This document shows, in pieces, positions 1-64,000 of a stretch of 64,000 nt of DNA. Made by a program: the position numbers and the translations under genes. Positions within the stretch are counted from its first letter, which is position 1. The number at the start of each line of letters is the position of its first letter. The DNA is taken from the sequence record JX128259, one strand, 5' to 3'. The stretch comes from Escherichia phage ECML-134. Below the pieces are notes generated by a model. That model did not search any database. It was not told where the DNA came from and saw only the letters and a list, made by a program, of their open reading frames with translations.

Positions 1-1345
1 CAATGCTACTAACATCGCTGCTGGTCAGACTTCTGGCGCAGTAACTCAGATTGGCCCAGCTGTTATGGGTATGGTACGTCGTGCTATTCCTAACCTGATT
101 GCTTTCGATATTTGCGGTGTTCAGCCGATGAACAGCCCGACTGGTCAGGTATTCGCACTGCGCGCAGTATATGGTAAAGACCCAATCGCTGCCGATGCTA
201 AAGAAGCATTCCACCCAATGTATGGTCCAGATGCAATGTTCTCTGGTCAGGGTGCTGCTAAGAAATTCCCAGCTCTGGCTGCTAGCACACAAACCGTTGT
301 AGGTGATATCTATACTCACTTCTTCCAGGAAACTGGTACTGTGTATCTGCAGGCTTCCGCTGTAGTAACAATCGATGCTAGTGCATCTGACGCAGCTAAA
401 TTAGATGCTGAAATTAAGAAACAAATGGAAGCTGGCGTACTGGTAGAAATCGCTGAAGGTATGGCTACTTCTATCGCTGAACTTCAGGAAGGTTTCAACG
501 GTTCTACCGATAACCCATGGAATGAAATGGGCTTCCGTATCGATAAACAAGTTATCGAAGCTAAATCTCGTCAGCTGAAAGCTGCTTACTCTATCGAATT
601 AGCACAAGACCTCCGCGCTGTTCACGGTATGGATGCTGATGCTGAACTGTCTGGTATTCTGGCTACCGAAATCATGCTGGAAATCAACCGTGAAGTTGTT
701 GATTGGATTAACTACTCAGCTCAGGTTGGTAAATCTGGTATGACCCTGACTCCAGGTTCTAAAGCTGGTGTATTTGACTTCCAGGATCCGATTGATATTC
801 GTGGTGCTCGCTGGGCGGGTGAATCCTTTAAAGCTCTGTTGTTCCAGATTGACAAAGAAGCAGTTGAAATTGCTCGTCAGACCGGTCGTGGTGAAGGTAA
901 CTTCATTATCGCTTCCCGTAACGTAGTTAACGTTCTGGCTTCAGTTGATACCGGCATTTCTTATGCTGCACAGGGTCTGGCTACCGGCTTCAACACTGAT
1001 ACTACCAAGTCAGTATTTGCTGGTGTTCTGGGTGGTAAATACCGCGTATATATCGACCAGTATGCTAAACAGGATTATTTCACTGTAGGTTATAAAGGTC
1101 CGAACGAAATGGATGCTGGTATTTACTATGCTCCATATGTAGCTCTGACTCCACTGCGTGGTTCCGATCCGAAGAACTTCCAACCGGTAATGGGATTCAA
1201 AACTCGTTACGGTATCGGTATCAACCCATTTGCAGAATCCGCTGCTCAGGCTCCGGCTTCTCGCATCCAGAGCGGTATGCCTTCTATTCTGAATAGCCTT
1301 GGTAAAAACGCTTACTTTAGACGTGTATATGTTAAAGGTATCTAA
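1..1345 (+). CDS. 23: Major capsid protein gp23, 3-prime portion (5-prime end lies upstream of the window)
   Basis: Frame is open from window edge to the stop at 1343-1345; the 426-aa ORF reads as the T4 gp23 family C-terminal region; hairpin terminator immediately downstream. Confidence 0.93.
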   Translation, partial: NATNIAAGQTSGAVTQIGPAVMGMVRRAIPNLIAFDICGVQPMNSPTGQVFALRAVYGKDPIAADAKEAFHPMYGPDAMFSGQGAAKKFPALAASTQTVVGDIYTHFFQETGTVYLQASAVVTIDASASDAAKLDAEIKKQMEAGVLVEIAEGMATSIAELQEGFNGSTDNPWNEMGFRIDKQVIEAKSRQLKAAYSIELAQDLRAVHGMDADAELSGILATEIMLEINREVVDWINYSAQVGKSGMTLTPGSKAGVFDFQDPIDIRGARWAGESFKALLFQIDKEAVEIARQTGRGEGNFIIASRNVVNVLASVDTGISYAAQGLATGFNTDTTKSVFAGVLGGKYRVYIDQYAKQDYFTVGYKGPNEMDAGIYYAPYVALTPLRGSDPKNFQPVMGFKTRYGIGINPFAESAAQAPASRIQSGMPSILNSLGKNAYFRRVYVKGI

Positions 1346-1370
1346 TCTCTAACGATAGAAACACAATTTT

Positions 1371-1396
1371 AGGGAGCCTTCGGGCTCCCTTTTTCT
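1371..1396 (+). terminator. Rho-independent terminator after gene 23
   Basis: Hairpin AGGGAGCC-TTCG-GGCTCCCT followed by TTTTT. Confidence 0.85.
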
Positions 1397-2066
1397 ATTT
1401 TATACGATAGCAATCAGGCATATCATCCGCATTTATCCAATTGCGAATAGTTTTAGGACTAACTTTAAAATGCTCCGCTGCGTAATCAGGATTATCAAAT
1501 TTAACGCCCTTTATACATATTGGAATAAATTTTTTAATACCACCAAGTTTTTCAGAAATAGCTTTACGATGTGAAATCGATATAGGTTTATTTTTTCGTG
1601 GATGAACATGTGTTTTATAATATTCATTGCGCCCTTTAACTCGCTTCGCAATAGTTTCATCAGATTGCTTAACGCCTGTTTTTGCCTTTGATATTTTTCG
1701 TTTAGCTTCCACAGTCATTCCTTCTTTTGTTCGTATTGATAACATATTACGATATGAAGGATCTTGCAAATGAACTATAACTGGATTTCCTCTGCCACCA
1801 ATAGCAGCATTATAGGTATCAGTTCTCATAACGAATTCCTCATTGACTAGTAAAGCTTCCATTTTATACATCTCCTCAGATGAGGAGAAAGAATAAAGAA
1901 TTTCTTTTTTAAAGTTATGAATACCATATTTTTTGATGGATTTTTTGATGTTTACGCCAGAACCCATATAACCATCGTTTTCGTCAAGAGTAGCATGAGC
2001 TCCGATGTAAATTTTTCCATTGATGATATTAGTAATTTGATATATTAAATATTTCATTTTAAACAT
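1395..2066 (-). CDS. segD: GIY-YIG family homing endonuclease-like protein (SegD-like); start codon uncertain (2096, 2066 or 2057)
   Basis: N-terminal YLIYQITNIINGKIYIG GIY-YIG motif; free-standing between genes 23 and 24 as in T4. Confidence 0.8.
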   Translation of the reverse strand: MFKMKYLIYQITNIINGKIYIGAHATLDENDGYMGSGVNIKKSIKKYGIHNFKKEILYSFSSSEEMYKMEALLVNEEFVMRTDTYNAAIGGRGNPVIVHLQDPSYRNMLSIRTKEGMTVEAKRKISKAKTGVKQSDETIAKRVKGRNEYYKTHVHPRKNKPISISHRKAISEKLGGIKKFIPICIKGVKFDNPDYAAEHFKVSPKTIRNWINADDMPDCYRIK

Positions 2067-2121
2067 CGCTCCGTTTGTATATGAATATAATATCATATTA
2101 CTTTGGTCTTGTAAATAACTT

Positions 2122-2129
2122 TATAAATA
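2122..2129 (+). promoter_or_regulatory. Late promoter TATAAATA (gene 24)
   Basis: Exact T4 late-promoter octamer about 28 nt upstream of the gene 24 ATG. Confidence 0.75.
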
Positions 2130-2156
2130 GTATTATATTTCAACAAGGAAAATACA

Positions 2157-3440
2157 ATGGCTAAAATCAACGAACTTCTGCGCGAATCAACAACAACGAA
2201 TAGCAACTCAATCGGTCGCCCAAATCTCGTTGCTTTGACTCGCGCTACCACTAAATTAATATATTCTGACATTGTAGCAACGCAAAGAACTAATCAACCT
2301 GTTGCTGCTTTTTATGGTATCAAATACCTTAACCCAGACAATGAATTTACATTTAAAACTGGTGCTACTTACGCTGGCGAAGCTGGATATGTAGACCGAG
2401 AACAAATCACAGAATTAACAGAAGAGTCTAAATTAACTCTCAATAAAGGCGATTTATTCAAATATAATAATATCGTTTATAAAGTATTAGAAGATACTCC
2501 ATTTGCTGATATTGAAGAAAGCGATTTAGAATTAGCTCTTCAGATTGCAATTGTTCTTTTAAAGGTTCGTCTATTTTCTGACGCAGCGTCAACAAGCAAA
2601 TTTGAAAGCTCTGATAGCGAAATTGCGGATGCTAGATTCCAGATTAATAAATGGCAAACCGCAGTTAAATCTCGTAAACTTAAAACTGGTATCACAGTTG
2701 AATTAGCACAAGATTTAGAAGCAAATGGATTCGATGCTCCTAATTTCTTGGAAGATTTGCTTGCAACTGAAATGGCGGATGAAATTAATAAAGATATTCT
2801 GCAGTCTTTGATTACAGTATCAAAACGCTATAAAGTTACAGGAATTACTGATAGTGGATTCATCGATTTGAGTTATGCATCTGCTCCTGAAGCTGGTCGT
2901 TCATTATACCGAATGGTATGTGAAATGGTTTCGCATATCCAAAAAGAATCAACTTATACAGCAACGTTCTGTGTTGCTTCAGCTCGTGCTGCTGCGATTC
3001 TTGCTGCATCAGGTTGGTTAAAACATAAACCAGAAGATGATAAATATCTTTCACAAAATGCCTACGGGTTCTTAGCTAATGGTTTACCGCTTTATTGCGA
3101 TACTAACAGCCCATTAGATTATGTAATCGTTGGCGTAGTAGAAAATATCGGTGAAAAAGAAATTGTTGGTTCAATTTTCTATGCTCCGTATACAGAAGGT
3201 CTTGACTTAGATGACCCTGAACATGTGGGTGCATTTAAAGTTGTTGTTGATCCAGAAAGCTTACAACCGTCTATCGGTTTATTAGTTAGATATGCTTTAT
3301 CAGCAAATCCTTATACTGTAGCAAAAGATGAAAAAGAAGCAAGAATAATTGACGGTGGAGACATGGATAAAATGGCAGGTCGTTCAGATTTGTCTGTTTT
3401 ATTAGGTGTTAAATTACCAAAAATTATTATTGATGAATAA
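2157..3440 (+). CDS. 24: Capsid vertex protein gp24
   Basis: 427-aa ORF, gp23 paralogue pattern, T4 position and length; TATAAATA late promoter and AGGA RBS upstream. Confidence 0.93.
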   Translation: MAKINELLRESTTTNSNSIGRPNLVALTRATTKLIYSDIVATQRTNQPVAAFYGIKYLNPDNEFTFKTGATYAGEAGYVDREQITELTEESKLTLNKGDLFKYNNIVYKVLEDTPFADIEESDLELALQIAIVLLKVRLFSDAASTSKFESSDSEIADARFQINKWQTAVKSRKLKTGITVELAQDLEANGFDAPNFLEDLLATEMADEINKDILQSLITVSKRYKVTGITDSGFIDLSYASAPEAGRSLYRMVCEMVSHIQKESTYTATFCVASARAAAILAASGWLKHKPEDDKYLSQNAYGFLANGLPLYCDTNSPLDYVIVGVVENIGEKEIVGSIFYAPYTEGLDLDDPEHVGAFKVVVDPESLQPSIGLLVRYALSANPYTVAKDEKEARIIDGGDMDKMAGRSDLSVLLGVKLPKIIIDE

Positions 3441-3444
3441 AGCA

Positions 3445-3468
3445 AAGGGACCTTTCGGTCCCTTTTTA
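3445..3468. terminator. Bidirectional hairpin terminator between convergent genes 24 and rnlB
   Basis: AAA-GGGACC-TTTC-GGTCCC-TTTTT. Confidence 0.8.
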
Positions 3469-3469
3469 T

Positions 3470-4474
3470 TTAACTTACCAATTCAATCCAAGCCGGACGA
3501 AGTACATCTTGTACCATTTTAACTAATTCCTTCTTAATCAAAGAAGGATTATCCGCTTGAGTTAGAATAATACCTTCACGAGAAGTTTCTTCCAAAATAT
3601 CTTGAACAGTTAGTCCCATCACCTTTCCAAAATCTTTAGGACCAATTTCGCCAATTTTAGAAATAACGTTATTTACCCGGTTCAGTGTAACGTAACAAGC
3701 TAAAATCCCCACCAATTTGTTATCAGCTTCTGACAGTTCAACTTTAGCTTTAATAGGCTTATCAGACTTTTTCTTTTCACTAAATTTAGAGTTCTTGCAT
3801 TTAATCGCCACACGATTGCGATTAGGCAGCCAAGAAGGATAACAAGGTTTCAATACATATCCTTCAGCAGTAAATACTTCGCCTTTTGCTTCGGCATTCC
3901 AAATGCATTTATTTGCATCAACTAATCCGGCATGGTCTACTGTAAAATTATAATCTTGGACGACAGAATCTAAATCATTTGGCAATTTAATAAGCTCTTC
4001 AAATTTACCGCGACCTAAAAGTGGAGCCATTTTAAATTTAAACGTATTACAGAATGATTCCATCATATAATCATCGACATAAGTCACATCACCACTTTCT
4101 GTAGTAACAATAATGTCAAATACATAAAAATCTTTATCACCATAATCGACATTCTTCTGAATGCCAGGTCCAGCAAATTCGCCAAAGACTTGATAAGATA
4201 CAACTGCCGAAGTTTCCATAATATCTTGTACTGCTTTAATGGAATCAGCGTAATTCTTTAGAATAATTTCATACCCAAAGAAATCTTCAGCAGGAAGAAT
4301 AGGACCAGTACGTTTAGCGCAAGTCACTTTATCGCGTTCAATAATCAGTGAGAAATTTGTGCCATGAATCTTTTCACGAGCTACCCATTCGCCGCCAGTC
4401 AATCCTAAGCTGTAAAGTTTTTCAATGAATTTAGAATTGTAATGATTTTCAAGACTGCTATACTTTTTAAACAT
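3470..4474 (-). CDS. rnlB: RNA ligase 2 (Rnl2)
   Basis: 334 aa; nucleotidyltransferase lysine motif KIHGTN near N-terminus; T4 position after gene 24. Confidence 0.9.
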
Positions 4475-4483
4475 AATTAATCC

Positions 4484-4762
4484 TCAAAATGTAATTTCTA
4501 ACCAATCACCATCACGCTGATCGCTATTGACTTTAAAGCTAAATCCTTCTTTTCTCAGCCAATCACCAATTTCTTCAGTAATCAATTTATCGCGAGCAGT
4601 ACAATAATAATTAAAATGTGTTTTACCTTGTTCAGCTGCTTTATTAGCAAGTTCCGAAAAATCTTTAATAAAGCACTCTAGTTTAAACTGTTTACTTTTG
4701 AATGCTTTTTCGCGTAATTGATTAGCAAAAGATTCATTTTCATAAAGATCATACTGTTCCAT
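4484..4762 (-). CDS. Hypothetical protein (T4 24.2-like position)
   Basis: 92-aa ORF tightly packed after rnlB, start overlaps next gene. Confidence 0.6.
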   Translation of the reverse strand: MEQYDLYENESFANQLREKAFKSKQFKLECFIKDFSELANKAAEQGKTHFNYYCTARDKLITEEIGDWLRKEGFSFKVNSDQRDGDWLEITF

Positions 4763-4964
4763 TTTTCACCTTTTTATTGATATGTCTTTTTCTATAGACA
4801 ACTTTTTCTCGAGTTTCAAATTTATTCTTAGCAGTCATAGCTCGAGCCCATAATACAGCCACTTCTTTCGCCTGTAAGTTTAATTCACGAGCAATTTCAA
4901 TGAATGACTTTCCAGACTCATGAAGAGTAAACACCACAACCTCAGTTCTCATAATCAATCTCAT
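4749..4964 (-). CDS. Hypothetical protein (T4 24.3-like position)
   Basis: 71-aa ORF in operon arrangement. Confidence 0.55.
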   Translation of the reverse strand: MRLIMRTEVVVFTLHESGKSFIEIARELNLQAKEVAVLWARAMTAKNKFETREKVVYRKRHINKKVKNGTV

Positions 4965-5030
4965 GTTATCGAGTTGGTGCCATTATATACATCATTTTCT
5001 GAGTGTGTTTTGTGTGCTTTTAAAATGAAG

Positions 5031-5052
5031 AAAGGGGCCGAAGCCCCTTATG
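5031..5052 (-). terminator. Hairpin terminator downstream of hoc
   Basis: AAGGGGC-CGAA-GCCCCTT flanked by a T-run on the - strand. Confidence 0.7.
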
Positions 5053-5053
5053 A

Positions 5054-6184
5054 TTATGGATAGGTATAGATGATACCAGTTTCTAAAGCAGTTTTATGAA
5101 TGATATATCCATTACGTGATTCTTGGACATCAACTTCTGGATAGTCTTTCATCATCTTCTGAAGAGTGTAACGATGCAGGTAGTATTTACTATCTGGATC
5201 TTCAGTTTTCCAATCTTTACCTTCTTCAGTCATTTTTTGGATTTCATCCATAACCCACCAACCGCACTAGATGTAAGCTGAGCTACGGTGTGGAAGAGGA
5301 TGAACATAAGGTAATTCACCTTCTGGTTCTGGAGCAACTTTATCAGTTACCTGAACTTGACCTGTGGCTTTAACTGTTTTACTATCATAGTCAGTTGCTG
5401 TAACGACAGCAGTAACTTCAATAGTTTGACTTCCAATAGATGAGGTATCAACAGTATATACGTTAGTTGACCCTTCCACAGGAGAAGAATCTTTCTTCCA
5501 TGAGTAAGTAATTTGTGCTGCTTCAGGTGCGCCAGTAACATTAGCAGTAAATGTAGCCGAAGTATCTTGCTGAACATTAATAGAAGGAGGAGTCAATGTA
5601 ACCTGTGGATTCATTGTCTTCTTATTAACTGTCAATGATACTTCATTGGAAGTAACTTCTTTTGCATCATAATCTGTCGCGGTTACTTGAGCCACACACT
5701 TAATTGTTTTAACTCCGCTTGTGGTAGGAGTGTAATTGAATGTAGCAGAAGTTGCTTCGCCCACAGGAGAACCGTCAACGTACCATTGATACGTAGCAGA
5801 TGCACCTGGTGGCTGCGAAGCTAAGGCAGCGGTAAATTCAATAGCTGTTCCAATTACTCCAGCGTCAGGGCTATTAGGAGTTACAGCTAGGGTAGTCGTT
5901 TGTGTCTTATTTTGAACTGTGATAGTTGTAGAAGCTTCTGCTGTTTCAGCTTCAGCTTCTGGAACTGGGTTTGTTGCAACTACTTTAATAGTCTTTTGAC
6001 CGGCAGGTCCTTTTAGTACATAGCTAAAAGTTGCTGACGTTTCTTCCTGCGGAGCGTCGTCTACAGTCCAAGCATATGTAATAGGTCCATCTCCAGTTTG
6101 ACCACTGGGTGTAGCAGTAAACTGCTGAGTCTGATCTATAACTCCAGTAGGTGTTTTAGGAGTTATATCAACGGTAAAAGCCAT
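5054..6184 (-). pseudogene. hoc: hoc (highly immunogenic outer capsid protein) interrupted by an in-frame amber codon at 5267-5269
   Basis: ORF 5267..6184 (305 aa, Ig-like domain repeats) ends ...HRSSAYI-TAG; reading continues in the same frame as CGWWVMDEIQK... to the stop at 5054; 305+1+70=376 codons, the length of T4 Hoc. Confidence 0.85.
5267..6184 (-). CDS. hoc: Hoc N-terminal fragment (Ig-like domains) as translated in a non-suppressing host
   Basis: 305-aa ORF with repeated Ig-like segments (TATDYD..., VTLTPPS...). Confidence 0.85.
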   Translation of the reverse strand: MAFTVDITPKTPTGVIDQTQQFTATPSGQTGDGPITYAWTVDDAPQEETSATFSYVLKGPAGQKTIKVVATNPVPEAEAETAEASTTITVQNKTQTTTLAVTPNSPDAGVIGTAIEFTAALASQPPGASATYQWYVDGSPVGEATSATFNYTPTTSGVKTIKCVAQVTATDYDAKEVTSNEVSLTVNKKTMNPQVTLTPPSINVQQDTSATFTANVTGAPEAAQITYSWKKDSSPVEGSTNVYTVDTSSIGSQTIEVTAVVTATDYDSKTVKATGQVQVTDKVAPEPEGELPYVHPLPHRSSAYI

Positions 6185-6193
6185 AAGTTATCC

Positions 6194-6874
6194 TTATTTT
6201 AATGTTATGAAAGAAGAATTGCGTGTTTCACGAATTAGAACTGATCCGTCACGATTAATGTAGTAAATTAAGCTAAATAAAGTTTGGTGTGCCGACGCGT
6301 GTTCAAAACTAGTTGGGTGAGATTTCCAATCCGGAGTTTCAGCAATCCACTGGTAAATCCACCAAGGAACAGTGCAGAATCCTGGATTTTTTCCAATCAG
6401 CTGAAGATTCGGACTAAAGTTTTCCGGAAGAGTAAATACAGACGGCTTTTCAGATTCAATAATCTCAGCTACAGCCTGTTCGAATTTTTCTTCAACAAAA
6501 GGAGTATCTTCAATCAAAACATCGGTATTTTCAGGAATTTTATCCGTTTCTATGACTTCAATTTTAATGTCAGATTTAACCGGAGAATCAATCAGAAGTG
6601 CTGCTTCTGGATTGACTTCTTCATCGTCATATTTTAATCCCTCTGCAGCATCTGCAGCATCGATTAAGTCTTTAATAGATAACCCATCAGTCTCTGGCAT
6701 AGGTTCACTAGCGAGCTTCTGGAGGGCTTCTTCAATATCAATAACGATATTATCAAAAGATTTATTCTTTTTGACCTTTATACCAAACTGTTCAGCATAT
6801 TCAGCTAATTTAGCTTTAGCTTCTTTATTATCATCAAGAGCCTTCAACTCTGCAATATAATCTTTATCTATCAT
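6194..6874 (-). CDS. inh: Inh, inhibitor of prohead protease gp21 (head internal protein)
   Basis: 226-aa acidic protein at T4 inh position between hoc and segE. Confidence 0.8.
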   Translation of the reverse strand: MIDKDYIAELKALDDNKEAKAKLAEYAEQFGIKVKKNKSFDNIVIDIEEALQKLASEPMPETDGLSIKDLIDAADAAEGLKYDDEEVNPEAALLIDSPVKSDIKIEVIETDKIPENTDVLIEDTPFVEEKFEQAVAEIIESEKPSVFTLPENFSPNLQLIGKNPGFCTVPWWIYQWIAETPDWKSHPTSFEHASAHQTLFSLIYYINRDGSVLIRETRNSSFITLK

Positions 6875-6887
6875 AATATTTCCTCAG

Positions 6888-6895
6888 TATAAATA
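6888..6895 (+). promoter_or_regulatory. Late promoter TATAAATA (segE / uvsW)
   Basis: Exact octamer about 30 nt upstream of segE. Confidence 0.7.
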
Positions 6896-6923
6896 TAGAT
6901 ATATTTATTACTCGGAAAATAGT

Positions 6924-7541
6924 ATGTACCACTTTGTATATGAAACAACAAATCTAATAAATGGTAAAAAGTATATAGGAAAACACTCTACTGATGACTT
7001 GAATGATGGTTACCTTGGTTCCGGTAAGGCAATTCAGCAGGCTATAAAGAAGTATGGTGAAAACAATTTCTCTAGAACAATACTAAAAGAGTTTAAAACT
7101 TCCGAAGAAGCGTACATGTATGAAGAAGAAATTATAACTCCTGAAATAATAAAAAGCAAAAATTATTATAATATGAAACCTGGTGGAATTGGTGGAATTG
7201 TTATGACTACAGAGGTTATAGCAAAGATGAAAGAATCTTCCGCTAAGAGATTTGAAAACTCACCGGGCACGGTATTAGGTACAACTTGTTACACTAATGG
7301 AACTAAAAATATTTTTATTAAACCTGGAGAACTTGTTCCAGAAGGATTTGTAAAAGGGATGGTTCATCCTAATAGAAAGTCCAGAAAAGGATGTAAAGTC
7401 AAACCGACTACCACAGGAACTTTTTGGGTCAATAATGGCGCAATAAATAAATTAATACAACCAGACGGTATTATTCCCGACGGATTTATTAAAGGTCGTC
7501 TCATGAAAAGAGATTCTAAAGGCAAATTTAGTAAGGCATAA
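6924..7541 (+). CDS. segE: GIY-YIG homing endonuclease SegE
   Basis: 205 aa; N-terminal HFVYETTNLINGKKYIGKH GIY-YIG motif; T4 position before uvsW; late promoter upstream. Confidence 0.88.
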   Translation: MYHFVYETTNLINGKKYIGKHSTDDLNDGYLGSGKAIQQAIKKYGENNFSRTILKEFKTSEEAYMYEEEIITPEIIKSKNYYNMKPGGIGGIVMTTEVIAKMKESSAKRFENSPGTVLGTTCYTNGTKNIFIKPGELVPEGFVKGMVHPNRKSRKGCKVKPTTTGTFWVNNGAINKLIQPDGIIPDGFIKGRLMKRDSKGKFSKA

Positions 7542-7543
7542 TT

Positions 7544-9052
7544 ATGGATATTAAAGTACATTTTCACGACTTCAGTCATGTACGCATCGATTGTGAAGAG
7601 AGCACGTTCCACGAATTAAGAGATTTCTTTTCGTTTGAGGCCGATGGATATAGATTTAATCCTCGCTTCAGATATGGCAACTGGGATGGACGAATCCGTC
7701 TTTTAGATTATAATCGCCTTCTTCCGTTCGGCTTAGTTGGGCAAATTAAAAAGTTCTGTGATAACTTTGGCTATAAAGCCTGGATTGACCCACAAATTAA
7801 CGAAAAAGAAGAATTATCAAGAAAAGATTTTGATGAATGGCTTTCTAAATTAGAAATCTATTCAGGAAATAAAAGAATTGAACCACATTGGTATCAAAAA
7901 GATGCAGTGTTCGAAGGATTAGTTAATCGTCGCAGAATTCTTAATCTTCCAACATCCGCAGGTAAATCTTTAATTCAAGCTTTGCTTGCTCGGTATTATT
8001 TGGAAAATTATGAAGGTAAAATTCTTATCATTGTTCCAACAACTGCTCTAACAACTCAGATGGCTGATGACTTTGTTGACTATCGTTTATTCAGTCATGC
8101 AATGATAAAGAAAATCGGTGGCGGAGCATCAAAAGATGATAAATATAAAAATGATGCACCAGTCGTTGTTGGTACATGGCAAACTGTAGTAAAACAACCA
8201 AAAGAATGGTTCTCACAGTTTGGAATGATGATGAATGATGAATGCCATCTTGCTACAGGAAAAAGTATTTCATCTATCATATCAGGTTTAAATAACTGCA
8301 TGTTCAAATTCGGTTTGTCTGGTTCATTACGAGATGGCAAAGCCAATATCATGCAGTATGTTGGAATGTTTGGTGAAATATTTAAGCCAGTAACGACTTC
8401 TAAATTAATGGAAGATGGACAAGTAACTGAGCTAAAAATTAATAGTATTTTTCTTCGCTATCCCGATGAGTTCACTACTAAATTAAAGGGAAAAACTTAC
8501 CAAGAAGAAATAAAAATTATTACTGGGCTTAGTAAAAGAAATAAATGGATCGCTAAATTAGCTATTAAGCTTGCGCAAAAAGATGAAAACGCTTTTGTCA
8601 TGTTTAAACATGTATCGCATGGTAAAGCTATTTTCGATTTAATTAAAAATGAATACGATAAAGTTTATTACGTATCAGGGGAAGTTGATACCGAAACCCG
8701 CAATATAATGAAAACCTTAGCTGAAAATGGTAAAGGAATAATTATAGTAGCGAGTTATGGCGTATTTTCTACTGGTATTTCAGTTAAAAATCTGCATCAC
8801 GTTGTTTTAGCGCACGGTGTTAAATCAAAAATCATTGTATTACAAACAATCGGTCGTGTATTACGTAAGCATGGTTCTAAAACAATCGCAACGGTCTGGG
8901 ACCTCATAGATGATTGTGGTGTTAAGCCAAAATCTGCTAATACGAAAAAGAAATATGTTCATTTGAACTATCTTTTAAAACACGGCATTGATCGTATTCA
9001 GCGCTACGCAGATGAAAAATTTAATTACGTAATGAAAACAGTTAATTTATAA
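7544..9052 (+). CDS. uvsW: UvsW RNA-DNA/DNA helicase
   Basis: 502 aa; helicase motifs (PTSAGKS Walker A-like, DECH); T4 position and length. Confidence 0.92.
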   Translation: MDIKVHFHDFSHVRIDCEESTFHELRDFFSFEADGYRFNPRFRYGNWDGRIRLLDYNRLLPFGLVGQIKKFCDNFGYKAWIDPQINEKEELSRKDFDEWLSKLEIYSGNKRIEPHWYQKDAVFEGLVNRRRILNLPTSAGKSLIQALLARYYLENYEGKILIIVPTTALTTQMADDFVDYRLFSHAMIKKIGGGASKDDKYKNDAPVVVGTWQTVVKQPKEWFSQFGMMMNDECHLATGKSISSIISGLNNCMFKFGLSGSLRDGKANIMQYVGMFGEIFKPVTTSKLMEDGQVTELKINSIFLRYPDEFTTKLKGKTYQEEIKIITGLSKRNKWIAKLAIKLAQKDENAFVMFKHVSHGKAIFDLIKNEYDKVYYVSGEVDTETRNIMKTLAENGKGIIIVASYGVFSTGISVKNLHHVVLAHGVKSKIIVLQTIGRVLRKHGSKTIATVWDLIDDCGVKPKSANTKKKYVHLNYLLKHGIDRIQRYADEKFNYVMKTVNL

Positions 9053-9065
9053 GGGCTTCGGCCCT

Positions 9066-9308
9066 TTGGAGAAAAAGATGTTACTAGAATTTAAACAATT
9101 TCTTTATGAAGCTTCTATTGATGAATTTATGGGTAAAATTGCCTCTTGTCAAACATTAGAAGGTTTAGAAGAACTTGAAGCTTATTATAAGAAAAGAGTT
9201 AAAGAAACTGAATTAAAAGATACTGATGACATCTCTGTAAGAGATGCTTTGGCAGGAAAAAGAGCTGAATTAGAAGATTCAGACGATGAAGTAGAAGAAA
9301 GCTTTTAA
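9066..9308 (+). CDS. uvsW.1: UvsW.1 small acidic protein
   Basis: 80-aa ORF immediately downstream of uvsW with RBS. Confidence 0.75.
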   Translation: MEKKMLLEFKQFLYEASIDEFMGKIASCQTLEGLEELEAYYKKRVKETELKDTDDISVRDALAGKRAELEDSDDEVEESF

Positions 9309-9363
9309 ATTAAAAAAGGCCCAACCAAAAAGGAAGGGCCAAAACTATAGACTAAAGGTCACA

Positions 9364-9531
9364 CTATAGCAAAAGTTGTGTTTCATTTAATTGTTCTTCC
9401 GAACTTTCTGAAACTGGTAGTTCTTTAATGTAATTATAGCAAGGCCCAGGATGTACAGGACCTTTGTCTGTTTCAACAACCAATGCAGAATCGATTGGAG
9501 TTTTACAGACAACACAAATCTTATCTGACAT
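9364..9531 (-). CDS. Small Cys-containing protein (55 aa, possible zinc ribbon), uvsY-upstream ORF
   Basis: ATG at 9531 preceded by GAGGAG; translation MSDKICVVCKTP...HPGPCYNY; below the size cutoff of the supplied ORF track. Confidence 0.55.
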   Translation of the reverse strand: MSDKICVVCKTPIDSALVVETDKGPVHPGPCYNYIKELPVSESSEEQLNETQLLL

Positions 9532-9559
9532 GATTGTCTCCTCTGAATTATATATCTAT

Positions 9560-9784
9560 TTATACAACTCTCATATGCATATCAATGCCCATATCTTTAG
9601 AATAAAAATATTCATCAAGATATCCGGCAAATTTTCCTTTAATATAAAGGACGTCTTCACCACACGGGTGGTCGGCCAGGATACGAATATCCTGACGCTT
9701 AAGATTATACTTTTTCATTAAGAATTGAATCTCAGTTTCAAATTCTTCTTCATAATTAAAAGCATCATCAATGCTATATCCCAT
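9560..9784 (-). CDS. Hypothetical protein (uvsY-downstream small ORF)
   Basis: 74-aa ORF, start overlaps uvsY stop. Confidence 0.6.
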   Translation of the reverse strand: MGYSIDDAFNYEEEFETEIQFLMKKYNLKRQDIRILADHPCGEDVLYIKGKFAGYLDEYFYSKDMGIDMHMRVV

Positions 9785-10197
9785 TATTTTCCAGCCTCAA
9801 ATGCCCGCATGTCTTGAATATGCTTAATAGCAAATCCTCGTGATTTAATAGCATCAAGAGCTCCGCTACAGAAATCTAATAAAATCCCCCAATACTGTAA
9901 CGAGGTATCAACCTTTAAAACATCCTTATCAGCTGATAGAACTGTCTTCATTTCTGATTTCTCGTAACGATCCATACTAAATTCATCACCATCTCCTCGT
10001 CCCGAGTAGTAGTCTAATTTAGCTTTAAGAGCAACTTTTTTCTGTGCGTCAATTCTAAGCATTTCCTTTTTAATACTTGAATGCTTATTAAGCCATTTAC
10101 TATATAACATCACATTATTAGCTGCTTCATACTGTAATTTAGTCGAATCTATAAACACATCTTTCTTCAATTCTTCTTGAAGATCTTCTAATCTCAT
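9784..10197 (-). CDS. uvsY: UvsY recombination mediator protein
   Basis: 137 aa, T4 length and position; MotA-type middle promoter upstream. Confidence 0.9.
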   Translation of the reverse strand: MRLEDLQEELKKDVFIDSTKLQYEAANNVMLYSKWLNKHSSIKKEMLRIDAQKKVALKAKLDYYSGRGDGDEFSMDRYEKSEMKTVLSADKDVLKVDTSLQYWGILLDFCSGALDAIKSRGFAIKHIQDMRAFEAGK

Positions 10198-10237
10198 ATT
10201 GTTCTCTATTCAATTGTTATTGGATGGACTTAGATTC

Positions 10238-10263
10238 ATTATACCACGTTTTAACGTGAAGCA
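10238..10263 (-). promoter_or_regulatory. MotA-dependent middle promoter candidate (uvsY)
   Basis: On the - strand: MotA-box-like TGCTTCA, 13-nt spacer, TATAAT. Confidence 0.55.
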
Positions 10264-10662
10264 TTATACCCTATTACTCGAAGCCAGTTGCAGTTTTATC
10301 TGCTCAATATCATCAGGGTTATCGATGACCGAAAAGCGTATTTCTACTATCAGAGTATAATCATCATAAACCGGTATTACATTAACTGCTAATTTATCAA
10401 TACGTGGCTCGTAGTTTCTTACTGCGCTTTCGATATTACGCTCAACTGTGTCAGCAGTAAGAGGAGTCATATTTTCAAAAAGTTGATCAGATAAATCGCA
10501 TCCAAATTCTGGGTCAAATGGCCTTGACCCTTTTCTGGTTGTAATAATTCCCAAAAGGCTATTTTTAATTGACCTTAATCCAAGAGATCTAGAAACATCT
10601 TTGTCCCAATCCATTTTCATTTCTGGGTCAATGTCAGAATAAAGCTTATTAATATTTGCCAT
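10264..10662 (-). CDS. 25: Baseplate wedge protein gp25
   Basis: 132 aa, T4 length and position. Confidence 0.9.
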   Translation of the reverse strand: MANINKLYSDIDPEMKMDWDKDVSRSLGLRSIKNSLLGIITTRKGSRPFDPEFGCDLSDQLFENMTPLTADTVERNIESAVRNYEPRIDKLAVNVIPVYDDYTLIVEIRFSVIDNPDDIEQIKLQLASSNRV

Positions 10663-11288
10663 TACAATAGCTCAAAGAATTCTTTGAGTCCTCTTATTAC
10701 ATGAGCGTGAGATTTTCCACACTCTGGACACTTAATTGGAACAGCCAAATAAACAGTAGGCTTTAAAAGCATATCTTTTATAGCTACAATATCTGACTCT
10801 GTGATGATAGAATATAAATCTTCCAACTCTTTTTCATTCAAGTCTTCAATTGGAATGCTTTCCCCGTTAGCATGAATCGTTTCTATGCATGATACTATCA
10901 TATGGGCTATATTTTTATCATCAAAAATTTTAGGGTATCGGAATTTAATTTTAATGTCACCCAGTGTATACCAGAGGTCTTCTGGTGCATCTATTTGCGT
11001 ATGTAATAGATTTATATGGGTTGGTATTTCAGTTCCACAGGTGCACTTCCAGGAGTTTTCGTGATTAACTTCGCCGAGAGAATGTGCCCATAAATGAATC
11101 AACAATAGTTCTGATTCTTGGCGGTTTAAATCTTTTGCATTTGTGCAGTCTTTGATTAGCTTTTTAACAATTACTTCTACAGAACCATTATTTTTGGCAG
11201 TAATAAGTTCTAGATATTCTTTAAGCGTGAATGCGCGACAATTGATTATTTTAGAACCAACTCTCACATCAAATTTGTATTCATACAT
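10662..11288 (-). CDS. 26: Baseplate hub protein gp26
   Basis: 208 aa, T4 length and position; divergent from gene 51. Confidence 0.88.
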
Positions 11289-11309
11289 ATTTAGCTCCTT
11301 TATTTATCA

Positions 11310-11321
11310 TATTTATAAATA
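11310..11321. promoter_or_regulatory. Overlapping divergent late promoters (palindrome TATTTATAAATA) for genes 26 (-) and 51 (+)
   Basis: TATAAATA on + at 11314-11321 and on - at 11310-11317 within the 50-bp divergent intergenic region. Confidence 0.7.
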
Positions 11322-11338
11322 GAATAAAAGGAGCATCT

Positions 11339-12088
11339 ATGGCAAACATTATTCGTTGTAAATTACCAGATGGTGTTCATCGTTTTAAACCATTTACGGT
11401 AGAAGATTATCGAGATTTTTTGTTAGTTCGAAACGATATAGAACATCGGTCACCACAAGAACAAAAAGAAATAATTGCTGATTTAATTGCCGATTATTTT
11501 GGAGACTATCCGAAGACTTGGCAACCATTTATATTTTTGCAGGTATTTGTAGGGTCAATAGGTAAAACAAAAGTACCGGTCACATTTGTATGTCCAAAAT
11601 GTAAAAAAGAAAAGACAGTTCCATTTGAAATATATCAAAAAGAATTAAAGGAACCTGTTTTTGATGTAGCTAATGTTAAAATTAAATTAAAGTTTCCTTC
11701 TGAGTTTTATGAAAATAAAGCAAAGATGATTACTGAAAATATTCATTCTGTTCAAGTAGATGAAACATGGTACGATTGGAAGGAAATTAGCGAATCAAGT
11801 CAAATAGAACTTGTTGACGCCATCGAGATAGAAACATTAGAAAAAATTCTCGATTCAATGAATCCTATTAATTTAACATTGCACATGTCGTGTTGTAATA
11901 AGTATGTAAAAAAATACACTGATATAGTAGATGTGTTTAAGCTATTAGTTAACCCAGATGAAATATTTACTTTTTATCAAATTAATCACACACTTGTAAA
12001 AAGTAATTATAGCTTAAATTCAATAATGAAAATGATTCCTGCCGAGCGCGGATTCGTATTAAAACTGATTGAGAAGGATAAACAATAA
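11339..12088 (+). CDS. 51: Baseplate hub assembly protein gp51
   Basis: 249 aa; late promoter and GGAG RBS upstream. Confidence 0.88.
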
Positions 12089-13263
12089 TGAGTATGTTGC
12101 AACGCCCAGGATATCCAAATCTCAGCGTTAAATTATTTGATAGCTACGACGCTTGGAGTAATAATAGATTTGTTGAATTAGCTGCTACTATTACCACATT
12201 AACTATGCGGGATTCTCTTTATGGCCGAAATGAAGGAATGCTGCAGTTTTATGATTCTAAAAACATTCATACAAAAATGGATGGAAATGAAATAATTCAG
12301 ATTTCTGTAGCTAATGCAAATGATATTAATAATGTTAAAACACGAATTTATGGATGTAAGCATTTTTCCGTGTCAGTAGATTCAAAAGGTGATAACATCA
12401 TTGCTATTGAATTGGGAACTATTCATTCTATAGAAAATCTTAAATTTGGTAGACCATTTTTCCCTGATGCAGGTGAATCTATAAAAGAAATGCTTGGTGT
12501 CATTTATCAAGACCGTACATTATTAACTCCAGCGATAAATGCTATAAATGCTTATGTTCCTGATATTCCATGGACTAGCACATTTGAAAACTATTTGTCA
12601 TATGTAAGAGAAGTTGCTCTAGCTGTAGGAAGCGACAAATTTGTATTTGTATGGCAAGACATCATGGGAGTTAACATGATGGACTATGATATGATGATAA
12701 ATCAAGAACCATATCCAATGATTGTCGGTGAGCCATCTTTAATAGGTCAATTTGTCCAAGAATTAAAATATCCATTAGCATATGATTTCGTTTGGTTGAC
12801 TAAATCGAATCCTCACAAACGTGACCCAATGAAAAATGCTACTATCTATGCTCATTCATTTTTAGATTCTTCATTGCCAATGATTACTACAGGAAAGGGC
12901 GAAAACTCTATTGTAGTGTCAAGATCAGGTGCTTATTCTGAAATGACTTATAGGAATGGATATGAAGAAGCTATTCGTCTTCAAACTATGGCACAATATG
13001 ACGGCTATGCTAAATGTTCTACTGTCGGTAATTTTAACTTGACTCCTGGTGTTAAAATTATTTTTAATGATAGTAAAAACCAATTTAAAACAGAATTTTA
13101 CGTTGATGAAGTTATCCATGAATTATCCAATAATAATTCAGTAACTCATCTATATATGTTCACTAATGCAACGAAACTGGAAACAATAGACCCAGTTAAG
13201 GTTAAAAATGAATTTAAATCTGATACTACCACTGAAGAAAGTAGTTCTTCCAATAAGCAATAA
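12088..13263 (+). CDS. 27: Baseplate hub protein gp27
   Basis: 391 aa, T4 length; ATGA-type start overlap with gene 51. Confidence 0.92.
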
Positions 13264-13741
13264 AGAAGTTTCTATTCCTAAAATGGGTCTTAAACATTAT
13301 AACATTTTAAAAGATGTTAAAGGTCCTGATGAAAATTTAAAACTTCTTATTGATTCTATTTGTCCGAATTTATCACCGGCAGAAGTTGATTTCGTTTCTA
13401 TTCATTTATTGGAATTTAATGGAAAGATTAAATCTCGTAAAGAAATAGATGGCTATACTTATGACATTAATGATGTCTATGTATGCCAAAGATTGGAATT
13501 TCAATACCAAGGAAATACATTTTATTTTAGACCTCCTGGAAAATTTGAACAATTTTTAACGGTGAGCGATATGTTATCTAAATGCTTGCTTAAGGTCAAT
13601 GATGAAGTTAAAGAAATTAATTTTCTTGAGATGCCAGCATTCGTTTTAAAATGGGCAAATGACATTTTTACAACTTTAGCAATTCCTGGCCCTAATGGTC
13701 CAATAACCGGAATTGGCAATATTATTGGATTATTTGAATGA
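13208..13741 (+). CDS. 28: Baseplate hub distal subunit gp28
   Basis: 177 aa, overlaps the end of gene 27. Confidence 0.85.
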
Positions 13742-15510
13742 AAAAGCCACAAGAAATGCAAACGATGCGTAGAAAAGTTATTTCAGATAATAAACCAACA
13801 CAGGAAGCGGCTAAATCCGCTTCTAACACTTTATCTGGACTTAATGATATATCTACGAAATTGGATGATGCTCAAGCTGCGTCTGAATTAATAGCTCAAA
13901 CTGTCGAAGAAAAATCGAATGAAATAGTTGGAGCAATTGACAACGTAGAAAGCGCAGTGAGTGATACTACTGCTGGTTCTGAGTTAATTGCTGAAACTGT
14001 CGAAATTGGCAACAATATTAATAAAGAAATCGGTGAATCACTCGGGAGCAAATTAGATAAATTAACAAGTTTACTAGAGCAAAAAATTCAGACAGCTGGA
14101 ATTCAACAAACAGGAACCAGTTTAGCCACGGTTGAAAGCGCTATTCCTGTTAAAGTTGTTGAGGATGATACTGCCGAATCTGTGGGTCCTTTATTACCAG
14201 CTCCCGAAGCAGTTAATAATGATCCTGACGCTGATTTTTTCCCTACCCCTCAACCAGTTGAACCCAAACAAGAATCGCCAGAAGAAAAACAGAAAAAAGA
14301 AGCATTTAACTTAAAATTATCTCAAGCTTTAGATAAATTAACAAAGACTGTTGATTTTGGATTTAAGAAATCCATTTCAATTAGTGATAAAATATCAAGC
14401 ATGTTATTTAAGTACACCATAAGTGCTGCTATTGAAGCTGCTAAAATGACTGCAATGATATTGGCTGTTGTTGTTGGAATAGACCTTTTGATGGTTCATT
14501 TTAAATACTGGTCAGATAAATTTTCAAAAGCCTGGGATTTATTTAATACTGACTTTACTAAATTCTCTAGCGAAACCGGAACATGGGGTCCTTTATTACA
14601 GAGCATCTTTAGTTCTATTGATGAAATTAAAAAGTTTTGGGAAGCCGGAGATTGGGGTGGATTGACAGTAGCTATTGTTGAAGGGCTTGGAAAGGTTCTT
14701 TATAATTTAGGAGAACTTATTCAATTAGGTATGGCTAAATTATCTGCGGCAATTCTTCGAGTTATTCCTGGTATGAAGGATACTGCTGATGAAGTAGAAG
14801 GAAGAGCACTAGAAAATTTCCAAAATTCTACTGGAGCATCTCTCAGTAAAGAAGACCAAGAAAAAGTAGCAAATTATCAAGATAAACGAATGAATGGAGA
14901 CCTCGGTCCAATAGCAGAAGGACTAGATAAAATTGCGAACTGGAAAACTCGTGCATCTAACTGGATTCGTGGTGTTGATAATAAAGAAGCATTGACAACT
15001 GACGAAGAACGTGCAGCGGAAGAAGAAAAATTAAAGCAACTTTCACCTGAAGAAAGAAAAAATGCTTTAATGAAAGCTAATGAAGCTCGTGCCGCGATGA
15101 TTCGTTTTGAACAATATGCCGATTCAGCTGATATGAGTAAAGACTCAACGGTTAAATCAGTTGAAGCTGCCTATGAAGACCTTAAAAAACGGATGGATGA
15201 CCCGGATTTAAATAATTCACCGGCAGTTAAAAAAGAACTTGCTGCTAGATTTTCTAAAATTGATGCTACTTATCAAGAGCTCAAGAAAAATCAGCCTAAT
15301 GCCAAACCTGAAACTTCTGCTAAATCACCAGAAGCGAAACAAGTCCAGGTGATTGAAAAGAACAAAGCACAGCAAGCTCCTGTTCAACAAGCATCTCCTT
15401 CAATCAATAATACTAATAATGTTATTAAGAAAAATACTGTCGTTCATAATATGACACCTGTAACGAGCACGACTGCTCCTGGTGTATTTGATGCGACTGG
15501 AGTTAATTAA
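13738..15510 (+). CDS. 29: Tail tube tape-measure / baseplate hub protein gp29
   Basis: 590 aa, T4 length and position. Confidence 0.92.
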   Translation: MKKPQEMQTMRRKVISDNKPTQEAAKSASNTLSGLNDISTKLDDAQAASELIAQTVEEKSNEIVGAIDNVESAVSDTTAGSELIAETVEIGNNINKEIGESLGSKLDKLTSLLEQKIQTAGIQQTGTSLATVESAIPVKVVEDDTAESVGPLLPAPEAVNNDPDADFFPTPQPVEPKQESPEEKQKKEAFNLKLSQALDKLTKTVDFGFKKSISISDKISSMLFKYTISAAIEAAKMTAMILAVVVGIDLLMVHFKYWSDKFSKAWDLFNTDFTKFSSETGTWGPLLQSIFSSIDEIKKFWEAGDWGGLTVAIVEGLGKVLYNLGELIQLGMAKLSAAILRVIPGMKDTADEVEGRALENFQNSTGASLSKEDQEKVANYQDKRMNGDLGPIAEGLDKIANWKTRASNWIRGVDNKEALTTDEERAAEEEKLKQLSPEERKNALMKANEARAAMIRFEQYADSADMSKDSTVKSVEAAYEDLKKRMDDPDLNNSPAVKKELAARFSKIDATYQELKKNQPNAKPETSAKSPEAKQVQVIEKNKAQQAPVQQASPSINNTNNVIKKNTVVHNMTPVTSTTAPGVFDATGVN

Positions 15511-15518
15511 GGAATAAT

Positions 15519-16613
15519 ATGGCAATTGTTAAAGAAATAACTGCTGATTTAATTAAAAAGTCCGGTGAGAAAATTTCAGCCGGACAGAGTACTAAATCAG
15601 AAGTAGGAACTAAAACATACACTGCCCAGTTTCCAACTGGGCGTGCTAGTGGTAATGACACTACAGGGGACTTCCAGGTAACAGATCTATATAAGAATGG
15701 ATTATTATTTACTGCATACAATATGTCATCTAGGGATTCTGGAAGTCTTAGATCGATGAGATCTAACTACTCTTCTTCATCTTCGAGTATTTTACGTACA
15801 GCTAGAAACACTATTAGTAGTACAGTATCAAAACTATCAAATGGATTAATATCAAATAATAATTCAGGAACAATAAGTAAATCTCCTATCGCAAACACTC
15901 TTTTACCGAGATCTAAATCTGATGTTGATACATCATCACATAGATTTAATGATGTTCAAGAAAGCCTTATCAGTAGAGGCGGAGGTACTGCTACTGGTGT
16001 GCTAAGTAATATTGCTTCAACCGCAGTATTTGGGGCGCTGGAAAGTATAACACAAGGCATAATGGCTGATAATAATGAACAGATTTATACGACAGCCAGA
16101 AGTATGTATGGTGGTGCTGAAAATAGAACTAAAGTGTTTACATGGGATTTGACTCCACGTTCAACAGAAGATTTAATGGCTATTATTAATATCTATCAAT
16201 ATTTTAACTATTTTTCTTATGGTGAAACTGGTAAATCTCAATATGCTGCTGAAATAAAGGGGTATTTAGATGATTGGTATCGTTCTACGTTAATTGAACC
16301 TTTATCTCCAGAAGACGCAGCTAAAAATAAAACACTATTTGAGAAAATGACATCGAGTTTAACTAACGTTCTAGTAGTTTCAAACCCGACAGTTTGGATG
16401 GTGAAAAACTTTGGCGCAACATCTAAGTTTGATGGAAAAACGGAAATATTTGGTCCATGTCAAATACAGAGCATTAGATTTGATAAAACACCTAATGGTA
16501 ACTTTAACGGATTAGCTATTGCTCCAAACCTCCCTAGTACATTTACTCTCGAGATTACTATGAGAGAAATTATCACGTTAAACCGTGCTTCTTTATATGC
16601 GGGGACTTTTTAA
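15519..16613 (+). CDS. 48: Baseplate tail-tube junction protein gp48
   Basis: 364 aa, T4 length and position. Confidence 0.92.
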   Translation: MAIVKEITADLIKKSGEKISAGQSTKSEVGTKTYTAQFPTGRASGNDTTGDFQVTDLYKNGLLFTAYNMSSRDSGSLRSMRSNYSSSSSSILRTARNTISSTVSKLSNGLISNNNSGTISKSPIANTLLPRSKSDVDTSSHRFNDVQESLISRGGGTATGVLSNIASTAVFGALESITQGIMADNNEQIYTTARSMYGGAENRTKVFTWDLTPRSTEDLMAIINIYQYFNYFSYGETGKSQYAAEIKGYLDDWYRSTLIEPLSPEDAAKNKTLFEKMTSSLTNVLVVSNPTVWMVKNFGATSKFDGKTEIFGPCQIQSIRFDKTPNGNFNGLAIAPNLPSTFTLEITMREIITLNRASLYAGTF

Positions 16614-17578
16614 TGTATTCTTTAGAGGAATTTAATAATCAAGCAATAAACGCAGATTTCCAACGTAATAATATGTTTAGCTGCGTTTTTGCAACAACTC
16701 CATCAACTAAAAGCTCTTCGTTGATAAGTTCAATTAGCAACTTTTCTTATAATAACTTGGGCCTAAATTCAGATTGGTTAGGATTAACTCAAGGCGATAT
16801 TAATCAGGGAATTACCACGCTAATTACAGCTGGCACACAAAAACTGATAAGAAAATCAGGAGTTAGTAAATATCTTATTGGTGCCATGAGTCAACGTACA
16901 GTTCAAAGTTTATTAGGATCATTTACAGTTGGTACATATTTAATTGACTTCTTTAACATGGCATATAACTCATCTGGATTGATGATATATTCTGTAAAAA
17001 TGCCAGAGAATAGATTATCCTATGAAACTGACTGGAACTACAACTCTCCTAATATTCGTATAACTGGGAGAGAATTAGACCCTTTGGTTATTTCATTTAG
17101 AATGGATTCAGAAGCTTGTAACTATCGTGCAATGCAAGACTGGGTTAACTCTGTTCAAGACCCAGTAACTGGATTACGTGCTTTGCCGCAAGATGTCGAG
17201 GCAGATATTCAGGTTAATCTTCATTCTCGCAATGGATTACCTCATACTGCGGTGATGTTCACCGGATGCATTCCAATATCAGTGAGCGCTCCTGAGTTAT
17301 CATATGATGGAGATAACCAAATAACTACATTTGATGTTACTTTTGCGTACAGAGTGATGCAGGCTGGAGCAGTTGATAGGCAAGCTGCGCTTGAATGGCT
17401 TGAATCTGCTGCTATAAATGGTATTCAAAGCGTTCTCGGAAATAGTGGAGGTGTTACTGGACTATCTAATTCGCTTTCACGACTTAGTAGATTAGGAGGA
17501 ACTGCAGGAAGCATTTCAAACATTAATACTATGACAGGAATTGTCAATTCGCAGAGTAAAATATTAGGAGCAATATAA
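16613..17578 (+). CDS. 54: Baseplate tail-tube initiator gp54
   Basis: 321 aa, gp48 paralogue, followed by a strong hairpin terminator. Confidence 0.92.
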   Translation: MYSLEEFNNQAINADFQRNNMFSCVFATTPSTKSSSLISSISNFSYNNLGLNSDWLGLTQGDINQGITTLITAGTQKLIRKSGVSKYLIGAMSQRTVQSLLGSFTVGTYLIDFFNMAYNSSGLMIYSVKMPENRLSYETDWNYNSPNIRITGRELDPLVISFRMDSEACNYRAMQDWVNSVQDPVTGLRALPQDVEADIQVNLHSRNGLPHTAVMFTGCIPISVSAPELSYDGDNQITTFDVTFAYRVMQAGAVDRQAALEWLESAAINGIQSVLGNSGGVTGLSNSLSRLSRLGGTAGSISNINTMTGIVNSQSKILGAI

Positions 17579-17582
17579 CAAT

Positions 17583-17609
17583 GGGGACCTTTCGGTCCCC
17601 ATATTTTTA
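17583..17609. terminator. Hairpin terminator after gene 54 (convergent junction)
   Basis: GGGGACC-TTTC-GGTCCCC followed by a T-rich run. Confidence 0.8.
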
Positions 17610-17897
17610 TTTACGGAATGAAATGAAAGCAGCAACTGAAGCAACTAAACTGTCTTCAATATAAACTTCAATTTTTACCGGAGCTTCTGACTCAAATTTA
17701 CCTGTTACTACACCCTGAAAAATACTTTCAGTCTGTTCTGGCTTTGAAAAATTTTCAGAAGGAAAAATTCCGAACTTTTTATCTGTTCCAAAAATTTTGA
17801 TAAATTCATCATAAACTGCTTCATTAAAAGCATTATCAGCAGGAATAACGCCTTCAACTACAAGTTCTTGACCTAAAAAGCGTAAAGAAGATTTCAT
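17607..17897 (-). CDS. Hypothetical protein (alt-downstream ORF)
   Basis: 96-aa ORF with GAGGAA RBS and its own early promoter. Confidence 0.65.
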   Translation of the reverse strand: MKSSLRFLGQELVVEGVIPADNAFNEAVYDEFIKIFGTDKKFGIFPSENFSKPEQTESIFQGVVTGKFESEAPVKIEVYIEDSLVASVAAFISFRK

Positions 17898-17928
17898 TTT
17901 GTGTTCCTCATGTTATGTCAGTAAGACT

Positions 17929-17958
17929 ACTATAACACAACATAAGGAACTTGTAAAC
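17929..17958 (-). promoter_or_regulatory. Early (sigma70-type) promoter TTTACA-N17-TATAGT
   Basis: -35 and -10 hexamers with 17-nt spacer on the - strand upstream of ORF 17607..17897; -35 overlaps the alt stop. Confidence 0.7.
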
Positions 17959-20021
17959 TACATCTTGAACTTTTTAGACATTCCGTTGATGTTAACCAAA
18001 GAAGCTAAGATTTGAGAAACTTCGTTTTCCTCTTCTTTTGATTCTTCTACAAGGAATTGATTAAATCCAGCCATTGGACGAACTTCACCAGTTTCCATTA
18101 GATGGTCTCCATCATATACTGATTCTTCTAATTGTTCAGAAGGAGGAACGATTGTACCTTCGATTAGATACTTGTTATAAGCAGTTTCTTTCATAAAGTA
18201 CGTACTTACTTTATTAATCTTCAGTAAAATTCCACGCGGTAGAATAACTTCAGCTTCTGATGGAAATCCTGATAAATGACCTGGAACGATAACTTTGATT
18301 CGCTCAGCTCCTTTAATTACCATACCCACGCTAGTTTCAGCATCTTCATTGGCATATGTAGAATGACTACCCATATGCATTAAATCTTCTGCATCAACGG
18401 AACCTTCTCCTTCGCCAGAAAATACTGCGCCGGAATCATCTAGAGCCATATAGTTTTTACCATGCTCACCGAAGATATTTGGTTTAAGTGATGTCGATAC
18501 GAAGTTCTTGAAATAGAACATTTTATTTTCAATGTTATGACGCAAAGTTTTAAAGGTAACTTCTTGTCCACGGTAAAGTGTAGTTCCTGGAGGAAGAACT
18601 GATCCTTTGGCAAAGGCAGAATCTAACGTCTCGATGTGCTTAATAGCTCGTTCCATGTATTCTTCACGGGTAGAATCTGGTTTACCCAAAAGGAACGAGT
18701 TCATTTCAACATATGAATCTGCACAATAATCTTCAATTACATCAGATTCAGCCTGAGTCAGTCCTTTTGGAGTTACTTCGGTGCTTGCGTATTCATATGC
18801 CTGAGCAGCAGATTCATTAATCAATTTATAAATGCCATTCATTACAAATTGAATAATAGCTGTCTTTTCATCTGACGTAGCTTTAGAACCTTTAACTAAA
18901 TCATTGATAATTTTCTTAATAACATCAAAGCTATTAGAAATATTAATGTCAGCAAGATCGCTTAAAATTTTATCAGTTTTATAATCAAAGAATTCTTTAT
19001 TCTTTAAATATTCTTGAGAACCTTGATATGTTATATCGCTCTGCAGCTTGATAGATGGATCGCGTAAACGTGCATGGGCTAATGCAATATGATTTCGGAA
19101 ACTTTCTAGTTCATAATCATTAGATTTAAAACGAGAAGCACTTCTCATACCACCGATAGCTCCTTTGCTGAAGTTTGAACCAATCTGGATAACGCCAGAG
19201 TTCATTGGTCCTTCTGCTTTATATACCGGAACTTTAGATTCAAACTCTTGATATTTCTTGGCAGCGAAGCTATCACCCTGAAGTGAAGCATCAACAGTAG
19301 AATATTGAGCTTGTGCTGCTAATCGACGACTAATTTTAGTTTTCTGAATAACAGCTTGATCAGTGCGCTTATCATTTTCTAAAGCAATAGAAGCAGCAAC
19401 AGCGACAGCTTTAGGAACAGCATTACCTGTTTTAACGTCTACATAAACATCACCAACCTTTGATTCAACTTTTGTGAATAACTCAGTTGAAATAGGAGGT
19501 ACACCTGGAATGTCTTCTAAATTGGCATTTTTACGGTAAACCATAATATATGCATACTTTTTATCGTAATCCCAGAGTTCCTTAAGAAGGACGTATCTGC
19601 CACCTGAACGACTACGGATAAGTCTATCAGCAATAACTTGAATTTGTCGAGCTTGGCCAGCAGTTTTAGACTTAAGAATACGAAGCATACAAGCATCAAT
19701 TTTATATTGACGCATTGTTTGCATTGCAACAGTAAAAACTGAATTGATATAATTAATTGGGCTTGGACCAAGACCTTTTAATTTAGCAATTGAACCTTTA
19801 GCAGTTAATGTAAAAGGAACAATATGCATCATTTTGTCGCCCATTTTTAAATCGCGATTAGTATCACCTCCAGATGTATAGGTACATAAACGAAAGCCTG
19901 GTTGTTCAATTGCATCATCAACATGAACTGAAAAAATTTGTGGTATTTTCTTCTTTGGATTTAAGTTTGTAATCGGAAGAGTAGTATCTTCGTCAAATAA
20001 TTCTGTAATGAGTTCCATCAT
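17958..20021 (-). CDS. alt: Alt ADP-ribosyltransferase (packaged in the virion, modifies host RNA polymerase)
   Basis: 687-aa ORF at the T4 alt position; ART-type motifs (Y-R-G, STS region, EVILP) in the C-terminal half. Confidence 0.88.
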   Translation of the reverse strand: MMELITELFDEDTTLPITNLNPKKKIPQIFSVHVDDAIEQPGFRLCTYTSGGDTNRDLKMGDKMMHIVPFTLTAKGSIAKLKGLGPSPINYINSVFTVAMQTMRQYKIDACMLRILKSKTAGQARQIQVIADRLIRSRSGGRYVLLKELWDYDKKYAYIMVYRKNANLEDIPGVPPISTELFTKVESKVGDVYVDVKTGNAVPKAVAVAASIALENDKRTDQAVIQKTKISRRLAAQAQYSTVDASLQGDSFAAKKYQEFESKVPVYKAEGPMNSGVIQIGSNFSKGAIGGMRSASRFKSNDYELESFRNHIALAHARLRDPSIKLQSDITYQGSQEYLKNKEFFDYKTDKILSDLADINISNSFDVIKKIINDLVKGSKATSDEKTAIIQFVMNGIYKLINESAAQAYEYASTEVTPKGLTQAESDVIEDYCADSYVEMNSFLLGKPDSTREEYMERAIKHIETLDSAFAKGSVLPPGTTLYRGQEVTFKTLRHNIENKMFYFKNFVSTSLKPNIFGEHGKNYMALDDSGAVFSGEGEGSVDAEDLMHMGSHSTYANEDAETSVGMVIKGAERIKVIVPGHLSGFPSEAEVILPRGILLKINKVSTYFMKETAYNKYLIEGTIVPPSEQLEESVYDGDHLMETGEVRPMAGFNQFLVEESKEEENEVSQILASLVNINGMSKKFKM

Positions 20022-20041
20022 ATCCTCTCTAGTGTTTATTC

Positions 20042-20049
20042 TATTTATA
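20042..20049 (-). promoter_or_regulatory. Late promoter TATAAATA (alt)
   Basis: Octamer on the - strand about 20 nt upstream of the alt ATG. Confidence 0.65.
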
Positions 20050-20070
20050 AAATTAAAGGCCCGAAGGCCT

Positions 20071-20259
20071 TTAATAATCTATTGGTAAGAGAGTACGATA
20101 TATTTCAAACTTTGGACCTTTTTCATAGGCATCAAATGTTTCTGTGAATTTATTATAAGCATATGCATCTATAAATTCAATCATGATTTGTGATACAGAA
20201 GTAGAAACATCTCCACCTTCTTTTTGAGCCACGACAATTGTTTCTAAGTAAGCTTTCAT
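20071..20259 (-). CDS. Hypothetical protein
   Basis: 62-aa ORF between gene 30 and alt. Confidence 0.5.
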   Translation of the reverse strand: MKAYLETIVVAQKEGGDVSTSVSQIMIEFIDAYAYNKFTETFDAYEKGPKFEIYRTLLPIDY

Positions 20260-21719
20260 AAACCAGTTACCTCATGAAAATTACCAAATACATCCTCGAA
20301 TGTATTAGCTTTAGTTTTATCTTCACGCAAACGAATCGCAATCGGAAGAAATAATTTAACGTAATCAGTGCGGCCATCAGATTTTAACCAACCGTTGCAT
20401 TCGCACTCTAGAATTTTTCCAATATAATAATTTTGGTTTTCCATAATGCGAGTACGGTCAAGTTCATGCGATTTTACACCGGCTTTATCTTTTAAGCCTG
20501 AACCAGCATTTACTTTAATTTTTCCACACTCTGACTCAAGAATAAATCCACCTGCTTTAGTAGGGTCTTTACGGTGAGGATAAATTCCTACAATTTTTAA
20601 ATCAACATCAATTACTTCTTTAAATTTATAGAGATTTTTTGAACGAGCATTTTCCCATAATCCATCGATATTTTTGAGAATAATACCTTCAAGACCTTGG
20701 TCAATATACTTTTTATAAATTACCTTAGCTTCATCTAGGTTATTTACTATCTGGTTTTCAATTAAAATTACTTTATCATAGCCTGATGTCATTTGTTCTA
20801 GTTTAGAAAAACGTACATCATATTTTAAACGAAATGCTGGAAGACCGTATATTTCTACTAATGGAACATAGTCCCAGACCTGAAACTTCATGCATTGTGC
20901 TTCTTTTTCAGAAATGGTTCCCTTTAAAGATTTATTAGCGATTCCATTAGAAGCAGTACGTGATTCAGCTACTTCGGCGAATTCTTTAGCTTTACTAATT
21001 TCAGGATAAGCATCAAAAAGAAAATCTAGGCCTTCTGGTTCCTTTTCAACTTGCTCATGGTATACCAATTCGCCATCAATTAATACACCTTCTGGATGAA
21101 TCTGGCGGGCTTCAGCAGTCATTTTGATTAACTCTTCCTTAAGAAGATCTAATCCTAGATATTCATTGCCAGCTCGTGATAAAAGACGAACATCATCTAA
21201 TTCATCACCTCTGACTTCGGCAAAGCACCGAGCTCCATCAGCTTTTAACTGGGCAAAGGCTGGAAATTTGATATTCTTATTAATGCCTTTTTCATCATAA
21301 GAACTTGCAAGCATTTGAGGTTGTTCAGGAATTAAACCTGGCCAAACTTTGTTCGCAATAGATACTGAAGCGCCACATTCAAGATCTCGCATCATCACTC
21401 GACGCAAAACTTCAACATCATCTTTTTTACCATCGGTGATGTATCCAGTTAATTCCTCAATCGCCGCATTTCCAGTCAATTTCCGAGTAGCTAACGTGAA
21501 TTCAATGAAGTCAAACATATCGGTAAGAGTCAACATTCCAAAACTCTGGGTAGCAATACCAGGTTTAGGCCATTTCTTGATATAATACTGTAACCCACGA
21601 GAATAAGTCAGACGATATACTCGTTTAAGCAATTCATTATCTTTATTCTTTTCAAGAATTGCTTGCTTCTGCTTAGTTGAACCAATAGATGCTATTTCGT
21701 TCAGAATTTTAAGAATCAT
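20256..21719 (-). CDS. 30: ATP-dependent DNA ligase gp30
   Basis: 487 aa; adenylation motif KADGAR; near-identical to T4 DNA ligase as recalled. Confidence 0.95.
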   Translation of the reverse strand: MILKILNEIASIGSTKQKQAILEKNKDNELLKRVYRLTYSRGLQYYIKKWPKPGIATQSFGMLTLTDMFDFIEFTLATRKLTGNAAIEELTGYITDGKKDDVEVLRRVMMRDLECGASVSIANKVWPGLIPEQPQMLASSYDEKGINKNIKFPAFAQLKADGARCFAEVRGDELDDVRLLSRAGNEYLGLDLLKEELIKMTAEARQIHPEGVLIDGELVYHEQVEKEPEGLDFLFDAYPEISKAKEFAEVAESRTASNGIANKSLKGTISEKEAQCMKFQVWDYVPLVEIYGLPAFRLKYDVRFSKLEQMTSGYDKVILIENQIVNNLDEAKVIYKKYIDQGLEGIILKNIDGLWENARSKNLYKFKEVIDVDLKIVGIYPHRKDPTKAGGFILESECGKIKVNAGSGLKDKAGVKSHELDRTRIMENQNYYIGKILECECNGWLKSDGRTDYVKLFLPIAIRLREDKTKANTFEDVFGNFHEVTGL

Positions 21720-21985
21720 TGTTCATCCTTTAGAGTTTGGTTTACAGCTCTATTATAAATCAATTCATCATTAAGCTCAGTCAAAGACCTGTGGTACGTG
21801 GTTCTAACTTTATTTCCTTGCATCCAGTGCTTGACGTAAATGAAACCTTGCTCTACACATTTTTTAAAAATTCGTTCGTCTTTTTGAGCTCGGAATTCTG
21901 GATTGCATCTAAAAAATTGATTTACGTGACCGTAATCACGTGTAGTATTACCTTCATTTTCATAAATAGTGTGAACGACAAACAT
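21716..21985 (-). CDS. Hypothetical protein (30.1-like)
   Basis: 89-aa ORF, overlapping stop/start arrangement. Confidence 0.6.
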   Translation of the reverse strand: MFVVHTIYENEGNTTRDYGHVNQFFRCNPEFRAQKDERIFKKCVEQGFIYVKHWMQGNKVRTTYHRSLTELNDELIYNRAVNQTLKDEQ

Positions 21986-22839
21986 TAGAATGCTCCTTGG
22001 AAAATATTATCACCACTACCACTAGTAAGTCTATTAAAATACCCTGCATCACCAGGCTTAATATAACTCCATGTATGGAATGGATGCATCTGATGTGAGT
22101 GCGTATAATATGGATGATATGGATTATAAGGATTAAATCCAGGAGTTCTCCAGGTAGTGTTCCAACGAAAAGAATCGTTTTTAATCATCTTTTCAATTAC
22201 ATCTTTTATAGCTTTTTCACTATCAAAACTTTCTTTATTTTCCTTTGGTGGAAAAAGCTTATTCTCTACATCATTCCATGTATAAACTCGCTGAGCGGTT
22301 TTTGGAATACTGTCACGCTCCCCTCGAGCCATCCAATAAACAGGAACATTTAATATTTCACTTGCATGATCGCAGTGGTGAGCGAGATCGTCAATATAAC
22401 AAATTACGTTATATTTCTCTTTTGCCTTTTTGAACAACTCTTCTTTTGAAGAATCATGACCACACATCAATACTTCTGAGAAGGCACCAGGAAAAAGAGC
22501 ATTCAAATTAAATTGACGATTCAGCAGAGCGTCAATAGAATCACCCAATGCTGTAACAGCTACAAAATTATAATCTTCTTTTAATTTGTTAATTACACAC
22601 AGGGCATCTTTATATGGAGACAAGTAACGAATAAAATCTGAACGATTGTATTTTTCAATTAACTTGACGCCAAGTTCTTCATCACAATTAAAGAGTTTAC
22701 CAGGAGAAATAAATTTCTCATCTTGGATCATTTTTAAAATATGTTCTAACGGAAGATTATATTTCTGAGCAAAATAAGGAAGGCCTGATTGCCAGCTTAA
22801 ACATACTCCATCAATATCAGTCAAAATAGTAGGCTTCAT
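21985..22839 (-). CDS. HAD-superfamily hydrolase-like protein (30.2-like) with His/Tyr/Pro-rich C-terminal tail
   Basis: N-terminal ILTDIDGV (DxDG HAD motif I); C-terminal NPYNPYHPYYTHSHQMHPFHTW. Confidence 0.7.
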   Translation of the reverse strand: MKPTILTDIDGVCLSWQSGLPYFAQKYNLPLEHILKMIQDEKFISPGKLFNCDEELGVKLIEKYNRSDFIRYLSPYKDALCVINKLKEDYNFVAVTALGDSIDALLNRQFNLNALFPGAFSEVLMCGHDSSKEELFKKAKEKYNVICYIDDLAHHCDHASEILNVPVYWMARGERDSIPKTAQRVYTWNDVENKLFPPKENKESFDSEKAIKDVIEKMIKNDSFRWNTTWRTPGFNPYNPYHPYYTHSHQMHPFHTWSYIKPGDAGYFNRLTSGSGDNIFQGAF

Positions 22840-23300
22840 AGAGAGTCTCTTAATAGGTTTAACACATCAATAAATTCAGCTTCGGTTAGTATTGTATCAT
22901 CTTTTGTTAGACCACTAGCCATGCTGTGCTTCAAAACTTTTCCTTTTGAGGCTTGTAAGGCATCACGAAACCCCTTGTTTTGAATCGCTGCTTCAAAATA
23001 TGCATTTGTATACAACTCTTTCCACGCTGGGGAGTATCTTGAAAATGGAACTCCCAGCCAGAAGAGGGTCCCACGGTCCTGAGCTCTTGCATAAGACCTT
23101 CCAGCTTGTTGGGCGGCAAGCCCGGATAACCCAAATATACGTCTTTGCTGCTCAACATTTTTCACCTTGCATCCTTGGAGGAATCCTTCGAGACCTCCAA
23201 ATTGGATACCATCCATAACAAAAGGCCATTGGGCGAAATTACTTAATGCGCATGATGGCCATCTAAAATTGCTTCTAATCTCTAACTCAGACATTTTCAA
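22836..23300 (-). CDS. NADAR/YbiA-like domain protein (30.3-like)
   Basis: 154 aa; LSNFAQWPFVMDGIQF...EGFLQGCK resembles the YbiA/NADAR SNFxxWPxxVDG core. Confidence 0.65.
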   Translation of the reverse strand: MKMSELEIRSNFRWPSCALSNFAQWPFVMDGIQFGGLEGFLQGCKVKNVEQQRRIFGLSGLAAQQAGRSYARAQDRGTLFWLGVPFSRYSPAWKELYTNAYFEAAIQNKGFRDALQASKGKVLKHSMASGLTKDDTILTEAEFIDVLNLLRDSL

Positions 23301-23493
23301 TACTTATAATTTCAACATCAGCCCAATGACCATAGCAAGGAAGACGAAATTCAACTGGCCAGTTAGGGTCCTTTTCTAATATAATAGACTTAACTTGTGG
23401 TTCTTCATGTTCATCAGTATATGGATTTTTATCTGTTACTTTATATGTGACCTTAATGTACTGAATTCCAAAAATCTTATTAATTATATTCAT
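23287..23493 (-). CDS. Hypothetical protein
   Basis: 68-aa ORF in operon. Confidence 0.5.
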   Translation of the reverse strand: MNIINKIFGIQYIKVTYKVTDKNPYTDEHEEPQVKSIILEKDPNWPVEFRLPCYGHWADVEIISIENV

Positions 23494-23687
23494 ACTAATT
23501 CCTTTAATCCGTAAATAGGAGATAATTCATCACCCATACGAAGGTCTTCATTTCCATCTACCCAGGAAACAATATAAGCCTCTTTTATTTGAACACCACT
23601 CCATTTAAATGGAGGTAGAACCTTAGAAATTAATCCAGGTATACCAACTCCCTTTAATTCAACAGTTTGACCTAAAAAGAATTTCAT
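23490..23687 (-). CDS. Hypothetical protein
   Basis: 65-aa ORF in operon. Confidence 0.5.
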   Translation of the reverse strand: MKFFLGQTVELKGVGIPGLISKVLPPFKWSGVQIKEAYIVSWVDGNEDLRMGDELSPIYGLKELV

Positions 23688-23974
23688 TAGAACCTCATCT
23701 GAAAGCCGTGTGATTTAACATTACCACCGCCAATATCAGAAATGTTAATTTCACTCGCAATTGAAGGGTCAATGTCAATTTCACGATTGAGTTTAGTGAT
23801 AGCTAAAGTATCACGCCCATTTACTGTACGGAATTCTAAAGGACAAACCACATCAACGTAATTTTTAATCGATTCACTAGTAGGTTGCAAATGAGCAGGA
23901 AGGTCTTTGGGCGCCTTTGAGAAAACCACTTCACAGAAATTTTTACGGGTATCAAAATAAGTAGTCATAAACAT
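23687..23974 (-). CDS. Hypothetical protein
   Basis: 95-aa ORF with GAGGAAAA RBS. Confidence 0.55.
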   Translation of the reverse strand: MFMTTYFDTRKNFCEVVFSKAPKDLPAHLQPTSESIKNYVDVVCPLEFRTVNGRDTLAITKLNREIDIDPSIASEINISDIGGGNVKSHGFQMRF

Positions 23975-24015
23975 GGTATTTTCCTCAGTAAGGGGCCGAA
24001 GCCCCTCATTTTATT

Positions 24016-24381
24016 TTAAATATCAAATTCATTAAGAACTACATCAAAGATTGCTTCGAGATGTTCAGGTTTAGCTCTGTTACTCAGAATATGACGAATC
24101 CAAGTTTTAACCAAAAGCTTGCGATTAGCACCATTCCAACAAGGATGAGTCCCTAAATCGCGTTGACGAAAATCATCATCCAGAGCGATTTTAAAGTTGG
24201 AACCTTCCATTGTGATTGAAACCGTGATGCCATTTTCAAATCGCATATAAACGTAATTAGGAGTCATATACTGTTCAATTTCGCATACTGATCCATTTTG
24301 ATGTTTCCAAAGGCAAATAGTATCAATAGAACCTGCAATACCATTAGAAACATATTTACGTTCAAAGTTGATGTAGTTCAT
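24016..24381 (-). CDS. Hypothetical protein
   Basis: 121-aa ORF. Confidence 0.6.
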   Translation of the reverse strand: MNYINFERKYVSNGIAGSIDTICLWKHQNGSVCEIEQYMTPNYVYMRFENGITVSITMEGSNFKIALDDDFRQRDLGTHPCWNGANRKLLVKTWIRHILSNRAKPEHLEAIFDVVLNEFDI

Positions 24382-24449
24382 TTTTATTCTCCGTGATGTT
24401 TAATTGCGGTACAGGTATATAATATCATATCCTGTACCAAAGTAAACAA

Positions 24450-24782
24450 TTATTTTACTACTTTCCAATGCTTCATGTCAAGTTTACCAACTTTTTTCAT
24501 CTTCTCAATTAAGCGTTCGGCACGTTGGCGAGCTGTAACATAATACCATTCACCTAATTCATTTTGTTCAATTTTTCCAACGATTACTGTATTCAATTCA
24601 TAAATCCAACCGGTAAAGAAATTATGAACTTGAATTGTAAAGGTGAAATCTGTTCCCATACCTTCTGTTGTTTCTACTTCAATAATATCACCTTCAACTG
24701 CCATTAAGAACCACATAGTTTCATTATATTTACCATTGAAGCATTTAGTTTTAACTGCAGCGTTCAGATTAATCGTTTTCAT
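24450..24782 (-). CDS. Hypothetical protein
   Basis: 110-aa ORF. Confidence 0.6.
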   Translation of the reverse strand: MKTINLNAAVKTKCFNGKYNETMWFLMAVEGDIIEVETTEGMGTDFTFTIQVHNFFTGWIYELNTVIVGKIEQNELGEWYYVTARQRAERLIEKMKKVGKLDMKHWKVVK

Positions 24783-24859
24783 TTTATTCTCCTTTGTTTG
24801 TGTAAGATAATACTATCACAAAGGAACCATATTGTAAACAACTTTGTGCAATCTTTGGA

Positions 24860-24888
24860 AAATAAAAAAGGACTCCCGAAGGAGTCCT
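24860..24888 (-). terminator. Hairpin terminator
   Basis: GGACTCC-CGAA-GGAGTCC with T-run on the - strand. Confidence 0.65.
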
Positions 24889-24892
24889 CAAC

Positions 24893-25111
24893 TTATGCTT
24901 TCTGCTTACCAAAACGAGAAGCATCATCTCGAAGAACCGCACGTGCTCGGCGCATGATCTTCTCAACAGTTTGATTGATACGAGAGTTCGACCCACGCTT
25001 GTAGCCAGCGCGTTTAGAATCACCAACTTTCTTTTCAACTGCTTTCTTTGCTTTAACTTGTTTTGCCATTATAAATTCTCTTTTAAATGAAAATGCAGGA
25101 CTTATTGGCAT
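24893..25111 (-). CDS. Small basic protein; start uncertain (25111 or 25069)
   Basis: Lys/Arg-rich 58-72 aa ORF followed by a hairpin terminator. Confidence 0.5.
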   Translation of the reverse strand: MPISPAFSFKREFIMAKQVKAKKAVEKKVGDSKRAGYKRGSNSRINQTVEKIMRRARAVLRDDASRFGKQKA

Positions 25112-25290
25112 TGCCTGCGCAAGCCCTCAAGGGGGTACTTAGGTTTTGAATATTTACCGACAGGATAACCATAAACCTCGTCATCATACCACCAAGACTT
25201 ACACAGATAACACTTTTCTGACGCATGATAGTAACATTCAAGAGGTACACCGTAAAACTGCCGGGGTCTTAAAACTATAATGATTCGCAA
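25102..25290 (-). CDS. Possible small Cys-rich protein
   Basis: 62-aa ORF with CYYHASEKCYLC; overlaps the neighbouring ORF; weak support. Confidence 0.3.
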   Translation of the reverse strand: MRIIIVLRPRQFYGVPLECYYHASEKCYLCKSWWYDDEVYGYPVGKYSKPKYPLEGLRRQCQ

Positions 25291-25357
25291 ATCATTAATC
25301 AGACAGTTCGACGGCTCCTCGATTTAGCTCACACTAAGGCAGTGAATCTCCAATAAA

Positions 25358-25606
25358 TTACTTCAATGTTACCACAAAGTGACGAACTGCTTTTCGTGCA
25401 GCAGAAGCCAGAGGCTTAGCATATTTAAGTTCATCTTTTTCCTGAAGCTCAGCAGCTAATGCAGTTTGAGCAGGATTCAGATGTTTGAAATAACGCAGGA
25501 TTTCAAGAGCTTCGGCTTCAACATCAATAGATGCGCCATAGTTTTCGTGACCATTATTCCATGCGTTTCGTTGCAGTTCAAGAGCGTGTTGTAATTGTTT
25601 AATCAT
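25358..25606 (-). CDS. rIII: RIII lysis inhibition accessory protein
   Basis: 82 aa, T4 length and position downstream of gene 31. Confidence 0.85.
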   Translation of the reverse strand: MIKQLQHALELQRNAWNNGHENYGASIDVEAEALEILRYFKHLNPAQTALAAELQEKDELKYAKPLASAARKAVRHFVVTLK

Positions 25607-25745
25607 TTAAAAATTCTCGTTAGAGATTAAAACTCGGTAGTCACGTTCTTCTGAATTTCATCTTCTTTCGACAGATCTCTCAGTTGTAGACTACCACGTA
25701 GAATTGTTCGGTTAACATATTATTCCGACACCCAATTCATATTAT

Positions 25746-25753
25746 TATTTATA
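25746..25753 (-). promoter_or_regulatory. Late promoter TATAAATA (rIII)
   Basis: Octamer on the - strand at the end of gene 31, upstream of rIII. Confidence 0.6.
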
Positions 25754-26089
25754 TCACTTATAAAGACATGGAATAGCTTTATAGTGGCAAGTGACGAATT
25801 TTTGTTTAATTTCTTTTGGCTGCTTAAGACCCAGAGCTACAAAAGGATGCGGAACGTTTCGAATTTGACCAACTGGAAGAGAAGTCAAATCACCAACTTC
25901 GCAGAAACCTTCAGGAACATCAGGACCAACAGAGTGAACTACACACAGTTCAGGAACTTCACCTTGAACACGTTTACCGATAATAAGTCCTGATTCTGTA
26001 ACTTCTTCATCACCGGCTTGTGCAGGTTCAGAAACTAAAATAACATATTCACCGACAGCACGAATTGGTAGCTGTTGTACTTCAGACAT
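25754..26089 (-). CDS. 31: gp31 co-chaperonin (GroES analogue for capsid folding)
   Basis: 111 aa, T4 length and position. Confidence 0.9.
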
Positions 26090-26145
26090 CGTTTTTCCTT
26101 TTTGTTAACAGATGAATTAATAATAACAAATAATTCTTAAAGCAT

Positions 26146-26454
26146 TTATTTACCAATAAATTGGAGTAAATGCTCAACTTTCATACCATTAACGGAAATC
26201 AATTTGTCAATAGAAAAACCTCGCCATGCACCAAGCTCGACATCAAACACTGGAATCATGTCAGTAGATTCTTTCCGAGTAGATTCAGTCAATTTACCAG
26301 TTTGCATGGTTGGCATAAAGTCTGCATCACGAGTACCTTTCATAGTACGAATAGTACCATCAGACTTTTCAAAAACTACGTTTGAAACACCCATGGACAA
26401 TTTAGTTTTCAAAATTTCGCGAATTGCTACTTTCTGCTCAGTTGTCAGTTTCAT
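26146..26454 (-). CDS. Hypothetical protein (31.1-like)
   Basis: 102-aa ORF. Confidence 0.6.
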   Translation of the reverse strand: MKLTTEQKVAIREILKTKLSMGVSNVVFEKSDGTIRTMKGTRDADFMPTMQTGKLTESTRKESTDMIPVFDVELGAWRGFSIDKLISVNGMKVEHLLQFIGK

Positions 26455-26691
26455 TTATTTACCTATCACAGTTTTAATATGAGTTGTTCCACGTTCTTTA
26501 AGGGTGGAAAGTAATTTTTGGCATTTTTCTAAATCAGATTTCCAACTATATGGTCTATCAATACTAGTCCAATCAGTTTTATAATACTGTTTCCATTTAG
26601 AGAAAAAATATTTCTTATACTCTACAGCAAATGAGATGTTCTCGTTAGAATAAGAACTAATTGCTGTGAGCTTTACCAAACGAAATTTCAT
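26455..26691 (-). CDS. Hypothetical protein (31.2-like)
   Basis: 78-aa ORF. Confidence 0.55.
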   Translation of the reverse strand: MKFRLVKLTAISSYSNENISFAVEYKKYFFSKWKQYYKTDWTSIDRPYSWKSDLEKCQKLLSTLKERGTTHIKTVIGK

Positions 26692-27272
26692 TATTCACCA
26701 CAGAATTCGTTGATATTTTCCCAGTTTAACTTATTCAAGTTTTTCTTAGGAACATTAAACACTTCAATACCTGCATTTCGCAGAATATCATCCCAGCCAG
26801 GTTTATTTTTATCGTATGTTTCACAATAAACCAGCTTTTTAATACCAGATTGAGCTATCGCTTTTGCACAATCTGGGCAAGGAGAAAGTGTTACATACAT
26901 AGTAGCACCTTCAATAGAAGAACCATTTCGTGCAGCAAACAAAATTGCATTTAGTTCAGCATGAATTTCATTTTTAGACGACCATTCAGAGTGAGCGCTA
27001 CGATGTTCTTTCGCCAAAACAAAACGATCAGTTGAACCAAATGATACGCATTCAGGCTTATGGCCTTGAATGATAGTGTGTTTAGGCTTATTCAACAACC
27101 AACCTTGCTCAGCAGCATAATCACAACAGTTCACACCCCCTGCGGGTGAACCATTATACCCAGTAGAAATAATACGTCCATTCTTTTCAATTACTGCTCC
27201 TACCTTCCAGGAGCAACATTTTGATTCCTGTGATACTAAATATGCAATTTGAAGTACTGTACTCGCTTTCAT
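26691..27272 (-). CDS. cd: dCMP deaminase
   Basis: 193 aa; zinc-binding HAELNA and PCxxC deaminase motifs. Confidence 0.93.
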   Translation of the reverse strand: MKASTVLQIAYLVSQESKCCSWKVGAVIEKNGRIISTGYNGSPAGGVNCCDYAAEQGWLLNKPKHTIIQGHKPECVSFGSTDRFVLAKEHRSAHSEWSSKNEIHAELNAILFAARNGSSIEGATMYVTLSPCPDCAKAIAQSGIKKLVYCETYDKNKPGWDDILRNAGIEVFNVPKKNLNKLNWENINEFCGE

Positions 27273-27607
27273 TTCATAATCACCAGATAAGCAGATTTAG
27301 CAGTTTCAACACGATAAATTTCGTGACGAAGTTTAGTTATACTTTTAATAACAGAACTAATTATATTCTGCCCATCTTTAAAGCGGTTTTTCTTATCAAT
27401 AAAAATTGCGCCAACCATCTTTTTGTGAAGCTCAACTGGATACTTCGTCACAATAATAGCATCATTCACAGAAGGATGAATACTATTCACCAGAGTATCA
27501 TTCATTAAAGTTATTCTAATGAACTGTGCTGTTTCAGAATCAAGCGCTCTATGATCGCCAGTATCATTTTCAAGACAATTATCAATTATATCAGTTAAAT
27601 TCATCAT
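27269..27607 (-). CDS. Hypothetical protein (cd.1-like)
   Basis: 112-aa ORF. Confidence 0.6.
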   Translation of the reverse strand: MMNLTDIIDNCLENDTGDHRALDSETAQFIRITLMNDTLVNSIHPSVNDAIIVTKYPVELHKKMVGAIFIDKKNRFKDGQNIISSVIKSITKLRHEIYRVETAKSAYLVIMK

Positions 27608-27843
27608 AGTACGCCATACACCCTTTGTGCTTCAACTAATCCATCAAAATCCAGTTTAAGATGCGATATTTGATCGCCATCACCTGGATTCACAATTACT
27701 AATACTGAACGAGGAGTTTCGGTAATAACACGAACCGATGTTTCAGGAAATCGTTCAGAAACCTTATTTACTAATTCCTGTGCAAATAGTTTAACTTTTT
27801 CTTGGAATTCTTTAACAGTAATTGGTTTTTCACTTAGCAGCAT
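27604..27843 (-). CDS. Hypothetical protein (cd.2-like)
   Basis: 79-aa ORF. Confidence 0.55.
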   Translation of the reverse strand: MLLSEKPITVKEFQEKVKLFAQELVNKVSERFPETSVRVITETPRSVLVIVNPGDGDQISHLKLDFDGLVEAQRVYGVL

Positions 27844-28364
27844 GTTGATCCCAGCTCCTTACTTTCAACGTTTTTAACTAATTTGACAGAAACTAATTCA
27901 GCATCTTGAGTAATCATTACCGGACCTTCTTCATACTCTTCAAGATATTCTAGTGCTTTCTTTTTAGCTTCTTCCTTCGTATCAGTTTGAGCATAGATAT
28001 AAAACATACAACCAGTAATACCTACTACTTTCCACTTAATTTCTTTATCAGTTTTAATTTCAAATTTACTGACAGAATCATCTTTTTGAACTTCTTCGAA
28101 AAAAGAATATTCTAACATATAAGCAATTGAAAATAGCGGGCTAACTTTATAGGATTCTCCCATTACATCAACAGCTTTATACCAGCAGTCATCAATTTCG
28201 CGTTTAATGCTAATAACATTTTTCGCAGGATCTATTTTTACTTTAAATGAATTTTCCCCAATAAACTGGGCAATTCGTTTATTAGCCCCGCAAGTTTCAT
28301 TAAAAATATCTTTATACCCAGTTTTAAAGCGATAAACCTTATCTTCTTCAAACCATTCGCTCAT
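27834..28364 (-). CDS. Hypothetical protein (cd.3-like)
   Basis: 176-aa ORF. Confidence 0.6.
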   Translation of the reverse strand: MSEWFEEDKVYRFKTGYKDIFNETCGANKRIAQFIGENSFKVKIDPAKNVISIKREIDDCWYKAVDVMGESYKVSPLFSIAYMLEYSFFEEVQKDDSVSKFEIKTDKEIKWKVVGITGCMFYIYAQTDTKEEAKKKALEYLEEYEEGPVMITQDAELVSVKLVKNVESKELGSTCC

Positions 28365-28427
28365 TTCAATTTCCTCATTTGTTTTTGGTAGAGCTATAAT
28401 ATCACAACTCTACCGTAAAGTAAACCA

Positions 28428-28733
28428 TTAAATCGCTTTGAATTCCGCAGTTTGAGATTCAAAGCGAATGTCGCCTTTGATAACTAGCTCAGCATCAAGA
28501 CCGAATACAACAATGATATGCGCGGAACCTGGATACAACGTAATGGCAATAGAATCCACCTGGTCTGGAAGCAAAGTGTTCAATACATGAGTCACTTGAG
28601 CATGGATTCGAAGCTCAGCTGCGTTATCAAGTTTTTCAAACATATTATTAGCGATAATTTGGCTAAACACTACTTCTACGATTTTAGAGTAAGTCGGAAA
28701 CATATTTACCTCACATAATTTTCTTCGAGCCAA
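28428..28733 (-). CDS. Hypothetical protein (cd.4-like)
   Basis: 101-aa ORF; true start may be an internal Met. Confidence 0.55.
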   Translation of the reverse strand: MARRKLCEVNMFPTYSKIVEVVFSQIIANNMFEKLDNAAELRIHAQVTHVLNTLLPDQVDSIAITLYPGSAHIIVVFGLDAELVIKGDIRFESQTAEFKAI

Positions 28734-28898
28734 TCAATAACATCCAAAGCGTTATCAAAAGTTTCGCCATCTACTTTGTCTTCTGTTTCATAATCAAGAA
28801 CATCTAGGCCTACTCTTCCGTCAACAATAGGCCATAGACAAAATAGATATTTCTTTTCTTTTTCAATTTTATCACAAAGACGATAAATCTTTTCTAGG

Positions 28899-28906
<8 letters not shown>
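28706..28906 (-). CDS. Hypothetical protein (cd.5-like)
   Basis: 66-aa acidic ORF. Confidence 0.5.
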
Positions 28907-30299
<1,393 letters not shown>

Positions 30300-30303
<4 letters not shown>

Positions 30304-30530
30304 TTATTTTTCTCAACCAACGATTGAATATAATCATGCAGGTCTTTAGATGCTTTACCCCACTTATTTTGATATTCATTTTTAAGATTAGCTCGAGATT
30401 GAGCTAATAAAACATCATTAGTTGGAGGTAAAGATTCTAACCGCTGAATCTGGCGTCCATAAATCATTGCAGCCATCTCGGATTCATAAATCAATCCTTT
30501 GAGATGCTCAAATTGATGCCATGAAATCAT
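30300..30530 (-). CDS. Hypothetical protein
   Basis: 76-aa ORF. Confidence 0.55.
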
Positions 30531-30826
30531 TTACATTTATCCTCTTTTAACTCTTGACGATAATAACATATCATAGTTTTCTGGTCGTGTACATATCGTT
30601 TTACATCATTAAGCCAAATACGAAATTCCTGAGAATCTTCAAATGGCATACCGACCCAAGCTTTACCATCGATAACTTTAACTTGCCAAGATAGTTTAGC
30701 TTCATCATATGACTTTATCTGCACAGGCCAATTAGGATGAACTGTTTCTTTCTTTACTTCTAGAGGCTTTGTCGAACAACCAACTAGAAGACCAATAGAT
30801 AATATTACTGCTGATAGTTTAATCAT
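30527..30826 (-). CDS. Outer-membrane lipoprotein, o-spanin candidate (PseT.2-like)
   Basis: Signal peptide with lipobox LLVGC; 99 aa; immediately downstream of i-spanin candidate. Confidence 0.7.
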   Translation of the reverse strand: MIKLSAVILSIGLLVGCSTKPLEVKKETVHPNWPVQIKSYDEAKLSWQVKVIDGKAWVGMPFEDSQEFRIWLNDVKRYVHDQKTMICYYRQELKEDKCK

Positions 30827-31176
30827 TTAGAAAGGTCCTGGATGTCTTCTGCGAACTTGTTGAAGGAGTTGTTGATTTGTTTTTCAACCAATCCTGGCTT
30901 ATGAGCCACCACATCCGCCTTCTTTGCGTCTTTGCGCAGCTTTTCATTTTCACGCTCAATAGCAGCAATTGCCTCACGATTTTTATTATTCATCGCATCA
31001 ATATAATTATACTGAATTCGCAAATTATTTAATGCTAAAGCGTTTTCATTGGCTGTTTTTGTAATTTCAGTAACTGATGTTTCTAATCTTTCTACCTTAT
31101 TTTTTAAAATAATAGATGTTCCGCCCAATGCTATTACAATTAATAGCAAACCTGCTGTCGTATTACTTAATTGCAT
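30823..31176 (-). CDS. Inner-membrane i-spanin candidate (PseT.3-like)
   Basis: N-terminal TM helix LLLIVIALGGTSII followed by coiled-coil-like periplasmic domain; 117 aa. Confidence 0.7.
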   Translation of the reverse strand: MQLSNTTAGLLLIVIALGGTSIILKNKVERLETSVTEITKTANENALALNNLRIQYNYIDAMNNKNREAIAAIERENEKLRKDAKKADVVAHKPGLVEKQINNSFNKFAEDIQDLSK

Positions 31177-31673
31177 AAAGTTTTAATAACCTCTATAATA
31201 TCGTCTTGAGAAAGACCGTTAATTAAAATATGATGTTCAGCCGGAGATTTAGAAATTTTAAAGCATGCCTCAACATCTTCTGCCATATCCGATGCGCTAC
31301 GATTTGGATTACTAATTCCAAGACGATGTTTTCCCGTCAAAGGATTAACGATGATGTAGCATTTGCAGCTATTGATATGAACATTGGGTTGAGTCTGATT
31401 AATGAACACTTCACAATCATACTTAGCGAGTTGATTTTCTAAAAAGATTTTCATCTCTTCAACCGCATCAGGAAGCATATCACGGGCTTGCTCAAGACGA
31501 CGATTTCGATATTCTTTAATGGTCGTTTTCCGCTTGACTTGCTTAGCTAAATCTTTCTTAAGATCGGTGATATATCCAACTCGACGATTTCCTTTAAATA
31601 CAGAAATCCCATCCGTAGTATCACCGTATGCTTCAACGACCATTTCAGTAGTAATAAGCTGCAAATCCATCAT
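31167..31673 (-). CDS. alc: Alc, inhibitor of host transcription on cytosine-containing DNA
   Basis: 168-aa ORF at the T4 alc position with its own early promoter. Confidence 0.8.
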   Translation of the reverse strand: MMDLQLITTEMVVEAYGDTTDGISVFKGNRRVGYITDLKKDLAKQVKRKTTIKEYRNRRLEQARDMLPDAVEEMKIFLENQLAKYDCEVFINQTQPNVHINSCKCYIIVNPLTGKHRLGISNPNRSASDMAEDVEACFKISKSPAEHHILINGLSQDDIIEVIKTLCN

Positions 31674-31701
31674 AAAGTCCTCATGTTATGTCAGTAAGAC
31701 T

Positions 31702-31731
31702 ACTATAACACAACACGAGGGACTTGTAAAC
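31702..31731 (-). promoter_or_regulatory. Early promoter TTTACA-N17-TATAGT (alc)
   Basis: Near-identical copy of the 17929-17958 promoter module, upstream of alc. Confidence 0.7.
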
Positions 31732-31734
31732 AGC

Positions 31735-33322
<1,588 letters not shown>

Positions 33323-33349
33323 AATAAAATGGGCCTTGCGGCCCACTCC

Positions 33350-34528
33350 TTAAAAGTATTTTTTAAAACTCATCATAACTTTATCATCAACATCATTATC
33401 AATCTGTGCTACAAGGTAAGATGACAGTTCTACTTCTTGCGGCGCGGATTGAACATTATCAGAATTAAGGTATTCACGAATCCAAGGATATGGATGTTTA
33501 ACCGGAGCATCGGTAATTGGGCATGGAAGACCACACTGTTTCATACGAGATACAGTTAAGTAATCAATAAAGCTCCACATGCTATTTGTATTTAATCCAG
33601 GAACATCGCCATCTTTAAATAAATGAACTGCCCAATCTTTTTCTTGGCGGTTAACTTCCATGAAAATATCAACTGCTTCTTGTTCACACTCTTGAGCAAT
33701 TTTAACCCATTCATCGCCATCAGTGCCAAGTTGAAGTTGACGAATAATATATTGAGTGCCTTTAAGGTGAAGCTGCTCATCACGTGCAATAAACTTCATA
33801 ATCTTGGCATTACCTTCCATGATTTCCATGTTCTTATGGAAGTTAAAGGTACATGCAAAAGATACATAAAAACGAATAGCTTCTAAGGCATTAATAACGT
33901 GTAAACAGAGGTAAAGAGACTTCATTAAAGCGCGTTTAGCTTCGGCTTCTTGCTTAATAGCTCGGTTTAAACGAAAGTCGGCATCAGGAGATTCTTTAGC
34001 TAGTTCTACAAATTCTTTAGCATTTTCCCATTCACGGGTTTTAATCAGAACATCATCATAATAGCGACCGATAGATTCAGCACGTTTCATGATAGCTTCA
34101 TCTAATACAATCTCATCAAATACCTTTGACGGATCAGTATAAAGATTTCGCATGATATGAGTATATGAACGACTGTGAATAGTTTCACTAAAAGTCCATG
34201 TAGCAACCCATGTATCAAGGCTTGGGTCTGAAATTAATGACATAAGTACAGCAGACGGCGCACGGCCCTGAATGCTATCCAAAAGTGATTGATACTTCAG
34301 GTTGTTAGTAAAAATATTTTGCTGATACTGAGGAAGCTTATTAAACTGTGCAGCATCCATCATTAAGTTTACTTCTTCCGGGCGCCAGAAAAATGACAAT
34401 TGCTTTTCGGTCAAATCTTCAAAAACTTTATGGCGTTGAATATCATAACGCGCAATACCAAGACCTGAACCAAAAAACATAGGTTCTTTTAAAACATCAA
34501 CTGGATTTGTGTTAAAAATTGTGCTCAT
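33350..34528 (-). CDS. nrdB: Ribonucleotide reductase class Ia beta subunit, uninterrupted
   Basis: 392-aa continuous ORF with iron-centre motifs (EAIHS-like ETIHSRSY, tyrosyl-radical region); no intron. Confidence 0.92.
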   Translation of the reverse strand: MSTIFNTNPVDVLKEPMFFGSGLGIARYDIQRHKVFEDLTEKQLSFFWRPEEVNLMMDAAQFNKLPQYQQNIFTNNLKYQSLLDSIQGRAPSAVLMSLISDPSLDTWVATWTFSETIHSRSYTHIMRNLYTDPSKVFDEIVLDEAIMKRAESIGRYYDDVLIKTREWENAKEFVELAKESPDADFRLNRAIKQEAEAKRALMKSLYLCLHVINALEAIRFYVSFACTFNFHKNMEIMEGNAKIMKFIARDEQLHLKGTQYIIRQLQLGTDGDEWVKIAQECEQEAVDIFMEVNRQEKDWAVHLFKDGDVPGLNTNSMWSFIDYLTVSRMKQCGLPCPITDAPVKHPYPWIREYLNSDNVQSAPQEVELSSYLVAQIDNDVDDKVMMSFKKYF

Positions 34529-34579
34529 AAATTTTCCGCTTAGTTAATAGTTGGTGACTCGTCCGTGAGTCAAATTATA

Positions 34580-36844
34580 TCATAATTTACAGGATGAACA
34601 ATCTTCAGCTTTTGGAGTTTCTATTTCATAATCATCAGTACCAGAACCATCACGGGTATTATGATAATAGAAATTTTTTCCGCCAAAATACCAGAAATAC
34701 AAAAGGTCATCAATCATTATTGACATTGGAACCTTTCCTTTTGGAAAAATCTGCGGGTCATAGTATGTATTCGCTGAAGCTGATTGACATACCCATTTCA
34801 GCATAATAGCTACTTGCGTAAGATAAGGTTTATTACCTTTCTTAGCTAATTTCCATGTATAATCATATAGGTCTATGTTATGCTCAATATTGGGCACGAC
34901 TTGATTAAAGGAGCCCTCTTTTGATTCTTTAACAGAGACTGGTCCACGTGGAGGCTCGATACCGTTTGTACTGTTAGAAACTTGGGAAGATGACTCACAT
35001 GGCATAAGTGCTGATAATGTGCTATTACGGATGCCAAAGAGCTTAAGGTCTTCCCGCAGCGACGACCAGTCACAAACGTATTTTGGAGCTGCGATTTGGT
35101 CAATCTTTTTATTGTACCAGTCGATAGGTAATTCGCCTCGAGACCAACGAGTGTCTGAATAATATTCGCAAGGTCCTTTTTCTTTGGCGAGATTAATGGA
35201 TGCTTTAATGAGTCCATACTGTAATCTCTCAAATAGTTCATGTGTTAAATCGTTAGCATCTTCATAAGAAGCAAAGTTACTTGCCAGCCAAGCTGCATAG
35301 TTGGTAACACCTACACCAAGGTTACGACGCTTTTTAGCTTTTTCTGCTTCAGGAACTGGATATCCTTGGTAATCCAAAAGATTATCAAGAGCACGAACTT
35401 GAACTTCTGCCAATTCATTAATTTTATCTTGGTCTTGCCAATCAAAATTATCTAGTACGAATGCAGAGAGAGTACACAATCCAATTTCAGCATCAGGACT
35501 ATTCACATCATTTGTTGGAATAGCAATTTCACAGCACAAGTTACTCTGACGAATAGGTGCCTTTTCACGAATAAACGGAGTATAGTTATTCGTATTATCA
35601 ATGAACTGTACATAAATCCTTGCTGTTCCTGAACGTTCAGTCATGAGCAATTCAAATAGTTCACGGGCTTTAATACGCTTTTTACGAATATTAGGATCTT
35701 TTTCTGCTGCTTCGTATAATTCACGGAAACGGTCTTGGTCTTTAAAATAAGAATAATAAAGCTCGCCACCCATTTCATGCGGACTGAACAAAGTAATGTA
35801 ATCGTTCTTTCCAAAACGTTCCATCATCAAATCATTCAGCTGAACACCATAATCCATATGACGAATGCGGTTTTCTTCTACGCCTTTGTTATTTTTCAAA
35901 ACGAGAAGATTTTCAACTTCCAAATGCCAAATAGGATAATAAGCAGTAGCAGCGCCGCCACGAATTCCACCCTGTGAACATGATTTAACTGCAGTCTGAA
36001 AATGTTTCCAAAAAGGAATAACACCAGTATGACGTACTTCACCCATGCCAATCTTAGAACCTTCAGCACGAATCATACCAACGTTAATACCAATTCCAGC
36101 GCGTTTAGAGATATATTCAACAATTGAAGCGGAAGCCTTATTGATAGACTTCAGCGAATCACCTGCCTCAATAACAACGCATGAACTGAACTGTCGAGTC
36201 GGAGTACGACAACCAGCCATAATAGGAGTTGGCAATGAAATCTGTCGAGTAGATACTGCTTCATAAAAACGAATAACATGTTTTAATCTATCAACAGGTT
36301 CATCTTGATGCAATGCCATTCCAATAGTCATAAATGCAAACTGTGGAGTTTCATAAATTTGACCAGTGGTTTTATCTTTAACTAAATATTTTTCTTTTAA
36401 TTGCATCGCCCCGGAATAAGTAAATTCCATATCCCGTTCGTGCTTAATTTTTGATTCTAAAAATGTAATTTCTTCTGCTGAATATTTTGACAACAATTCA
36501 GGGTCATATTTACCTGCATTTACACAATAAGAAATATGGTCAATAAATGAACGTGGTTCATACTGCCCATAAACATGCTTACGAAGAGCGAACATTAAAC
36601 AGCGTGCAGCTACATATTGATAATCAGGCTCTTCAACCGAAATAGAATTCGCAGCGGCCTTAATGACAATAGTCTGAATATCATCAGTTGTCATTCCATC
36701 ACGGAGATATGATTTAATATTTTCATATAATTCATAAGGATCTACTGATGTTCCCTCAGCTGCCCAAGATAAAACTTTAATAATTTTTTGCGGGTCAAAG
36801 CTCTGAGAAACACCACTACTTTTGATAACATTAATTAATTGCAT
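34580..36844 (-). CDS. nrdA: Ribonucleotide reductase class Ia alpha subunit
   Basis: 754 aa; ATP-cone N-terminus, active-site NLCCEI and C-terminal redox cysteines CSSCKL. Confidence 0.95.
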   Translation of the reverse strand: MQLINVIKSSGVSQSFDPQKIIKVLSWAAEGTSVDPYELYENIKSYLRDGMTTDDIQTIVIKAAANSISVEEPDYQYVAARCLMFALRKHVYGQYEPRSFIDHISYCVNAGKYDPELLSKYSAEEITFLESKIKHERDMEFTYSGAMQLKEKYLVKDKTTGQIYETPQFAFMTIGMALHQDEPVDRLKHVIRFYEAVSTRQISLPTPIMAGCRTPTRQFSSCVVIEAGDSLKSINKASASIVEYISKRAGIGINVGMIRAEGSKIGMGEVRHTGVIPFWKHFQTAVKSCSQGGIRGGAATAYYPIWHLEVENLLVLKNNKGVEENRIRHMDYGVQLNDLMMERFGKNDYITLFSPHEMGGELYYSYFKDQDRFRELYEAAEKDPNIRKKRIKARELFELLMTERSGTARIYVQFIDNTNNYTPFIREKAPIRQSNLCCEIAIPTNDVNSPDAEIGLCTLSAFVLDNFDWQDQDKINELAEVQVRALDNLLDYQGYPVPEAEKAKKRRNLGVGVTNYAAWLASNFASYEDANDLTHELFERLQYGLIKASINLAKEKGPCEYYSDTRWSRGELPIDWYNKKIDQIAAPKYVCDWSSLREDLKLFGIRNSTLSALMPCESSSQVSNSTNGIEPPRGPVSVKESKEGSFNQVVPNIEHNIDLYDYTWKLAKKGNKPYLTQVAIMLKWVCQSASANTYYDPQIFPKGKVPMSIMIDDLLYFWYFGGKNFYYHNTRDGSGTDDYEIETPKAEDCSSCKL

Positions 36845-37161
36845 AAGTCCTCAACTTGAAAATCGTCTTTAAACAGTCGGTTAACTATATGAGCTATTAT
36901 ATCACCATGACACGGATTTGGTTTACATGTGCATCCTAGCCTCATTCCACGTAAAGGCTCTAAATGTGCTTTAGTTATTTCTCCGGATTTAATTCGACGT
37001 ATAAAATCTTTTTTGAATAATTCAATGGCAGCCGGGAGGCTGCCAGCATCTTTACCGACGTAATTTCCCCAAAATGTACCACGGTGAATATTAACATCAA
37101 AGTCGGATTTATATTTATTCACTACCTGGCATAGACGGCCCGCGCGGTGATAATTCGTCAT
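36835..37161 (-). CDS. Hypothetical protein (nrdA.1-like)
   Basis: 108-aa ORF. Confidence 0.6.
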
Positions 37162-37390
37162 ATTGTTTTTCCGTTAAAACAGTAATATCATAGTAACAAT
37201 CAGAAGAAGTTTTAACTGTAGAAATTTTATTATCAAAATACTCACGAGTCATTTTATGAGTATAATATTTTTTGCCATAAATGATAATAGGCTGATTTGG
37301 TCCTGGAACTTCTAGCTCACTTGGATTAGGAAGTGTAAAAAGAACTACACCAGAAGTATCTTTAAATCGTAAAATCATATATCCTCGCAA
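37115..37390 (-). CDS. Hypothetical protein (nrdA.2-like)
   Basis: 91-aa ORF. Confidence 0.55.
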
Positions 37391-37401
37391 TTAAATTGAA
37401 A

Positions 37402-37713
37402 TTACACCGCCATCTTTCCTTTAATTGGCGGGTGAGATACATAGTTGTTAAGAACAAAATTATGCGGCTTTGCGAATTGACTCAACCAAAATACCTGCGA
37501 TTCTGTGTTCCATTCATCAAATTCATCTGGAAATTTTAATTGTAATTCGCATAAATCCATAGGTTCACGACGCAAAATTTCTTTACATTGTTCTACGTGA
37601 TTCATATAGATATGAGTATTACCGCCAGAAAATATCAAATCTCCAGGAATAAGATTACACATCTTAGCTACAATATGAACTAACGCAGCATATGATGCAA
37701 TATTAAACGGTAG
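37402..37713 (-). CDS. td: Thymidylate synthase, exon 2
   Basis: Continues exon 1 in frame after intron removal: ...DVFLG|LPFNIASYAALVH...; exons total 286 aa. Confidence 0.92.
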   Translation of the reverse strand, partial: LPFNIASYAALVHIVAKMCNLIPGDLIFSGGNTHIYMNHVEQCKEILRREPMDLCELQLKFPDEFDEWNTESQVFWLSQFAKPHNFVLNNYVSHPPIKGKMAV

Positions 37714-38729
37714 CATTATGTTCAGATAAGGTCGTTAATCTTACCCCGGAATTATATCCAGCTGCATGTCACCATGCAGAGCAGACTATATCTCCAACTT
37801 GTTAAAGCAAGTTGTCTATCGTTTCGAGTCACTTGACCCTACTCCCCAAAGGGATAGTCGTTAGGCATTTATGTAGAACCAATTCCATTTATCAGATTTT
37901 ACACGATAAGTAACTAATCCAGACGAAATTTTAAAATGTCTAGCTGCATCTGCTGCACATTCAAAAATAACCCCATCACATGAAATCTTTTTAATATTAC
38001 TAGGCTTTTTACCTTTCATCTTTTCTGATATTTTAGATTTAGTTATGTCTGAATGCTTATGATTAAAGAATGAATTATTTTCACCTGAACGATTTCTGCA
38101 TTTACTACAAGTATAAGCAGAAGTTTGTATGCGAACACCACACTTACAAAACTTATGGGTTTCTGGATTCCAACGCCCATTTTCACTTCCATATTTACCA
38201 TAAAGAGCTTTTCGGCCTTTTACGCCGAGTTTAAGCATATTTACTTTAACAGTTTCAGAGCGTTTCTTGATAATTTCTTCTTTTAATGGATGTGTAGAAC
38301 ATGTATCACCAAACGTTGCATCAGCAATATTGTATCCATTAATTTTAGAATTAAGCTCTTTAATCCAAAAATTTTCTCGTTCAATAATCAAATCTTTCTC
38401 ATATGGAATTTCTTCCAAAATAGAACATTCAAACACATTACCATGTTTGTTAAAAGACCTCTGAAGTTTTATAGAAGAATGGCATCCTTTTTCTAAATCT
38501 TTAAAATGCCTCTTCCATCTCTTTTCAAAATCTTTAGCACTTCCTACATATACTTTATTGTTTAAAGTATTTTTAATCTGATAAATTCCACTTTTCATAA
38601 ATACCTCTTTAAATATAGAAGTATTTATTAAAGGGCAGTCCTACAATTTAGCACGGGATTGTCTACTAGAGAGGTTCCCCGTTTAGATAGATTACAAGTA
38701 TAAGTCACCTTATACTCAGGCCTCAATTA
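37714..38729 (-). ncRNA. Self-splicing group I intron in td, 1016 nt
   Basis: Intron 5-prime end reads TAATTGAGGCCTGAGTATAAGGTGACTTATAC..., recalled td intron sequence; 3-prime terminal G at 37714; length 1016 as recalled for the T4 td intron. Confidence 0.92.
37861..38598 (-). CDS. I-TevI: Intron-encoded GIY-YIG homing endonuclease I-TevI
   Basis: 245 aa; GIYQIKNTLNNKVYVGSA GIY-YIG motif; zinc finger CKCGVRIQTSAYTCSKC; lies inside the td intron. Confidence 0.95.
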   Translation of the reverse strand: MKSGIYQIKNTLNNKVYVGSAKDFEKRWKRHFKDLEKGCHSSIKLQRSFNKHGNVFECSILEEIPYEKDLIIERENFWIKELNSKINGYNIADATFGDTCSTHPLKEEIIKKRSETVKVNMLKLGVKGRKALYGKYGSENGRWNPETHKFCKCGVRIQTSAYTCSKCRNRSGENNSFFNHKHSDITKSKISEKMKGKKPSNIKKISCDGVIFECAADAARHFKISSGLVTYRVKSDKWNWFYINA

Positions 38730-39278
38730 ACCCAAGAAAACATCTACTGAGCGTTGATACCATTGAAGGTCAAGGTATCCATTACGCACATTAAACTGAT
38801 AGAACATATGACAAGGCGGTAATGCCATATATTTAAGTTCAGCTGGATTCCATGCAGAAACAATTTGACGCCTATCATTTGGCAATTTTTTAATACGATC
38901 AACAACTTCTATAATTTGGTCTACACCGCCAAAATCGCGCCATTGTTTTCCATAAATTGGACCAAGTTCACCGCTATGGTATCCTAAATCTTTTGCTTGA
39001 TTTTCGTAATTTTCATCCCAGACTGTTTTGCCTTGAATTAATGAATCATGTTGAATTAATCGTAAATCATTGACATTTGTGCTTCCCGATAAAAACCATA
39101 TTAGCTCAGCAATGCAAGCTTTCCAGGCGAGCTTCTTAGTTGTTACTGCAGGAAAACCTTTAGTTAAATCCCAGCGTAATTTAGTACCGAACAAAGCAAT
39201 TGTTCCTGTGCCCGTTCTGTCATCGGTTTCATAGCCATTTTCAAAAATGTCTTTAATTAAATCTTGGTATTGTTTCAT
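38730..39278 (-). CDS. td: Thymidylate synthase, exon 1
   Basis: 183 codons ending ...DVFLG immediately before the intron 5-prime TAA; active-site region ALPPCH. Confidence 0.93.
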
Positions 39279-39323
39279 TTAGTACCTTATATAAATTATA
39301 ATACATTTTATGAAGCTAAATAA

Positions 39324-39671
39324 TCAATACGGTTTAGCATCAAATTTTCTCTCAATTTCAGGCGTGAAATATAATTCTTTACCGCGTTTGGAAAAGCGAC
39401 CAATAATATGATAATTATTCTCATCAAACGTAATATTACCAATATCCATAGCTTTCAACCAAATATCGATATTTCTATCCAGCTTTATGTCAAAATTCCA
39501 ATACGGAGAACTATTACCGAAAATACTGCAAGCAGATTCAGTGAAACAACTGCTATAAATCTTGTCTTTAGGAACTACTAATTGATAGACACCTTTAATA
39601 AACTGAGGACCCTGCCATTTAGGTTGTTTCACGTCTTTTTCTAATAGAATAGGGTAATAATTAAAATTCAT
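39324..39671 (-). CDS. Hypothetical protein encoded between frd and td (about 115 aa from the ATG; the ORF track extends to a GTG at 39683)
   Basis: Uninterrupted ORF filling a 413-bp gap between frd stop and td start. Confidence 0.55.
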   Translation of the reverse strand: MNFNYYPILLEKDVKQPKWQGPQFIKGVYQLVVPKDKIYSSCFTESACSIFGNSSPYWNFDIKLDRNIDIWLKAMDIGNITFDENNYHIIGRFSKRGKELYFTPEIERKFDAKPY

Positions 39672-39691
39672 ATTTTCCGCCACGCGTTATT

Positions 39692-40518
<827 letters not shown>

Positions 40519-40528
40519 ATTATTTTCC

Positions 40529-40771
40529 TCAGACAGACTTTTTCACAATTTTCCAATCAGCTTTAAACTGCTCGACGTCAGAATGGTAAATCCAGAATCC
40601 TGCGCTTTCTCCGTCTTCATAAAGAGGACATCCATCGCATTCATCTTCCCATCCCATATCACGTAAAAGATGTTCAGCTTTTTCAACAAGTTCAGAATCT
40701 TTACCGATGATATTAAAATACCATTTACCTCTAACTTCCGAATCTTTAATGCTCTGACGTTGTAATCTCAT
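40529..40771 (-). CDS. Hypothetical protein (frd.2-like)
   Basis: 80-aa ORF with GGAGAA RBS. Confidence 0.6.
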   Translation of the reverse strand: MRLQRQSIKDSEVRGKWYFNIIGKDSELVEKAEHLLRDMGWEDECDGCPLYEDGESAGFWIYHSDVEQFKADWKIVKKSV

Positions 40772-40880
40772 TTTATTCTCCTTAGCAAGCTTTAATCAAA
40801 AGATATAAACAAACCAACATAACTGCTGCCATAATATAAGGTGCGAACATTTTCTTTTCTCCATTAGTTTTGATAGGGTA

Positions 40881-40910
40881 ATAGTATCACACTACTACCC
40901 TGTTGTAAAC
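40881..40910 (-). promoter_or_regulatory. Early promoter TTTACA-N17-TACTAT
   Basis: GTTTACA ... TACTAT on the - strand with 17-nt spacer. Confidence 0.6.
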
Positions 40911-41353
40911 TACTTTTTGAAAGTTTTTCGCAAAAGTTCAATGATTTCATCTACATTGTTTTCATCTACAATGCAGTGAATTTTTGTTACACCAGAAACC
41001 TTGTCTTTAACTTCATCCTCTTCAGAAGTCGGTTCTTTATATTCGCGGAAACAATAAAACTCTTCTTCACTAAGTTCAAAATAATCATCACCCATACCAT
41101 CATCATTATAGATTTCACCATTAGCACAAATGATTTCGGTTACATAATCAAATCCATCTAAACTTGATATTGATTTAACTTCAAACCAACCACCATTTTC
41201 TTGAATGATGCCGACCATATTAGCATTTGATGAACTAATATCAATGAAAGATTTAATACGGTGTGGATTTAACTCGTATTTTTTGCCGATTTCCATTTTG
41301 ATTTTCCTCATTTTTAATAGGGGCTTAATAGCCCCTTGATAATTATTGTTCAA
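40910..41353 (-). CDS. Hypothetical protein (frd.3-like)
   Basis: 147-aa ORF. Confidence 0.6.
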
Positions 41354-41570
41354 TCAGTCCCATGTAAAATTCTGCGTCTTCAGCATCCATACCGTCGCAG
41401 TATTCATTAGCCATAAAGCGGGTGAGGTCTTCAAGAGGACCTTCAATAACGATTTGAATACTCCAAAACTTAGAATCTTGCACGCTTGTAATACTAAGTT
41501 CAGGATAACGATTACGAATAATCTCTTCAATATATTCAAAATCAACGATGTCAATATCAACTTTAGCCAT
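41343..41570 (-). CDS. Hypothetical protein; start placed at internal Met (MAKVDIDIV...) because an early promoter -10 lies inside the longer ORF
   Basis: Promoter at 41614-41643 and GAGGAAAATAAT-ATG RBS. Confidence 0.55.
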
Positions 41571-41613
41571 ATTATTTTCCTCTTCAATTATTAGCAGTAT
41601 TGCTGATAGTTGT

Positions 41614-41643
41614 ATAGTACCATGGAAGGACAAGGATGTAAAC
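41614..41643 (-). promoter_or_regulatory. Early promoter TTTACA-N17-TACTAT with A/T-rich UP element
   Basis: GTTTACA ... tggTACTAT on the - strand; A/T-rich upstream tract 41644-41673. Confidence 0.65.
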
Positions 41644-41659
41644 AGTTTTGTGAAAAATT

Positions 41660-41693
41660 TTTAAAATAAAAAAGGGGACCTCTAGGGTCCCCA
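41660..41693 (-). terminator. Terminator downstream of gene 32
   Basis: GGGGACC-TCTAG-GGTCCCC with T-run on the - strand. Confidence 0.75.
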
Positions 41694-41714
41694 ATTAATT
41701 AGTAATATAATCTA

Positions 41715-42623
41715 TTAAAGGTCATTCAAAAGGTCATCCAGGTCCGTGTCATCAGCACTAGATGAACTGCCAGAGCTTGAGCTCATAAAATCATCTTCAG
41801 TTTTTGTATTGAAGTCATCAACATTGAATGCATCCAAATCATCAGCAACTTTATCAGCTTTCTTAGCAGCAGTCGCTGCGGCACCACCCATTGCAGCAGT
41901 TCCCATAACTTGACCGAATTTAGTGCTCAGTTCTTCAAATGATTTGAATTTATCTTTAGAAGTCATTTCAGAAAGGTCAACCATTTGTTCGAACAGTTCT
42001 TTCTGGAAAGATTCATCGTCAATGTTTGGAATCGCAGATTGATTCAGGAATTTAGATTCGTCGTAGTTACTAAAACCAGAAACTTGTTTAACTTTCAGTA
42101 CAAAGTTAGCACCTTCCCACGGACAAGTTACATCAACCGGAGTTTCACCCATTTCAACATCAACTGCAATCATTGCATTGATTTTATCCCAGATTTTCTT
42201 ACCGAAACGATATTTAAATACTTTACCTTCGTTTTCTGGAGCAGCTGGGTCTTTTACAACAAGAATGTTAGCCCAGTAAGAAGTTTTACGTTTAACAAGA
42301 CTGTACTCTTTATTGTCAGTGTTGTACAAATCATTTTTACTGATGTACTGACATACTGGACAAGAATCGTAATCACCGTAGGTAGATGAGCATGTTTCGA
42401 TATACCATTTACCATTTTTCTTGAAACCGTGATTTACAAGAAGTGCGAATGGTGCTTGTTCATCATTTTTAGACGGAAGAAAACGAATTACTGCTTGGCC
42501 GTTACCCGCATTGTCGAGTTTCAGTTTCCACTCGCCTTTATCTTCAGAAGAAAAACCACCTTTATTTCCAGCCAGTTTAGCCATTTGCGCAGCGAGTTCA
42601 GCAGTAGATTTACGTTTAAACAT
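41715..42623 (-). CDS. 32: gp32 single-stranded DNA-binding protein
   Basis: 302 aa; acidic Ser/Asp-rich C-terminal tail; zinc-binding Cys/His cluster; T4 length. Confidence 0.95.
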
Positions 42624-42700
42624 TTTTATTTCCTTTTTAATTTAATTAACAGTTGGTGCTATGACGATGTATGACCTCATAGCTGGTCAGTGAGATAATT
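42624..42700 (-). promoter_or_regulatory. Gene 32 5-prime leader / translational autoregulatory operator (A/U-rich unstructured region)
   Basis: Long A/T-rich leader TTAATTAAATTAAAAAGGAAATAAAAATG upstream of gene 32; gp32 autoregulation is established for T4. Confidence 0.6.
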
Positions 42701-42706
42701 ATAATC

Positions 42707-42714
42707 TATTTATA
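42707..42714 (-). promoter_or_regulatory. Late promoter TATAAATA (gene 32)
   Basis: Octamer on the - strand in the 59-32 intergenic region. Confidence 0.65.
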
Positions 42715-42722
42715 ATAAGCAA

Positions 42723-43376
42723 TTAATACTTGCAAGATTTCACAGTTTCAATGAAAACATTTTTAGCTTTCTGTGAATCAATATTTAAAATTTTTCTATA
42801 AGCCTTTAACTTTATAGAATAATTATTCCAGACTAAATTATCAGTCTGTTCATCATGTTTATCAATTATATTTAAAAACGAATCAAGCAAGATAAACGTT
42901 TCAAACGAAATTATATTCGATTGAAGTAGTTTAAAAATATAACTTGATTGAACTTTTGGATTATACTCAAAGATTTCTTTAAAAGCAGAAACTTCAACTT
43001 TTTTACTAAAATAGTAAATATTGCGAATATCTTCTTCAAACTTAAATTTAATTTGCTTTAAGCGTCCGATATATTCACGATAAAACACAAGTGCATCAGC
43101 GTCAGAGATGTCACCAATCCAAGCATCTTGGTTAGCAACCAAATTACTTATAAAAATTAAAGCAAGTTCCTTTAATTTATATTTTTCTGATAACTTCTGG
43201 AAAAAATACTTATCCCTTCGCTTTTGATAAGCGGCATCAGACACCCGCATGCACCAATTATACTTAATAACATCATACTTTCCATTCATATGCTGTTTTA
43301 TCATTAAGTATAATTTATAAACTGATTTACCATCAATGTATCTTTCACCACCAGCAGGCATGCGGAGTTTAATCAT
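42723..43376 (-). CDS. 59: gp59 helicase loader
   Basis: 217 aa, T4 length and position. Confidence 0.9.
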   Translation of the reverse strand: MIKLRMPAGGERYIDGKSVYKLYLMIKQHMNGKYDVIKYNWCMRVSDAAYQKRRDKYFFQKLSEKYKLKELALIFISNLVANQDAWIGDISDADALVFYREYIGRLKQIKFKFEEDIRNIYYFSKKVEVSAFKEIFEYNPKVQSSYIFKLLQSNIISFETFILLDSFLNIIDKHDEQTDNLVWNNYSIKLKAYRKILNIDSQKAKNVFIETVKSCKY

Positions 43377-43711
43377 AGTAGAAAATCTAATGTATTAGTT
43401 TTTTCACAACGAACAACAGGAGGACGTAAAAGATTTTCGTCAATGGCTTCTGACTGAATTTTTTCAATTATACCCGAAGGAATAAATTTAGCAAATTGAG
43501 TTTCAGGAATAGAGTTTTCTTCCAAGAATGCTGTCGTAGCTTCAAGATAACTCATTCCAAACTCTTCTACCATTTTTTCAATAATAAATCCATTTTCTTG
43601 ACGATCAAGAAGCTTTGCTATTTCATCCTTTTCTTTTTTGATTGAAAGTTCTTTTTCTGAAAGACCGGTCTCATCGACCGGACGAATATCATTTAGAGAA
43701 AACTGTGTCAT
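43373..43711 (-). CDS. 33: gp33 late transcription co-activator
   Basis: 112 aa from MTQFSLND...; T4 position. Confidence 0.85.
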   Translation of the reverse strand: MTQFSLNDIRPVDETGLSEKELSIKKEKDEIAKLLDRQENGFIIEKMVEEFGMSYLEATTAFLEENSIPETQFAKFIPSGIIEKIQSEAIDENLLRPPVVRCEKTNTLDFLL

Positions 43712-43958
43712 AAAGTTCAACTACCTCTTCAGTTTCAGCTTCAAACACATCACGATTATCTTTATGATACAAAGCTAATAGACGATTAAACATCTTACCA
43801 TCAACGCCAAGTTCATCTTTAGCACGAATTCGAATATCTTTAATCAGTTCATTATAACCGGAAATTTTCAGTTTATGATCAGATGCTTCTTTAATAAATT
43901 TAGCCAAGTCTTCGCCATGGATAGCTTCATCAAATTCAACCATTTCTTTTTTAGCCAT
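43689..43958 (-). CDS. dsbA: DsbA dsDNA-binding late transcription enhancer
   Basis: 89 aa, T4 length and position. Confidence 0.85.
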   Translation of the reverse strand: MAKKEMVEFDEAIHGEDLAKFIKEASDHKLKISGYNELIKDIRIRAKDELGVDGKMFNRLLALYHKDNRDVFEAETEEVVELYDTVFSK

Positions 43959-43966
43959 TATTCACC

Positions 43967-44884
43967 TCAAAATTCATTAATGCTATTAGTTAATTTAGAA
44001 AGACCCGCTTTTACAAAATATGAATAAATTTTGCCACGCGGTGGTAATTTATATGAATTATAGTAATTCACAATGTTTGAAGCAATATTATCAGGAATAT
44101 AATCAAAATCAATTAGAACTAAATTTTCTTTATAACGATTATATTCAGATTCTGTGAGAAGCACCTTAGCTTGCTCACGGTCATTAGCAATAGCTTCAAC
44201 GATTGAAGTTTTCATTGAAGGAGTTCGTTCACCTTCAACTCTGGTAAACCAAAAGTCAGATCGTACTTTAACTGAAGCAACGTTATCCTTTTTGTCGCCT
44301 TTAAGGATTTTAGTCATACAGTCAATTTCAGCAGAACCGCTTTTAATTTTAACCCATTTCTTATGCATCGGTGACCATTGCTTAACATTTGGATATTTGT
44401 GAAGCTGTGTAAAGTCACCATCCGATGAAATGATTAAAATCTTATGTCCTTCTAAAGAGAACTTTTTAACAAGAACAGCAATGTGGTCATCTGCTTCATA
44501 CTTATCAATATCCATAACAATGTATGGCATATAAGCTTTCAATTCATCTATAACTTTATGGCTGGATTCAAAATAACCTTCCCAGTCCCAAGTAGATTCT
44601 TCTCGTGCTTTTCCACGGTTTTTCTTGTAATAGTAAGCGAAATCACGACGCCAGTATCCAGATTTCGCGTTATCAATACACAGCACAATTTTAGTGTATC
44701 CAAGCGTTTTTGCTTTTTTGACATTAAACTTAATTGAGTTCAATATCAAATGACGAACCATCGATAAATTAATTTTTTCTTTATCTGGGAAGTTTACCAG
44801 AGCAGTTGAAAGAGCAATTTGACTAAAGTCGATAAAGCAAATTCCTTCTTTGTAATCTTCATCCAGCATCATTTCTAAATCCAT
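43967..44884 (-). CDS. rnh: RNase H / 5-prime-3-prime exonuclease (FEN-like)
   Basis: 305 aa from MDLEMMLDEDYKEG...; T4 length and position. Confidence 0.9.
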   Translation of the reverse strand: MDLEMMLDEDYKEGICFIDFSQIALSTALVNFPDKEKINLSMVRHLILNSIKFNVKKAKTLGYTKIVLCIDNAKSGYWRRDFAYYYKKNRGKAREESTWDWEGYFESSHKVIDELKAYMPYIVMDIDKYEADDHIAVLVKKFSLEGHKILIISSDGDFTQLHKYPNVKQWSPMHKKWVKIKSGSAEIDCMTKILKGDKKDNVASVKVRSDFWFTRVEGERTPSMKTSIVEAIANDREQAKVLLTESEYNRYKENLVLIDFDYIPDNIASNIVNYYNSYKLPPRGKIYSYFVKAGLSKLTNSINEF

Positions 44885-44946
44885 ATGAACCTCGTTCAAT
44901 TAGTGAGATTTCTATTATATACTATCTAAATCTTAAAGTAAACAGG

Positions 44947-44954
44947 TATAAATA
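44947..44954 (+). promoter_or_regulatory. Late promoter TATAAATA (gene 34 tail-fibre operon)
   Basis: Exact octamer about 35 nt upstream of the gene 34 ATG. Confidence 0.75.
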
Positions 44955-44988
44955 CTTATTATTGAAAACACAATAGGAGCCCGGGAGA

Positions 44989-47900
44989 ATGGCCGAGATT
45001 AAAAGAAAGTTCAGAGCAGAAGATGGTCTGGACGCAGGTGGCGATAAAATAATCAACGTAGCTTTAGCTGATCGTACCGTAGGAACTGACGGTGTTAACG
45101 TTGATTACTTAATTCAAGAAAACACAGTTCAGCAATATGATCCAACTCGTGGATATTTAAAAGATTTTGTAATCATTTATAATAATCGTTTTTGGGCAGC
45201 AACGGATAATATTCCAAAACCTGCTGGAAATTTTAATAGAATTCGTTGGAAAGCATTACGTACTGATGCCGTATATACAACCGTATCATCTGGACCATAT
45301 CAATTAAAATCCGGAGAAGCAATTTCAGTAGATACATCAGTTGGCAATGACATTGAATTTACTTTACCACCTTCTCCGCTTGATGGAGAAACCGTAATAA
45401 TTCAAGATATCGGTGGAAAACCTGGCATAAATCAGGTTAAAATAAATTCTTCAAATCAGAGTATTGTCAATTTTAGAGGTGAACAGGTACGTTCAGTTTT
45501 AATGACTCATCCAAAGTCACAGATGGTATTCATTTTTAATAATCGTTTGTGGCAAATGTATATTGCTGATTATAGCAGAGAAGCTGCGATTGTTACTCCA
45601 TCGACTGCATATCAAGCACAATCTAATGATTTTATCGTACGTAGATTTACTTCTGCCGCACCGATTAATGTTAAACTTCCAAGATTTGCCAATCATGGAG
45701 ATATCATTAATTTCGTTGATTTAGATAAATTAAATCCACTTTATCATACAATTGTTACAACATATGATGAAACGACGTCAGTGCAAGAAGTTGGAACTCA
45801 TTCCATTGAAGGCCGTACATCGATTGACGGTTTCTTGATGTTTGATGATAATGAGAAATTGTGGAGATTGTTTGACGGGGATAGTAAAGCACGTTTACGC
45901 ATTATAACAACTAATTCTAATATTCGTCCAAATGAAGAAGTCATGGTATTTGGCGCGAATAACGGAACAACTCAGACAATTGAGCTTCAGCTTCCGACTG
46001 ATATTTCTGTTGGTGATACTGTTAAAATTTCCATGAATTACATGAGAAAAGGACAAACAGTTAAAATCAAAGCTGCCGGTGAAGATAAAATTGCTTCTTC
46101 AGTTCAATTGCTGCAATTCCCAAAACGTTCAGAATATCCGCCTGAAGCTGAATGGGTAACAGTTCAAGAATTAGTTTTTAACGGTGAAACTAATTATGTT
46201 CCAGTTTTACAACTTGCTTATATAGAAGATTCTGATGGAAAATACTGGGTTGTACAGCAAAACGTTCCAACTGTAGAAAGAGTAGACTCTTTAAATGCTT
46301 CTACTAGAGCAAGATTAGGCGTAATTGCTTTAGCTACGCAAGCTCAAGCAAATGCTGATTTAGAAAGTTCTCCACAAAAAGAATTGGCAATTACTCCAGA
46401 AACGTTAGCTAATCGTACTGCTACAGAAACTCGCAGAGGTATTGCAAGAATAGCAACTACTGCTCAAGTGAATCAGAACACCACATTCTCTTTTGCGGAT
46501 GACCTTATCATCACTCCTAAAAAGCTGAATGAAAGAACTGCTACAGAAACTCGTAGAGGTGTTGCTGAAATTGCTACGCAGCAGGAAACTAATACAGGTA
46601 CTGATGATACTACAATCATCACTCCTAAAAAGCTTCAAGCTCGTCAAGGTTCTGAATCATTATCTGGTATTGTAACTTTTGTATCTACGGCGAGTGCTAC
46701 TCCAGCTTCTAGTCGTGAATTAAATGGTACAAATGTTTATAATAAAAACACTAATAATTTAGTTGTTTCGCCAAAAGCACTTGATCAGTATAAAGCTACT
46801 CCAACGCAACAAGGCGCAGTAATTTTAGCAGTTGAAAGTGAAGTAATTGCTGGACAAAGCCAAGAAGGATGGGCAAATGCGGTTGTAACGCCAGAAACGT
46901 TACATAAAAAGACATCAACTGATGGAAGAATTGGTTTAATTGAAATTGCTACGCAAAGTGAAGTTAATACAGGAACTGACTATACTCGTGCAGTCACTCC
47001 TAAAACTTTAAATGACCGTAGAGCAACTGAAAGTTTAAGTGGTATAGCTGAAATTGCTACGCAAGTTGAATTCGACGCAGGCGTCGACGATACTCGTATC
47101 TCTACACCATTAAAAATTAAAACCAGATTTAATAGTACTGATCGTACTTCTGTTGCTACTCTATCTGGATTAGTTGAATCAGGAACTCTCTGGGACCATT
47201 ATACCCTTAATATTCTTGAAGCAAATGAGACACAGCGTGGTACACTTCGTGTAGCTACACAAGTTGAAGCTGCTGCAGGAACATTAGATAATGTTTTAAT
47301 AACTCCTAAAAAGCTTTTAGGTACTAAATCTACTGAAGCGCAAGAAGGTGTTATTAAAGTTGCAACTCAGTCTGAAACTGTGACTGGAACATCAGCAAAT
47401 ACTGCTGTATCTCCAAAAAATTTAAAGTGGATTGTGCAGAGTGAACCAACTTGGGCAGCAACTACTCTGATAAGAGGGTTTGTTAAAACTTCATCTGGTT
47501 CAATTACATTCGTTGGTAATGATACCGTTGGTTCAACGCAGTCATTAGAATCATATGAGAAAAATGGTTATGCAGTATCACCATATGAATTAAATCGCGT
47601 ATTAGCAAATTATTTGCCATTAAAAGCAAAAGCTGTAGATAGTAATTTATTAGATGGTCTAGATTCGCTCCAGTTCATTCGTAGGGACATTGCACAAACA
47701 GTTAATGGTTCACTAACCTTAACCCAACAAACGAATCTGAGTGCCCCTCTTGTATCATCTAGTACTGCTACATTCGGTGGATCAGTTTCAGCAAATAGTA
47801 CATTAACTATTTCTAATACTGGAACGGCAACTCGTCTGATTTTTGAGAAAGGACCTCAAACTGGAACAAACCCGGCTCAAACGATGACAGTCAGAGTGTG

Positions 47901-48858
47901 GGGAAATCAATTTAGTGGGGAATCAGACACAACACGTTCTACCGTATTTGAAGTTAGTGATGAAACGTCTAGTCATTTTTATTCTCAGCGTAATAAAGCT
48001 GGAAATATAACATTTAATATCAACGGTACAGTAACACCGATAAATGTTAATGCTTCAGGAACATTGAATGCAAATGGCGTAGCAACATTTGGTAATTCAG
48101 TCACTGCAACTGGTGAAATTATTTCTCGAAGCGCAAATGCTTTCCGTGCTATTAACGGAAATTATGGTTTCATTGTTCGCAATGATGGGTCAGTAACGAA
48201 TTTTATGCTTACTGCATCGGGTGATCAAACCGGCGGATTTAATGGATTGCGTCCTTTAGCTATTAATAATGCATCTGGCCAAGTAACGATTGGTGAAAGC
48301 TTAATCATTGCAAAAGGTGCTACTATAAGTTCAGGCGGTTTAACTGTTAACTCGAGAATTCGTTCTCAAGGTGTTAAAACATCTGATTTATATACCCGTG
48401 CGCCAACATCTGATACAGTAGGATTCTGGTCAATTGATATTAACGATTCAGCCACTTATAATCAATTCCCTGGTTATTTTAAAATGGTTGAAAAAACTAA
48501 TGAAGTGACTGGACTTCCATATTTAGAACGCGGTGAAGAAGTTAAATCTCCTGGTACATTGACTCAGTTTGGTAACACGCTTGATTCGCTTTATCAAGAT
48601 TGGATTACTTATCCAACGACTCCAGAAGCACGTACCACTCGCTGGACGCGTACATGGCAGAAAACTAAAAATTCTTGGTCAAGTTTTGTTCAGGTATTCG
48701 ATGGAGGTAATCCTCCTCAACCTTCGGATATAGGAGCAATCCCATCTGATAATGGAATAATAGGTAATCTTACTATTCGTGATTTCTTACGAATTGGTAA
48801 TGTTCGCATTATTCCTGACCCAGTGAATAAAACTGTTAAATTTGAATGGGTTGAATAA
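44989..48858 (+). CDS. 34: Long tail fibre proximal subunit gp34
   Basis: 1289 aa, T4 length; late promoter and GGAG RBS upstream; internal TPKKL repeat motifs. Confidence 0.95.
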   Translation: MAEIKRKFRAEDGLDAGGDKIINVALADRTVGTDGVNVDYLIQENTVQQYDPTRGYLKDFVIIYNNRFWAATDNIPKPAGNFNRIRWKALRTDAVYTTVSSGPYQLKSGEAISVDTSVGNDIEFTLPPSPLDGETVIIQDIGGKPGINQVKINSSNQSIVNFRGEQVRSVLMTHPKSQMVFIFNNRLWQMYIADYSREAAIVTPSTAYQAQSNDFIVRRFTSAAPINVKLPRFANHGDIINFVDLDKLNPLYHTIVTTYDETTSVQEVGTHSIEGRTSIDGFLMFDDNEKLWRLFDGDSKARLRIITTNSNIRPNEEVMVFGANNGTTQTIELQLPTDISVGDTVKISMNYMRKGQTVKIKAAGEDKIASSVQLLQFPKRSEYPPEAEWVTVQELVFNGETNYVPVLQLAYIEDSDGKYWVVQQNVPTVERVDSLNASTRARLGVIALATQAQANADLESSPQKELAITPETLANRTATETRRGIARIATTAQVNQNTTFSFADDLIITPKKLNERTATETRRGVAEIATQQETNTGTDDTTIITPKKLQARQGSESLSGIVTFVSTASATPASSRELNGTNVYNKNTNNLVVSPKALDQYKATPTQQGAVILAVESEVIAGQSQEGWANAVVTPETLHKKTSTDGRIGLIEIATQSEVNTGTDYTRAVTPKTLNDRRATESLSGIAEIATQVEFDAGVDDTRISTPLKIKTRFNSTDRTSVATLSGLVESGTLWDHYTLNILEANETQRGTLRVATQVEAAAGTLDNVLITPKKLLGTKSTEAQEGVIKVATQSETVTGTSANTAVSPKNLKWIVQSEPTWAATTLIRGFVKTSSGSITFVGNDTVGSTQSLESYEKNGYAVSPYELNRVLANYLPLKAKAVDSNLLDGLDSLQFIRRDIAQTVNGSLTLTQQTNLSAPLVSSSTATFGGSVSANSTLTISNTGTATRLIFEKGPQTGTNPAQTMTVRVWGNQFSGESDTTRSTVFEVSDETSSHFYSQRNKAGNITFNINGTVTPINVNASGTLNANGVATFGNSVTATGEIISRSANAFRAINGNYGFIVRNDGSVTNFMLTASGDQTGGFNGLRPLAINNASGQVTIGESLIIAKGATISSGGLTVNSRIRSQGVKTSDLYTRAPTSDTVGFWSIDINDSATYNQFPGYFKMVEKTNEVTGLPYLERGEEVKSPGTLTQFGNTLDSLYQDWITYPTTPEARTTRWTRTWQKTKNSWSSFVQVFDGGNPPQPSDIGAIPSDNGIIGNLTIRDFLRIGNVRIIPDPVNKTVKFEWVE

Positions 48859-48866
48859 GAGGTATT

Positions 48867-49982
48867 ATGGAAAAATTTATGGCAGAGTTTGGACAAGGAT
48901 ATGTCCAAACGCCATTTTTATCGGAAAGCAATTCAGTAAGATATAAAATAAGCATAGCGGGTTCTTGCCCGCTTTCTACTGCGGGACCATATGTTAAATT
49001 TCAGGATAATCCCGTTGGAAATCAAACATTTAGTGCAGGTCTTCATTTAAGAGTTTTTGACCCTTCTACGGGAGCATTAGTTGATAGTAAGTCATATGCT
49101 TTTTCTGCTTCAAACAATACAACATCTGCCGCTTTTGTCAGTTTCATGAATTCTTTGTCAAACAATAAACTTGTTGCTATATTAACTAGCGGAAAGGTTA
49201 ATTTTCCTCCTGAAGTGGTATCTTGGTTAAGGGAAGCAGGAACTTCAGTTTTTCCATCAGATTCCGTATTGTCAAGATTTGACGTATCATATGCTGCTTT
49301 TTACACTTCTTCTAAAAGAGCTATCGCATTAGAGCATGTTAAACTAAGTAATAGAAAAAGCACAGATGACTATCAAACTATGTTAGATGTTGTATTTGAT
49401 AGTTTAGAAGACGTTGGAGCGACAGGATTTCCAAAAAGAACTTATGAAAGCGTTGAACAATTTATGTCTGCGGTTGGAGGAACTAATAATGAAATTGCGC
49501 GATTGCCAACTTCAGCTGCTATAAGTAAACTTTCTGACTACAATTTAATTCCTGGTGATGTTCTTTATCTTAAAGCACAGTTATATGCTGATGCTGATTT
49601 ACTTGATCTTGGAACTACAAACATATCCATTCGTTTTTATGATGCATCAAATGGATATATTTCCTCTACCCAAGCTGAGTTTACTGGGCAAGCTGGGTCT
49701 TGGGAATTAAAGGAAGATTATGTAGTTGTTCCTGAAAATGCAGTCGGATTTACTATATATGCACAGAGAACTGCTCAAGCTGGTCAAGGCGGAATGAGGA
49801 ATTTAAGCTTTTCTGAAGTATCAAGAAATGGCGGCATTTCAAAACCTGCCGAATTTGGCGTCAATGGTATTCGTGTTAATTATATCGGTGAATCCTCTTC
49901 ACCTCCAGATATAATGGTACTTCCTACACAGGCATCGTCTAAAACTGGTAAAGTGTTTGGACAGGAATTTAGAGAAGTTTAA
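48867..49982 (+). CDS. 35: Long tail fibre hinge connector gp35
   Basis: 371 aa, T4 position. Confidence 0.9.
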   Translation: MEKFMAEFGQGYVQTPFLSESNSVRYKISIAGSCPLSTAGPYVKFQDNPVGNQTFSAGLHLRVFDPSTGALVDSKSYAFSASNNTTSAAFVSFMNSLSNNKLVAILTSGKVNFPPEVVSWLREAGTSVFPSDSVLSRFDVSYAAFYTSSKRAIALEHVKLSNRKSTDDYQTMLDVVFDSLEDVGATGFPKRTYESVEQFMSAVGGTNNEIARLPTSAAISKLSDYNLIPGDVLYLKAQLYADADLLDLGTTNISIRFYDASNGYISSTQAEFTGQAGSWELKEDYVVVPENAVGFTIYAQRTAQAGQGGMRNLSFSEVSRNGGISKPAEFGVNGIRVNYIGESSSPPDIMVLPTQASSKTGKVFGQEFREV

Positions 49983-49986
49983 ACTG

Positions 49987-50011
49987 AGGGAGCCTTCGGG
50001 TTCCTTTTTTC
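49987..50011 (+). terminator. Terminator after gene 35
   Basis: GGGAGCC-TTCG-GGTTCC followed by TTTTTT. Confidence 0.75.
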
Positions 50012-50013
50012 TT

Positions 50014-50021
50014 TATAAATA
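50014..50021 (+). promoter_or_regulatory. Late promoter TATAAATA (gene 36)
   Basis: Exact octamer just after the terminator following gene 35. Confidence 0.75.
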
Positions 50022-50044
50022 ATATTAAAATAAAGGGGCATACA

Positions 50045-50734
50045 ATGGCTGATTTAAAAGTAGGTTCAACTGTGGGTGGATCTGTCATTTGGCATCAAGG
50101 AAATTTTCCATTGAATTCAGCCGGTGACGATGTACTCTACAAATCATTTAAAATATATTCAGAATATAATAAACCGCAGGCAGCTGATAACGATTTCGTT
50201 TCTAAAGCTAATGGTGGCACAAAGTCTAGAGGTTTCCAAAAAGAAGTAGAATTTAAAGAAGGCGTTAAGATTTCTGCGACGTTTTCTGGTGGTTCAGACC
50301 TGAATGGGTTATATTCTGGCAATGGAGATGGAGCTTCCAGAGAAAAAGCTAACATGGATTTACATTCATGGTACGGCATTGGTATTTGGAATACATGCAC
50401 AGGTGATGGGGTCCAGGGACGCACAATCTGGTTTAATGCCAGGCGTGGTACAATTGAAACAGTTGGCGATATTGTTTCAGGCCGACAAGTTATTTCTAAT
50501 GCTTCAGTACCGACCGGCCCAGCACACTTAACTCGCAAAGATTATGTCGATGGAGCAATAAATACTGTTACGACAAATGCAAACTCTAGAGTGTTACGAT
50601 CTGGTGACACTATGACAGGTAATTTAACAGCACCAAACTTTTTCTCGCAGAATCCTGCATCTCAACCCTCACATGTTCCACGATTTGACCAAATCGTGAT
50701 TAAGGATTCTGTTCAAGATTTCGGCTATTATTAA
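50045..50734 (+). CDS. 36: Long tail fibre distal connector gp36
   Basis: 229 aa; late promoter upstream. Confidence 0.9.
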
Positions 50735-50742
50735 GAGGACTT

Positions 50743-53700
50743 ATGGCTACTTTAAAACAAATACAATTTAAAAGAAGCAAAACTGCAGGTCAACTTCCTG
50801 CTGCTTCAGTATTAGCCGAAGGTGAATTGGCTATTAATTTAAAAGATAAAACAATTTTCACAAAAGATGACTCAGGCAATGTTATAGAATTAGGTTTAAA
50901 ATATGGAGGAACAATTGATGGTTCTTTAACTGTTAATGGAAATATAATTGGAAATTTAACAGGTAACGCTGCAACTGCAACGAAATTAAAAACAGCACGA
51001 AAAATTAATGGTATATCCTTTGATGGGTCAAAAGATATCACGCTAACTCCATCTGACATAAATGTCAATAGCACAACGTTTATAAAAAATAACGGCGAAT
51101 TACCTGTTGACGCTAATTTAGATGAATATGGGCCCACTGAAGAGTATCTTGGCGTTTGGTCGAAATCTACTTCAACAAATGCGCAACCGGCAAATAAATT
51201 CCCAGAAGAAAATGCCGTAGGTGTACTAGAAGTATTTGTGGCCGGTCAATTTGCTGGTACTCAGAGATATACTGTAAGATCTGGTAACGTATATGTTCGA
51301 TCTTTGTCTGCTAAATGGAACGGTGTTAACGGTCCGTGGGGAGTTTGGCGTAATGTTCAAGCGTCAACTCGTCCACTTTCACAAACGATTGACCTTGATA
51401 GCTTGGGAGAATTAGAACATTGCGGCTTATGGCGAAATAGTTCAAGTTCTATCGCATCGTTTGACCGTCATTATCCAGAAGAAGGAGCAGCCGCACAAGG
51501 ATTTTTGGAAATTTTTGAGGGTGGTTTATACACAAGAACTCAACGTTATACAACTAGATTTGGTGTTGTTTATACTCGCTGTCTTGCTGCTGCATGGGAT
51601 GCATCTGCGCCTAAATGGGGACCGTGGCAACAAGTCGGTAATGTCACACCGGCGACTTTCTATGACGGAGACCTGAATGATTTTAAAGCTCCTGGGTTAT
51701 ATAACATTTTAGGCACTGATGCCGTTATTAACTGTCCTACAGGTGAAGGTTTGCCGACTGTTATTGTTGGTTTGCTGGAAGTTAAACAGCGTGCTTCTGG
51801 CGGTGCTATTTTCCAAAAATTTACTACTGCCGGAACGGCTTCAACTACTCGCGATCGTATTTTTGAGCGTGCATATACTGGTGGTGCGTGGGGTGCATGG
51901 AACGAAGTATATACATCTTATTCTCTGCCAATTACTTTGGGTATGGGTGGTATTAAAGCTCAATTAGCGGAGTTAGATTGGCAAACCTTTGATTTTGTCC
52001 CTGGTAGTATGTTTAGTGTTCCTTTGAACAAAATAAAGAATATGCCAGCAAATATGGATTGGGGCACGATTGATGGAAACCTGGTTATGTTTTCCGTTGG
52101 TCCTAGCGAACGCACTAGCACAGGACGTACTGTTCAGATTTGGCGCGGCACCGTATCCCAGACAAACTACCGTTATTTTGTCGTTCGTGTGTTCGGTAAT
52201 TCTGGAAATAGAACTTGCACAGTTCGTCGTGTTGTTCTTGAAGATGGTCGCCACACATGGACAGCTCAACAAGATTTTAATGGCGCAGTTAACTTTAACT
52301 CTACTGTTAACCTTAATAACACTACCACATTTAAAACAGAAGTTAAATTTCGCTCATTGAATGCATTCCGTATGTATGGCGGAAAATTTGGTACATTTTT
52401 ACGTAATGATGGAGAGAGTCTTTATATTCTTTCCACCGACGAAGATGATCAACATGGAAACTTTAATACAAATAGACCTTTCCGTTATGAATTAAGAACT
52501 GGTGATGTTACTTTGGGTGGTGCTAGTGGTGCTAACGTTTTAAAATTAAAACGTGATTCTCTCACCGCATTTTTTGGTGGTGATATTAACATGAAAGGCA
52601 CGATGACTTTTGACGCCGGACGTTTAGGATCACGAGATTATTTTAAATTTAACCATTGGGGTGATAGTAATAATGCTCGTGATAACATTATTCAGTTAGA
52701 AGATAGCAAAGGCGTTCATTTTTCCACTGAACGTACTTTAGCGACTGGTGCAATTAAAACTAGATTCTTTGGCGAAACATTCACTGACGGGACATTATAC
52801 CTAAATCAGATGAATAATAGTTCTGAACGATTCTCTATCAACAATTGGGGAAGTTCAGAAGTTGGTCGCGCGGCAGTATTGGAAGTCGGCGATTCCAAAG
52901 GTTATCACTTCTATACGGAACGTAGAACAGATGACACCGTTTTATTTTCTGTAGCTGGTGCTTTGACCGTGCGTGGACCTAACGGAATAACCATCAAAAA
53001 CTCAACTGGTGCACGCCATATCTGGTTTAGAGATGACAGCGAATCGGAAAAGGCTGTTATTTGGGCGACCGATGAGGGTATTTTACATATTCGCAATAAC
53101 AACGGTGGACAATTTAGTCATCACTTCCAGGGCGCAATGATTAAACTGGAAGGGCGTGTTCCTTATGATGCAACAAAGGGGATTATCCGTGGTGAAGTTG
53201 ATGGTGGTGCATATGTTGCATGGAGAGACCGCCCTGCTGGTTTGTTGGTTGACTGCCAGAAAAGTATTGACAGTGCTCATGCTGTTTGGAAAGCGGTTGA
53301 TTGGGGGCGTCAATATATCGCTGCTATGGACGTTCACTGTCCGGGTGATGGTAATAATACTGCGACAGCGATTCTTCATGTTCAGGCTGCTGATTATCAA
53401 TTCCACGCAAGCGGAGAATTCGTTACCAGTGGTAACGGAAACTTTAACGATGTGTATATTCGTTCTGACCGTCGTCTGAAAATTAATGTTGAAGATTATA
53501 CCGGAAATGCGTTAAGTTTGATTGGTAAGCTGAAAGTGAAAACTTACGATAAAGTTAAATCTCTTAAGGACCGTGAAATTATCGGTCATGAGATTGGCAT
53601 TATCGCACAGGATTTACAAGAAATATTACCGGAAGCGGTGAAATCTTCAAAAGTTGGCAATCTTGATAATCCAGACGATGTTCTGACAATTTCTAACTCG

Positions 53701-53817
53701 GCAGTGAATGCTCTTTTAATTAAGGCTATTCAGGAAATGAGTGAAGAAATTAAAGAATTGAAAACTCCTTTCTTTACTAAAATTGCTCGCAAAATTAGTA
53801 AATATTTTAAATTCTAA
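50743..53817 (+). CDS. 37: Long tail fibre distal subunit gp37 (T2/T6-type, with C-terminal chaperone-like module)
   Basis: 1024 aa; N-terminus [13 protein letters not shown]... conserved with T4 gp37; no His-rich T4-type tip; C-terminal ...[21 protein letters not shown]... Confidence 0.92.
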
Positions 53818-53822
53818 CAACA

Positions 53823-53843
53823 AGGGGGCAACGCCCCCCTTTG
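53823..53843 (+). terminator. Hairpin after gene 37 (weak T-run)
   Basis: GGGGGC-AAC-GCCCCCC then TTTGG. Confidence 0.5.
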
Positions 53844-53854
53844 GAGTATAAATT

Positions 53855-54655
53855 ATGGCAGTAGTTGGTGTTCCTGGTTGGATTGGAAGTTCAGCCGCAA
53901 ATGAAACAGGACAAAGATGGATGAGTCAAGCGGCTGGACAATTAAGATTGGGTGTTCCTTGCTGGATGAGTCAATTTGCAGGTCGCTCGCGAGAAATTAT
54001 TCATACTGTAGGAGCAAACCACAATTTTAATGGTCAGTGGTTCCGTGATAGATGCTTTGAAGCTGGCGGTGCACCTATTGTATTCAATATTGTTGGTGAT
54101 ATCGTTTCTTATTCTAAAGATGTACCGCTTTTCTTTATGTATGGTGACACTCCTAACGAATACGTTGTCCTTAATATTCATGGTGGTGTCCATATGTGGG
54201 GTCGAGGTGGTAATGGTGGATACACTCACTCAGGTGGAGATGGTAACGGTACACAAGGCGGTCATGTTATTCAAAATGATATCGGTGGACGGCTTCGTAT
54301 TTGGAACTACGGTGTTATAGCTGCTGGCGGTGGTGGCGGTGGTGGTATTGCATATCGTCCACACTCAGGGGCAAACTGGCAAGATATCGGTGGCGGTGGC
54401 GGTCGACCTTTCGGTGGTGCTGGCGGTGGCGGTTATTCCGGTGGTGCTGCTTCTTATGAAGGTCCGGGTGGTGGTTACAACTATGGTAACGCACACTCCG
54501 GCGCGGGTGGTAATGCTGGCGCTGCTGGTCAGAATGCATGGTCTGATGGCGGTAAAGTTCTTAAAGTTGGTGTTGGTGGTGCTTCTGGTCATGCCGTGTT
54601 TGGATCTTCTCCAACGTGGCAAAACGTTGGAATAATATATGGTCCAAGAGTATAA
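53855..54655 (+). CDS. 38: gp38 receptor-recognising adhesin (T2/K3-type, glycine-rich)
   Basis: 266 aa with conserved Gly-rich tracts (GGGGGGG, GGGGG) separating variable segments. Confidence 0.85.
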
Positions 54656-54685
54656 TTTGAATAAATATCCTTAAAAGGAGGGTCT

Positions 54686-55342
54686 ATGGCAGCACCTAGA
54701 ATATCATTTTCACCCTCTGATATTCTATTTGGTGTTCTAGATCGCTTGTTCAAAGATAACGCTACCGGGAAAGTTCTTGCTTCCCGAGTAGCTGTCGTAA
54801 TTCTTTTATTTATGATGGCGATTGTTTGGTATAGGGGAGATAGTTTCTTTGAGTACTATAAGCAATCAAAGTATGAAACATACCGTGAAATTATTGAAAA
54901 GGAAAGAAATGCACGCTTTGAATCTGTCGCCCTGGAACAACTCCAGATAGTTCATATATCATCTGAGGCAGACTTTAGTGCGGTGTATTCTTTCCGCCCT
55001 AAAAACTTAAACTATTTTGTTGATATTATAGCATATGAAGGAAAATTACCTTCAACAATAAGTGAAAAATCACTTGGAGGATATCCTGTTGATAAAACTA
55101 TGGATGAATATACAGTTCATTTAAATGGACGTCATTATTATTCCAATTCAAAATTTGCTTTTTTACCAACTAAAAAGCCTACTCCCGAAATAAACTACAT
55201 GTACAGTTGTCCATATTTTAATTTGGATAATATCTATGCTGGAACGATAACCATGTACTGGTATAGAAATGATCATATAAGTAATGACCGCCTTGAATCA
55301 ATATGTTCTCAGGCGGCCAGAATATTAGGAAGGGCTAAATAA
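54686..55342 (+). CDS. t: Holin T
   Basis: 218 aa; single N-terminal TM helix and large periplasmic domain; T4 length. Confidence 0.93.
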   Translation: MAAPRISFSPSDILFGVLDRLFKDNATGKVLASRVAVVILLFMMAIVWYRGDSFFEYYKQSKYETYREIIEKERNARFESVALEQLQIVHISSEADFSAVYSFRPKNLNYFVDIIAYEGKLPSTISEKSLGGYPVDKTMDEYTVHLNGRHYYSNSKFAFLPTKKPTPEINYMYSCPYFNLDNIYAGTITMYWYRNDHISNDRLESICSQAARILGRAK

Positions 55343-55615
55343 TTATTTGTTTGTATACATCTCTAGATATCGATATACACCCTCAAAACCCTCGTTGAAT
55401 TCGTCGATGAGGGTTTTCTTATCTTCTTGGGTTAATTCAGAAACAATTTTACGGAATGAATTCTGATTTAACTTTCTACCTTCATGCGTTACTCCAATCT
55501 CATTCAGAAATGCAATAAAATTAGCACGATTCTCAACAATATCTTCTCTGGAAAATTTAATCAAAATAGATGCAACAGTAATAATTTCACGAACTGTATC
55601 AATGTTTTTATTCAT
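55343..55615 (-). CDS. asiA: AsiA anti-sigma70 factor
   Basis: 90 aa; recalled T4 AsiA sequence MNKNIDTVREIITVASILIKFSREDIVENRANFIAFLNEIG. Confidence 0.95.
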   Translation of the reverse strand: MNKNIDTVREIITVASILIKFSREDIVENRANFIAFLNEIGVTHEGRKLNQNSFRKIVSELTQEDKKTLIDEFNEGFEGVYRYLEMYTNK

Positions 55616-55627
55616 TAACTATACCAC

Positions 55628-55780
55628 TCAATTAGTTGACTTTGTTATAATATCATCAGACGCTTGATTTGTAAACTGGTCTGTGTTATTTTCTTCAAAA
55701 ATTTTTTCTACGAATTCCTTGAACGACTCACGTTCCTGAGCTACATTATGCTCGATTACCTTTTCAAGATTATGACTCAT
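55628..55780 (-). CDS. Small hypothetical protein (50 aa)
   Basis: ATG overlaps arn stop (ATGA); not in the supplied ORF track (below size cutoff). Confidence 0.45.
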   Translation of the reverse strand: MSHNLEKVIEHNVAQERESFKEFVEKIFEENNTDQFTNQASDDIITKSTN

Positions 55781-56055
55781 TCGAAATAATCTTCAATTTC
55801 GTAATCATGGACATAAATCATTATAGTTTTTAATACATCATCAATACTTTTTCCTGGAGCTGGAATTACGTAGAAATATCCTGCTTTTGAGAGGTCTTTA
55901 TAAGTTCCAATTAAGAAATCATTATTCTCAAGATGTAGTTCTTCAACTAATTCATTAACAATTGAATAGTATAAATTTGGTAGAAACTTATATAGCTCTT
56001 CTAGTATATCAATTTTGATTGTGTATTGAACCACAGATTGAGAATCAATAATCAT
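55777..56055 (-). CDS. arn: Arn anti-restriction nuclease (McrBC inhibitor)
   Basis: 92 aa, acidic; T4 length and position. Confidence 0.88.
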   Translation of the reverse strand: MIIDSQSVVQYTIKIDILEELYKFLPNLYYSIVNELVEELHLENNDFLIGTYKDLSKAGYFYVIPAPGKSIDDVLKTIMIYVHDYEIEDYFE

Positions 56056-56138
56056 AGACCTTCCCCTTATGTTTCTGTTTGCGATTAAATTCTTTAAACG
56101 CTTTCTTCTTATCTTTATGGACAGAAGCTTTATTAAAA

Positions 56139-56357
56139 TTATGCTTTGCGACTAAATTGTTCATAGTGCTGAATTACCTCTCTTAAACATTTGCATGTGA
56201 ATGAAAACTTTTTAGCTACACCACATTCAAACATATGTTCTCTTAAATCGCGTGTATCGGTATATCCCATCTCAACAATAAAATGCCGTATTAGATTTTT
56301 ATCTTTATCATTGAGAGAATTAAAATAATCGGATTTTGAATTAATTTCCCTGGCCAA
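56139..56357 (-). CDS. Hypothetical protein (arn.1-like)
   Basis: 72-aa ORF. Confidence 0.55.
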   Translation of the reverse strand: MAREINSKSDYFNSLNDKDKNLIRHFIVEMGYTDTRDLREHMFECGVAKKFSFTCKCLREVIQHYEQFSRKA

Positions 56358-56637
56358 ATTGAATCACCTTCAGTTGACGTTTTAATTCTTTTATCATCTC
56401 TTCGTTCATCGCAATATAAAGATCGCGTAAAGCAGGTTTTAACATTCCATTTACTGGAGAACTAAATGGACATACATAATCTTTTCCTACGAGCTTTTTA
56501 GTGAATTCAATATTACGGAACTGAAATGCCGGCTCATTGGTATAAATTCCCCAATTAGTTGACATCATTTTATTGGCATATTCCAGTGCCTGGATTTGAT
56601 TCATAATTCCATCAATTTGAAACTGTTTAATATTCAT
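56341..56637 (-). CDS. Hypothetical protein (arn.2-like)
   Basis: 98-aa ORF. Confidence 0.6.
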   Translation of the reverse strand: MNIKQFQIDGIMNQIQALEYANKMMSTNWGIYTNEPAFQFRNIEFTKKLVGKDYVCPFSSPVNGMLKPALRDLYIAMNEEMIKELKRQLKVIQFGQGN

Positions 56638-57098
56638 TAGTAAAGGTCCTCAGAATAAAGTTCTTTTTCACTACCACCACGTTCAATACGTACTTGTCCA
56701 GCGTAAGTTGCAATAATCATTGCTTCTTCACGTGTCCAATAATTACTATATTGGTCAATAAACCCTTGGTCATCATCACAAACTTGTTGAGTAACTAATT
56801 GAGGTTTAACTACATCTAAAACTTCTGCCATATCTTTAGAATAATGACGAGCACCTGGAATAATAAGAGTTCGTCCATCTTTTAATTTAAAACGATTAGC
56901 TGCACAGACAATTCGTCGTTGATACTTTTGGTTTTCATCCCAGTACGCAGTCTGCCAACAGATTTCAGGAACTTCTTTCAGAATATCTTCTTCTGTGCAT
57001 TTATAACCATGCGCTTTAAATTTTTGAACAAGACTCTCCGGAGTCTCACGAGATAAAGGCACATTCAGCATTTTTAAACGATTAATAAATGGGTTCAT
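56637..57098 (-). CDS. Hypothetical protein (arn.3-like)
   Basis: 153-aa ORF. Confidence 0.6.
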
Positions 57099-57424
57099 TT
57101 AAACCATCCTTTAATACGCTGCCACAAAGTTTTCTGCTGAGCTTTGTTAACACCAATTGAACGAATAACCGGTTGAGATTCCTGGAATTCTTTATAATCG
57201 GCAAGGTAAATTTCGTAAGCTGCATCTGTAAAGGAACTTATCGCTGCCATAAAATTATTGCGAATACCTACTGGAGCATCTTTACTTTCACGAATAATCA
57301 TGTATTTACCAGTCTTAATCTTTACGATAGTTCCAAGATAAGCTCCATGATACCAGATGTCCCAACCCTCTTGAGTAGGTTCTGCACAGCGACGAAGTTC
57401 ATTAACAATTTCTAACTTGTTCAT
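57095..57424 (-). CDS. Hypothetical protein (arn.4-like)
   Basis: 109-aa ORF. Confidence 0.6.
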
Positions 57425-57434
57425 TATTTATTCC

Positions 57435-58070
57435 TCACAGTTCAGATGCTACAGTGATTACTGCTTCAATGTTTTCTGCCGAACGTTTAATGTCAAGATA
57501 CACATTACCATTTTTAGCGATTTTACATGACATTCCGATATCAGTAAATTTCTGAATATGATGTTCCATCATTTTGTATCCAAAAATTCGCATGTTTCCA
57601 TTGTTGTTAATTTCAAAATTACGAATTCCGTGAGTGCGTTTTTCTAAAATAGCGAGATAGTTACTGCGATAAGTTTCAACCTTTTTAAGAACAAATCCAT
57701 TTTCATCTAAAAGTTTTAACATGAGGTCTTTATCTTCTTCCATATCGGAAGTAATCTCACGAGCTTTACGAGTTGCTCGTTTTTTCAGTAGTTCCGGAGC
57801 ATTTTCCTGTGCGTATAAAGTTGCTGCATTTGAAATAATATCCTGAGCTTCACCAGTAATGATTAATCCATCACCAGATTTCTCCACCAGGCCTTTTTTA
57901 ATCAACACCCCAATATTACTATTAACTACTGCATTACCTAAATCTGGATGCACCTCACGAACTTCTGCAGCTGTAATGAAATCTTTCTTAGCAATAGTAA
58001 TTAAAATCGCAGCAGTTTTTTCATTCAGAACATCGTTAGAAGCTTTGATGATGTAAGTTACTTTAGACAT
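57435..58070 (-). CDS. motA: MotA middle-transcription activator
   Basis: 211 aa; T4 length and position; own early promoter upstream. Confidence 0.92.
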   Translation of the reverse strand: MSKVTYIIKASNDVLNEKTAAILITIAKKDFITAAEVREVHPDLGNAVVNSNIGVLIKKGLVEKSGDGLIITGEAQDIISNAATLYAQENAPELLKKRATRKAREITSDMEEDKDLMLKLLDENGFVLKKVETYRSNYLAILEKRTHGIRNFEINNNGNMRIFGYKMMEHHIQKFTDIGMSCKIAKNGNVYLDIKRSAENIEAVITVASEL

Positions 58071-58111
58071 TTTCTAATCTCCGTAATTCTGTATCAGTAG
58101 TTGATAGTTGT

Positions 58112-58141
58112 ATAGTACCATAGAATGCTTTGGTTGTAAAC
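58112..58141 (-). promoter_or_regulatory. Early promoter TTTACA-N17-TACTAT (motA)
   Basis: Near-identical copy of the 41614-41643 module upstream of motA. Confidence 0.7.
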
Positions 58142-58159
58142 AGTTTTGTGAAAAAAATT

Positions 58160-58193
58160 TTAAAATAAAAAAGGGAGAGCCGAGGCTCTCCCT
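58160..58193 (-). terminator. Terminator downstream of gene 52 and the 49-aa peptide ORF
   Basis: GGGAGAGCC-GA-GGCTCTCCC with T-run on the - strand. Confidence 0.75.
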
Positions 58194-58197
58194 AAAA

Positions 58198-58347
58198 TTA
58201 CTGCATGACTGTGATAACTGTCATGATAACACGTTGAATTCCGAACGCAAGAAGACCTCCTGCTACGGCTGGAACAACGCCTAAACCCGCCAGTAAAATG
58301 CTGCCAGATACTAATGCAGCGCTTGTAATACCAATGAATGGACTCAT
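58198..58347 (-). CDS. Small hydrophobic membrane peptide (49 aa)
   Basis: ATG overlaps gene 52 stop (ATGA); translation MSPFIGITSAALVSGSILLAGLGVVPAVAGG...; terminator hairpin immediately downstream. Confidence 0.5.
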   Translation of the reverse strand: MSPFIGITSAALVSGSILLAGLGVVPAVAGGLLAFGIQRVIMTVITVMQ

Positions 58348-59672
58348 TTGATTTCCTCTAAATCTTTGGTGTATTCAGTAACTACATCAGTAGTTTTCCA
58401 ATATTCGTTTTCTTCTTTTTTAGCTTTAGCTTCTTCAGCAAGTTTCTTTGCTTCGTCGGAAGTCATATGAAAAATATTCATTCCAACTAGATTATCAACA
58501 TAAGAAGAATACATATCGATTTTCGAAAGTTCTTCGGTCAGTTCTTTACGAGTTTTACCTTGTACAACAATTTCACCTGAAATTACTTTCTTAATGAAAT
58601 GTGCCTTGGCAAAGGCTAAACGAAAAGCTGACTCAGTTTCTTTAATTTTGTTATCAATTCGTTTTTGGACATAAGTTTTACGAACTTCAACAAAGTCTTT
58701 AATTAAATCAACTACGTTATCGTAAACTTGTAGTTTTCCTTTCTCATTAATAACCGTAATATTCTGAGAACGACGCTCAATCAACCCGAAGTCTTTCATA
58801 ATTTTTGCATGGCGTTCTTCTTCGTTATCGCTCAAAGAGTATTCTTTGCGGAATTTAACTTTGAAGCCAAAGCCATGCTCACCACAAGCATCATCCCATG
58901 TAATGAAGCCTTTATCTTCAAGCGGGTCTAAGATTTTACTCACATAAGTTTCACGATCATACTTATACGGAATCTCAGTGATATGCATTTGAGTTCGTGA
59001 AGTAAACTTATATGTTCCACGAATTTCATATTGCCCATCAATTTCAACGACTTCACCACGAAATTCTGGGAATTCTACTTTCGGTTTAGTTACTTTCTTT
59101 CCTTGAAGAGCTTGCAGTACAGCTTTCTTAACAGAAGAAACGCTATGAGGAAGAATGTAAGTTGCATAACCAGTTGCAATACCGGAAACGCCATTAAGAA
59201 GAACAGTAGGAATAATAGGCAAATAGAAAGCAGGCGGAATGTGTTCTTTATCTTGATGTACCGGAGCATATTCAGTATCTTTATATACGTTATAGAAATT
59301 TTTACTTACACGAGCAAAAATATAACGACTTGCTGCTGCTTTTTGAACGGTACGAGAACCAAAGTTTCCTTGACCATCTAACAGAGGAAAGTTATTATTC
59401 CAAGTGTTAGCCATCAAAGCGCCTGCGTCTTGCGCAGAGTTTTCACCATGATGATATCCAAGGTCCGCTACACCGCCTGCAATAGAAGCGAGTTTGTGAA
59501 ACTTATCTTTATTTCCTCGTGCCAAATCAAGAGCTCGAGCAATAACAAATCGTTGAACTGGCTTAAATCCATCAATCATATTTGGAATAGCACGATTTTC
59601 AACCGTGTACATAGCATAAGCCAATGCTTCATTATCAATGATACTTTTTAAATCGCGATTATTCAGTTGCAT
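58344..59672 (-). CDS. 52: DNA topoisomerase II medium subunit gp52 (GyrA-like)
   Basis: 442 aa, T4 length and position. Confidence 0.93.
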   Translation of the reverse strand: MQLNNRDLKSIIDNEALAYAMYTVENRAIPNMIDGFKPVQRFVIARALDLARGNKDKFHKLASIAGGVADLGYHHGENSAQDAGALMANTWNNNFPLLDGQGNFGSRTVQKAAASRYIFARVSKNFYNVYKDTEYAPVHQDKEHIPPAFYLPIIPTVLLNGVSGIATGYATYILPHSVSSVKKAVLQALQGKKVTKPKVEFPEFRGEVVEIDGQYEIRGTYKFTSRTQMHITEIPYKYDRETYVSKILDPLEDKGFITWDDACGEHGFGFKVKFRKEYSLSDNEEERHAKIMKDFGLIERRSQNITVINEKGKLQVYDNVVDLIKDFVEVRKTYVQKRIDNKIKETESAFRLAFAKAHFIKKVISGEIVVQGKTRKELTEELSKIDMYSSYVDNLVGMNIFHMTSDEAKKLAEEAKAKKEENEYWKTTDVVTEYTKDLEEIK

Positions 59673-59676
59673 AAAT

Positions 59677-59817
59677 TTACCATACTAGTGAATGTAGTGC
59701 CATAATAACATCAGAAATGAAAAGCACGACTTGAATTAATCCGAACATTACTCCATAATATAGTGCTACCAATAAAGTAGCAAGGGCTAATGAATAGCCC
59801 AAGATTTTCTTAATCAT
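59677..59817 (-). CDS. Small hydrophobic membrane peptide (46 aa)
   Basis: ATG overlaps upstream ORF stop; strongly hydrophobic; below ORF-track cutoff. Confidence 0.45.
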   Translation of the reverse strand: MIKKILGYSLALATLLVALYYGVMFGLIQVVLFISDVIMALHSLVW

Positions 59818-59968
59818 TAGTAGATAACAACACAAATGTTAAATATGCACACATACCCTGGGCTAAAGCTTGTGAAAACACACTGCTAGCATCGATACAG
59901 ATAGTTAAAACACATGCTACTATCCAACAAATAAATGAAATAACTCCTAATAATTTTGCGATATTCAT
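59810..59968 (-). CDS. Small membrane protein, paralogue B (52 aa from MNIAKLL...)
   Basis: GGAGAA RBS; shares F.CW...C....SVF.QA.AQG pattern with the adjacent ORF. Confidence 0.6.
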   Translation of the reverse strand: MNIAKLLGVISFICWIVACVLTICIDASSVFSQALAQGMCAYLTFVLLSTND

Positions 59969-59978
59969 AATATTCTCC

Positions 59979-60134
59979 TCAACTATTTTTAGAACCAATG
60001 TACGCGAATAATGATAAAATCGCTAATACGCCCTGAGCTGATGCTTGCAAAAATACTGAAGTTTCTCCAGTTATTACTGTTCCGATGCATAAAAAGAACC
60101 AACAGAAAAAGGCTATACCGTGAACAAATTTCAT
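59979..60134 (-). CDS. Small membrane protein, paralogue A (51 aa)
   Basis: GAGGAAAATATG start; MKFVHGIAFFCWFFLCIGTVITGETSVFLQASAQG...; paralogous to 59810..59968. Confidence 0.6.
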   Translation of the reverse strand: MKFVHGIAFFCWFFLCIGTVITGETSVFLQASAQGVLAILSLFAYIGSKNS

Positions 60135-60221
60135 ATTTTCCTCACTGGCGTCCGAAGACGCCTTTGGTTTTAAGATTGTTACGATAGAACTGCATCACAT
60201 GTTCGTTATGGAAATTACTCA

Positions 60222-60680
60222 TTAATATGCCTGCAAAACAAATTTAAAGTTATCAGCCAACATACGGTTCATTTCTTCAAGTGTTTGATACTCAGAATGA
60301 TGATTACGAGTAAACGCTAAAGCTAACTGTCCTTTTCCAAATCCCGTCGTCAAAGGTTTCATCTTAGAAGCAGGCAGATAAAATACTGTGTATGGAACAT
60401 TGTTATTTGCAATAGTACGTGCAAGTTGAGACCGGCGTTGACGAATATGACTTAGAACTGCACTGAATCCTTGCTTAGAACGCTGATTACCTACATAAAA
60501 TCGTGCAGACACACATGGATTACTAAATGGACGACCATCTAATTTACTTACTAAAAAGTAAAATCCAGGTTTAGATAAAATATCTTTATGCGGAGTTCCC
60601 AAAAACCACTCACCACCCTTGATTGTACCAATAACAGTAGCGCCTGCATTGTTCAGATCAGTAACAGTCATGTATTTCAT
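60222..60680 (-). CDS. ndd: Ndd nucleoid disruption protein
   Basis: About 152 aa from MKYMTVTDL...; T4 position. Confidence 0.82.
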
Positions 60681-60740
60681 ATTAATTTCCTCTAAATTAT
60701 TTTCTACTCCAAGGCCGCATGAATACACACGGCCATTAAA

Positions 60741-60956
60741 TTAATCGTCGCAGTCGACGCTCAATTCCCAAAACTCTTCTACGGTATAAGTTTCAGTATC
60801 ATTTTCAATACAGAAACGTTCATTACTGTTATTTGCTAAAGTAGCGTTAACTGTCGGTTTCTCGCTAGTGCTCTTAAGAGGTGAAATACGAATTAACTGA
60901 TCACCGTTATCTAAACAGAAAATTTCACCAACTTTTACATCTTTAAAACTTTTCAT
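60741..60956 (-). CDS. Hypothetical protein
   Basis: 71-aa ORF. Confidence 0.55.
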   Translation of the reverse strand: MKSFKDVKVGEIFCLDNGDQLIRISPLKSTSEKPTVNATLANNSNERFCIENDTETYTVEEFWELSVDCDD

Positions 60957-61071
60957 AATTCACCTCAAGGAGTATAAAATCCAAATGCAGTTGTTGACCA
61001 TCCCATCCAATACGGGAAATTTGCGCCAATGTAAAACATGAGAATATAAAACCAACCGCTCAGCAAATTCA

Positions 61072-61290
61072 TCATTTTACACCATTCCAAATTGTTTCAA
61101 CTACGGATTTTAAACCATTTTGATGAATATCCATTCCGACTACCGCCATCAAATAGATTCCAACTACAACTGAACCTAAGGCAAAAATCAGCATGAAAAT
61201 GAATAAAGCCGGAAAAATATTATCGAAAAACCATTCAATAAATGTAAAAGCACTACGTTTACGCTTCATATTTTCCTCACATAAATCCAA
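61072..61290 (-). CDS. Hypothetical membrane protein
   Basis: 72-aa ORF with TM segment FPALFIFMLIFALGSVVVGIYLMAVVG. Confidence 0.55.
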   Translation of the reverse strand: MDLCEENMKRKRSAFTFIEWFFDNIFPALFIFMLIFALGSVVVGIYLMAVVGMDIHQNGLKSVVETIWNGVK

Positions 61291-61390
61291 AGTAAACGTT
61301 TAATACATCAATCATTAAAACGATTGGGAATATACTCAAAACTATTAGTATTATAACTACATTCCATATAGCTTTAACAATCTTTTTCAT
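61277..61390 (-). CDS. Small hydrophobic membrane peptide (37 aa, MKKIVKAIWNVVIILIVLSIF...)
   Basis: Start chosen downstream of the early promoter at 61419-61448. Confidence 0.45.
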   Translation of the reverse strand: MKKIVKAIWNVVIILIVLSIFPIVLMIDVLNVYFGFM

Positions 61391-61418
61391 TTTCTGTTCC
61401 TCCGTAGTTGATAGGGTA

Positions 61419-61448
61419 ATAGTACCACGGAAGAACAGTCTTGTAAAC
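61419..61448 (-). promoter_or_regulatory. Early promoter TTTACA-N17-TACTAT
   Basis: GTTTACA ... gtggTACTAT on the - strand. Confidence 0.6.
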
Positions 61449-61633
61449 AACTTTTTTAAAAATATTCGTAATAAATGTGAATACCAACTACTACCGCTGA
61501 AACCTGTGCAACCCACCACGCACAAGCAATAAGTACAGAATTCAAAATTTTCATAATAACCTCATTACAAAAGTAAATGTTAAACAAATTACTGGAATAC
61601 TAATTAACCAAACAAAACACCACCATAATGAAC

Positions 61634-61897
61634 TCATAGTTCAATCTCAGCGATTTTCATTTCATTACTATTAATAGCCGCTTTAAGACTATCTGAAAGA
61701 ATTACATTCCAGTGATCATTCATATGACCATTAACTAAGCGTGTAATTTCTTCAGGAGTTGAAAAATAAGGCTGATCAGACTCCCAATGCGATAATCCTA
61801 AGCGAGTATAAATCATACCTTCATCGTCGCTAGAATATTCAACTGACACAAACTCATCAGTTATTTTATGTTTAGCGTAATAAAATTTAAATTTCAT
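61634..61897 (-). CDS. Hypothetical protein
   Basis: 87-aa ORF with own early promoter. Confidence 0.6.
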   Translation of the reverse strand: MKFKFYYAKHKITDEFVSVEYSSDDEGMIYTRLGLSHWESDQPYFSTPEEITRLVNGHMNDHWNVILSDSLKAAINSNEMKIAEIEL

Positions 61898-61930
61898 TTA
61901 TTCTCCAAATCCGTATCAGTCGATAGTTGT

Positions 61931-61960
61931 ATAATACCACGGTCCTTGTGGTATGTAAAC
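61931..61960 (-). promoter_or_regulatory. Early promoter TTTACA-N17-TATTAT
   Basis: GTTTACA ... gtggTATTAT on the - strand upstream of ORF 61634..61897. Confidence 0.6.
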
Positions 61961-61976
61961 TAGTTTATGAAAATTT

Positions 61977-62534
61977 TTAGATGGAAAGATACCAGCCGTT
62001 GTAGTTGCTTTTTCTTACAACCTTACGAAGGTCTTCTCTATCACCGATGAACTTCGGAGTGTACTGGATGACACCTGGATGAATTTCTTTAGTGTTGAAT
62101 ATAATTATACAGTCAGCGACTTGGTGATTCAGAATGGGCCCTAGATTTATTCCAGAACCGTATGGATACTCTCCGCTGCATCCTGTTGTTACCGAAATCC
62201 AACGTGAGTCAGTTTGATGTGTCTTAACTTCTACACGAAGCCCACAGTATTTTGGATGTGCTAAAACATCCCATGCATACGTGTACGGATCATCGACATC
62301 TTCTTGACCTTTATTAACATACCCGCTTAGCCAATCTGCTACAAAAAACTCTGCGTATACAGCGATACGGCATCTTTCGATAACTTCTGCCTTATCCTGA
62401 TTTGGGTTCTGTTTTAAAGAGTATCTTGCAGTATCAGCAATTTTGACCTTCATTTCACTAGTCAAGTCACTGTTCGATAGGGTAAATGTCGGAATCTGAA
62501 ATAGTCTCTGTAAACCCGGATTCGTTTTCTGCAT
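61977..62534 (-). CDS. denB: Endonuclease IV (DenB)
   Basis: 185 aa, T4 length and position next to rIIB. Confidence 0.8.
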   Translation of the reverse strand: MQKTNPGLQRLFQIPTFTLSNSDLTSEMKVKIADTARYSLKQNPNQDKAEVIERCRIAVYAEFFVADWLSGYVNKGQEDVDDPYTYAWDVLAHPKYCGLRVEVKTHQTDSRWISVTTGCSGEYPYGSGINLGPILNHQVADCIIIFNTKEIHPGVIQYTPKFIGDREDLRKVVRKSNYNGWYLSI

Positions 62535-62796
62535 TTAGACTTTCCTTTTTACCACTGAGATAAGCGTTATACACTTTAAGAGTACCATAGTAAATTCGAT
62601 CATTTTCATCTAAAGAATTACGATCAAGTTCATCGAGATTCTTTTTGTCCATGACTATAACATCATTGCAGTAAAGAACTCCAAGTTTTTCATGCCCAAA
62701 CTCGAATTTATTGCAGTACACAATATTAGCGTAATGATTACCGTGTAGAGAAATTTCTTTTATGTCGGTGTCACCGATATTCATACAATAAATCAT
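62467..62796 (-). CDS. Hypothetical protein (denB.1-like)
   Basis: 109-aa ORF. Confidence 0.55.
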   Translation of the reverse strand: MIYCMNIGDTDIKEISLHGNHYANIVYCNKFEFGHEKLGVLYCNDVIVMDKKNLDELDRNSLDENDRIYYGTLKVYNAYLSGKKESLNAENESGFTETISDSDIYPIEQ

Positions 62797-62805
62797 AATT
62801 TTTCC

Positions 62806-62824
62806 TTAAAACAAAAGGGCCGAA
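62806..62824 (-). terminator. Hairpin terminator / RNA stability element
   Basis: AAAGGGC-CGAA-GCCCTTT with T-rich flank. Confidence 0.55.
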
Positions 62825-62834
62825 GCCCTTTATT

Positions 62835-63062
62835 TTACTTGAATTGTGCAATTCTTTTCTCTAGACATTCAGCATAAGATTTCATTGAGATGAACTGTGA
62901 AAGTAGCAGTTCTTGCTCAACTGCACTAACTGTTAGAAACTTTGCGCTTTCTAAAAATTTGCTCAGTGCATTAATTTTGAGCATTAATTGATCGTATTCT
63001 TCTTTTACTCGTGCTTGATAACCTAACATAATTTTCCTTAATATGATAAGGGCCGAAGCCAT
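62835..63062 (-). CDS. Hypothetical protein
   Basis: 75-aa ORF between hairpins. Confidence 0.55.
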   Translation of the reverse strand: MASALIILRKIMLGYQARVKEEYDQLMLKINALSKFLESAKFLTVSAVEQELLLSQFISMKSYAECLEKRIAQFK

Positions 63063-64000
63063 TATTTAAATTGTTCAGTAACGTCTTCAACTACTTCGTA
63101 TTGGCAGGTACGCATTTTAGCATCGTTGTAATCAATCGGAATTGATACTACATCACGCGGATGTACTTTAACTTTTACAACTCGGCTAGTTGAACTACCA
63201 AAGTGACGAATATAAGATTTAGAACACACATGCAGACCGCGAGAACAAGTCTGTGTATCATCGTCATTCACACGAGTACGCGGCATTTTAACTACTTTAC
63301 CCGGACTGTTATCAAAGGTATTTGAGTGACAGTCAAAGTAATTACTACGAACTACTTTCCAAGCATAGAAGTAACCATCTTCTGTAATTTCAATATCGTT
63401 TGCTACCAAGAAATCAAAAAGTCGAGATACCGCTTTCTGGCTTGGGTTTTCCAGCAGATTTTCCAAGAACGGAAAATAAAATTCAAAGTTTTCGCCTTTT
63501 TCCATCGAGTCAAGAATACGATCAACTAAACCGGACCGCAATTCGATATTTTGATAGAACAAGCTTCCACCTTCAATTCGAACATCGCCGGAAATATATT
63601 TTTCAACAGCGCGACGAACATTAATTTTTTGTGCCGCTTCTTCCAACTTATCCGCTACAAGCAGATTAAGAATTTCCTGGAAGTTTGAATGAGTATTAGG
63701 AGTTGCGTTATAAGTTACACCGTCAACAGTAATTGAAATGAATTTTTTAGATGCATTCCAAATAATGTCAGATTTAGCAACTGGAGCAATAACTGCATCG
63801 CTATTAACTTTAACTGTAATATCGCCGCTAATAGTAACTTTAGGTCGTTTAGCTTCTTCAGCATTTTTCAAAACACGACGGATTGTGTCAACCGATACAC
63901 CTTGCCAATCAGCCAATTCCTGTTGGGTGTAATTACCACTTGAATACAGTTTAACAATTTCAGCTTGTTCGTTTTTGGTCAGGCATTTAATATTGTACAT
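63062..64000 (-). CDS. rIIB: RIIB membrane-associated protein (start codon is the last 3 nt of the window)
   Basis: 312 aa, T4 length and position; N-terminal helix-turn-helix-like region. Confidence 0.9.
   Translation of the reverse strand: MYNIKCLTKNEQAEIVKLYSSGNYTQQELADWQGVSVDTIRRVLKNAEEAKRPKVTISGDITVKVNSDAVIAPVAKSDIIWNASKKFISITVDGVTYNATPNTHSNFQEILNLLVADKLEEAAQKINVRRAVEKYISGDVRIEGGSLFYQNIELRSGLVDRILDSMEKGENFEFYFPFLENLLENPSQKAVSRLFDFLVANDIEITEDGYFYAWKVVRSNYFDCHSNTFDNSPGKVVKMPRTRVNDDDTQTCSRGLHVCSKSYIRHFGSSTSRVVKVKVHPRDVVSIPIDYNDAKMRTCQYEVVEDVTEQFK

What the first reader, a model, noticed from the sequence alone, without database searches (positions are those of the whole stretch)
5054..6184. 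hoc is split by a single in-frame amber codon; the capsid-binding C-terminal domain is still encoded downstream
On the - strand the Hoc reading frame runs ...LPHRSSAYI-TAG-CGWWVMDEIQKMTEEGKDW... The TAG at 5267-5269 sits where T4 Hoc has a Trp (TGG) as I recall it, and 305+1+70 codons reproduces the 376-aa T4 Hoc length. The downstream 70 codons are fully open and conserved, so the lesion looks recent (or is a laboratory amber allele) rather than old decay. In a non-suppressor host the phage would make an Ig-domain fragment without the capsid-binding domain, i.e. a Hoc-minus capsid; in a supE/supF host full-length Hoc could be restored.
Basis: partly seen in the sequence, partly recalled or inferred. 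Interest (0 to 1): 0.65.

Follow-up and report, generated by a model that had tools for sequence, protein, structure and literature searches.

The report
Amber stop in phage hoc gene
The T4-like therapy-candidate phage vB_EcoM_SCS4, like the commercial biocontrol phage ECML-134, has a single-base stop codon in the gene for its dispensable, highly immunogenic head-decoration protein Hoc, so its capsids most likely lack Hoc; this is an ordinary loss-of-function allele, though relevant to how such phages behave in animals.

Summary
On the minus strand, hoc (6184..5054) carries an in-frame TAG at 5267-5269, which is codon 306. T4 and 272 other phage records with the same local sequence have TGG (Trp) there. 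The downstream 70 codons are open and 69/70 identical to T4.

The window is the last 64 kb of GenBank ON506924.1, phage vB_EcoM_SCS4, a wastewater isolate sequenced with Illumina at more than 1000x. It is not a laboratory T4 allele.

The same truncated 305-aa Hoc and the same 65-aa downstream ORF are found, residue for residue, in phage ECML-134 (JX128259, published 2012). A base-calling error is therefore unlikely, and the allele is at least about ten years older than SCS4.

The stop lies inside the capsid-binding domain (residues 281-376), not in front of it. Trp306 itself contacts the major capsid protein.

I found no suppressor tRNA, no recoding structure, and no such stop in the relatives and metagenome collections I could search.

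Best reading: a spontaneous null allele of a dispensable gene, like the hoc ochre allele of T4 HAP1. Frameshifted hoc genes occur in several other deposited genomes. The Hoc-less capsid is inferred, not shown.

Interest is low to moderate. The main relevance is applied: immunogenicity and mucus adherence of a therapy or biocontrol phage.

The parts
5270..6184 (-). hoc codons 1-305: three Ig-like domains plus the first 25 residues (281-305) of the capsid-binding domain. Annotated as URQ05371.1.
   Evidence: ORF list and translation. Pfam Ig_3, I-set and PKD hits. PHROG 1149 'Hoc-like head decoration', E = 1.4e-74. Exact match to ECML-134 AFO10703.1.
5267..5269 (-). In-frame amber codon TAG at hoc codon 306 (TGG Trp in T4). 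The changed base is window 5268, which is ON506924.1 position 108051.
   Evidence: A 30-mer with TAG hits only SCS4 among 50,697 phage records; the same 30-mer with TGG hits 272 records.
5057..5266 (-). hoc codons 307-376: the remaining 70 residues of the capsid-binding domain, still open and conserved.
   Evidence: 69/70 amino acids identical to T4. PHROG 1149 E = 1.9e-39. PDB 5vf3_Z alignment. 99.5% nucleotide identity to the intact hoc of GADU22, KK4 and A6-6.
5057..5344 (-). Span encoding the whole C-terminal capsid-binding domain (T4 residues 281-376), interrupted by the TAG.
   Evidence: Domain limits from PMC10385173. Only two nucleotide differences from GADU22 across this span: G917A (nonsense) and a synonymous change at Tyr360.
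5054..5251 (-). 65-codon ORF from the in-frame Met312 ATG (5249-5251) to the natural hoc stop TAA (5054-5056). Annotated as URQ05370.1. A possible reinitiation product; no evidence that it is made.
   Evidence: The ATG lies 15 nt after the TAG. An SD-like GGTGGG lies upstream, with duplex energy -8.1 kcal/mol but spacing of only 2-3 nt. PHROG 21694 is a 66-position family that matches exactly this fragment. Identical to ECML-134 AFO10702.1.
6191..6195 (-). hoc Shine-Dalgarno AAGGA, overlapping the inh stop codon. Start signals are intact.
   Evidence: Sequence. 38/40 upstream nucleotides identical to T4.
5022..5047 (-). Intrinsic-terminator-like hairpin GGGGCTTCGGCCCC plus a T-run just after the hoc stop, as in T4.
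   Evidence: Sequence. 68/70 downstream nucleotides identical to T4.

Best explanation
A single G-to-A transition (C-to-T on the plus strand) changed Trp306 (TGG) of hoc to an amber stop in an ancestor shared by phages ECML-134 and vB_EcoM_SCS4. On ordinary non-suppressing E. coli, translation ends after residue 305. The product is a soluble fragment of about 32 kDa (my estimate from its length): three Ig-like domains plus an orphan 25-residue stub of the capsid-binding domain. It lacks the three-helix bundle, two of the four beta-strands and the Trp306/309/310 contacts, so it should not dock onto gp23* hexamers, and the virions should be Hoc-less. Because Hoc is dispensable for growth in culture, the allele is neutral under plaque purification and production, and it persists. 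Shown here: the lesion, its position inside the domain, its absence from the other relatives I could search, its presence in two GenBank records, and the absence of suppressor or recoding signals. Inferred: loss of Hoc from the capsid, and neutrality.
For: - TAG at codon 306 versus TGG in T4.
- Trp is conserved at this position in 19/19 complete diverse Hocs from IMG/VR and in 272 phage records sharing the 30-mer, against one record with TAG.
- No match for a stop at this codon in IMG/VR (TAG, TAA or TGA) or in GTDB genome contigs, plasmids or E. coli genomes (TAG only). In JGI metagenomes TAG and TAA gave only two matches, both chance and not hoc.
- The exact 305-aa and 65-aa products are also present in ECML-134 as AFO10703.1 and AFO10702.1. 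That genome was published in 2012 by a different group (PMC3530527).
- SCS4 was sequenced on Illumina MiSeq at more than 1000x after at least three plaque purifications (PMC9697832).
- Of about 90 T4 proteins with homologues in the window, hoc is the only one truly disrupted. The apparent uvsW break is the common uvsW + uvsW.1 form, shared by 478 records.
- The capsid-binding domain is residues 281-376, and Trp306 contacts gp23* (PMC10385173).
- T4 HAP1, a spontaneous hoc ochre mutant (C496T), lacks functional Hoc on its capsid (PMC10580926).
- None of the nine tRNAs in the SCS4 genome has a CUA anticodon.
- The local RNA fold is unremarkable, z = -0.34.
- hoc start signals and terminator are intact.
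Against: - No protein or virion data exist for SCS4 or ECML-134.
- The ECML-134 DNA could not be retrieved, so whether its stop is TAG or TGA is unverified.
- SCS4 and ECML-134 appear to have the same record length (166,783 bp), and the SCS4 pipeline (Genome Detective) makes use of reference genomes. The two records may therefore not be fully independent. Against this, the TAG lies in the conserved part of hoc, where reads from any Tequatrovirus would map.
- Persistence of the allele in two genomes that differ in gp12, wac and rIIA could mean it is not simply neutral laboratory drift.
- A reinitiation start 15 nt downstream, with an SD-like sequence, leaves open that a C-terminal fragment is made.
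- The suppressor status of the clinical host strain is unknown.
Confidence: 0.8

Rival explanations
1. Sequencing or assembly artefact: the real phage has TGG, and the TAG is a consensus error or was carried over from a reference used to build the SCS4 record.
For: A single-base difference. The SCS4 pipeline used Genome Detective and compared against ECML-134. SCS4 and ECML-134 appear to share the same record length of 166,783 bp, and all nine window proteins tested are identical between them.
Against: Two records from different laboratories and platforms, ten years apart, encode the same truncated products. Illumina depth above 1000x makes a consensus substitution error very unlikely. The TAG sits in the conserved 3' part of hoc, where about 600 records match at 90% identity or more, so reads would map there and overrule a reference base. 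SCS4 does differ from ECML-134 in gp12, wac and rIIA, so it is not a copy of the reference. The rest of the window has no broken genes.
Confidence: 0.06
2. The split gene is still partly functional. Possible routes: low-level readthrough of UAG; termination-reinitiation at Met312 giving a 65-aa C-terminal fragment that occupies Hoc sites; or non-covalent reassembly of the 305-aa and 65-aa pieces. Any of these would give sparse or altered capsid decoration, which selection might maintain.
For: The in-frame ATG lies 15 nt after the stop and is preceded by GGTGGG, with anti-SD duplex energy -8.1 kcal/mol, stronger than about 90% of real starts in the window. The allele is shared by two genomes that differ elsewhere. 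Nature does make Ig-less Hoc proteins of 106 aa, consisting of the capsid-binding domain alone. Reinitiation after nonsense codons is classical in T4 rIIB (own knowledge).
Against: The SD-like sequence is simply the conserved Trp-Trp codons, and its spacing of 2-3 nt is poor. The 65-aa piece lacks beta-strands 1-2 and the contact residues Tyr293, His295, Tyr304, Trp306, Trp309 and Trp310. The stop is found in no relative other than ECML-134. There is no suppressor tRNA and no RNA structure. Other genomes break hoc at unrelated positions, which fits random loss.
Confidence: 0.08
3. A laboratory amber allele of T4 (a classical hoc am mutant or an engineered display strain) that ended up in this genome.
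For: Amber mutants of hoc are standard tools in T4 display work (PMC3012670).
Against: The genome is a sewage isolate from Kazakhstan. Its hoc differs from T4 at 151 of 1131 nt and at 51 codons at the amino-acid level. The closest Ig-region allele in GenBank is only 94% identical. Its Alt and gp38 proteins are also unlike those of T4.
Confidence: 0.01

Closest known systems
T4 HAP1 (T4 delta-Hoc), spontaneous hoc ochre mutant C496T, Gln166stop (PMC10580926)
   Same: A spontaneous single-base nonsense mutation in hoc of a T4-type phage. The phage is fully viable. HAP1 lacks functional Hoc on its capsid.
   Different: HAP1 has an ochre codon at 166, inside Ig domain 2 of laboratory T4. Here the stop is an amber at codon 306, inside the capsid-binding domain of a wild-type-derived lineage, leaving all three Ig domains intact. 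Loss of Hoc from the capsid has not been shown for SCS4.
Escherichia phage ECML-134 (JX128259 / NC_025449), component of the EcoShield biocontrol cocktail
   Same: It encodes exactly the same 305-aa truncated Hoc and the same 65-aa downstream ORF. All nine window proteins tested are identical, including gp34, gp36, gp37 and gp38.
   Different: A different isolate (USA, ATCC PTA-7949, genome published 2012). Its gp12, wac and rIIA are not identical to those of SCS4.
Other deposited T4-like genomes with a broken hoc: Bas41 FriedrichZschokke (MZ501067), vB_EcoM_IME537 (MT179807), IMG/VR UViG 2700989062
   Same: hoc is interrupted while the conserved C-terminal region stays recognisable. The downstream piece is sometimes annotated as its own small 'Hoc-like' protein (PHROG 21694).
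   Different: Those lesions are frameshifts near codons 277, 158 and 145. Some may be homopolymer sequencing errors. None is a nonsense codon at 306.
Engineered hoc amber or deletion strains used for T4 capsid display (hoc- soc- phage)
   Same: Null hoc alleles. The capsids have empty Hoc sites that can be refilled in vitro (PMC3012670).
   Different: Those were made deliberately in laboratory T4. This allele arose naturally or during propagation, in a different hoc sequence background.

Membership tests
Hoc (highly immunogenic outer capsid protein) gene of Tevenvirinae | N-terminal string of Ig-like domains | tested here: met
   Pfam Ig_3, I-set and PKD hits on the 305-aa product. PHROG 1149 'Hoc-like head decoration', E = 1.4e-74. 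86% amino-acid identity to T4 Hoc over 376 positions.
Hoc (highly immunogenic outer capsid protein) gene of Tevenvirinae | [quoted passage not shown] | tested here: met
   With Trp restored, the sequence aligns without gaps to residues 282-376 of solved T4 Hoc (5vf3_Z), E = 6e-64, differing only at D328E. The coding sequence is present but interrupted by the TAG.
Hoc (highly immunogenic outer capsid protein) gene of Tevenvirinae | Genomic position between inh and gene 24.3, on the same strand | tested here: met
   Gene order rnlB - 24.2 - 24.3 - hoc - inh - segE as in T4.
Hoc (highly immunogenic outer capsid protein) gene of Tevenvirinae | One uninterrupted reading frame joining the Ig domains to the capsid-binding domain | tested here: not met
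   In-frame TAG at codon 306. So this is a hoc gene carrying a nonsense allele, not an intact hoc.
Hoc (highly immunogenic outer capsid protein) gene of Tevenvirinae | Product bound at the centre of gp23* hexamers | not testable with these tools
   Needs virion protein analysis or cryo-EM.
Null (nonsense) allele of a dispensable gene, HAP1-like | Premature stop caused by a single substitution relative to intact relatives | tested here: met
   TGG to TAG. 272 records have TGG, against one with TAG, in the same 30-mer.
Null (nonsense) allele of a dispensable gene, HAP1-like | Protein absent from the virion | not testable with these tools
   Inferred from the domain being cut and from the HAP1 precedent.
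Programmed recoding (stop-codon readthrough, or bypass as in T4 gene 60) | The stop codon is conserved among relatives | tested here: not met
   Present only in SCS4 and ECML-134. Absent from 19/19 IMG/VR Hocs, 272 phage records, and the metagenome and genome collections.
Programmed recoding (stop-codon readthrough, or bypass as in T4 gene 60) | A stimulatory RNA structure or a phage-encoded suppressor tRNA | tested here: not met
   Local fold z = -0.34. Nine tRNAs in the whole SCS4 genome, none with a CUA anticodon.
Naturally two-gene (split) Hoc | The same split, with an independently initiated downstream gene, conserved across related phages | tested here: not met
   Only ECML-134 shares it. 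Other split hoc genes break at different places. The SD-like sequence before Met312 is formed by the conserved Trp-Trp codons that intact genes also have.

The most novel reading that the evidence does not exclude
The W306 amber allele is not neutral drift but is maintained in a natural lineage (ECML-134 in the USA before 2012, SCS4 in Kazakhstan around 2021). On this reading the split gene does something useful. The free three-Ig-domain fragment could act as a soluble adhesin or decoy. The reinitiated 65-aa C-terminal piece, or rare readthrough product, could give sparse or Ig-less capsid decoration. The result would be a phage with low immunogenicity, which would fit the reported failure of SCS4 to raise phage-specific antibodies in mice (PMC12309589).
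Probability: 0.06. Interest if true: 0.55.

Novelty: new member of a known kind. Interest (0 to 1): 0.27.

Why it matters
Hoc is a highly immunogenic head protein of T4 (PMC4576206) and carries the Ig-like domains thought to mediate adherence to mucus and mammalian cells. SCS4 is being developed as a therapeutic phage, and its immunogenicity in mice has been published without any mention of hoc (PMC12309589). ECML-134 is part of an FDA-cleared food biocontrol product (PMC3530527).

If both are genotypically Hoc-null, that bears on how their low antibody induction is interpreted, with the caveat that the unrelated myovirus SCS57 was equally silent in the same study. It also bears on their clearance, on their retention in mucus, and on their possible use as ready-made Hoc-display scaffolds.

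For annotation, it shows that the small 'Hoc-like head decoration' proteins of about 65 aa (PHROG 21694) include leftovers of broken hoc genes. Biologically, this is an expected kind of lesion in a dispensable gene.

Tried and rejected
1. Uniqueness of the allele. Early searches suggested the TAG was private to SCS4: one of 273 records in the phage BLAST collection, and no matches in IMG/VR or JGI metagenomes. An exact-protein look-up then showed that ECML-134 has the same truncated pair. ECML-134 is simply missing from the phage collection.

2. Fetching ECML-134 DNA. Five look-ups failed. In three its locus was merged with the SCS4 locus as a 'similar place', one returned only SCS4, and for gp38 no gene was on record.

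3. Relaxed stop-codon patterns. A TAA/TGA pattern in IMG/VR found nothing. A TAA/TAG pattern in metagenomes gave two chance hits that are not hoc.

4. Suppressor tRNA. None found in the whole SCS4 genome.

5. Recoding or bypass structure around the TAG. None.

6. General assembly sloppiness. Rejected. The apparent uvsW frameshift is the common two-ORF form. rIIA, which looked odd as a singleton cluster, is 97.9% identical to T4 with 56 synonymous and 15 non-synonymous codon differences. The genome-wide scan flagged only modB as truly broken.

7. A search with the 65-aa ORF returned only fragments and was of little use.

8. Other contigs carrying the identical 65-aa ORF have TGG, lie at a contig end, or have a run of N at the site. 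None has TAG.

9. Sathaliyawala et al. 2010 (Hoc truncation analysis) could not be read.

Full report
WHAT THE WINDOW IS

The 1451 bases around the finding are 100% identical to GenBank ON506924.1, Escherichia phage vB_EcoM_SCS4, a Tequatrovirus from Kazakhstan. The window is the last 64 kb of that record; window position plus 102,783 gives the record position. The phage was isolated from sewage on a clinical E. coli strain and plaque-purified at least three times. It was sequenced on Illumina MiSeq (Nextera XT, SPAdes) to an average depth above 1000 (PMC9697832).

THE OBSERVATION

On the minus strand, hoc starts at 6184 and ends with TAA at 5054-5056. Its translation is 305 residues, then TAG at 5267-5269, then 70 residues. 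T4 hoc has the same length, so a codon-by-codon comparison is possible. It shows TGG (Trp306) in T4 and TAG here. The downstream 70 codons carry one conservative replacement (D328E) and six synonymous changes.

Both pieces are clearly Hoc:
- The 305-aa product hits Pfam Ig_3, I-set and PKD.
- The two pieces hit PHROG 1149 'Hoc-like head decoration' at 1e-74 and 2e-39.
- With Trp restored, residues 282-376 align without gaps to the solved T4 Hoc chain 5vf3_Z, differing only at D328E.

Gene order is rnlB, 24.2, 24.3, hoc, inh, segE, as in T4. The ribosome-binding site and the terminator hairpin are essentially as in T4.

WHERE THE STOP FALLS IN THE PROTEIN

Fokine et al. 2023 define the capsid-binding domain as residues 281-376. 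It consists of a four-stranded sheet carrying a three-helix bundle. The residues that contact gp23* are Tyr293, His295, Tyr304, Trp306, Gln354 and Tyr360, plus Trp309 and Trp310 at the start of helix 1 (PMC10385173).

The amber codon therefore cuts through the domain rather than sitting in front of it. Twenty-five of the domain's residues remain attached to the Ig fragment, the mutated residue is itself a contact, and 70 residues lie downstream. Neither piece holds a complete domain. This corrects the title of the finding.

It also weakens the suppression prediction. A supE or supF host would restore the length, but would put Gln or Tyr at a Trp that is invariant in all 19 complete and very diverse Hocs I recovered from IMG/VR, some only 34% identical overall.

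HOW COMMON THE STOP IS

- A 30-mer centred on the TAG, designed so that every 28-base seed includes the changed base, hits only SCS4 among 50,697 phage records. The same 30-mer with TGG hits 272 records.
- Degenerate exact patterns with TAG found nothing in IMG/VR, JGI metagenomes or GTDB genome contigs. A TAA/TGA pattern found nothing in IMG/VR.
- The TGG pattern found 20 IMG/VR contigs.
- Plasmid and E. coli genome collections gave nothing.
- A looser pattern in metagenomes gave two chance matches outside hoc.

THE ECML-134 RESULT

An exact-sequence look-up changed the picture. The 305-aa product and the 65-aa downstream ORF are both identical to adjacent proteins AFO10703.1 and AFO10702.1 of Escherichia phage ECML-134 (JX128259 / NC_025449). 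ECML-134 is one of the three phages of the EcoShield biocontrol cocktail (ATCC PTA-7949). Its genome was published in 2012 (PMC3530527). It is absent from the phage BLAST collection, which is why the DNA searches missed it.

All nine window proteins that could be tested are exact matches to ECML-134. These include the highly variable gp34, gp36, gp37 and gp38, and several of the exact sequences were listed only for these two phages. Outside the window, the gp12, fibritin and rIIA sequences of SCS4 are not shared with ECML-134, while gp46 is. So the two are very close but not identical genomes that share this allele.

I could not retrieve the ECML-134 DNA. The position of its stop is established, but which stop codon it uses is not.

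IS THE STOP AN ERROR?

An error is unlikely, for four reasons:
- Two laboratories, a decade apart, report the same truncation.
- Illumina consensus at more than 1000x rarely carries a substitution error.
- tblastn of 106 T4 proteins against the window shows hoc as the only gene with an internal stop.
- The one other flag, uvsW, is the ordinary uvsW + uvsW.1 arrangement, shared by 478 records.

A genome-wide scan with T4 ORFs found one further real lesion, a 7-nt insertion in the non-essential modB gene.

One caveat remains. Proteins listed only under ECML-134 accessions are reported on a contig of 166,783 bp, which is exactly the length of SCS4. The SCS4 authors also used a pipeline that draws on reference genomes. 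The two records may therefore not be fully independent. However, the TAG lies in the conserved 3' part of hoc, where about 600 records match at 90% identity or more. Reads would map there and would overrule a reference base.

AGE OF THE LESION

Across codons 281-376, SCS4 differs from the intact hoc of phage GADU22 by only the nonsense change and one synonymous change. There is no sign of decay. The Ig region is a distinct allele: the closest in GenBank is 94% identical, and the closest proteins in the 90% cluster are intact 376-aa Hocs. That is the usual hypervariability of Hoc.

'Recent' is right in the sense that no decay is visible. But the allele predates 2012 and is not private to SCS4's purification. 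It is not a laboratory T4 allele either: 151 of 1131 nt differ from T4.

ALTERNATIVES TESTED

- Suppression by the phage. The whole SCS4 genome has nine tRNAs (Arg, Asn, Tyr, Met/Ile, Thr, Ser, Gly, Leu, Gln), and none has a CUA anticodon.
- Recoding. The local RNA fold is no better than shuffled sequence, z = -0.34, and the stop is not conserved.
- Reinitiation. An in-frame ATG (Met312) lies 15 nt after the stop, behind GGTGGG. The crude anti-SD duplex energy of -8.1 kcal/mol is stronger than about 90% of real starts in the window. However, the spacing is only 2-3 nt, and the motif is simply the conserved Trp-Trp codons. A 65-aa product is possible but would lack strands 1-2 and six of the contact residues.

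PHROG 21694 is a 66-position family that matches exactly this fragment. The 90% cluster around it contains many 59-86-aa C-terminal fragments called as genes in other assemblies. Broken hoc genes are therefore recurrent. Inspected cases are frameshifts near codon 277 in Bas41, codon 158 in IME537 and codon 145 in an IMG/VR genome. Different lesions at different sites fit random loss of a dispensable gene, with some share of sequencing error.

MECHANISM

The best-supported reading is a spontaneous null allele. [quoted passage not shown] T4 HAP1, a spontaneous hoc ochre mutant (C496T), lacks functional Hoc on its capsid (PMC10580926).

By analogy, and because the binding domain is bisected, SCS4 virions grown on non-suppressing hosts should lack Hoc. 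Soc should still be present, because soc is intact. This step is inferred, not shown.

CONTEXT

In mice given T4 orally, Hoc and gp12 were the highly immunogenic proteins (PMC4576206). A 2025 study found that SCS4 raised no phage-specific antibodies after intraperitoneal injection, and it does not mention hoc (PMC12309589). That result is compatible with a Hoc-less capsid but is not specific evidence for it, because the unrelated myovirus SCS57 behaved the same way.

VERDICT

This is a new instance of a known kind of allele, not described in the literature I could search: no paper there links ECML-134 with Hoc. It has modest biological interest and some applied relevance.

Noticed in passing
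window 9040-9079 (+): uvsW ends at a TAA, followed by the hairpin GGGCTTCGGCCC, an SD and the ATG of uvsW.1. This is the two-ORF form. The T4 RefSeq record instead has a single fused 587-aa uvsW. The SCS4 form is shared by 478 phage records, so it is not a lesion.
   Followed up: yes
outside the window: ON506924.1 11786-12416 (locus L051), minus strand: modB carries a 7-nt insertion (GGCAGTC) relative to T4, which shifts the frame after about codon 54. A 42-mer across the insertion is found only in SCS4 among 50,697 phage records. This is a second broken non-essential gene in this genome. Whether ECML-134 shares it could not be checked.
   Followed up: partly
L054 3001-3321 and L055 92-412 (protein P0008): A natural 106-aa 'Hoc' with no Ig domains at all: just the capsid-binding domain (…VIHPLPCRNSAYIWVGWWVMDEIEKL…). 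In L054 it is encoded directly after inh. It comes from Logan and JGI assemblies.
   Followed up: partly
L056 (Bas41 FriedrichZschokke, MZ501067), L002 (IME537, MT179807), L047 (IMG/VR UViG 2700989062): hoc is frameshifted near codons 277, 158 and 145 respectively, with the conserved C-terminal domain left in another frame. PHROG 21694, and many 59-86-aa 'Hoc-like' proteins (for example in OE5505 and BYEP02), appear to be leftovers of such breaks.
   Followed up: partly
whole window versus phage ECML-134 (JX128259): All nine window proteins tested are residue-for-residue identical to ECML-134, a commercial EcoShield phage, although SCS4 was isolated from Kazakh sewage. These include gp34 (1289 aa), gp37 (1024 aa) and gp38. 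Both records appear to be exactly 166,783 bp. gp12, wac and rIIA differ. The relationship (re-isolation, a shared lineage, or a reference-guided consensus) is unresolved.
   Followed up: partly
window 53855-54655 (+) and 17958-20021 (-): gp38 has no tblastn match to T4 gp38; my reading is that it is a T2-type adhesin. Alt is only 49% identical to T4 Alt, and the alt.-1/alt.-2 remnants of T4 match only within alt itself. This fits mosaic replacement of host-range and injected-protein modules.
   Followed up: no
window 33346-43376 region: The T4 mobile elements I-TevIII, nrdB.1, mobE and segG have no counterpart here. I-TevI, segD and segE are present.
   Followed up: no
L050 13420-14822 (ON506924.1 about 68.4-69.8 kb): SCS4 has nine tRNA genes, including Asn(GTT) and Tyr(GTA). 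It has no tRNA-Pro, unlike the eight-tRNA set annotated in T4.
   Followed up: no
L059 / L071 (OQ031495.1, 'UNVERIFIED' phage MRostami-2023e): This low-quality record has a run of eight N exactly over hoc codons 305-307. Its rnlB is also split. It says nothing about the codon at that site.
   Followed up: partly

Follow-up and report, generated by a model that had tools for sequence, protein, structure and literature searches.

Phage proteins of the T4 type were placed in the NADAR superfamily by Iyer et al. 2022 (PMC9503650) and Schuller et al. 2023 (PMC11543638), who describe a clade in which a histidine replaces the glutamate or aspartate of the last strand. A histidine at this position of phage NADARs is reported in PMC11125620, PMC11543638 and PMC12945103. 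Iyer et al. also remarked on the location of the T4-like NADARs, which are found with early genes in the vicinity of ADP-ribosyltransferases (ARTs). Johannesman et al. [quoted passage not shown] When adfN is deleted, T4 and T2 fail to form plaques on DarTG1 hosts (PMC11825919), and T4 AdfN is both necessary and sufficient for T-even resistance (PMC11825919; Toxins 2024, PMC11125620). RB69, which is DarTG1-sensitive, has a frameshifted allele that has lost the last 15 residues, and it is rescued by ectopic adfN; C-terminal truncation lowers the activity of AdfN (PMC11825919).

The purified T4 protein strips ADP-ribose from DarT1-modified DNA, and the E36A mutant is inactive in vitro. K43A impairs rescue, and no AdfN-DarT1 interaction was seen in a two-hybrid assay (PMC11825919). 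In vitro, T4 gp30.3 hydrolyses guanosine-ADPr and not thymidine-ADPr (Toxins 2024, PMC11125620), and cytidine-ADPr is not removed by the T4 enzyme (Toxins 2026, PMC12945103). The anti-DarT role of T4 gp30.3/AdfN is therefore experimentally established (PMC11825919, PMC11125620, PMC12945103), as is the principle that phage 'orphan antitoxins' can enzymatically reverse a DNA modification made by host defence. AdfN(T4) is fully effective in T-even infection only: in uninfected E. coli it gives no rescue from DarT1, and its rescue of non-T-even phages is weak (reported also in PMC11125620); with T5 and Bas25 it performs poorly, for a reason other than DNA hypermodification. We note that the T4 NADAR construct is given as 'gp30.3; residues 1-208' in Methods 4.2 of PMC11125620; T4 gene 30.3 encodes 152 residues.

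Here we describe the corresponding gene in a stretch of 64,000 nucleotides from Escherichia phage ECML-134 (JX128259), referred to below as the window. The window is a Tequatrovirus (T4-like) genome, and over the 13 kb around the gene its identity is 99.0% with Escherichia phage vB_EcoM_SCS4 and about 97% with many further T-even phages. The gene is a minus-strand open reading frame with its stop at 22836. It carries both of the motifs, LSNFAQWPFVMDGIQF and EGFLQGCK, that were quoted in an earlier note on this DNA, and it is real, with a Pfam match far above chance (PF08010, Phage_30_3, E = 2.3e-70).

The predicted protein is identical to T4 gp30.3 (NP_049816) at 151 of 152 residues, the sole change being I125M (Ile in T4, Met here), two residues away from His123. 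At the nucleotide level there are 23 differences from T4, of which 22 are synonymous, which indicates strong purifying selection. The reading frame of 459 nt is colinear with that of T4, without gaps, and the RB69-type frameshift at nucleotide 411 is absent. The two proteins share their length, E36 and K43, the intact C-terminal helix and a position between 30.4 and 30.2. The phage is nevertheless distinct from T4: the window has a single alt and lacks alt.-1/alt.-2, and the region around the gene is closest to vB_EcoM_SCS4. The gene is thus identified by its sequence as adfN, the ortholog of T4 gene 30.3, and the I125M allele of this phage would be expected to behave like T4 AdfN. Both the NADAR identity and the DarT-countering role are already known, having been published between 2023 and 2025 for an essentially identical protein. 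The suggestion in the earlier note that the protein counters DarT-like toxins had accordingly been demonstrated by experiment, for T4 gp30.3/AdfN, one residue removed from the window protein. The value of adfN here is one of annotation, and it adds nothing new to the orphan-antitoxin story.

The positions of the gene and its surroundings are collected in Table 1. The earlier note had described a 154-residue reading frame, 22836-23300. Its stop is correct, but the TTG start at 23300 was a mechanical choice, and the start is likely to be the ATG at 23294. This is favoured by three lines of evidence: the ATG is annotated as the start in T4 RefSeq and in JK38; in the family alignment the homologues begin at MSELEI, with the same methionine; and the published numbering of the catalytic residues E36 and K43 (PMC11825919) fits the ATG start only.

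Table 1. Features of the adfN region (positions are those of the whole window)
Feature	Position	Strand	Remarks
alt	17958-20021	-	Pfam PF03496, E = 5e-20; T4/JK38 records
alt.1-alt gap	20022-20070	-	49 nt
TATAAATA motif	20049-20042	-	precedes the alt ATG by 21 nt
alt.1	20071-20259	-	T4/JK38 records
30 (DNA ligase)	20256-21719	-	Pfam PF01068; T4/JK38 records
30.1	21716-21985	-	Pfam DUF3045; T4/JK38 records
30.2	21985-22839	-	T4/JK38 records
adfN (T4 gene 30.3 ortholog)	22836-23294	-	152 aa + stop; predicted phage-clade NADAR guanine-ADP-ribose DNA glycohydrolase
adfN stop/30.2 start overlap	22836-22839	-	4 nt, ATGA; read from sequence
C-terminal helix, codons of residues 138-152	22839-22883	-	helix predicted for 138-151; identical to T4, intact
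His123 codon, last strand	22926-22928	-	invariant in the 10-sequence alignment, at least 90% in the 50-sequence alignment; predicted strand 120-123
30.3' frame	22931-23158	-	75 aa, +1 frame inside adfN
Lys43 codon, catalytic/ADP-ribose-contacting	23166-23168	-	at least 90% conserved in the 50-sequence alignment; aligns to YbiA Lys
Glu36 codon, catalytic	23187-23189	-	invariant in the 50-sequence alignment; aligns to YbiA Glu in SEHYFQAQK
SNF motif, codons of S18-N19-F20	23235-23243	-	aligns to YbiA FSNF
30.4 stop/adfN start overlap	23287-23294	-	8 nt, ATGTCTGA; read from sequence
30.4	23287-23493	-	T4/JK38 records
Two extra codons, TTG AAA	23295-23300	-	in mechanical ORF call and earlier note; probably outside the protein
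30.5, 30.6, 30.7	upstream of 30.4	-	run continues
sigma-70-like site	24481-24452	-	11/12 matches; upstream of 30.7

The genes around adfN are tightly packed on the minus strand in the order 30.3, 30.2, 30.1, 30 (DNA ligase), alt.1, alt, and this order matches that of T4. Within such a tightly packed run, the 8-nt overlap ATGTCTGA suggests translational coupling. The sigma-70-like site could conceivably drive the string from 30.7 to the ligase. The product of 30.4 has no Pfam match, and falls in a PHROG family of unknown function.

Direct scans do not by themselves assign the protein to the NADAR superfamily. PF08010 is the sole Pfam match of the window protein (235 bits, the cut-off being 36), with no match to PF08719, the NADAR entry, and no NCBIfam model was matched. 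A single-sequence phmmer search of the PDB returned no NADAR, the best hit being an unrelated chain (E = 0.61). Two family alignments were used, one of 10 sequences (A1) and one of 50 diverse members (A2). Searched against the PDB as a profile, the former places YbiA on top with E = 0.055; with the latter, E. coli YbiA (2b3w) is the sole significant match (E = 8.5e-4). YbiA is also the best structural match. In the profile alignment the family segment LSNFakhpFvlDG...EGfLQslK pairs with FSNFAAWPIKVDG...EHYFQAQK of YbiA. The comparison of A2 with the YbiA of E. coli K-12 (sequence from NC_000913) using hhalign gives a probability of 95.5% and E = 1.4e-8 over 118 columns. PF08719 itself is matched individually by 8 of the 50 family members, the best with E = 1.1e-4. 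The link of the window protein to NADAR is therefore one of profile and fold, and not of direct single-sequence scans. The earlier note had proposed a PF08719 search: the direct Pfam scan fails, giving PF08010 alone, and the family profile against YbiA succeeds. Taken naively as a refutation, the direct scan would have misled, since it is a false negative.

The conserved residues agree with the profiles. As in the rest of the superfamily, a catalytic Glu and Lys lie on the helix that follows SNF...DG, in the pattern E..[FL]Q..K. Among the 50 sequences N19 is invariant and S18 nearly so (at least 90%); F20 is nearly invariant in the 10-sequence alignment only. The position of His123 is occupied by Glu in the YbiA family and by Asp in the DarG1/BC4488 family, and the histidine marks the phage NADAR clade. 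The window protein has both of the features of this clade (gp30.3), namely a PF08010 match above the gathering score and the last-strand His. It is also full length and has the C-terminal helix, as is characteristic of a functional anti-DarTG1 allele of adfN. This confirms, at the level of sequence, that the adfN product belongs to the phage clade of the NADAR superfamily. The earlier note had called it a NADAR/YbiA-like enzyme on the strength of an SNF...WP...DG / E..LQ..K motif, and the profile, the hhalign comparison and the residues all agree with this; the catalytic residues whose presence it had wished to see checked, E36 and K43, are present, conserved and aligned with the E and K of YbiA.

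Identity to the DarG1-type antitoxins (BC4488 family; for example Geobacter lovleyi NADAR, PDB 8bat) is 13%. At the position of His123 these proteins have Asp, and additional elements at their N-terminus build an electropositive channel (PMC12945103). DarG1 is encoded beside DarT1, whereas adfN has no toxin partner, its neighbours being 30.4 and 30.2; and DarG1 rescues uninfected cells from DarT1, which AdfN(T4) does not. Identity to E. coli YbiA (PDB 2b3w; PF08719), an N-glycosidase acting on riboflavin intermediates, is 19%. The YbiA family is defined by its last-strand Glu, where the adfN product has His, and YbiA is a housekeeping-type enzyme whose host operon, shared with dinG and ybiB, is under the control of LexA (PMC11125620). 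[quoted passage not shown] However, they fall in different NADAR branches and represent independent acquisitions; unlike the T4-type protein, they are effective in uninfected cells and on behalf of unrelated phages.

On the basis of these observations, the adfN product is very probably a minimal, single-domain NADAR of the phage clade that would undo the ADP-ribosylation of DNA by DarT1, and so act as an orphan antitoxin. On infection of a DarTG1 host, DarT1 would ADP-ribosylate guanines of the phage DNA at their N2 amino group, and the modified guanines would block phage DNA replication. AdfN would hydrolyse the N-glycosidic bond and free the ADP-ribose, restoring the DNA template. In function it would thus match DarG1, the NADAR antitoxin of the host, but no toxin gene accompanies it. 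Catalysis would depend on two residues of the helix that follows the SNF...DG strand-loop, Glu36 and Lys43, and probably also on His123 in the last strand; we infer that H123 substitutes for the Glu or Asp that contacts the distal ribose. The present analysis contributes to this proposal the orthology with T4 gp30.3, the fold and the profile relationship to NADAR, the conserved residues, the intact helix, the purifying selection and the lack of a linked DarT. The activity of the enzyme, its specificity for guanine and its effect against DarTG1 are known from published experiments with the T4 protein, which is 99% identical.

The gene context has been analysed further, as it bears on what else the protein might do. 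Four genes (30.2, 30.1, 30 and alt.1) separate adfN from alt, and not two, as was implied by placing it 'three genes upstream'. The gap between alt.1 and alt contains a GC-rich hairpin, AAAGGCC-TTCG-GGCCTTT, followed directly by TATAAATA, the T4 late-promoter consensus. Given the positions of the hairpin and the motif, our reading of the latter as a late promoter, and the packaging of Alt into the capsid (a property given in the T4 record), alt probably lies outside the early unit of adfN, insulated by the hairpin and with a late-type promoter of its own. The shared early unit proposed in the earlier note is accordingly doubtful. A terminator scan of the gap did not call the hairpin, which failed the T-run criterion, and TATAAATA is not enriched across the window (11 observed against 8.8 expected). 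The alt region (17607-20021) varies among relatives. Here one alt (687 aa) is followed directly by alt.-3 (DUF5498); T4 carries alt.-1/alt.-2, remnants of a partial duplication of alt; and JK38 and several other phages have two full alt-like ADP-ribosyltransferase genes.

Neighbours within 4 kb were then compared across 80 distant viral loci, each with a member of the family at 36-46% identity. Searches by tblastn with the neighbours from the window found 30.2 in 13 loci, the ligase in 13 and alt in 4, with alt.1, 30.1 and 30.4 to 30.8 each in at most 1. The loci positive for 30.2 and for the ligase coincide to a large extent and are synteny blocks of the T4 type; all of the alt-positive loci are blocks of this type too, with the ligase present. 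In an all-against-all clustering of the 1786 open reading frames of the 80 loci, no family besides NADAR occurs in more than 14 loci. No DarT is linked to adfN, the nearest ART being alt, of the PF03496 exotoxin type and four genes off. Functional linkage of adfN to alt or to 30.2 beyond synteny was considered and rejected, on the tblastn and clustering results for the 80 loci. Since it has no universal neighbour in these loci, adfN behaves, to judge from its surroundings, as a stand-alone orphan, as published.

These results can be set against other explanations of the protein. The closeness to YbiA, the top structural match, raises the possibility that its main substrates are soluble ADP-ribose derivatives (for instance nucleotides of immune signalling, or RNA-repair by-products), or that it is mainly a YbiA-like N-glycosidase of the riboflavin pathway, with de-ADP-ribosylation of DNA as a side activity. 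The poor performance of AdfN outside T-even infection points the same way, in that reversal of DarT1 is perhaps not its sole role. Nevertheless, both genetics and biochemistry tie AdfN to DarT1-modified DNA (PMC11825919), the last-strand Glu that is the hallmark of YbiA is a His here, and no NAD-salvage or RNA-repair genes are conserved beside the homologues in the 80 loci, so that we regard this explanation as unlikely. A different thought, prompted by the presence of alt 2.8 kb downstream on the same strand, and by the location of T4-like NADARs among early genes near ARTs (PMC9503650), is that the protein erases the work of the phage's own Alt, ModA and ModB, reversing or tuning the ADP-ribosylation (or RNAylation) of host proteins. 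Given that alt is cut off by four genes, the hairpin and TATAAATA, that it accompanies the family in so few of the distant loci and then within ligase-bearing synteny, and that the characterised NADARs cleave N-glycosidic bonds at bases and not at arginine (PMC11125620, PMC12945103, PMC11543638), we consider this very improbable. The tuning of the phage's own ADP-ribosylation put forward in the earlier note, with alt linked in 4 of 80 loci and apparently separately promoted, is thus left unsupported.

It might also be asked whether the NADAR fold is a mere scaffold, and AdfN binds DarT1 stoichiometrically, as AdfA and AdfB do, since the E36A and K43A mutants keep a partial ability to rescue RB69 (PMC11825919). 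The two-hybrid test with DarT1 was negative, however, and purified AdfN removes ADP-ribose from DNA in a manner dependent on E36 (PMC11825919); moreover, the catalytic residues are invariant in 50 diverse homologues, apart from the small variation at Lys43 given in Table 1. We therefore find this explanation scarcely credible. The picture of a free-standing eraser is nonetheless incomplete, because AdfN(T4) fails in uninfected cells and is weak for non-T-even phages, and a further T-even factor or context is needed. One candidate for such a partner lies directly downstream and is translationally coupled to adfN: this is 30.2, whose product might act on the ADP-ribose set free or bring AdfN to DNA under replication. 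The ATGA stop/start overlap and the invariant HAD-phosphatase motif pattern (described below) point towards it; the adjacency of the two genes in 13 of the 80 distant loci, always inside the ligase synteny block, points away, and many T-even genes common to RB69 are equally eligible as partners. On balance we think it improbable that 30.2 is the missing factor.

The earlier note had also mentioned a HAD-like hydrolase near adfN, which corresponds to 30.2. The protein has no significant match in Pfam, in NCBIfam, in a phmmer search of the PDB, or in a search of the PDB with an 11-sequence profile, and a single-sequence AlphaFold model, with a pLDDT of 38, is too poor to use. An alignment of homologues of 24-48% identity (A3) shows invariant T7-D8-x-D10-G11, T96, K132 and D150-D151. 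This pattern is that of HAD phosphatase motifs I-IV, so that the description as HAD-like holds at the motif level only. The T-even 30.2 proteins have an extra C-terminal tail of about 70 residues, rich in His, Pro and Tyr (NPYNPYHPYYTHSHQMHPFHTW...), which is missing from the distant homologues. The tail differs from that of T4, and the protein has 284 residues here and 278 in T4.

A further reading frame, 30.3', is open within adfN in the window, and matches PHROG 14037. T4 RefSeq annotates it as 'internal translation in a different reading frame'. Between the window and T4, 15 of its 75 residues differ, against 1 of 152 in the adfN frame, and only 14 of the 80 distant relatives have at least 70 open codons in this frame. 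It therefore looks like an unselected frame, and is unlikely to be a true overlapping gene.

The family is large: a profile of ten close homologues, run against 1.84 billion proteins, identified 1451 clusters (50% identity) at E <= 0.001. A homologue of adfN is encoded in 1509 phage records, and in almost all of the matches listed it is labelled 'hypothetical protein'. Since Pfam files the product under PF08010 and not under NADAR, automated pipelines miss a characterised anti-defence gene. This has practical consequences, as the intact adfN allele predicts that the present phage would plate on E. coli that carry DarTG1, and such a prediction of host range would be useful for phage therapy collections.

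Among the metagenome representatives, the PF08010 domain is found in tandem copies, and fused to a GDSL lipase, to BspA-type leucine-rich repeats, to prolipoprotein diacylglyceryl transferase (Lgt) and to an FtsW/RodA-like membrane region. Fusions of this envelope-associated kind would not be expected of an enzyme that removes ADP-ribose from DNA, and could be gene-calling artefacts or indicate other substrates. Within Tequatrovirus, the genomes of SV76, vB_Eco_NR1, UGJNEcP4 and RPN226 have only truncated gp30.3 fragments (86-109 aa), or products with other Pfam families. The truncated forms may be natural adfN-defective alleles beyond that of RB69, or frameshifts of sequencing or annotation; if they are truly defective, these phages are predicted to be sensitive to DarTG1.

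Follow-up and report, generated by a model that had tools for sequence, protein, structure and literature searches.

In the annotated genome of phage T4 (NC_000866), both nrdB and td are two-piece genes; the nrdB intron (598 nt) contains a truncated I-TevIII, and nrdB.1 and mobE lie between nrdA and nrdB. Stocks of T2 and T6 were at one time reported to have the td intron only. The presence or absence of introns is an established polymorphism of the T-even phages (PMC2988022; PMC2790892), and it was this variable occurrence that gave the original evidence for intron mobility (PMC2988022). In nrdB alleles of the RB3/AV121 type, the insertion site is the same as that in T4 and is occupied by an intron of ~1.09 kb that encodes an active HNH endonuclease, I-TevIII. 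Cleavage by I-TevIII takes place at −14/−16 of the homing site (PMC1865063), and the endonuclease MobE nicks nrdB of T2 at nt 122–126, where the gene has a polymorphic segment (nt 114–131; PMC2790892).

The window analyzed here is a stretch of 64,000 nt from Escherichia phage ECML-134 (JX128259), which, judged by its sequence, is a Tequatrovirus (T4-like coliphage). Over the 25 kb from 20000 to 44900, the closest genome is that of vB_EcoM_SCS4 (98.1% identical), and T6, PST, and NBG2 are about 96–97% identical. The genes of the minus strand run in the order rnlA, denA, nrdB, nrdA, nrdA.1, nrdA.2, td (split), a small extra ORF, and frd, in agreement with the annotated records of T4, T6, T2, and SCS4; nrdA (34580..36844, minus strand) encodes the large subunit of 754 aa and is uninterrupted.

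Among the phages compared, T6 (MH550421 / NC_054907) has the same combination of introns, with a continuous nrdB and a td gene (97.3% identical overall) that carries a 1016-nt intron and a 245-aa I-TevI, and it has the same added ORF between td and frd; T6 differs from ECML-134 in the presence of a full mobE between nrdA and nrdB, in its T4-type I-TevI linker, and in a 388-codon nrdB that represents another allele (88% identity). The architecture of vB_EcoM_SCS4 (ON506924) is that of ECML-134, including an nrdB of 1179 nt, a 51-nt spacer, and no mobE, and its td intron is 100% identical with the U5-type I-TevI linker included, whereas the nrdB alleles of the two phages share only 92.3% identity. 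The T2 isolate AP018813 shares with ECML-134 an intron-less nrdB of 392 codons, the 51-nt spacer without mobE, the polymorphism at the MobE site, and, at the nrdB insertion site, an A in position −2, but it also lacks the td intron, and its td is continuous over 861 nt. T4 resembles ECML-134 in the td insertion site, the ribozyme sequence, I-TevI, and the nrdB exon sequence near the intron site; it differs, in addition to its nrdB intron, nrdB.1, and mobE, in the C-terminal segment of td and in the lack of an ORF between td and frd. The first-pass annotation of this DNA held that ECML-134 is not the T4 reference at the intron level and that it resembles T-even relatives without the nrdB intron. 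Both points are borne out, the former by the two-piece nrdB of T4, whose td is split and carries I-TevI as in ECML-134, and the latter by T6 and SCS4, which share the pattern; T2 AP018813 has neither intron.

The continuous nrdB gene and its unoccupied insertion site

The nrdB gene, which encodes the small subunit of class Ia ribonucleotide reductase, lies at 33350..34528 on the minus strand as a single unbroken ORF of 392 codons. Residues 33–335 of the translation match the Pfam family Ribonuc_red_sm (E = 8.6e-37), and the ExxHxxxY and ExxH motifs of class Ia NrdB are present. Four motifs for the iron ligands and the radical, LLDSIQGR (82), SETIHSRSY (114), ALEAIRFY (214), and ARDEQLH (248), were found, their residues being assigned by the corresponding positions of E. 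coli R2.

In a BLAST comparison with the intron-containing nrdB gene of T4, ECML-134 nrdB aligns in two collinear blocks (nt 1–674 with T4 gene nt 1–662, and nt 677–1179 with T4 gene nt 1263–1765). The T4 intron (598 nt, gene nt 665–1262) is flanked by ...TCTTTTGCGT and GTACCTTTAAC...; since the two blocks skip this stretch, the intron of T4 is exactly absent from ECML-134. In the multiple alignment, the junction is free of gaps and reads ...TCTTTTGCAT|GTACCTTTAAC... in ECML-134, compared with ...TCTTTTGCGT|GTACCTTTAAC... in the joined T4 exons, which places the unoccupied equivalent of the T4/RB3 insertion site between 33853 and 33852 (minus strand). The exons of RB3/AV121-type nrdB are 98% identical to ECML-134, and no counterpart of the I-TevIII intron of those alleles is found in ECML-134: BLAST and alignment detected no insertion of an nrdB group I intron or I-TevIII between ...TTTTGCGT and GTACCTTT..., and a permissive Rfam scan of 32900–37400 gave no sign of a group I intron at E ≤ 1. 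The T4 locus, used as a positive control, yielded an Intron_gpI match of 35.7 bits within its nrdB intron (E = 3.7e-6), a score that is itself under the Rfam gathering threshold. The description of nrdB in the first-pass annotation as one continuous 392-codon ORF thus agrees with the ORF list, the Pfam match, and the T4 alignment; aligning the gene to the T4 exon junctions gives a precise absence of the intron with a clean junction at 33853/33852, and the overlooked insertion of intron size that would have spoken against the description does not appear in the BLAST comparison, the alignment, or the permissive Rfam scan.

The product is 392 aa long, compared with 388 aa in T4 and T6, and the four added codons fall within a variable segment around codons 170–200. 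The same segment (33930–34020, minus strand) is strongly divergent. The identity of nrdB to the SCS4 allele is 92.3%, as against 98.1% over the surrounding 25 kb, and nrdB is therefore mosaic between the two phages.

The stretch equivalent to the I-TevIII homing site, from −45 to +25 (33828..33897, minus strand), is identical at 69 of 70 positions to the characterized T4 intron-deleted substrate, and the cleavage positions (−14/−16) correspond to 33866 and 33868 in ECML-134. The one mismatch, an A instead of G at −2, is synonymous in an Ala codon; A is common to T2 and SCS4, and the intron-bearing alleles that were compared (T4 and AV121) have G. It is reasonable to regard nrdB of ECML-134 as an intron-minus homing site, as the first-pass annotation had proposed and as this identity supports at the sequence level, with cleavage assumed for a site that differs at −2 from the T4 site that was tested. 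At the MobE nick site, the polymorphic segment at nrdB nt 114–131 (34398..34415, minus strand) is the T2-like version that occurs without mobE. The T2-type spacer between nrdA and nrdB (34529..34579, minus strand) measures 51 nt and contains neither mobE nor nrdB.1; T4 has nrdB.1 and mobE at this place, T6 has mobE, and the 51-nt spacer recurs in T2 and SCS4. Because mobE is missing and the spacer is of the T2 type, nrdB looks like a naive recipient for both mobE and the I-TevIII intron.

The td intron and its endonuclease

The td gene is split on the minus strand into exon 1 (38730..39278), exon 2 (37402..37713), and an intervening group I intron of 1016 nt (37714..38729). Exon 1 comprises 183 codons and ends in ...CTTGGGT, after which TAA follows directly; exon 2 comprises 103 codons plus the stop and has a T6-type C-terminal segment. 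The intron starts with TAATTGAGGCCT / TAATTGAGGCCTGAG and ends in ...CATAATG / ...GAACATAATG, and the two junctions, ...CTTGGGT|TAATTGAGG... and ...CATAATG|CTACCG..., are identical to those of T4, T6, and U5, with U as the last nucleotide of exon 1 and G as the last of the intron, as at the canonical td insertion site. When the exons are joined, they encode in frame a thymidylate synthase of 286 aa that differs from that of T6 at one residue and aligns with the Pfam family Thymidylat_synt from one end to the other (E = 2.3e-94). The boundaries of the 1016-nt intron by which td had been said to be split are thus confirmed, the 5′ junction being identical to that of T4.

Comparison with T4 assigns the 5′ ribozyme part (P1–P6 strands), together with the region upstream of I-TevI, to 38599..38729 and the 3′ ribozyme part (P7–P9.2 strands), which has no difference from T4, to 37714..37860 (both minus strand); outside the ORF, the single difference from T4 NC_000866 is that a T is lacking at intron position 92/93. 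The intron as a whole is 100% identical to that of SCS4 and 97.6% identical to T4 M12742, which aligns to it over 1016 nt in one piece; the introns of T6 and U5 are also 1016 nt long. A permissive Rfam scan gave a partial Intron_gpI match at 37762–37992 (40.5 bits, E = 2.4e-8), which is under the gathering score of 50 because the I-TevI ORF splits the catalytic core. At the gathering threshold, a scan of the whole window reported nothing, which reflects how poorly the model suits introns that contain an ORF and does not count as evidence against the intron, and the T4 td intron itself went unreported in a 12-kb control scan at E ≤ 0.01. In an MFE fold of the ORF-deleted intron, long hairpins formed that presumably are P2, P3, P8, and P9. 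The near identity to T4, the partial Rfam match, and the fold all point to a conserved catalytic core (P3–P9), and from its likeness to the T4 intron we infer that the td intron would undergo guanosine-dependent self-splicing.

The intron contains the I-TevI gene (37861..38598, minus strand), and the ORF, read from 38598 to 37861, is the full-length 245-aa GIY-YIG homing endonuclease that the first-pass annotation had described. Its three Pfam domains are GIY-YIG (E = 2.1e-18), I-TevI_ZnF (E = 1.3e-20), and I-TevI_DNA-bd (E = 2.6e-32), corresponding to the N-terminal catalytic domain, the zinc finger of the linker, and the DNA-binding domain at the C terminus. The protein is identical at 237 of 245 residues to those of T4 and T6, with no frameshift or stop; residues 1–118 are identical to T4, GIY (4–6), YVG (17–19), R27, E75, and N90 are conserved, and all of the zinc-finger cysteines (C151, C153, C164, and C167) are kept. 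The eight differences from T4 are A119V, K120N, P126V, D127K, S134G, P136Y, K139E, and D213E, seven of which fall in the linker at residues 119–139, and 21 of the 25 nucleotide differences in the ORF are packed into about 115 nt (intron nt 437–551). This linker is of the U5 type, as the U5 I-TevI has the same linker except at residue 119. When a 201-nt probe for the patch (38120–38320, minus strand) was compared with the database, close matches were found only in SCS4 (100%) and U5 td (AY262155; 98%), and 154 other records fell in the 80–90% band (about 89% among the matches listed). The U5-type allele is thus rare and mildly unusual, yet it had been deposited previously.

With its clustered differences, the linker segment resembles a patch acquired by recombination from a relative of I-TevI that has not been sampled; the td-intron endonucleases of Mosigvirus AV115 and Gelderlandvirus Melville, which are more distant, were rejected as sources, as both have T4-like versions or versions of their own. 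The allele could at once be such a patch and have an altered preference for cleavage distance or spacer, a combined proposal that we consider improbable. If it were true, the U5-type linker would be of interest, as a natural variant, for Tev-based nucleases.

Two observations concern the td exons. In exon 1, eight synonymous substitutions relative to both T4 and T6 occur within 16 nt (38763–38778, minus strand), at −33 to −48 relative to the 5′ splice site and just upstream of the I-TevI cleavage motif CAACG; some of them are common to U5, and the cluster may mark where a tract of co-conversion or recombination ends. In exon 2, residues 235–268 (37402–37560, minus strand) are of the T6 type and 29 of the 34 differ from T4, which makes the C-terminal segment a variable cassette in an otherwise conserved thymidylate synthase.

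Frequency and history of the intron pattern

In the phage collection, the 120-nt nrdB junction is uninterrupted and in one place in 485 records, 118 records contain 80% or more of the nrdB intron of T4 (many with the full-length form of ~1.09 kb), and at least 80% of the td intron is present in 197. The states of td and nrdB were counted separately in these searches, and combined states were taken from named example genomes: T6, vB_EcoM_SCS4, NBG2, and HEMP5 are among those with the td intron and no nrdB intron, SHFML-11 and BCPSen_003 are examples with both introns, and T2 AP018813 has neither. The pattern seen in ECML-134 has been known since the 1980s and occurs in hundreds of sequenced genomes, and an intron-less nrdB is the majority state. 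Some relatives, PD112 (MH837626), HP3 (KY608967), and vB_EcoM_112 (NC_024125), cover just 26–45% of the td intron, and PD112 has an insertion of ~300 nt at the nrdB junction, which suggests that ORF-deleted mini-introns may be present in both td and nrdB of some of these phages.

The locus is almost certainly an ordinary case of the presence/absence polymorphism of mobile group I introns in Tequatrovirus, with a td intron that carries I-TevI and an nrdB gene that is intron-less, and nothing that was observed speaks against this reading. The state of nrdB might instead be secondary, an AV121-like, intron-containing allele having lost its intron precisely through recombination with an intron-less allele in a mixed infection or through a copy of the spliced RNA, so that invasion had not simply been escaped. 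The nrdB alleles closest to ECML-134 in the database, those of AV121 and WilhelmHis (98%), do carry the full-length intron (~1.09 kb) with I-TevIII, so intron-plus and intron-minus alleles differ by little besides the intron. Against a loss, the A at −2, shared with T2 and SCS4 where T4 and AV121 have G, places nrdB of ECML-134 with the intron-less alleles; ECML-134 differs from AV121 at +17 and +23 as well; the intron-less alleles of ZCEC14, KMB22, and NBG2 are equally close (97.8–97.9%); and a gain of the intron in AV121-like phages fits the data equally well. We therefore judge a precise loss to be unlikely, if still worth keeping in view. It is scarcely credible, on the other hand, that nrdB is not truly intact and is interrupted elsewhere, is a pseudogene, or is an artefact of assembly. 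Nothing in favor of a pseudogene or artefact was found in nrdB, and the ORF aligns collinearly from end to end with those of T2, T6, and SCS4 and with spliced T4 NrdB, has the length (1179 nt) common to ECML-134, T2, and SCS4, retains its metal-ligand and radical motifs along with the Pfam match over residues 33–335, and has the same continuous junction as the 485 independent records.

For td, it could be argued that the intron and its endonuclease are a decaying copy, in which splicing is perhaps kept and I-TevI has been inactivated or altered by the clustered changes in its linker. Such a reading would draw on the eight amino acid changes relative to T4 and T6, since the seven at residues 119–139 lie in the linker, which sets the cleavage distance, but the ORF is full length without frameshift or stop, its three Pfam domains are far above the cut-off, the catalytic and zinc-finger residues that were checked are kept, and the same linker allele is intact in U5 and SCS4, which argues for a functional variant. 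Decay is thus very improbable.

With the pattern read as presence/absence polymorphism of mobile introns, the td intron would self-splice from the td pre-mRNA and allow the 286-aa thymidylate synthase to be made. In co-infecting phages whose td is intron-less, I-TevI is expected to cut 23/25 nt upstream of the td insertion site, and the cut would lead to homing by double-strand-break repair. NrdB would be made from the intron-less, T2-type allele without splicing, and in mixed infections ECML-134 would be the likely recipient, not the donor, for mobE and for the nrdB intron with I-TevIII. For annotation, td should be given two exons, with the I-TevI gene nested inside it, and nrdB only one; beyond this the pattern has little import, and it illustrates the textbook point that the introns of T-even phages are optional mobile elements.

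Other features of the window

The small extra ORF between td and frd (39324–39683, minus strand) starts with GTG, encodes 119 aa, and has no Pfam match; ORFs are annotated at this position in T6 (RB32ORF229c), T2, and SCS4 and are absent in T4, where td and frd abut. Gene 32 (41715–42623) and gene 59 (42723–43376) are separated by a gap of only 99 nt (42624–42722), which means that no segG homing endonuclease gene is present between them; T6 is also without segG, and T4 carries segG between these two genes. An odd ORF of 426 aa at the start of the window proved to be the part of gene 23 that falls inside the window. An ORF of 233 aa between gene 23 and gene 24 (1395–2096, minus strand) has a GIY-YIG-like N-terminus (YLIYQITNIINGKIYIGAH) and occupies the position of the free-standing endonuclease gene segD of T4.

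Follow-up and report, generated by a model that had tools for sequence, protein, structure and literature searches.

Organisation of the long-tail-fibre locus

The window, a stretch of 64,000 nucleotides from Escherichia phage ECML-134 (sequence record JX128259), includes the long-tail-fibre operon of a T-even phage and, downstream of gene 38, the holin gene t:

44989-48858: gp34, long-tail-fibre operon
48867-49982: gp35, long-tail-fibre operon
50045-50734: gp36, long-tail-fibre operon
50743..53817, + strand: gene 37, precursor of the distal subunit of the long tail fibre (1024 aa, 112.6 kDa; from the list of open reading frames, stop codon included)
53855..54655, + strand: gene 38, T2-type tail fibre adhesin (266 aa; Pfam GP38 and Gp38_N)
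54686-55342: holin t, downstream of g38

The order 34-35-36-37-38-t is common to the window, T2, S16 and T4. Gp37 matches PHROG 1699 ('long tail fiber protein distal subunit') with E 9.5e-178, and no family match was obtained for it in NCBIfam. At the DNA level, g37-g38 shares 99.8% identity with Escherichia phage vB_EcoM_SCS4 and matches 620 phage records, nearly all of them Tequatrovirus-like.

Two overlapping open reading frames inside g37 (53083-53406 on the - strand and 53156-53479 on the + strand) are unsupported as genes. Some stretches of gp37 look alike by eye; the idea that they are repeats was dropped, as self-BLASTP at E <= 1e-3 revealed no internal repeat. The terminator scan of the g37-g38 interval was empty, and the GC hairpin located between the two genes folds no better than shuffled sequences (z -0.98).

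A Peptidase_S74 module at the C-terminus of gp37

The motif SDRRLK occupies aa 908-913 of gp37 and marks the start of a match to the Pfam family Peptidase_S74 (PF13884, 'chaperone of endosialidase') over aa 908-967. The whole model is covered (positions 1-58/58) with E 3.2e-14 and 53.4 bits, above the curated gathering cut-off of 22 bits. The sequence-only reading had placed a chaperone-autoprotease module in the last ~120 residues of gp37, and was to be given up if no homology to this family could be detected. The match is clear; Pfam, the profile search leading to S16 gp37 (PDB 6F45) and Foldseek agree on the module, which measures 117 aa and sits at the extreme C-terminus (aa 908-1024 of 1024). 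The peptide ending in EEIKELK, which had been quoted as the end of gp37, is present but is followed by 17 more residues.

The same library was used to scan proteins of known type. Position 1 of the S74 model falls on Ser1264 in T5 pb1 (35.9 bits), on Ser1243 in T2 gp37 (56.5 bits) and on Ser638 in S16 gp37 (44.9 bits). For endoNF of phage K1F (36.3 bits), the aligned part begins with model position 6 at Lys916; position 1 extrapolates to Ser911, and the End_tail_spike domain of this protein ends at residue 910. The score of gp37 exceeds those of endoNF and T5 pb1. No S74 match was found in T4 gp37, where Collar and Phage_fiber domains were detected instead.

In an alignment of 36 homologues, Ser908, Asp909, Leu912 and Lys913 are invariant; these homologues are all short or partial proteins, adequate for the alignment and telling little about full-length diversity. 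The earlier description of a serine in an S-D-x-x-x-K context thus holds, and its location of Ser908-Asp909 at nt 53464-53469 is exact. Lys913 lies five residues after Ser908, at the module start. The same spacing is seen in endoNF between Ser911 and Lys916 (TSNGERK), which form a documented catalytic dyad (PMC8326128).

The profile derived from the alignment covers aa 908-1008 of gp37. An HMM built from the module columns of the 36-homologue alignment matched T2 gp37 and S16 gp37; it gave no match to T5 pb1 or endoNF and, as expected, none to T4 gp37. For T5 pb1 and endoNF, the founders of the family, the link therefore comes from the Pfam model and from the fold match described below. Among the PHROG families, 24 of tail fibres or spikes have an extreme C-terminus that is matched by the predicted released fragment, and a tblastn search with aa 868-1024 of gp37 matched 1158 phage records, ranging from T-even fibres to streptococcal PblB and hyaluronidases.

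Predicted fold of the module

A single-sequence search of solved structures retrieved S16 gp37 (6F45), a tail fibre (8JOV) and the ICA domain of MyRF (7DC3). With a profile, 6F45, the best PDB sequence match of gp37, rose to E 1.2e-15 and the GA-1 neck appendage chaperone (3GUD) was added. An AlphaFold2 monomer model of aa 868-1024 has a mean pLDDT of 81.8, with 86-96 over the module, and displays paired strands and, after them, a C-terminal helix of 37 residues (DSSP, model residues 118-154), that is, the beta-hairpin 'tentacles' and long C-terminal helix of the chaperone fold. Confidence is low near the cut site (pLDDT ~54, model residues 31-40), so that no reading was drawn from the geometry of this site. 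The prediction also shows a single chain, whereas the domain functions as an interdigitated trimer. By analogy with MyRF and endoNF (PMC8326128), the long helix is expected to form a trimeric coiled coil.

Foldseek searches of the PDB with this model gave three significant matches, 7DC3 (E 1e-6, TM 0.57-0.64), 3GW6 (the endoNF CIMCD) and 3GUD, with probabilities of 0.99-1.0; the remaining matches had E 0.5 or worse and low probability. One could suppose that the S74 likeness is a chance or low-complexity match and that the C-terminus is an ordinary end of the fibre shaft. Nothing was found in its favour, and it is already refuted by the Pfam match over the entire model and by the profile match to 6F45. 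The predicted fold moreover matches chaperone domains only, and the homologous C-terminal region recurs in the 1158 phage records. We give this explanation practically no probability.

Predicted cleavage site and products

The features predicted around the module start are as follows:

50743..53463, + strand: predicted mature gp37 (aa 1-907, 99.5 kDa), from the S74 position and by analogy with the S16 and T5 cuts
53431..53463, + strand: conserved last strand, predicted new C-terminus and gp38 docking platform (...NFNDVYIR, aa 897-907)
53461..53466, + strand: predicted scissile bond Arg907/Ser908, S74 model position 1 being on Ser908
53464-53466, + strand: Ser908, predicted nucleophile, invariant in 36 sequences
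53479..53481, + strand: Lys913, predicted general base of the Ser-Lys dyad, invariant; dyad role from PMC8326128
53464..53814, + strand: predicted released chaperone fragment (aa 908-1024, 117 aa, 13.2 kDa, pI 9.1)
53695..53805, + strand: long C-terminal helix of the module (aa 985-1021, DSSP on the AlphaFold2 model)
53764..53814, + strand: cationic amphipathic tail within the released fragment (aa 1008-1024)

Residues 897-907 are conserved in the 36-homologue alignment and form the only pre-cleavage stretch conserved with phages fPS-90 and Paracelsus; elsewhere, the tip domains of these phages show no relationship to that of gp37. In the fPS phages, a cut was predicted in 2021 at DVYIR^SDGRLKI, and a docking role was assigned to DVYIR (PMC7917993).

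Two related proteins indicate on which side of the serine the chain would be cut. S16 gp37 autocleaves at DLNVS^SDRRIKK, exposing the gp38 docking surface (PMC7917993). T5 pb1, a protein of 1396 residues, loses its C-terminal 133, and Ser1264 is responsible for autoproteolysis (PMC4690869); the released fragment starts at this same Ser1264. Since both cuts are N-terminal to the serine, the bond predicted in gp37 is Arg907/Ser908, and Ser908 would leave with the 117-aa fragment.

This differs from the sequence-only reading, which had the chain cut after the serine, between Ser908 and Asp909, and a mature protein of about 908 aa. A cut at that place, in an S74 module otherwise as described, has as its sole support the statement in that reading that such domains cleave after a serine. 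According to PMC7917993, the S16 cut falls between two serines, before that of the motif; the T5 pb1 fragment begins with its serine; and in endoNF the End_tail_spike domain stops immediately before Ser911. We consider a cut after Ser908 highly improbable. The idea of a processed gp37 is retained with Arg907/Ser908 as the predicted bond, and the predicted mature length becomes 907 aa, one residue less.

The gp38 adhesin and the type of fibre tip

Directly downstream of g37, gene 38 encodes a protein with the Pfam GP38 adhesin domain (E 1.6e-66) and the attachment domain Gp38_N (E 1.5e-19), an arrangement characteristic of T2-type tips, whose gp38 adhesins have glycine-rich motifs. Trp9, Trp22 and Trp37 in its N-terminal part align with tryptophans of T2 and S16 gp38. 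In S16, the gp38 tryptophans insert into pockets of the processed gp37 end (PMC7917993). The proposal that gp38 docks on the processed tip of gp37 is in line with the adjoining T2-type gp38, its conserved tryptophans and the docking known in S16, and we regard such docking as probable by analogy.

The features of a T4-type tip, repeated HxH motifs together with Collar and Phage_fiber domains, were not found in gp37. The HxH iron-binding motif does not occur in it, against eight occurrences in T4 gp37, seven of them in aa 883-998; the lack of a T4-type His-rich tip, pointed out earlier from the letters, is thus borne out. Nor did the Pfam scan of gp37 detect Collar or Phage_fiber, both of which match T4 gp37. 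Judged from these sequence features, the gp37 tip is of T2 type and not of T4 type.

One could also imagine that the module remains attached to the fibre and serves as a structural cap, or that another protease, of phage or host, takes it off. The 1986 work on T2, cited in PMC3157838, leaves room for this, as it established processing and not the protease. Against either version, the serine and lysine of the dyad are invariant and the S74 score of gp37 lies above those of proven self-cleaving members. A retained module would furthermore block the surface needed by gp38, to judge from the S16 structure as described in PMC7917993, and S16 gp37 is reported to autocleave. We hold a retained or externally cut module to be very unlikely, and self-cleavage followed by gp38 capping is preferred.

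Comparison with known systems

The closest solved relative is S16 (PDB 6F45; Dunne et al. 2018, via PMC7917993). Its gp37 likewise ends in an S74 module that starts at S-D-R-R-[IL]-K, and downstream of its g37 lies a gene for a gp38 adhesin in which the N-terminal tryptophans are conserved. S16 differs in belonging to the genus Gelderlandvirus and in having a shorter gp37 (749 aa), another tip domain, DLNVS instead of DVYIR before the cut, and a module of 112 aa with another C-terminal tail.

T2 gp37 carries a C-terminal S74 module after NVYIR/SDIRLK (Ser1243), and a gp38 adhesin is encoded downstream. Processing of the T2 gp37 precursor was reported by Drexler, Riede & Henning in 1986 and restated for T2 and T6 in PMC3157838; the results of this work and of Dunne et al. 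are taken here from PMC7917993, PMC7289586 and PMC3157838. The T2 protein is longer (1341 aa), with other shaft and tip sequences, whereas its module is shorter (99 aa), ends in ...KELESKLM and is without the basic amphipathic tail. K3 gp37 is of the same kind as that of T2 and also does not carry the 17-residue tail.

EndoNF (3GW6) and T5 pb1 (4UW8) share with gp37 the Pfam family, a Ser-Lys dyad of the same spacing and the C-terminal placement, and the predicted fold of gp37 matches 3GW6 as well as 3GUD. They are nevertheless distant in sequence, with longer modules (154 and 133 aa, respectively) containing long insertions. Their clients are also different, a sialidase beta-propeller and stalk in endoNF and a bullet-shaped domain in T5, and their processed ends carry no separate adhesin cap. 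In endoNF, the upstream residue Arg897 helps to trigger cleavage (PMC8326128); no equivalent sensor residue was identified in gp37.

T4 gp37 has the same gene position, the distal half-fibre role and a Gp34_trimer-like domain in common with the gp37 described here. It differs by having no S74 module and by its Collar and Phage_fiber domains and eight HxH motifs. It folds with the help of a separate gp38 chaperone that is absent from the virion (PMC9608196).

The fPS phages are Tequatrovirus members too, and the junction DVYIR/SD(G/R)RLKI is common to them and the window (PMC7917993). Likeness to fPS-90 and to Paracelsus is unevenly distributed along g37. Upstream of ~aa 885, the tip domain is unrelated (~40% nucleotide identity). 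Nucleotide identity is no higher than 60-65% in the first two thirds of the module, but nearly complete in the final 42 codons of g37 and at the beginning of g38.

A conserved DNA block and a cationic tail

On the coordinates of the window, DNA upstream of ~53393 is unrelated to that of fPS-90 and Paracelsus (~40%), positions 53393-53689 show 60-65% identity, and the block 53690-54110 mostly 92-97%. In 60-nt windows, this block is 83-97% identical to fPS-90; for Paracelsus, identity falls to ~75% beyond 54050. The block takes in the final 42 codons of g37, then the spacer and approximately the first 85 codons of g38, and the near-identical DNA therefore corresponds to the part of gp37 predicted to be discarded together with the gp38 attachment domain. 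The simplest reading of the block is that of a recombination linker for adhesin swapping.

In 223 phage records, the last 24 residues of gp37 recur with an identity of 90% or more, although the rest of the module drifts to ~62%. The 17-residue tail at aa 1008-1024 is strongly amphipathic, with a net charge of +5 and a muH of 0.64, a value reached by 33 of 5000 shuffles, and is highly conserved in one gp37 subtype. It is conceivable that the released 13-kDa fragment has a role beyond folding, in which the tail would bind a membrane or an assembly factor or would time gp38 loading; we regard this as a long shot, as the conserved DNA block accounts for the pattern more simply.

Proposed maturation of gp37

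Taken together, these results make it highly probable that gp37 is a precursor with a C-terminal S74 intramolecular chaperone (Ser908-Phe1024), which cuts itself off at Arg907-Ser908 and leaves an end capped by gp38. What was observed here is that gp37 belongs to the family by sequence, that its dyad is conserved, that the predicted fold of the module is that of the chaperones, that the gene neighbourhood is of T2 type and that tip features of the T4 type are missing. Chaperone function, autocleavage, the exact bond and gp38 docking we infer by analogy with relatives.

In the pathway that we propose, gp37 would first exist as a precursor of 1024 aa in which the chaperone domain makes up the final 117 residues. 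Contacts between the C-terminal helices would bring three modules together and fix the register of the chains, and the resulting chaperone trimer would drive the trimeric tip of the fibre into its beta-structured fold. When folding of the tip is complete, each chain would be cut between Arg907 and Ser908 by its Ser908-Lys913 dyad; the chaperone trimer would then leave, and gp38 would cap the exposed gp37 end.

Implications

The elements of this pathway are already known. The S74 module, the Ser-Lys mechanism, the processing of T2-type gp37 and the docking of gp38 on the processed end have all been published; the complex of the S16 gp37 chaperone with gp38 has been solved (6F45), and the DVYIR/SD junction was interpreted in 2021 (PMC7917993). 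The analysis brings no new biology, and its value lies mainly in correct annotation and in engineering. Constructs in which the receptor-binding tip is expressed or swapped would have to keep aa 908-1024 for gp37 to fold, and engineers should expect a mature gp37 predicted to end at Arg907. The gp38 chosen as its partner should have an N-terminal domain suited to the ...NFNDVYIR platform.

A conserved block between variable tip sequences

DNA comparison of the end of g37, the gene for the distal subunit of the long tail fibre (gp37, 1024 aa), and the start of the adhesin gene g38 with two relatives, fPS-90 and Paracelsus, delimited a conserved block, listed here with its neighbouring features (window coordinates; both genes on the + strand).

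Gp37 and gp38 features around the conserved block
52297-52485: Gp34_trimer domain (Pfam, E 1.3e-13), gp37 aa 519-581
52650-53400: gp37 tip domain, aa ~640-885, preceding a conserved 11-residue strand
53690-54110: conserved DNA block, running from the last 42 g37 codons through the spacer into g38 (its first ~85 codons)
53764-53814: C-terminal tail of gp37, aa 1008-1024
53824-53839: spacer hairpin, GC-rich (GGGGGC aac GCCCCC), downstream of the g37 stop codon and ahead of the ribosome-binding site of g38
54170-54655: C-terminal part of gp38

Upstream of ~53393, the tip of gp37 is unrelated in DNA sequence to its counterparts in fPS-90 and Paracelsus. The block itself is 83-97% identical to fPS-90 per 60-nt window, and identity to Paracelsus is ~75% past 54050; the remaining part of the chaperone module (the Peptidase_S74 end of gp37) shows only 60-65% identity to the two relatives. 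The block looks like a conserved recombination linker. Most of it shows 92-97% identity to these relatives. Its g37 share encodes, according to the predicted cleavage, part of the cut-off fragment.

Gp37 domains and C-terminal tail

The tip domain is common to other, partial database proteins, as shown by an alignment of homologues (IRG..GG.W..WRDR.AG..VDC...). Two 11-residue stretches in it look alike to the eye; self-BLASTP detected no significant repeat. The internal Gp34_trimer domain, which takes its name from the proximal fibre subunit, is likewise present in T2 and T4 gp37.

In 223 phage records, the final 24 residues of gp37 show 90% identity or more. The 17-residue tail is strongly amphipathic, with a muH of 0.64 that 33 of 5000 shuffles attain, and its net charge is +5. 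T2 and K3 gp37 lack this tail and terminate in ...KELESKLM.

Spacer hairpin and variable end of gp38

The spacer hairpin was not called in a terminator scan and its stability did not exceed that of shuffled sequences (z -0.98). An analogous stem-loop is annotated as a potential terminator in the K3 record X04747.

In close relatives such as U115 and SHFML-26, all of g37 was matched and the match ended inside g38, at about query position 3424 (window ~54166). This end point is consistent with an independent exchange of the hypervariable receptor-binding loops of the gp38 adhesin.

Follow-up and report, generated by a model that had tools for sequence, protein, structure and literature searches.

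The mosaic gene 38 of Escherichia phage ECML-134 encodes a predicted Ox2-type gp38 adhesin

Introduction

The gene between g37 and the holin gene t is called gene 38 in T-even phages even where its products are unrelated in sequence. The predominant gp38 of T-even phages is a receptor-recognising adhesin, and T4 has swapped its distal g37 and its g38 for lambda-like phage sequence (PMC3157838; PMC6851490). Which kind of gp38 is encoded by the glycine-rich gene 38 of Escherichia phage ECML-134, and which receptor would an adhesin of this sequence recognise? ECML-134 is one of the three phages in the FDA-cleared EcoShield cocktail, developed against E. coli O157:H7. Here we analyse gene 38 and its surroundings in a stretch of 64,000 nucleotides of the ECML-134 sequence record JX128259 (hereafter the window). 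The best explanation, to which we give a probability of roughly 0.88, is that the gene specifies an Ox2-type gp38 fibre-tip adhesin that is produced late with gp36 and gp37. Published work already covers this protein and its family, including architecture, fold and the mechanism of recombination, and the arrangement is the majority configuration among T-even phages.

The gene 38 locus and its expression signals

Gene 38 lies on the + strand and ends with a stop codon at 54653-54655, as read from the ORF list and the sequence (Table 1). Its product is exceptionally rich in glycine, which accounts for 69 of the 266 residues (25.9%) and for 38.5% of residues 116-250, compared with 4-12% in the products of the neighbouring genes g34, g35, g36, g37 and t. 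The Gly codons are GGT or GGC in 59 of 69 cases, which explains why the GC content reaches 54% across 54200-54604 vs 36% in the whole window. The gene is flanked upstream by g37 and downstream by the holin gene t (54686-55342), whose product matches Pfam Phage_holin_T with E=6e-117. The surrounding gene order, g34-g35-g36-g37-g38-t-asiA-arn-motA-52, is that of T4, RB32, T6 and T2.

Table 1. Coordinates of gene 38, its predicted domains and associated features in the window.
Feature	Position	Strand	Basis or remark
T4-type late promoter consensus TATAAATA upstream of g36	50014..50021	+	exact match
Gene 37, distal half-fibre subunit, 1024 aa, predicted gp38 docking partner	50743..53817	+	ORF; Pfam Gp34_trimer and Peptidase_S74
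gp37 C-terminal intramolecular chaperone, residues 908-1024	53464..53814	+	predicted auto-cleaved; Peptidase_S74
GGAG Shine-Dalgarno of gene 38	53843..53846	+	8 nt 5′ of ATG; direct sequence reading
Gene 38, predicted 266-aa gp38 receptor-recognising adhesin	53855..54655	+	ORF starting with ATG; Pfam and PDB matches; stop codon counted in
gp38 N-terminal attachment domain, residues 1-42, W9/W22/W37	53855..53980	+	Pfam Gp38_N; 6F45_D alignment
gp38 conserved body, residues 43-115, beta-helix-domain homologue	53981..54199	+	DNA T6-like, not Ox2-like
Specificity cassette, residues 116-251: 5 GRMs, 4 HVSs and one conserved stretch	54200..54607	+	panel alignment
GRM1	54200-54220	+	panel alignment, Trojet scheme
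HVS1	54221-54256	+	panel alignment, Trojet scheme
Conserved stretch in cassette between HVS1 and GRM2	54257-54325	+	panel alignment
GRM2	54326-54346	+	panel alignment, Trojet scheme
HVS2	54347-54388	+	panel alignment, Trojet scheme
GRM3	54389-54415	+	panel alignment, Trojet scheme
HVS3	54416-54499	+	panel alignment, Trojet scheme
GRM4	54500-54529	+	panel alignment, Trojet scheme
HVS4	54530-54574	+	panel alignment, Trojet scheme
GRM5	54575-54607	+	panel alignment, Trojet scheme
Conserved C-terminal motif, residues 252-266	54608..54652	+	separate recombination patch by mismatch bins

An exact match to the T4-type late promoter consensus precedes g36, and a second exact match on the + strand is found upstream of g34 at 44947. 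We scanned positions 53500-54900, which take in the 3′ part of g37 and all of g38, and found no terminator-like site in this interval. Given the late promoter before g36 and the absence of terminator-like sites from 53500-54900, g36, g37 and g38 probably form a late co-transcript that likely starts at the promoter at 50014. The 37-nt spacer between g37 and g38 contains a GC-rich hairpin, GGGGGC-AAC-GCCCCC (window 53824-53838), followed by just three T. This hairpin is not a canonical terminator, and as its stability is matched by 16 of 200 shuffles (z=-1.6) we do not claim it as a regulator; more speculatively, it could modulate the gp37:gp38 expression ratio.

Family membership and domain layout of gp38

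The earlier note on this DNA had described a 266-aa ORF with poly-Gly tracts after gene 37 and had assigned it to the adhesins of the T2, K3 and Ox2 type. Coordinates, length and both tracts (residues 156-167 and 178-197) were confirmed, and the assignment is borne out by domain and structure matches over the length of the protein. Residues 1-42 match Pfam Gp38_N (PF21721; E=1.5e-19, 70.1 bits against a cut-off of 25), and residues 47-266 match Pfam GP38 (PF05268; E=1.6e-66, 224.7 bits against a cut-off of 25) over profile positions 1-218 of 218. Among known structures, PDB 9V85, the receptor-binding domain of PP01 gp38, matches residues 38-266 (E=4.4e-65), and S16 gp38 in PDB 6F45_D matches residues 5-263 (E=2.3e-44). 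Both align end to end with every glycine-rich motif (GRM) in register. Additionally, the protein is 95.1% identical to the product of Ox2 gene 38 over all 266 aa and 88% identical to RB32 gp38. As judged from these alignments, the glycine-rich pattern is a conserved signature of PF05268 and no chance feature, and the gene 38 product is a T2/K3/Ox2-type receptor-recognising gp38 adhesin rather than a T4-type chaperone. Alignment with 9V85 and 6F45 further predicts a three-layer polyglycine-II (PGII) sandwich fold; a single-sequence AlphaFold2 run gave an unusable model (mean pLDDT 32.2, pTM 0.17).

The layout in Table 1 is based on an alignment of 17 adhesins, comprising the window, SCS4, Ox2, RB32, T6, T2 and 11 IMG/VR loci, on which we drew the boundaries of the GRMs and of the hypervariable segments (HVSs) after the five-GRM/four-HVS scheme of Trojet. 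Mean column entropy in this alignment ranged from 0.04 to 0.73 in the GRMs and from 1.23 to 1.58 in the HVSs. Residues W9, W22 and W37 coincide in the alignment with tryptophans of S16 gp38 (6F45_D) and are invariant across the 17 sequences. In S16, three tryptophans of gp38 plug into three pockets of the gp37 trimer (PMC6851490). Altogether, the S16 gp38-gp37 tip (6F45) and PP01 gp38 (9V85) align with the window in the Trp triad (6F45), the beta-helix body, the GRM scaffold and the C-terminal motif; however, both of these proteins bind OmpC, and their hypervariable loops are unlike those of the window. We know of no structure that shows loops of the Ox2 type or gp38 bound to OmpA.

The partner gp37 and the neighbouring tail-fibre proteins

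The C-terminal region of gp37 matches S16 gp37 in 6F45 (chain A) with E=7.6e-6. Peptidase_S74 spans residues 908-967, the motif SDRRLK begins at residue 908, and the piece from there to the C-terminus is 117 aa long. Cleavage of gp37 has been documented for T2 and T6 by Trojet 2011 (PMC3157838), and by analogy with these homologues the chaperone of gp37 is predicted to cleave itself off, which would expose the tip that gp38 caps. Just before the cleavage site (window 53000-53463, gp37 residues ~750-907), gp37 is RB32-like, whereas T6 and Ox2 share a different, shorter type. The N-terminal attachment type of gp38 is shared by the window, RB32, T6 and Ox2 despite this difference in the gp37 tip. 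One gp38 N-terminal subtype thus pairs with at least two gp37 tip subtypes.

Sequence exchange is also visible in genes further upstream. The centre of gp36 (229 aa; residues ~60-150, window 50200-50600) is unalignable at the DNA level with T4, T6, T2 and RB32 and carries small insertions; the same segment is identical in SCS4 and near-identical in T4_ev240. Since the gp36 centre cannot be aligned to T4, T6, T2 or RB32, the distal-fibre mosaic begins within g36, not at g37. A patch in gene 34 (window 45200-45800) is 74-90% identical to T4 and SCS4 between flanks of 94-99% identity and constitutes a local mosaic segment. In the hinge protein gp35, residues 58-125 (window 49038-49241) match Pfam ILEI (interleukin-like EMT inducer, PF15711; E=4.8e-8, 33.8 bits, cut-off 27), a family name that is unexpected for a phage hinge protein.

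Mosaic structure of gene 38

We mapped the mosaic by counting mismatches against relatives in 50-nt bins. SCS4 shows zero mismatches from 53455 to 54604 and then 8 in the bin 54605-54654, which covers the C-terminal motif together with residue 251 and the stop codon; the closest relative in this last bin is locus L009, with 3 mismatches. T6 differs by 1-11 mismatches per 50 nt over 53705-54204 (1-7 within g38, 53855-54204, and 1-5 over 54005-54154), and the count jumps to 16-37 across 54205-54604. Ox2 has its highest counts, 9-13 per 50 nt, over 54005-54154, and 0-5 elsewhere, including 54205-54604. At the protein level, residues 43-115 are 99% identical to T6 vs 93% to Ox2. The 13 substitutions that separate Ox2 gp38 from that of the window are distributed as 7 in residues 14-83 (5 of them in 52-83, the T6-like zone), 3 in the loops and 3 in the C-terminal motif.

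These counts show that a ~400-bp Ox2-type block (54205-54604), with all four HVSs, sits in a T6-like frame. The junctions of the cassette fall at about GRM1 and just past GRM5, with the C-terminal motif forming another patch of its own. In laboratory crosses between RB5 and RB32 the same unit moved, with no exchange between GRM1 and GRM5 (Trojet, PMC3157838). The mosaic of gene 38 also fits Tetart et al., and the mechanism of recombination at conserved motifs was published between 1998 and 2011. Gene 38 of ECML-134 is a clean natural case of a 400-bp specificity cassette moving as one unit.

Proposed function of gp38 and its likely receptor

In the mechanism that we propose, gp37 would trimerise with the aid of its own C-terminal intramolecular chaperone, which would then be removed at ~Ser908. 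One gp38 would cap the exposed tip of the gp37 trimer through W9, W22 and W37 of its N-terminal helical domain. The glycine-rich motifs would pack as a rigid polyglycine-II sandwich, and this scaffold would present the hypervariable loops for contact with the extracellular loops of an outer-membrane protein. That protein would most probably be OmpA, the loops being near-identical to those of Ox2. A 3:1 stoichiometry of gp37 to gp38 and a location of gp38 on the virion may be carried over from the homologues. In T6, amber mutants in g38 give virions that are normal in morphology and do not adsorb.

The same genomic slot is occupied in T4 by a chaperone, and some close homologues of the present gp38 are labelled 'distal long tail fiber assembly catalyst'. 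Taken together, these would suit a Tfa-like assembly chaperone that acts outside the virion and leaves receptor recognition to the C-terminus of gp37. The labels, however, are a carry-over from T4 gene naming, and T4 gp38, which according to the literature is a chaperone and no virion component, shares only the gene name and the slot between g37 and t. The earlier note had put T4 gp38 at 183 aa, which is correct, compared with 266 aa here, and the two sequences are unrelated. BLASTP gave no meaningful match to T4 gp38 (the best had E=4.7 and spanned 5 residues), and there was no Tfa-type Pfam match; a search for homology to T4-type chaperones had been named in that note as one way to overturn the adhesin reading, which stands. 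A T4-type chaperone is likewise hard to reconcile with how strongly the whole protein matches the adhesin family and crystal structures, one of them of a complex with the gp37 tip, and with gp37 itself, which ends here in a predicted self-cleaving chaperone domain and not in a T4-type receptor-binding tip. At the sequence level the chaperone reading is refuted, and we regard its probability as negligible.

The comparison with T4 also bears on how unusual the locus is. In a 200-nt identity profile, T4 aligns at 93-99% up to ~50200 and again from ~54600, with nothing alignable between; this span, ~50200-54600, runs from mid-g36 through the whole of g37 and g38. Adhesin homologues were found in 810 phage records by tblastn against 50,697 phage records, 35 of them at 95-99% identity, and T4 gp38 homologues in 297 phage records, 207 of them at ≥60% identity. 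The weakest T4-type matches are annotated tail-fibre assembly proteins of non-T4-like phages, such as HK630 (E=6e-10). The record counts agree with the commonness of the adhesin type in the literature. The earlier note had spoken of an adhesin in an otherwise T4-syntenic genome, which suggests an oddity, and while the adhesin and the synteny hold, the adhesin is the majority form (810 vs 297 records). Its further suggestion that the fibre-tip module has a different origin from the T4-like backbone is right insofar as the module is not that of T4, as seen in the unalignable span, but its polarity is reversed, since the published view is that the replacement took place in T4.

With the product read as an Ox2-type adhesin, the loops point to its receptor. 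The closest classical system is Ox2 gene 38 (X05675, CAA29158.1, a 1987 entry), an OmpA-specific adhesin of the same 266 aa with identical HVS1, HVS4 and GRMs, encoded in the same gene order g37-g38-t. Within the 17-sequence panel, HVS1, HVS2, HVS3 and HVS4 of the window are 100, 93, 93 and 100% identical to those of Ox2 and 83, 93, 89 and 87% identical to those of RB32. The corresponding values are 8, 14, 23 and 7% for T6 and 17, 7, 25 and 20% for T2. The Tsx-specific T6 gp38 has the same N-terminal attachment type and resembles the window in its scaffold (GRM1-3 100%, GRM4 60%, GRM5 73% identical), whereas its loops, just 7-23% identical, and its receptor differ. Ox2 binds the extracellular loops of OmpA, and gp38 phylogeny predicts the receptor in that trees group receptor with loop sequence (PMC12032242). 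RB32 depends on OmpA and responds to LPS composition, a specificity that the 400-bp HVS segment confers on RB5, and full infectivity of Ox2 requires more than one receptor (Trojet, PMC3157838). Swaps of gp38 among T6-like phages turn Tsx specificity into OmpA specificity (bioRxiv 10.64898/2026.04.02.716166). Since the HVS loops hardly differ from those of Ox2, we predict OmpA as the primary receptor bound via gp38, and consider this prediction likely to hold. Among relatives at ≥95% identity, receptor data turned up in the literature only for Ox2, and none turned up for ECML-134 itself. EV240, an OmpA-dependent T6-like phage, was rejected as a calibration point, its gp38 being of a T6-like OmpA type just 66% identical to that of the window.

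The same adhesin might instead use OmpC, another porin or the LPS core as its primary receptor, if changes in the loops or the T6-like N-terminal body shifted its specificity. Three loop residues within HVS2 and HVS3 differ from Ox2, namely N174 (K in Ox2), G193 (R) and N209 (D), and single HVS substitutions can retarget gp38, as with Q206L in RB68, which turns OmpF into OmpW specificity (bioRxiv 10.64898/2026.04.02.716166); one HVS3 substitution flips RB68/RB51 between OmpF and OmpW. Henning's group made host-range mutants of Ox2 with other receptors via changes in the hypervariable regions, and the titles of Drexler 1989/1991 and of Morona and Henning 1984 likewise indicate Ox2 host-range mutants. 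Furthermore, ECML-134 was developed against O157:H7, and the O157 phage PP01 uses OmpC. However, L007 and L008, two environmental relatives, also have N174 and G193, and the OmpA-dependent RB32 has G193 and N209. With N174 and G193 in L007 and L008 and G193 in RB32, it is K174 and R193 of Ox2 that look like the odd residues. The loop set as a whole is 83-100% identical to those of two OmpA binders, vs 7-25% to T6 (Tsx) and T2 (FadL/OmpF), and in published gp38 trees the receptor goes with the loop sequence. We therefore consider a primary receptor other than OmpA unlikely. Somewhat less probable still is that N174, G193 and N209, along with the body of T6 type and the separate C-terminal patch, tune the adhesin to OmpA loop variants of pathogenic strains such as O157:H7 or to a second receptor; if this were true, gene 38 would have been retargeted in nature and could be a useful starting point for engineering host range. 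The prediction of OmpA for a component of EcoShield is relevant to foreseeing resistance routes and to cocktail design.

Glycine-codon repeats: recombination and slippage

The earlier note had also proposed the GGT/GGC codon repeats as hotspots for slippage or recombination that would shift host range. The recombination half of this proposal agrees with the 50-nt mosaic, and was already published, whereas slippage is not supported in this gene. Tandem Repeats Finder detected only a 9-bp unit in 2.3 copies (54325-54345) and an imperfect 27-bp unit in 2.1 copies (54391-54449) in gene 38. The lengths of the Gly runs are near-invariant in 17 homologues, giving no support for slippage in gene 38, and we rejected poly-Gly length variation as a host-range switch for this gene. 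Near-fixed run lengths are to be expected, since each GRM, if it forms a PGII helix, needs a fixed length.

The repeat at 54391-54449 makes GRM3 and the start of HVS3 (GGGGYSGGA) alike, with a 13-nt exact repeat, TGGCGGTGGCGGT, at 54391 and 54421. This is consistent with a glycine scaffold grown by internal duplication. The sole length change seen in the panel is in Yersinia phage vB_YepM_ZN18 (MN716856 / NC_054945, L012:1962-2078; recorded host Y. pseudotuberculosis), which has a T6-type gp38 of 277 aa. In its gene 38, GRM2 and HVS2 (GGGGGYYSPFSQMRLTF) are duplicated in tandem as a perfect 51-bp repeat (2.3 copies, 100% match), the unit of which starts and stops in a run of Gly codons. Because the duplication is bounded by such runs, unequal exchange at Gly-codon repeats does occur in nature, and the ZN18 case may be a natural host-range-associated loop duplication.

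Two records in which gp38 is annotated in two pieces were rejected as evidence of slippage, as both have single-base deletions that may be sequencing errors. In vB_EcoM_G5211 (MK327947, L019) a 1-nt deletion falls in codon 32 of gene 38, outside the GRMs, and in RB33 (KM607001, L020) a 1-nt deletion falls in codon 118, in GRM1. Trojet et al. found g38 of RB33 identical to that of RB32 (PMC3157838), so the RB33 record probably contains a sequencing error.

Closest relatives and annotation

The exact sequence of gp38, all 266 residues, is present in NCBI as the ECML-134 protein AFO10773.1 / YP_009102722.1 and belongs to a 90%-identity cluster of 132 members. It is named as a hypothetical protein in GenBank, 'tail fiber protein; host specificity' in RefSeq and 'Receptor-recognizing protein gp38' in UniRef. 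Over its final 24 kb the window can be aligned with hundreds of Tequatrovirus genomes; in the phage collection searched, vB_EcoM_SCS4 comes closest, at 97.1% identity, and the authors of SCS4 name ECML-134 as its nearest relative. Several close homologues in GenBank go under the names 'hypothetical protein', 'tail protein and peptidase' or 'distal long tail fiber assembly catalyst' and could be renamed Ox2-type gp38 adhesin. One further record, that of Pseudomonas phage PsgM02F (OR584013.1, 165 kb), encodes at 132051-132848 a gp38 that is 95.9% identical to the Ox2-type adhesin of the window. The host label of this phage (Pseudomonas coronafaciens pv. garcae) looks doubtful, or an enterobacterial contaminant may have carried the phage.

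Follow-up and report, generated by a model that had tools for sequence, protein, structure and literature searches.

Tandem ac genes of two diverged types between stp and gene 52.1 in a Tequatrovirus genome

INTRODUCTION

The Ac protein of phage T4 (PF26944, Phage_T4_Ac; phrog_2501) is the closest described relative of the genes analyzed here. In the accessible text of a recent preprint (bioRxiv 10.1101/2025.06.30.662393), acridine sensitivity is the only phenotype that has been linked experimentally to the Ac family. According to that text, T4 plates on acriflavine when it lacks ac or when its AQG motif carries the substitution G38R, and expression of T4 Ac sensitizes E. coli to acriflavine and ampicillin. 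Phage PP01, which has an Ac variant with one added threonine, is described there as still acriflavine sensitive. The authors of the preprint proposed that membrane-located Ac blocks AcrAB-TolC, and a 2026 PNAS paper repeats this proposal as an assumption (PMC13250531). As far as the accessible text of the preprint describes it, its survey of Ac took in A-type sequences only, found by BLASTN at 93% identity or more (bioRxiv 10.1101/2025.06.30.662393). Throughout, we call the T4 type of Ac "A" and the type found in phages RB51 and RB32 "B." The other described T4 protein encoded at this locus is gp52.1 (DUF7396, phrog_3595), and a T4 deletion running from 52.1 through denB is viable (PMC6071114).

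A host peptide offers an analogy only. AcrZ of E. coli binds AcrB; like Ac, it is an inner-membrane peptide of about 50 residues, and the pump concerned is the one that has been proposed for Ac. AcrZ has one membrane helix, whereas Ac has two in the AlphaFold2 model described below. A profile comparison of AcrZ with Ac, for which the AcrZ sequence was entered by hand, gave an hhalign probability of 0.2%, meaning no sequence relationship.

RESULTS

Identity and layout of the locus

The window is the whole stretch of 64,000 nucleotides analyzed here (Escherichia phage ECML-134, JX128259). It is a Tequatrovirus, and 901 bases around the locus are 98 to 99.8% identical to many Tequatrovirus genomes. 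One tandem-type genome, that of the Basel phage FriedrichZschokke, is 99.1% identical here. Every gene in this region of the window is on the minus strand, and the order of transcription is ndd, stp, B-type ac, A-type ac, 52.1, gene 52 (Table 1).

An initial annotation had described three adjacent ORFs, placed between gene 52 and ndd in the region where T4 carries ac and stp. We found its coordinates and peptide sequences to be correct, with all three ORFs on the minus strand. We identified the flanking genes as the ones it had named, and the order of 52.1, ac, and stp agrees with that in T4. Its description of small hydrophobic membrane peptides also holds for all three ORFs. It further held that such genes are easily missed by ORF callers, but public annotations do call them: the matching Tequatrovirus records annotate "acridine resistance" twice at this position, together with "putative membrane protein" or "hypothetical protein." The stp gene, which had been named as a T4 gene of the region and left off the list of features, sits just outside the interval that was described.

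Table 1. Features of the ac locus and its flanks in the window
Feature	Position	Strand	Description and basis
Gene 52 (topoisomerase II medium subunit)	58344-59672	minus	Downstream flank
Gene 52.1	59677-59817	minus	46 aa from MIKKILG; Pfam DUF7396
A-type ac, T4 ac ortholog	59810-59968	minus	52 aa from MNIAKLL; translation compared with T4 NP_049877
Spacer, 10 nt, GGAGAATATT	59969-59978	minus	Between the B and A copies; sequence read
B-type ac paralogue	59979-60134	minus	51 aa, ATG start, begins MKFVHGIAFFCW; ORF list and phrog_2501 match
stp	60142-60222	minus	26 aa; Pfam PF08133 at E = 2e-21; T4 stp position
GGCGUC-UUCG-GACGCC hairpin	60147-60162	minus	Within the stp 3' end, just 5' of the B-copy Shine-Dalgarno sequence
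ndd	about 60222-60680	minus	Upstream flank; putative start is the ATG of MKYMTV

stp overlaps the ndd stop by 1 nt and is followed by the B copy after 7 nt, and 52.1 ends 4 nt before gene 52. The third ORF had been reported to overlap the second through an ATGA. The overlap itself is real, but it measures 8 nt instead of 4 (ATGATTAA, 59810 to 59817). The B copy has the Shine-Dalgarno (SD) sequence GAGGAAAAT ahead of its ATG. Both ac copies have strong SDs that are built on the stop codon of the preceding gene (TGAGGAAAATATG for B and TGAGGAGAATATTATG for A), and that of the A copy, GAGGAG, is formed by the 10-nt spacer with the preceding TGA stop. This A-copy SD in the tandem (59969 to 59981, minus strand) contains GGAG, whereas T4 ac and the B copy have GAGGAA. 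We take GGAG to be the target motif of the T4 RegB endoribonuclease. Since only the A-copy SD in the tandem has this motif, the A and B copies might be regulated differently.

The A copy is T4 Ac (NP_049877, 51 aa) with one extra threonine, Thr50, three residues from the end. T4 has this one ac only and no counterpart of the 51-aa B-type ORF. The B copy is of the same family as T4 Ac and shares its length, its hairpin architecture, and the SVFxQAxAQG motif, including the glycine that is altered in G38R, but its identity to T4 Ac is low, about 43% over 40 aa. It is orthologous to the genes named ac in RB51, RB32, RB33, RB68, and wV7 (71 to 76% identity), with which it shares the start MKFV(H/N)GIAFFCW and the slot directly after stp. 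The B type is the sole ac of these phages, and its stop there overlaps 52.1 (...KND*). In contrast, the B copy of the window ends in ...KNS* and is followed by the second ac gene. ORFs of the 51-aa B type are labeled "acridine resistance" in dozens of GenBank records.

The 46-aa ORF matched Pfam DUF7396 (PF24129) over positions 1 to 46 of 46 with 81.9 bits against a cutoff of 27 (E = 3.5e-23). It differs from T4 gp52.1 at one residue, has the same position and overlap, and shows no notable difference. 52.1 lies directly upstream of gene 52 in 38 of 50 T4-like loci. The gp52.1 pattern YYG..YG....VLFISDVI....S..W is near-invariant, and the protein is commoner and better conserved than Ac. All three genes are already known from curated families and public annotations.

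Paralogy and age of the two ac copies

Because hydrophobic peptides can resemble each other by composition alone, we compared the two copies against shuffled sequences. The local alignment score (Smith-Waterman) of B against A was 85. In 20,000 composition-preserving shuffles of both sequences, the mean was 23.4 ± 4.7 and the maximum 54, and none reached 85. BLASTP aligned the copies with 17 of 40 positions identical (43%; E = 6e-10), and both matched phrog_2501 over positions 1 to 50 of 50 (E = 4.9e-26 for B and 3.7e-25 for A). Thus, the paralogy of the first two ORFs, which had been proposed from a shared residue pattern, survives alignment statistics. We also considered 52.1 as a relative of Ac and rejected it; it scored 19 and 21 against the two copies, under the shuffle mean.

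The initial annotation had called the pair a tandem duplication, and here the paralogy stands but a recent local event does not. The two genes share 54% nucleotide identity over 120 aligned nt (40 codons), and their synonymous sites are near saturation (pS 0.74, with dN at 0.53), which rules out a recent tandem duplication. In addition, each type is found singly at exactly the same slot in other genomes, A in T4 and B in RB51 and RB32. The tandem joins two old Ac lineages and is no fresh duplication.

The two types also differ in how fast they change. Between the window, RB51, and RB32, 24 to 30% of B-copy residues differ, and the flanks are nearly identical. The dN/dS of the B copy was 0.43 to 0.54 in comparisons of the window with RB51 and RB32, which indicates moderate purifying selection on a gene that evolves quickly. 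Relative to T4 ac, the A copy has one synonymous change and the added Thr codon, with zero nonsynonymous changes. The B type thus diverges far more than the A type between otherwise near-identical genomes, and this faster divergence could reflect relaxed or diversifying selection instead of conserved function.

Breadth of the Ac family

In a search of 5.8 billion proteins, a family profile built from eleven members picked up 28 clusters, each of them from T4-like phages or from assemblies containing T4-like phages. Several of these clusters carry the precomputed Pfam label PF26944, and one contig record names the model Phage_T4_Ac. An exhaustive HMMER search of 1.84 billion representatives gave 17 clusters (50% identity), which are phage-type peptides of 33 to 64 aa with the same pattern, save two long repetitive proteins (P0035 and P0037). 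We considered these two as possible bacterial relatives and judged them probably spurious, given that they match in short stretches only. On the basis of these searches, Ac is a small family limited to T-even-type phages.

Every family member has W12 and V27, and T19, Q30, and Q34 reach 90% conservation or more. Conservation is strongest in the turn and over the N-terminal half of helix 2 (SVFxQAxAQG). Both copies in the window carry AQG, and both sit between stp/ndd and 52.1/52, the genomic position of the Ac family. Outgroup members scored higher with B than with A (121 versus 67, 80 versus 44, 79 versus 55, and 61 versus 43), which makes the A type the more derived branch. A metagenomic member (P0029) is intermediate between the two types. 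The Ac of phage T6 (P0027) has 49 aa and a different, shorter C terminus (…AQGMWCIFNICVVI), as if frameshifted past AQG. Old data cited in the accessible text of the preprint have T6 more proflavine sensitive than T2 and T4 (bioRxiv 10.1101/2025.06.30.662393).

Predicted structure of Ac

AlphaFold2, given a 26-sequence alignment, modeled the B copy as a helical hairpin with helices at residues 2 to 21 and 25 to 47 and a mean pLDDT of 91.9. Charged residues are found only at the ends and in the turn, both in the B copy (K2, H5, and K49 at the ends; E24 in the turn) and in the A copy (K5 and D52 at the ends; D26 in the turn). Given this charge placement and the positive-inside rule for membrane protein orientation, we predict that Ac is an inner-membrane hairpin of about 50 residues, with both ends cytoplasmic and the short acidic turn (TGETS or IDASS) periplasmic. 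Helix 2 carries two conserved glutamines four positions apart, followed by a glycine (QxxxQG), and this conserved polar face is likely to be a contact surface. When the hairpin was compared with the PDB by Foldseek, the best match (E = 3.9) was to two helices of cytochrome bo3 subunit IV, which we set aside as a generic hairpin match. A profile search of PDB sequences found no Ac relative with a solved structure.

Three arrangements of the ac locus

Queries spanning the gene junctions found A-type ac in 457 records of the phage collection. The B-A junction is covered in 49 of these 457, which are therefore tandem, and about 408 have A only (457 minus 49). The B-52.1 junction of RB51 is covered in 91 records. 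About 49 of them cover it in two pieces with an A copy intervening, leaving about 42 with B only (91 minus 49). The B copy occurs at full length and with at least 95% identity in 46 records. In every arrangement, the last ac gene overlaps the 52.1 start in the same way as in the window. This constant overlap suggests that synthesis of ac and 52.1 is coupled; it would lead to coupled translation and possibly to joint action of Ac with gp52.1.

The junctions carry marks of how the arrangements may have arisen. In T4, the junction reads CGCCAGTGAGGAAAATATGAATATT, in which the window sequence upstream of B is fused to the A coding sequence, consistent with a crossover at TGAGGA(A/G)AAT..ATGAA, which is repeated. 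The B-only junction reads AAAAATGATTAA, which fits a crossover at AAT (AAT|GATTAA), with the end of B (AAAAATAGTTGA) as one partner and that of A (ACTAATGATTAA) as the other. Phage fFiEco06 (NC_054914) has a single A-type ac, and its Stp (L055 1300-1386) is a 28-aa chimera that ends in GSKNS* and is followed by the same 10-nt spacer as in the window. Upstream of ac it keeps 28 nt, consisting of the last 18 nt of the B gene and the B-A spacer. Because the 3' end of the B gene and the spacer survive there, this arrangement must, as judged by these remnants, have been derived from the tandem by deletion. The same extended match (query positions 1 to 117) was seen in 5 of 60 evenly spaced entries among the A-type matches. 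The T4-type single copy may also be a deletion product, or the tandem may have come from unequal exchange between an A-only and a B-only genome. Overall, recombination at short repeats, which lie around the ribosome-binding sites and at the ...AATGATTAA end, would convert the A-only, B-only, and B+A states into one another. The locus would then be a clean, small example of gene-cassette gain and loss by short-homology recombination in T-even phages.

Other variants were seen at this locus. An 81-aa ORF (P0023; L046 2645-2860) fuses residues 1 to 18 of Stp in frame to a full A-type Ac and matches both PF08133 and PF26944; this fusion could be an stp frameshift or a sequencing error. JS98-like phages (L011 2561-2641 and L016 2504-2584) have a partial 52.1 5' end directly after ac and the complete 52.1 about 210 nt further on, which looks like an insertion through short-homology recombination at the same hotspot. 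In an otherwise 99% identical phage (MZ234018), an additional 174-nt ORF (L001 2216-2389), which is absent from the window, separates stp from ndd.

DISCUSSION

Taken as a whole, the interval very probably consists of known T4-type small-protein genes, namely, B-type ac, A-type ac, and 52.1, with the two ac genes representing old, diverged lineages of Ac-like membrane hairpins. What our analysis adds is modest: the tandem of two old Ac lineages, three locus states in Tequatrovirus with their scars, and the observation that experiments have apparently dealt with the A type only. A second, quite different Ac type, which stands alone in about 42 Tequatrovirus genomes and beside the T4 type in about 49, is a blind spot of Ac work confined to the A type.

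The A-type Ac of T4 makes infected cells accumulate acridines. The B copy is probably an active Ac as well, because it keeps every conserved position, including the glycine of G38R. It would do the same kind of job via helix-helix contact in the membrane. As the most likely mechanism, Ac would disturb a partner in the inner membrane and thereby block the efflux of dye; the published proposal for this partner is AcrAB-TolC. We hold this pump-blocking step tentatively and rate it somewhat short of an even chance.

Its main rival is perturbation of the membrane itself. Ac hairpins could oligomerize into a pore or otherwise disturb the inner membrane in the manner of a viroporin, so that acridine influx rises or the proton motive force falls, and two ac copies would then merely add dosage or form hetero-oligomers. 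We consider this rather unlikely, although several observations are consistent with it. The QxxxQG of helix 2 places polar residues inside a membrane helix. The classical reading, according to the accessible text of bioRxiv 10.1101/2025.06.30.662393, was increased dye uptake or permeability after infection. The sensitization to ampicillin by Ac described there could be explained by a general membrane defect. However, in the same text Ac expression without drug comes with no reported toxicity and viral titers are unaffected, and a drop in proton motive force would act through the same pumps anyway.

A and B may have diverged toward different targets in the host inner membrane, such as different RND pumps or pump alleles of Escherichia, Shigella, and Yersinia, or they may work as a heterodimer, and the polymorphism would mark a host-adaptation or arms-race locus. 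This idea we regard as improbable. Were it true, what the phage gains from ac, a question standing since the 1960s, would become directly testable by allele swaps. Natural allele swaps exist, because B-only and B+A genomes circulate, and they would serve to test the role of Ac and the reason why phages retain a gene that renders them sensitive to a drug.

It is just as improbable, in our estimate, that the B copy of tandem genomes is a neutral, redundant leftover of recombination between A-only and B-only genomes and is now being lost. The roughly 408 of 457 A-type records without B, the deletion of B in fFiEco06-type genomes, and the fact that T4 thrives without B would all agree with such a loss. 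However, the B copy is full length and at least 95% identical in 46 records with its SD intact, its functional motif is preserved, about 40 genomes have no other ac, and its dN/dS of 0.43 to 0.54 denotes constraint.

The initial annotation had offered the cluster as a candidate for defense modulation, and this role found no support beyond the gene neighborhood. In a fuller form, A and B would have diversified as proteins that escape or block membrane-associated bacterial immunity or are recognized by it, with acridine sensitivity as a by-product. The neighboring stp, by its annotation and PF08133, interacts with a host restriction/anticodon-nuclease system, and it is on this neighborhood that the proposal rested. 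The presence/absence and allelic polymorphism among genomes that are otherwise 98 to 99% identical, and the B type evolving faster than its flanks, a pattern often seen in arms-race genes, are also compatible with it. Against this, the family occurs only in T4-like phages, it has no domain suggesting such a role, and its dN/dS is below 1. Searches of Pfam, PHROGs, and the literature found no link of Ac or gp52.1 to defense. We therefore consider a defense role very doubtful.

Mass spectrometry routinely fails to detect very small hydrophobic peptides, and this general point counts against reading the ORFs as untranslated chance frames in AT-rich intergenic DNA, an idea that can hardly be credited. 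The T4 52.1, ac, and stp transcripts are early and their proteins went undetected by mass spectrometry (PMC9697503 Table S2), in line with that idea, but point mutations and knockouts define T4 ac as a gene (accessible text of bioRxiv 10.1101/2025.06.30.662393), the ORFs are conserved across genera with synonymous bias, the SDs and gene overlaps are conserved, and curated Pfam and PHROG families exist. For ac and 52.1, chance frames are refuted as far as sequence evidence can refute them.

The remaining observations concern RNA elements and neighboring ORFs. The hairpin in the 3' end of stp (-16.3 kcal/mol, z = -3.2) is also present in T4, RB51, and RB32. Read on the plus strand, it precedes a T-run and has a terminator-like score. 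It may serve as an mRNA stabilizer, in translational control, or as an antisense terminator. A promoter scan of positions 59500 to 62700 gave 14 sites where 12.9 were expected, no informative excess, and an Rfam scan of positions 58000 to 62500 gave subthreshold chance matches only. From ndd to denB (60741 to 61637, minus strand), there are small hydrophobic ORFs of 71, 72, and 28 aa together with mutually overlapping ORFs of 43 and 82 aa. These ORFs are part of the same membrane-peptide cluster and lie, by position, where T4 and phage Aplg8 annotate ndd.1 to ndd.6.
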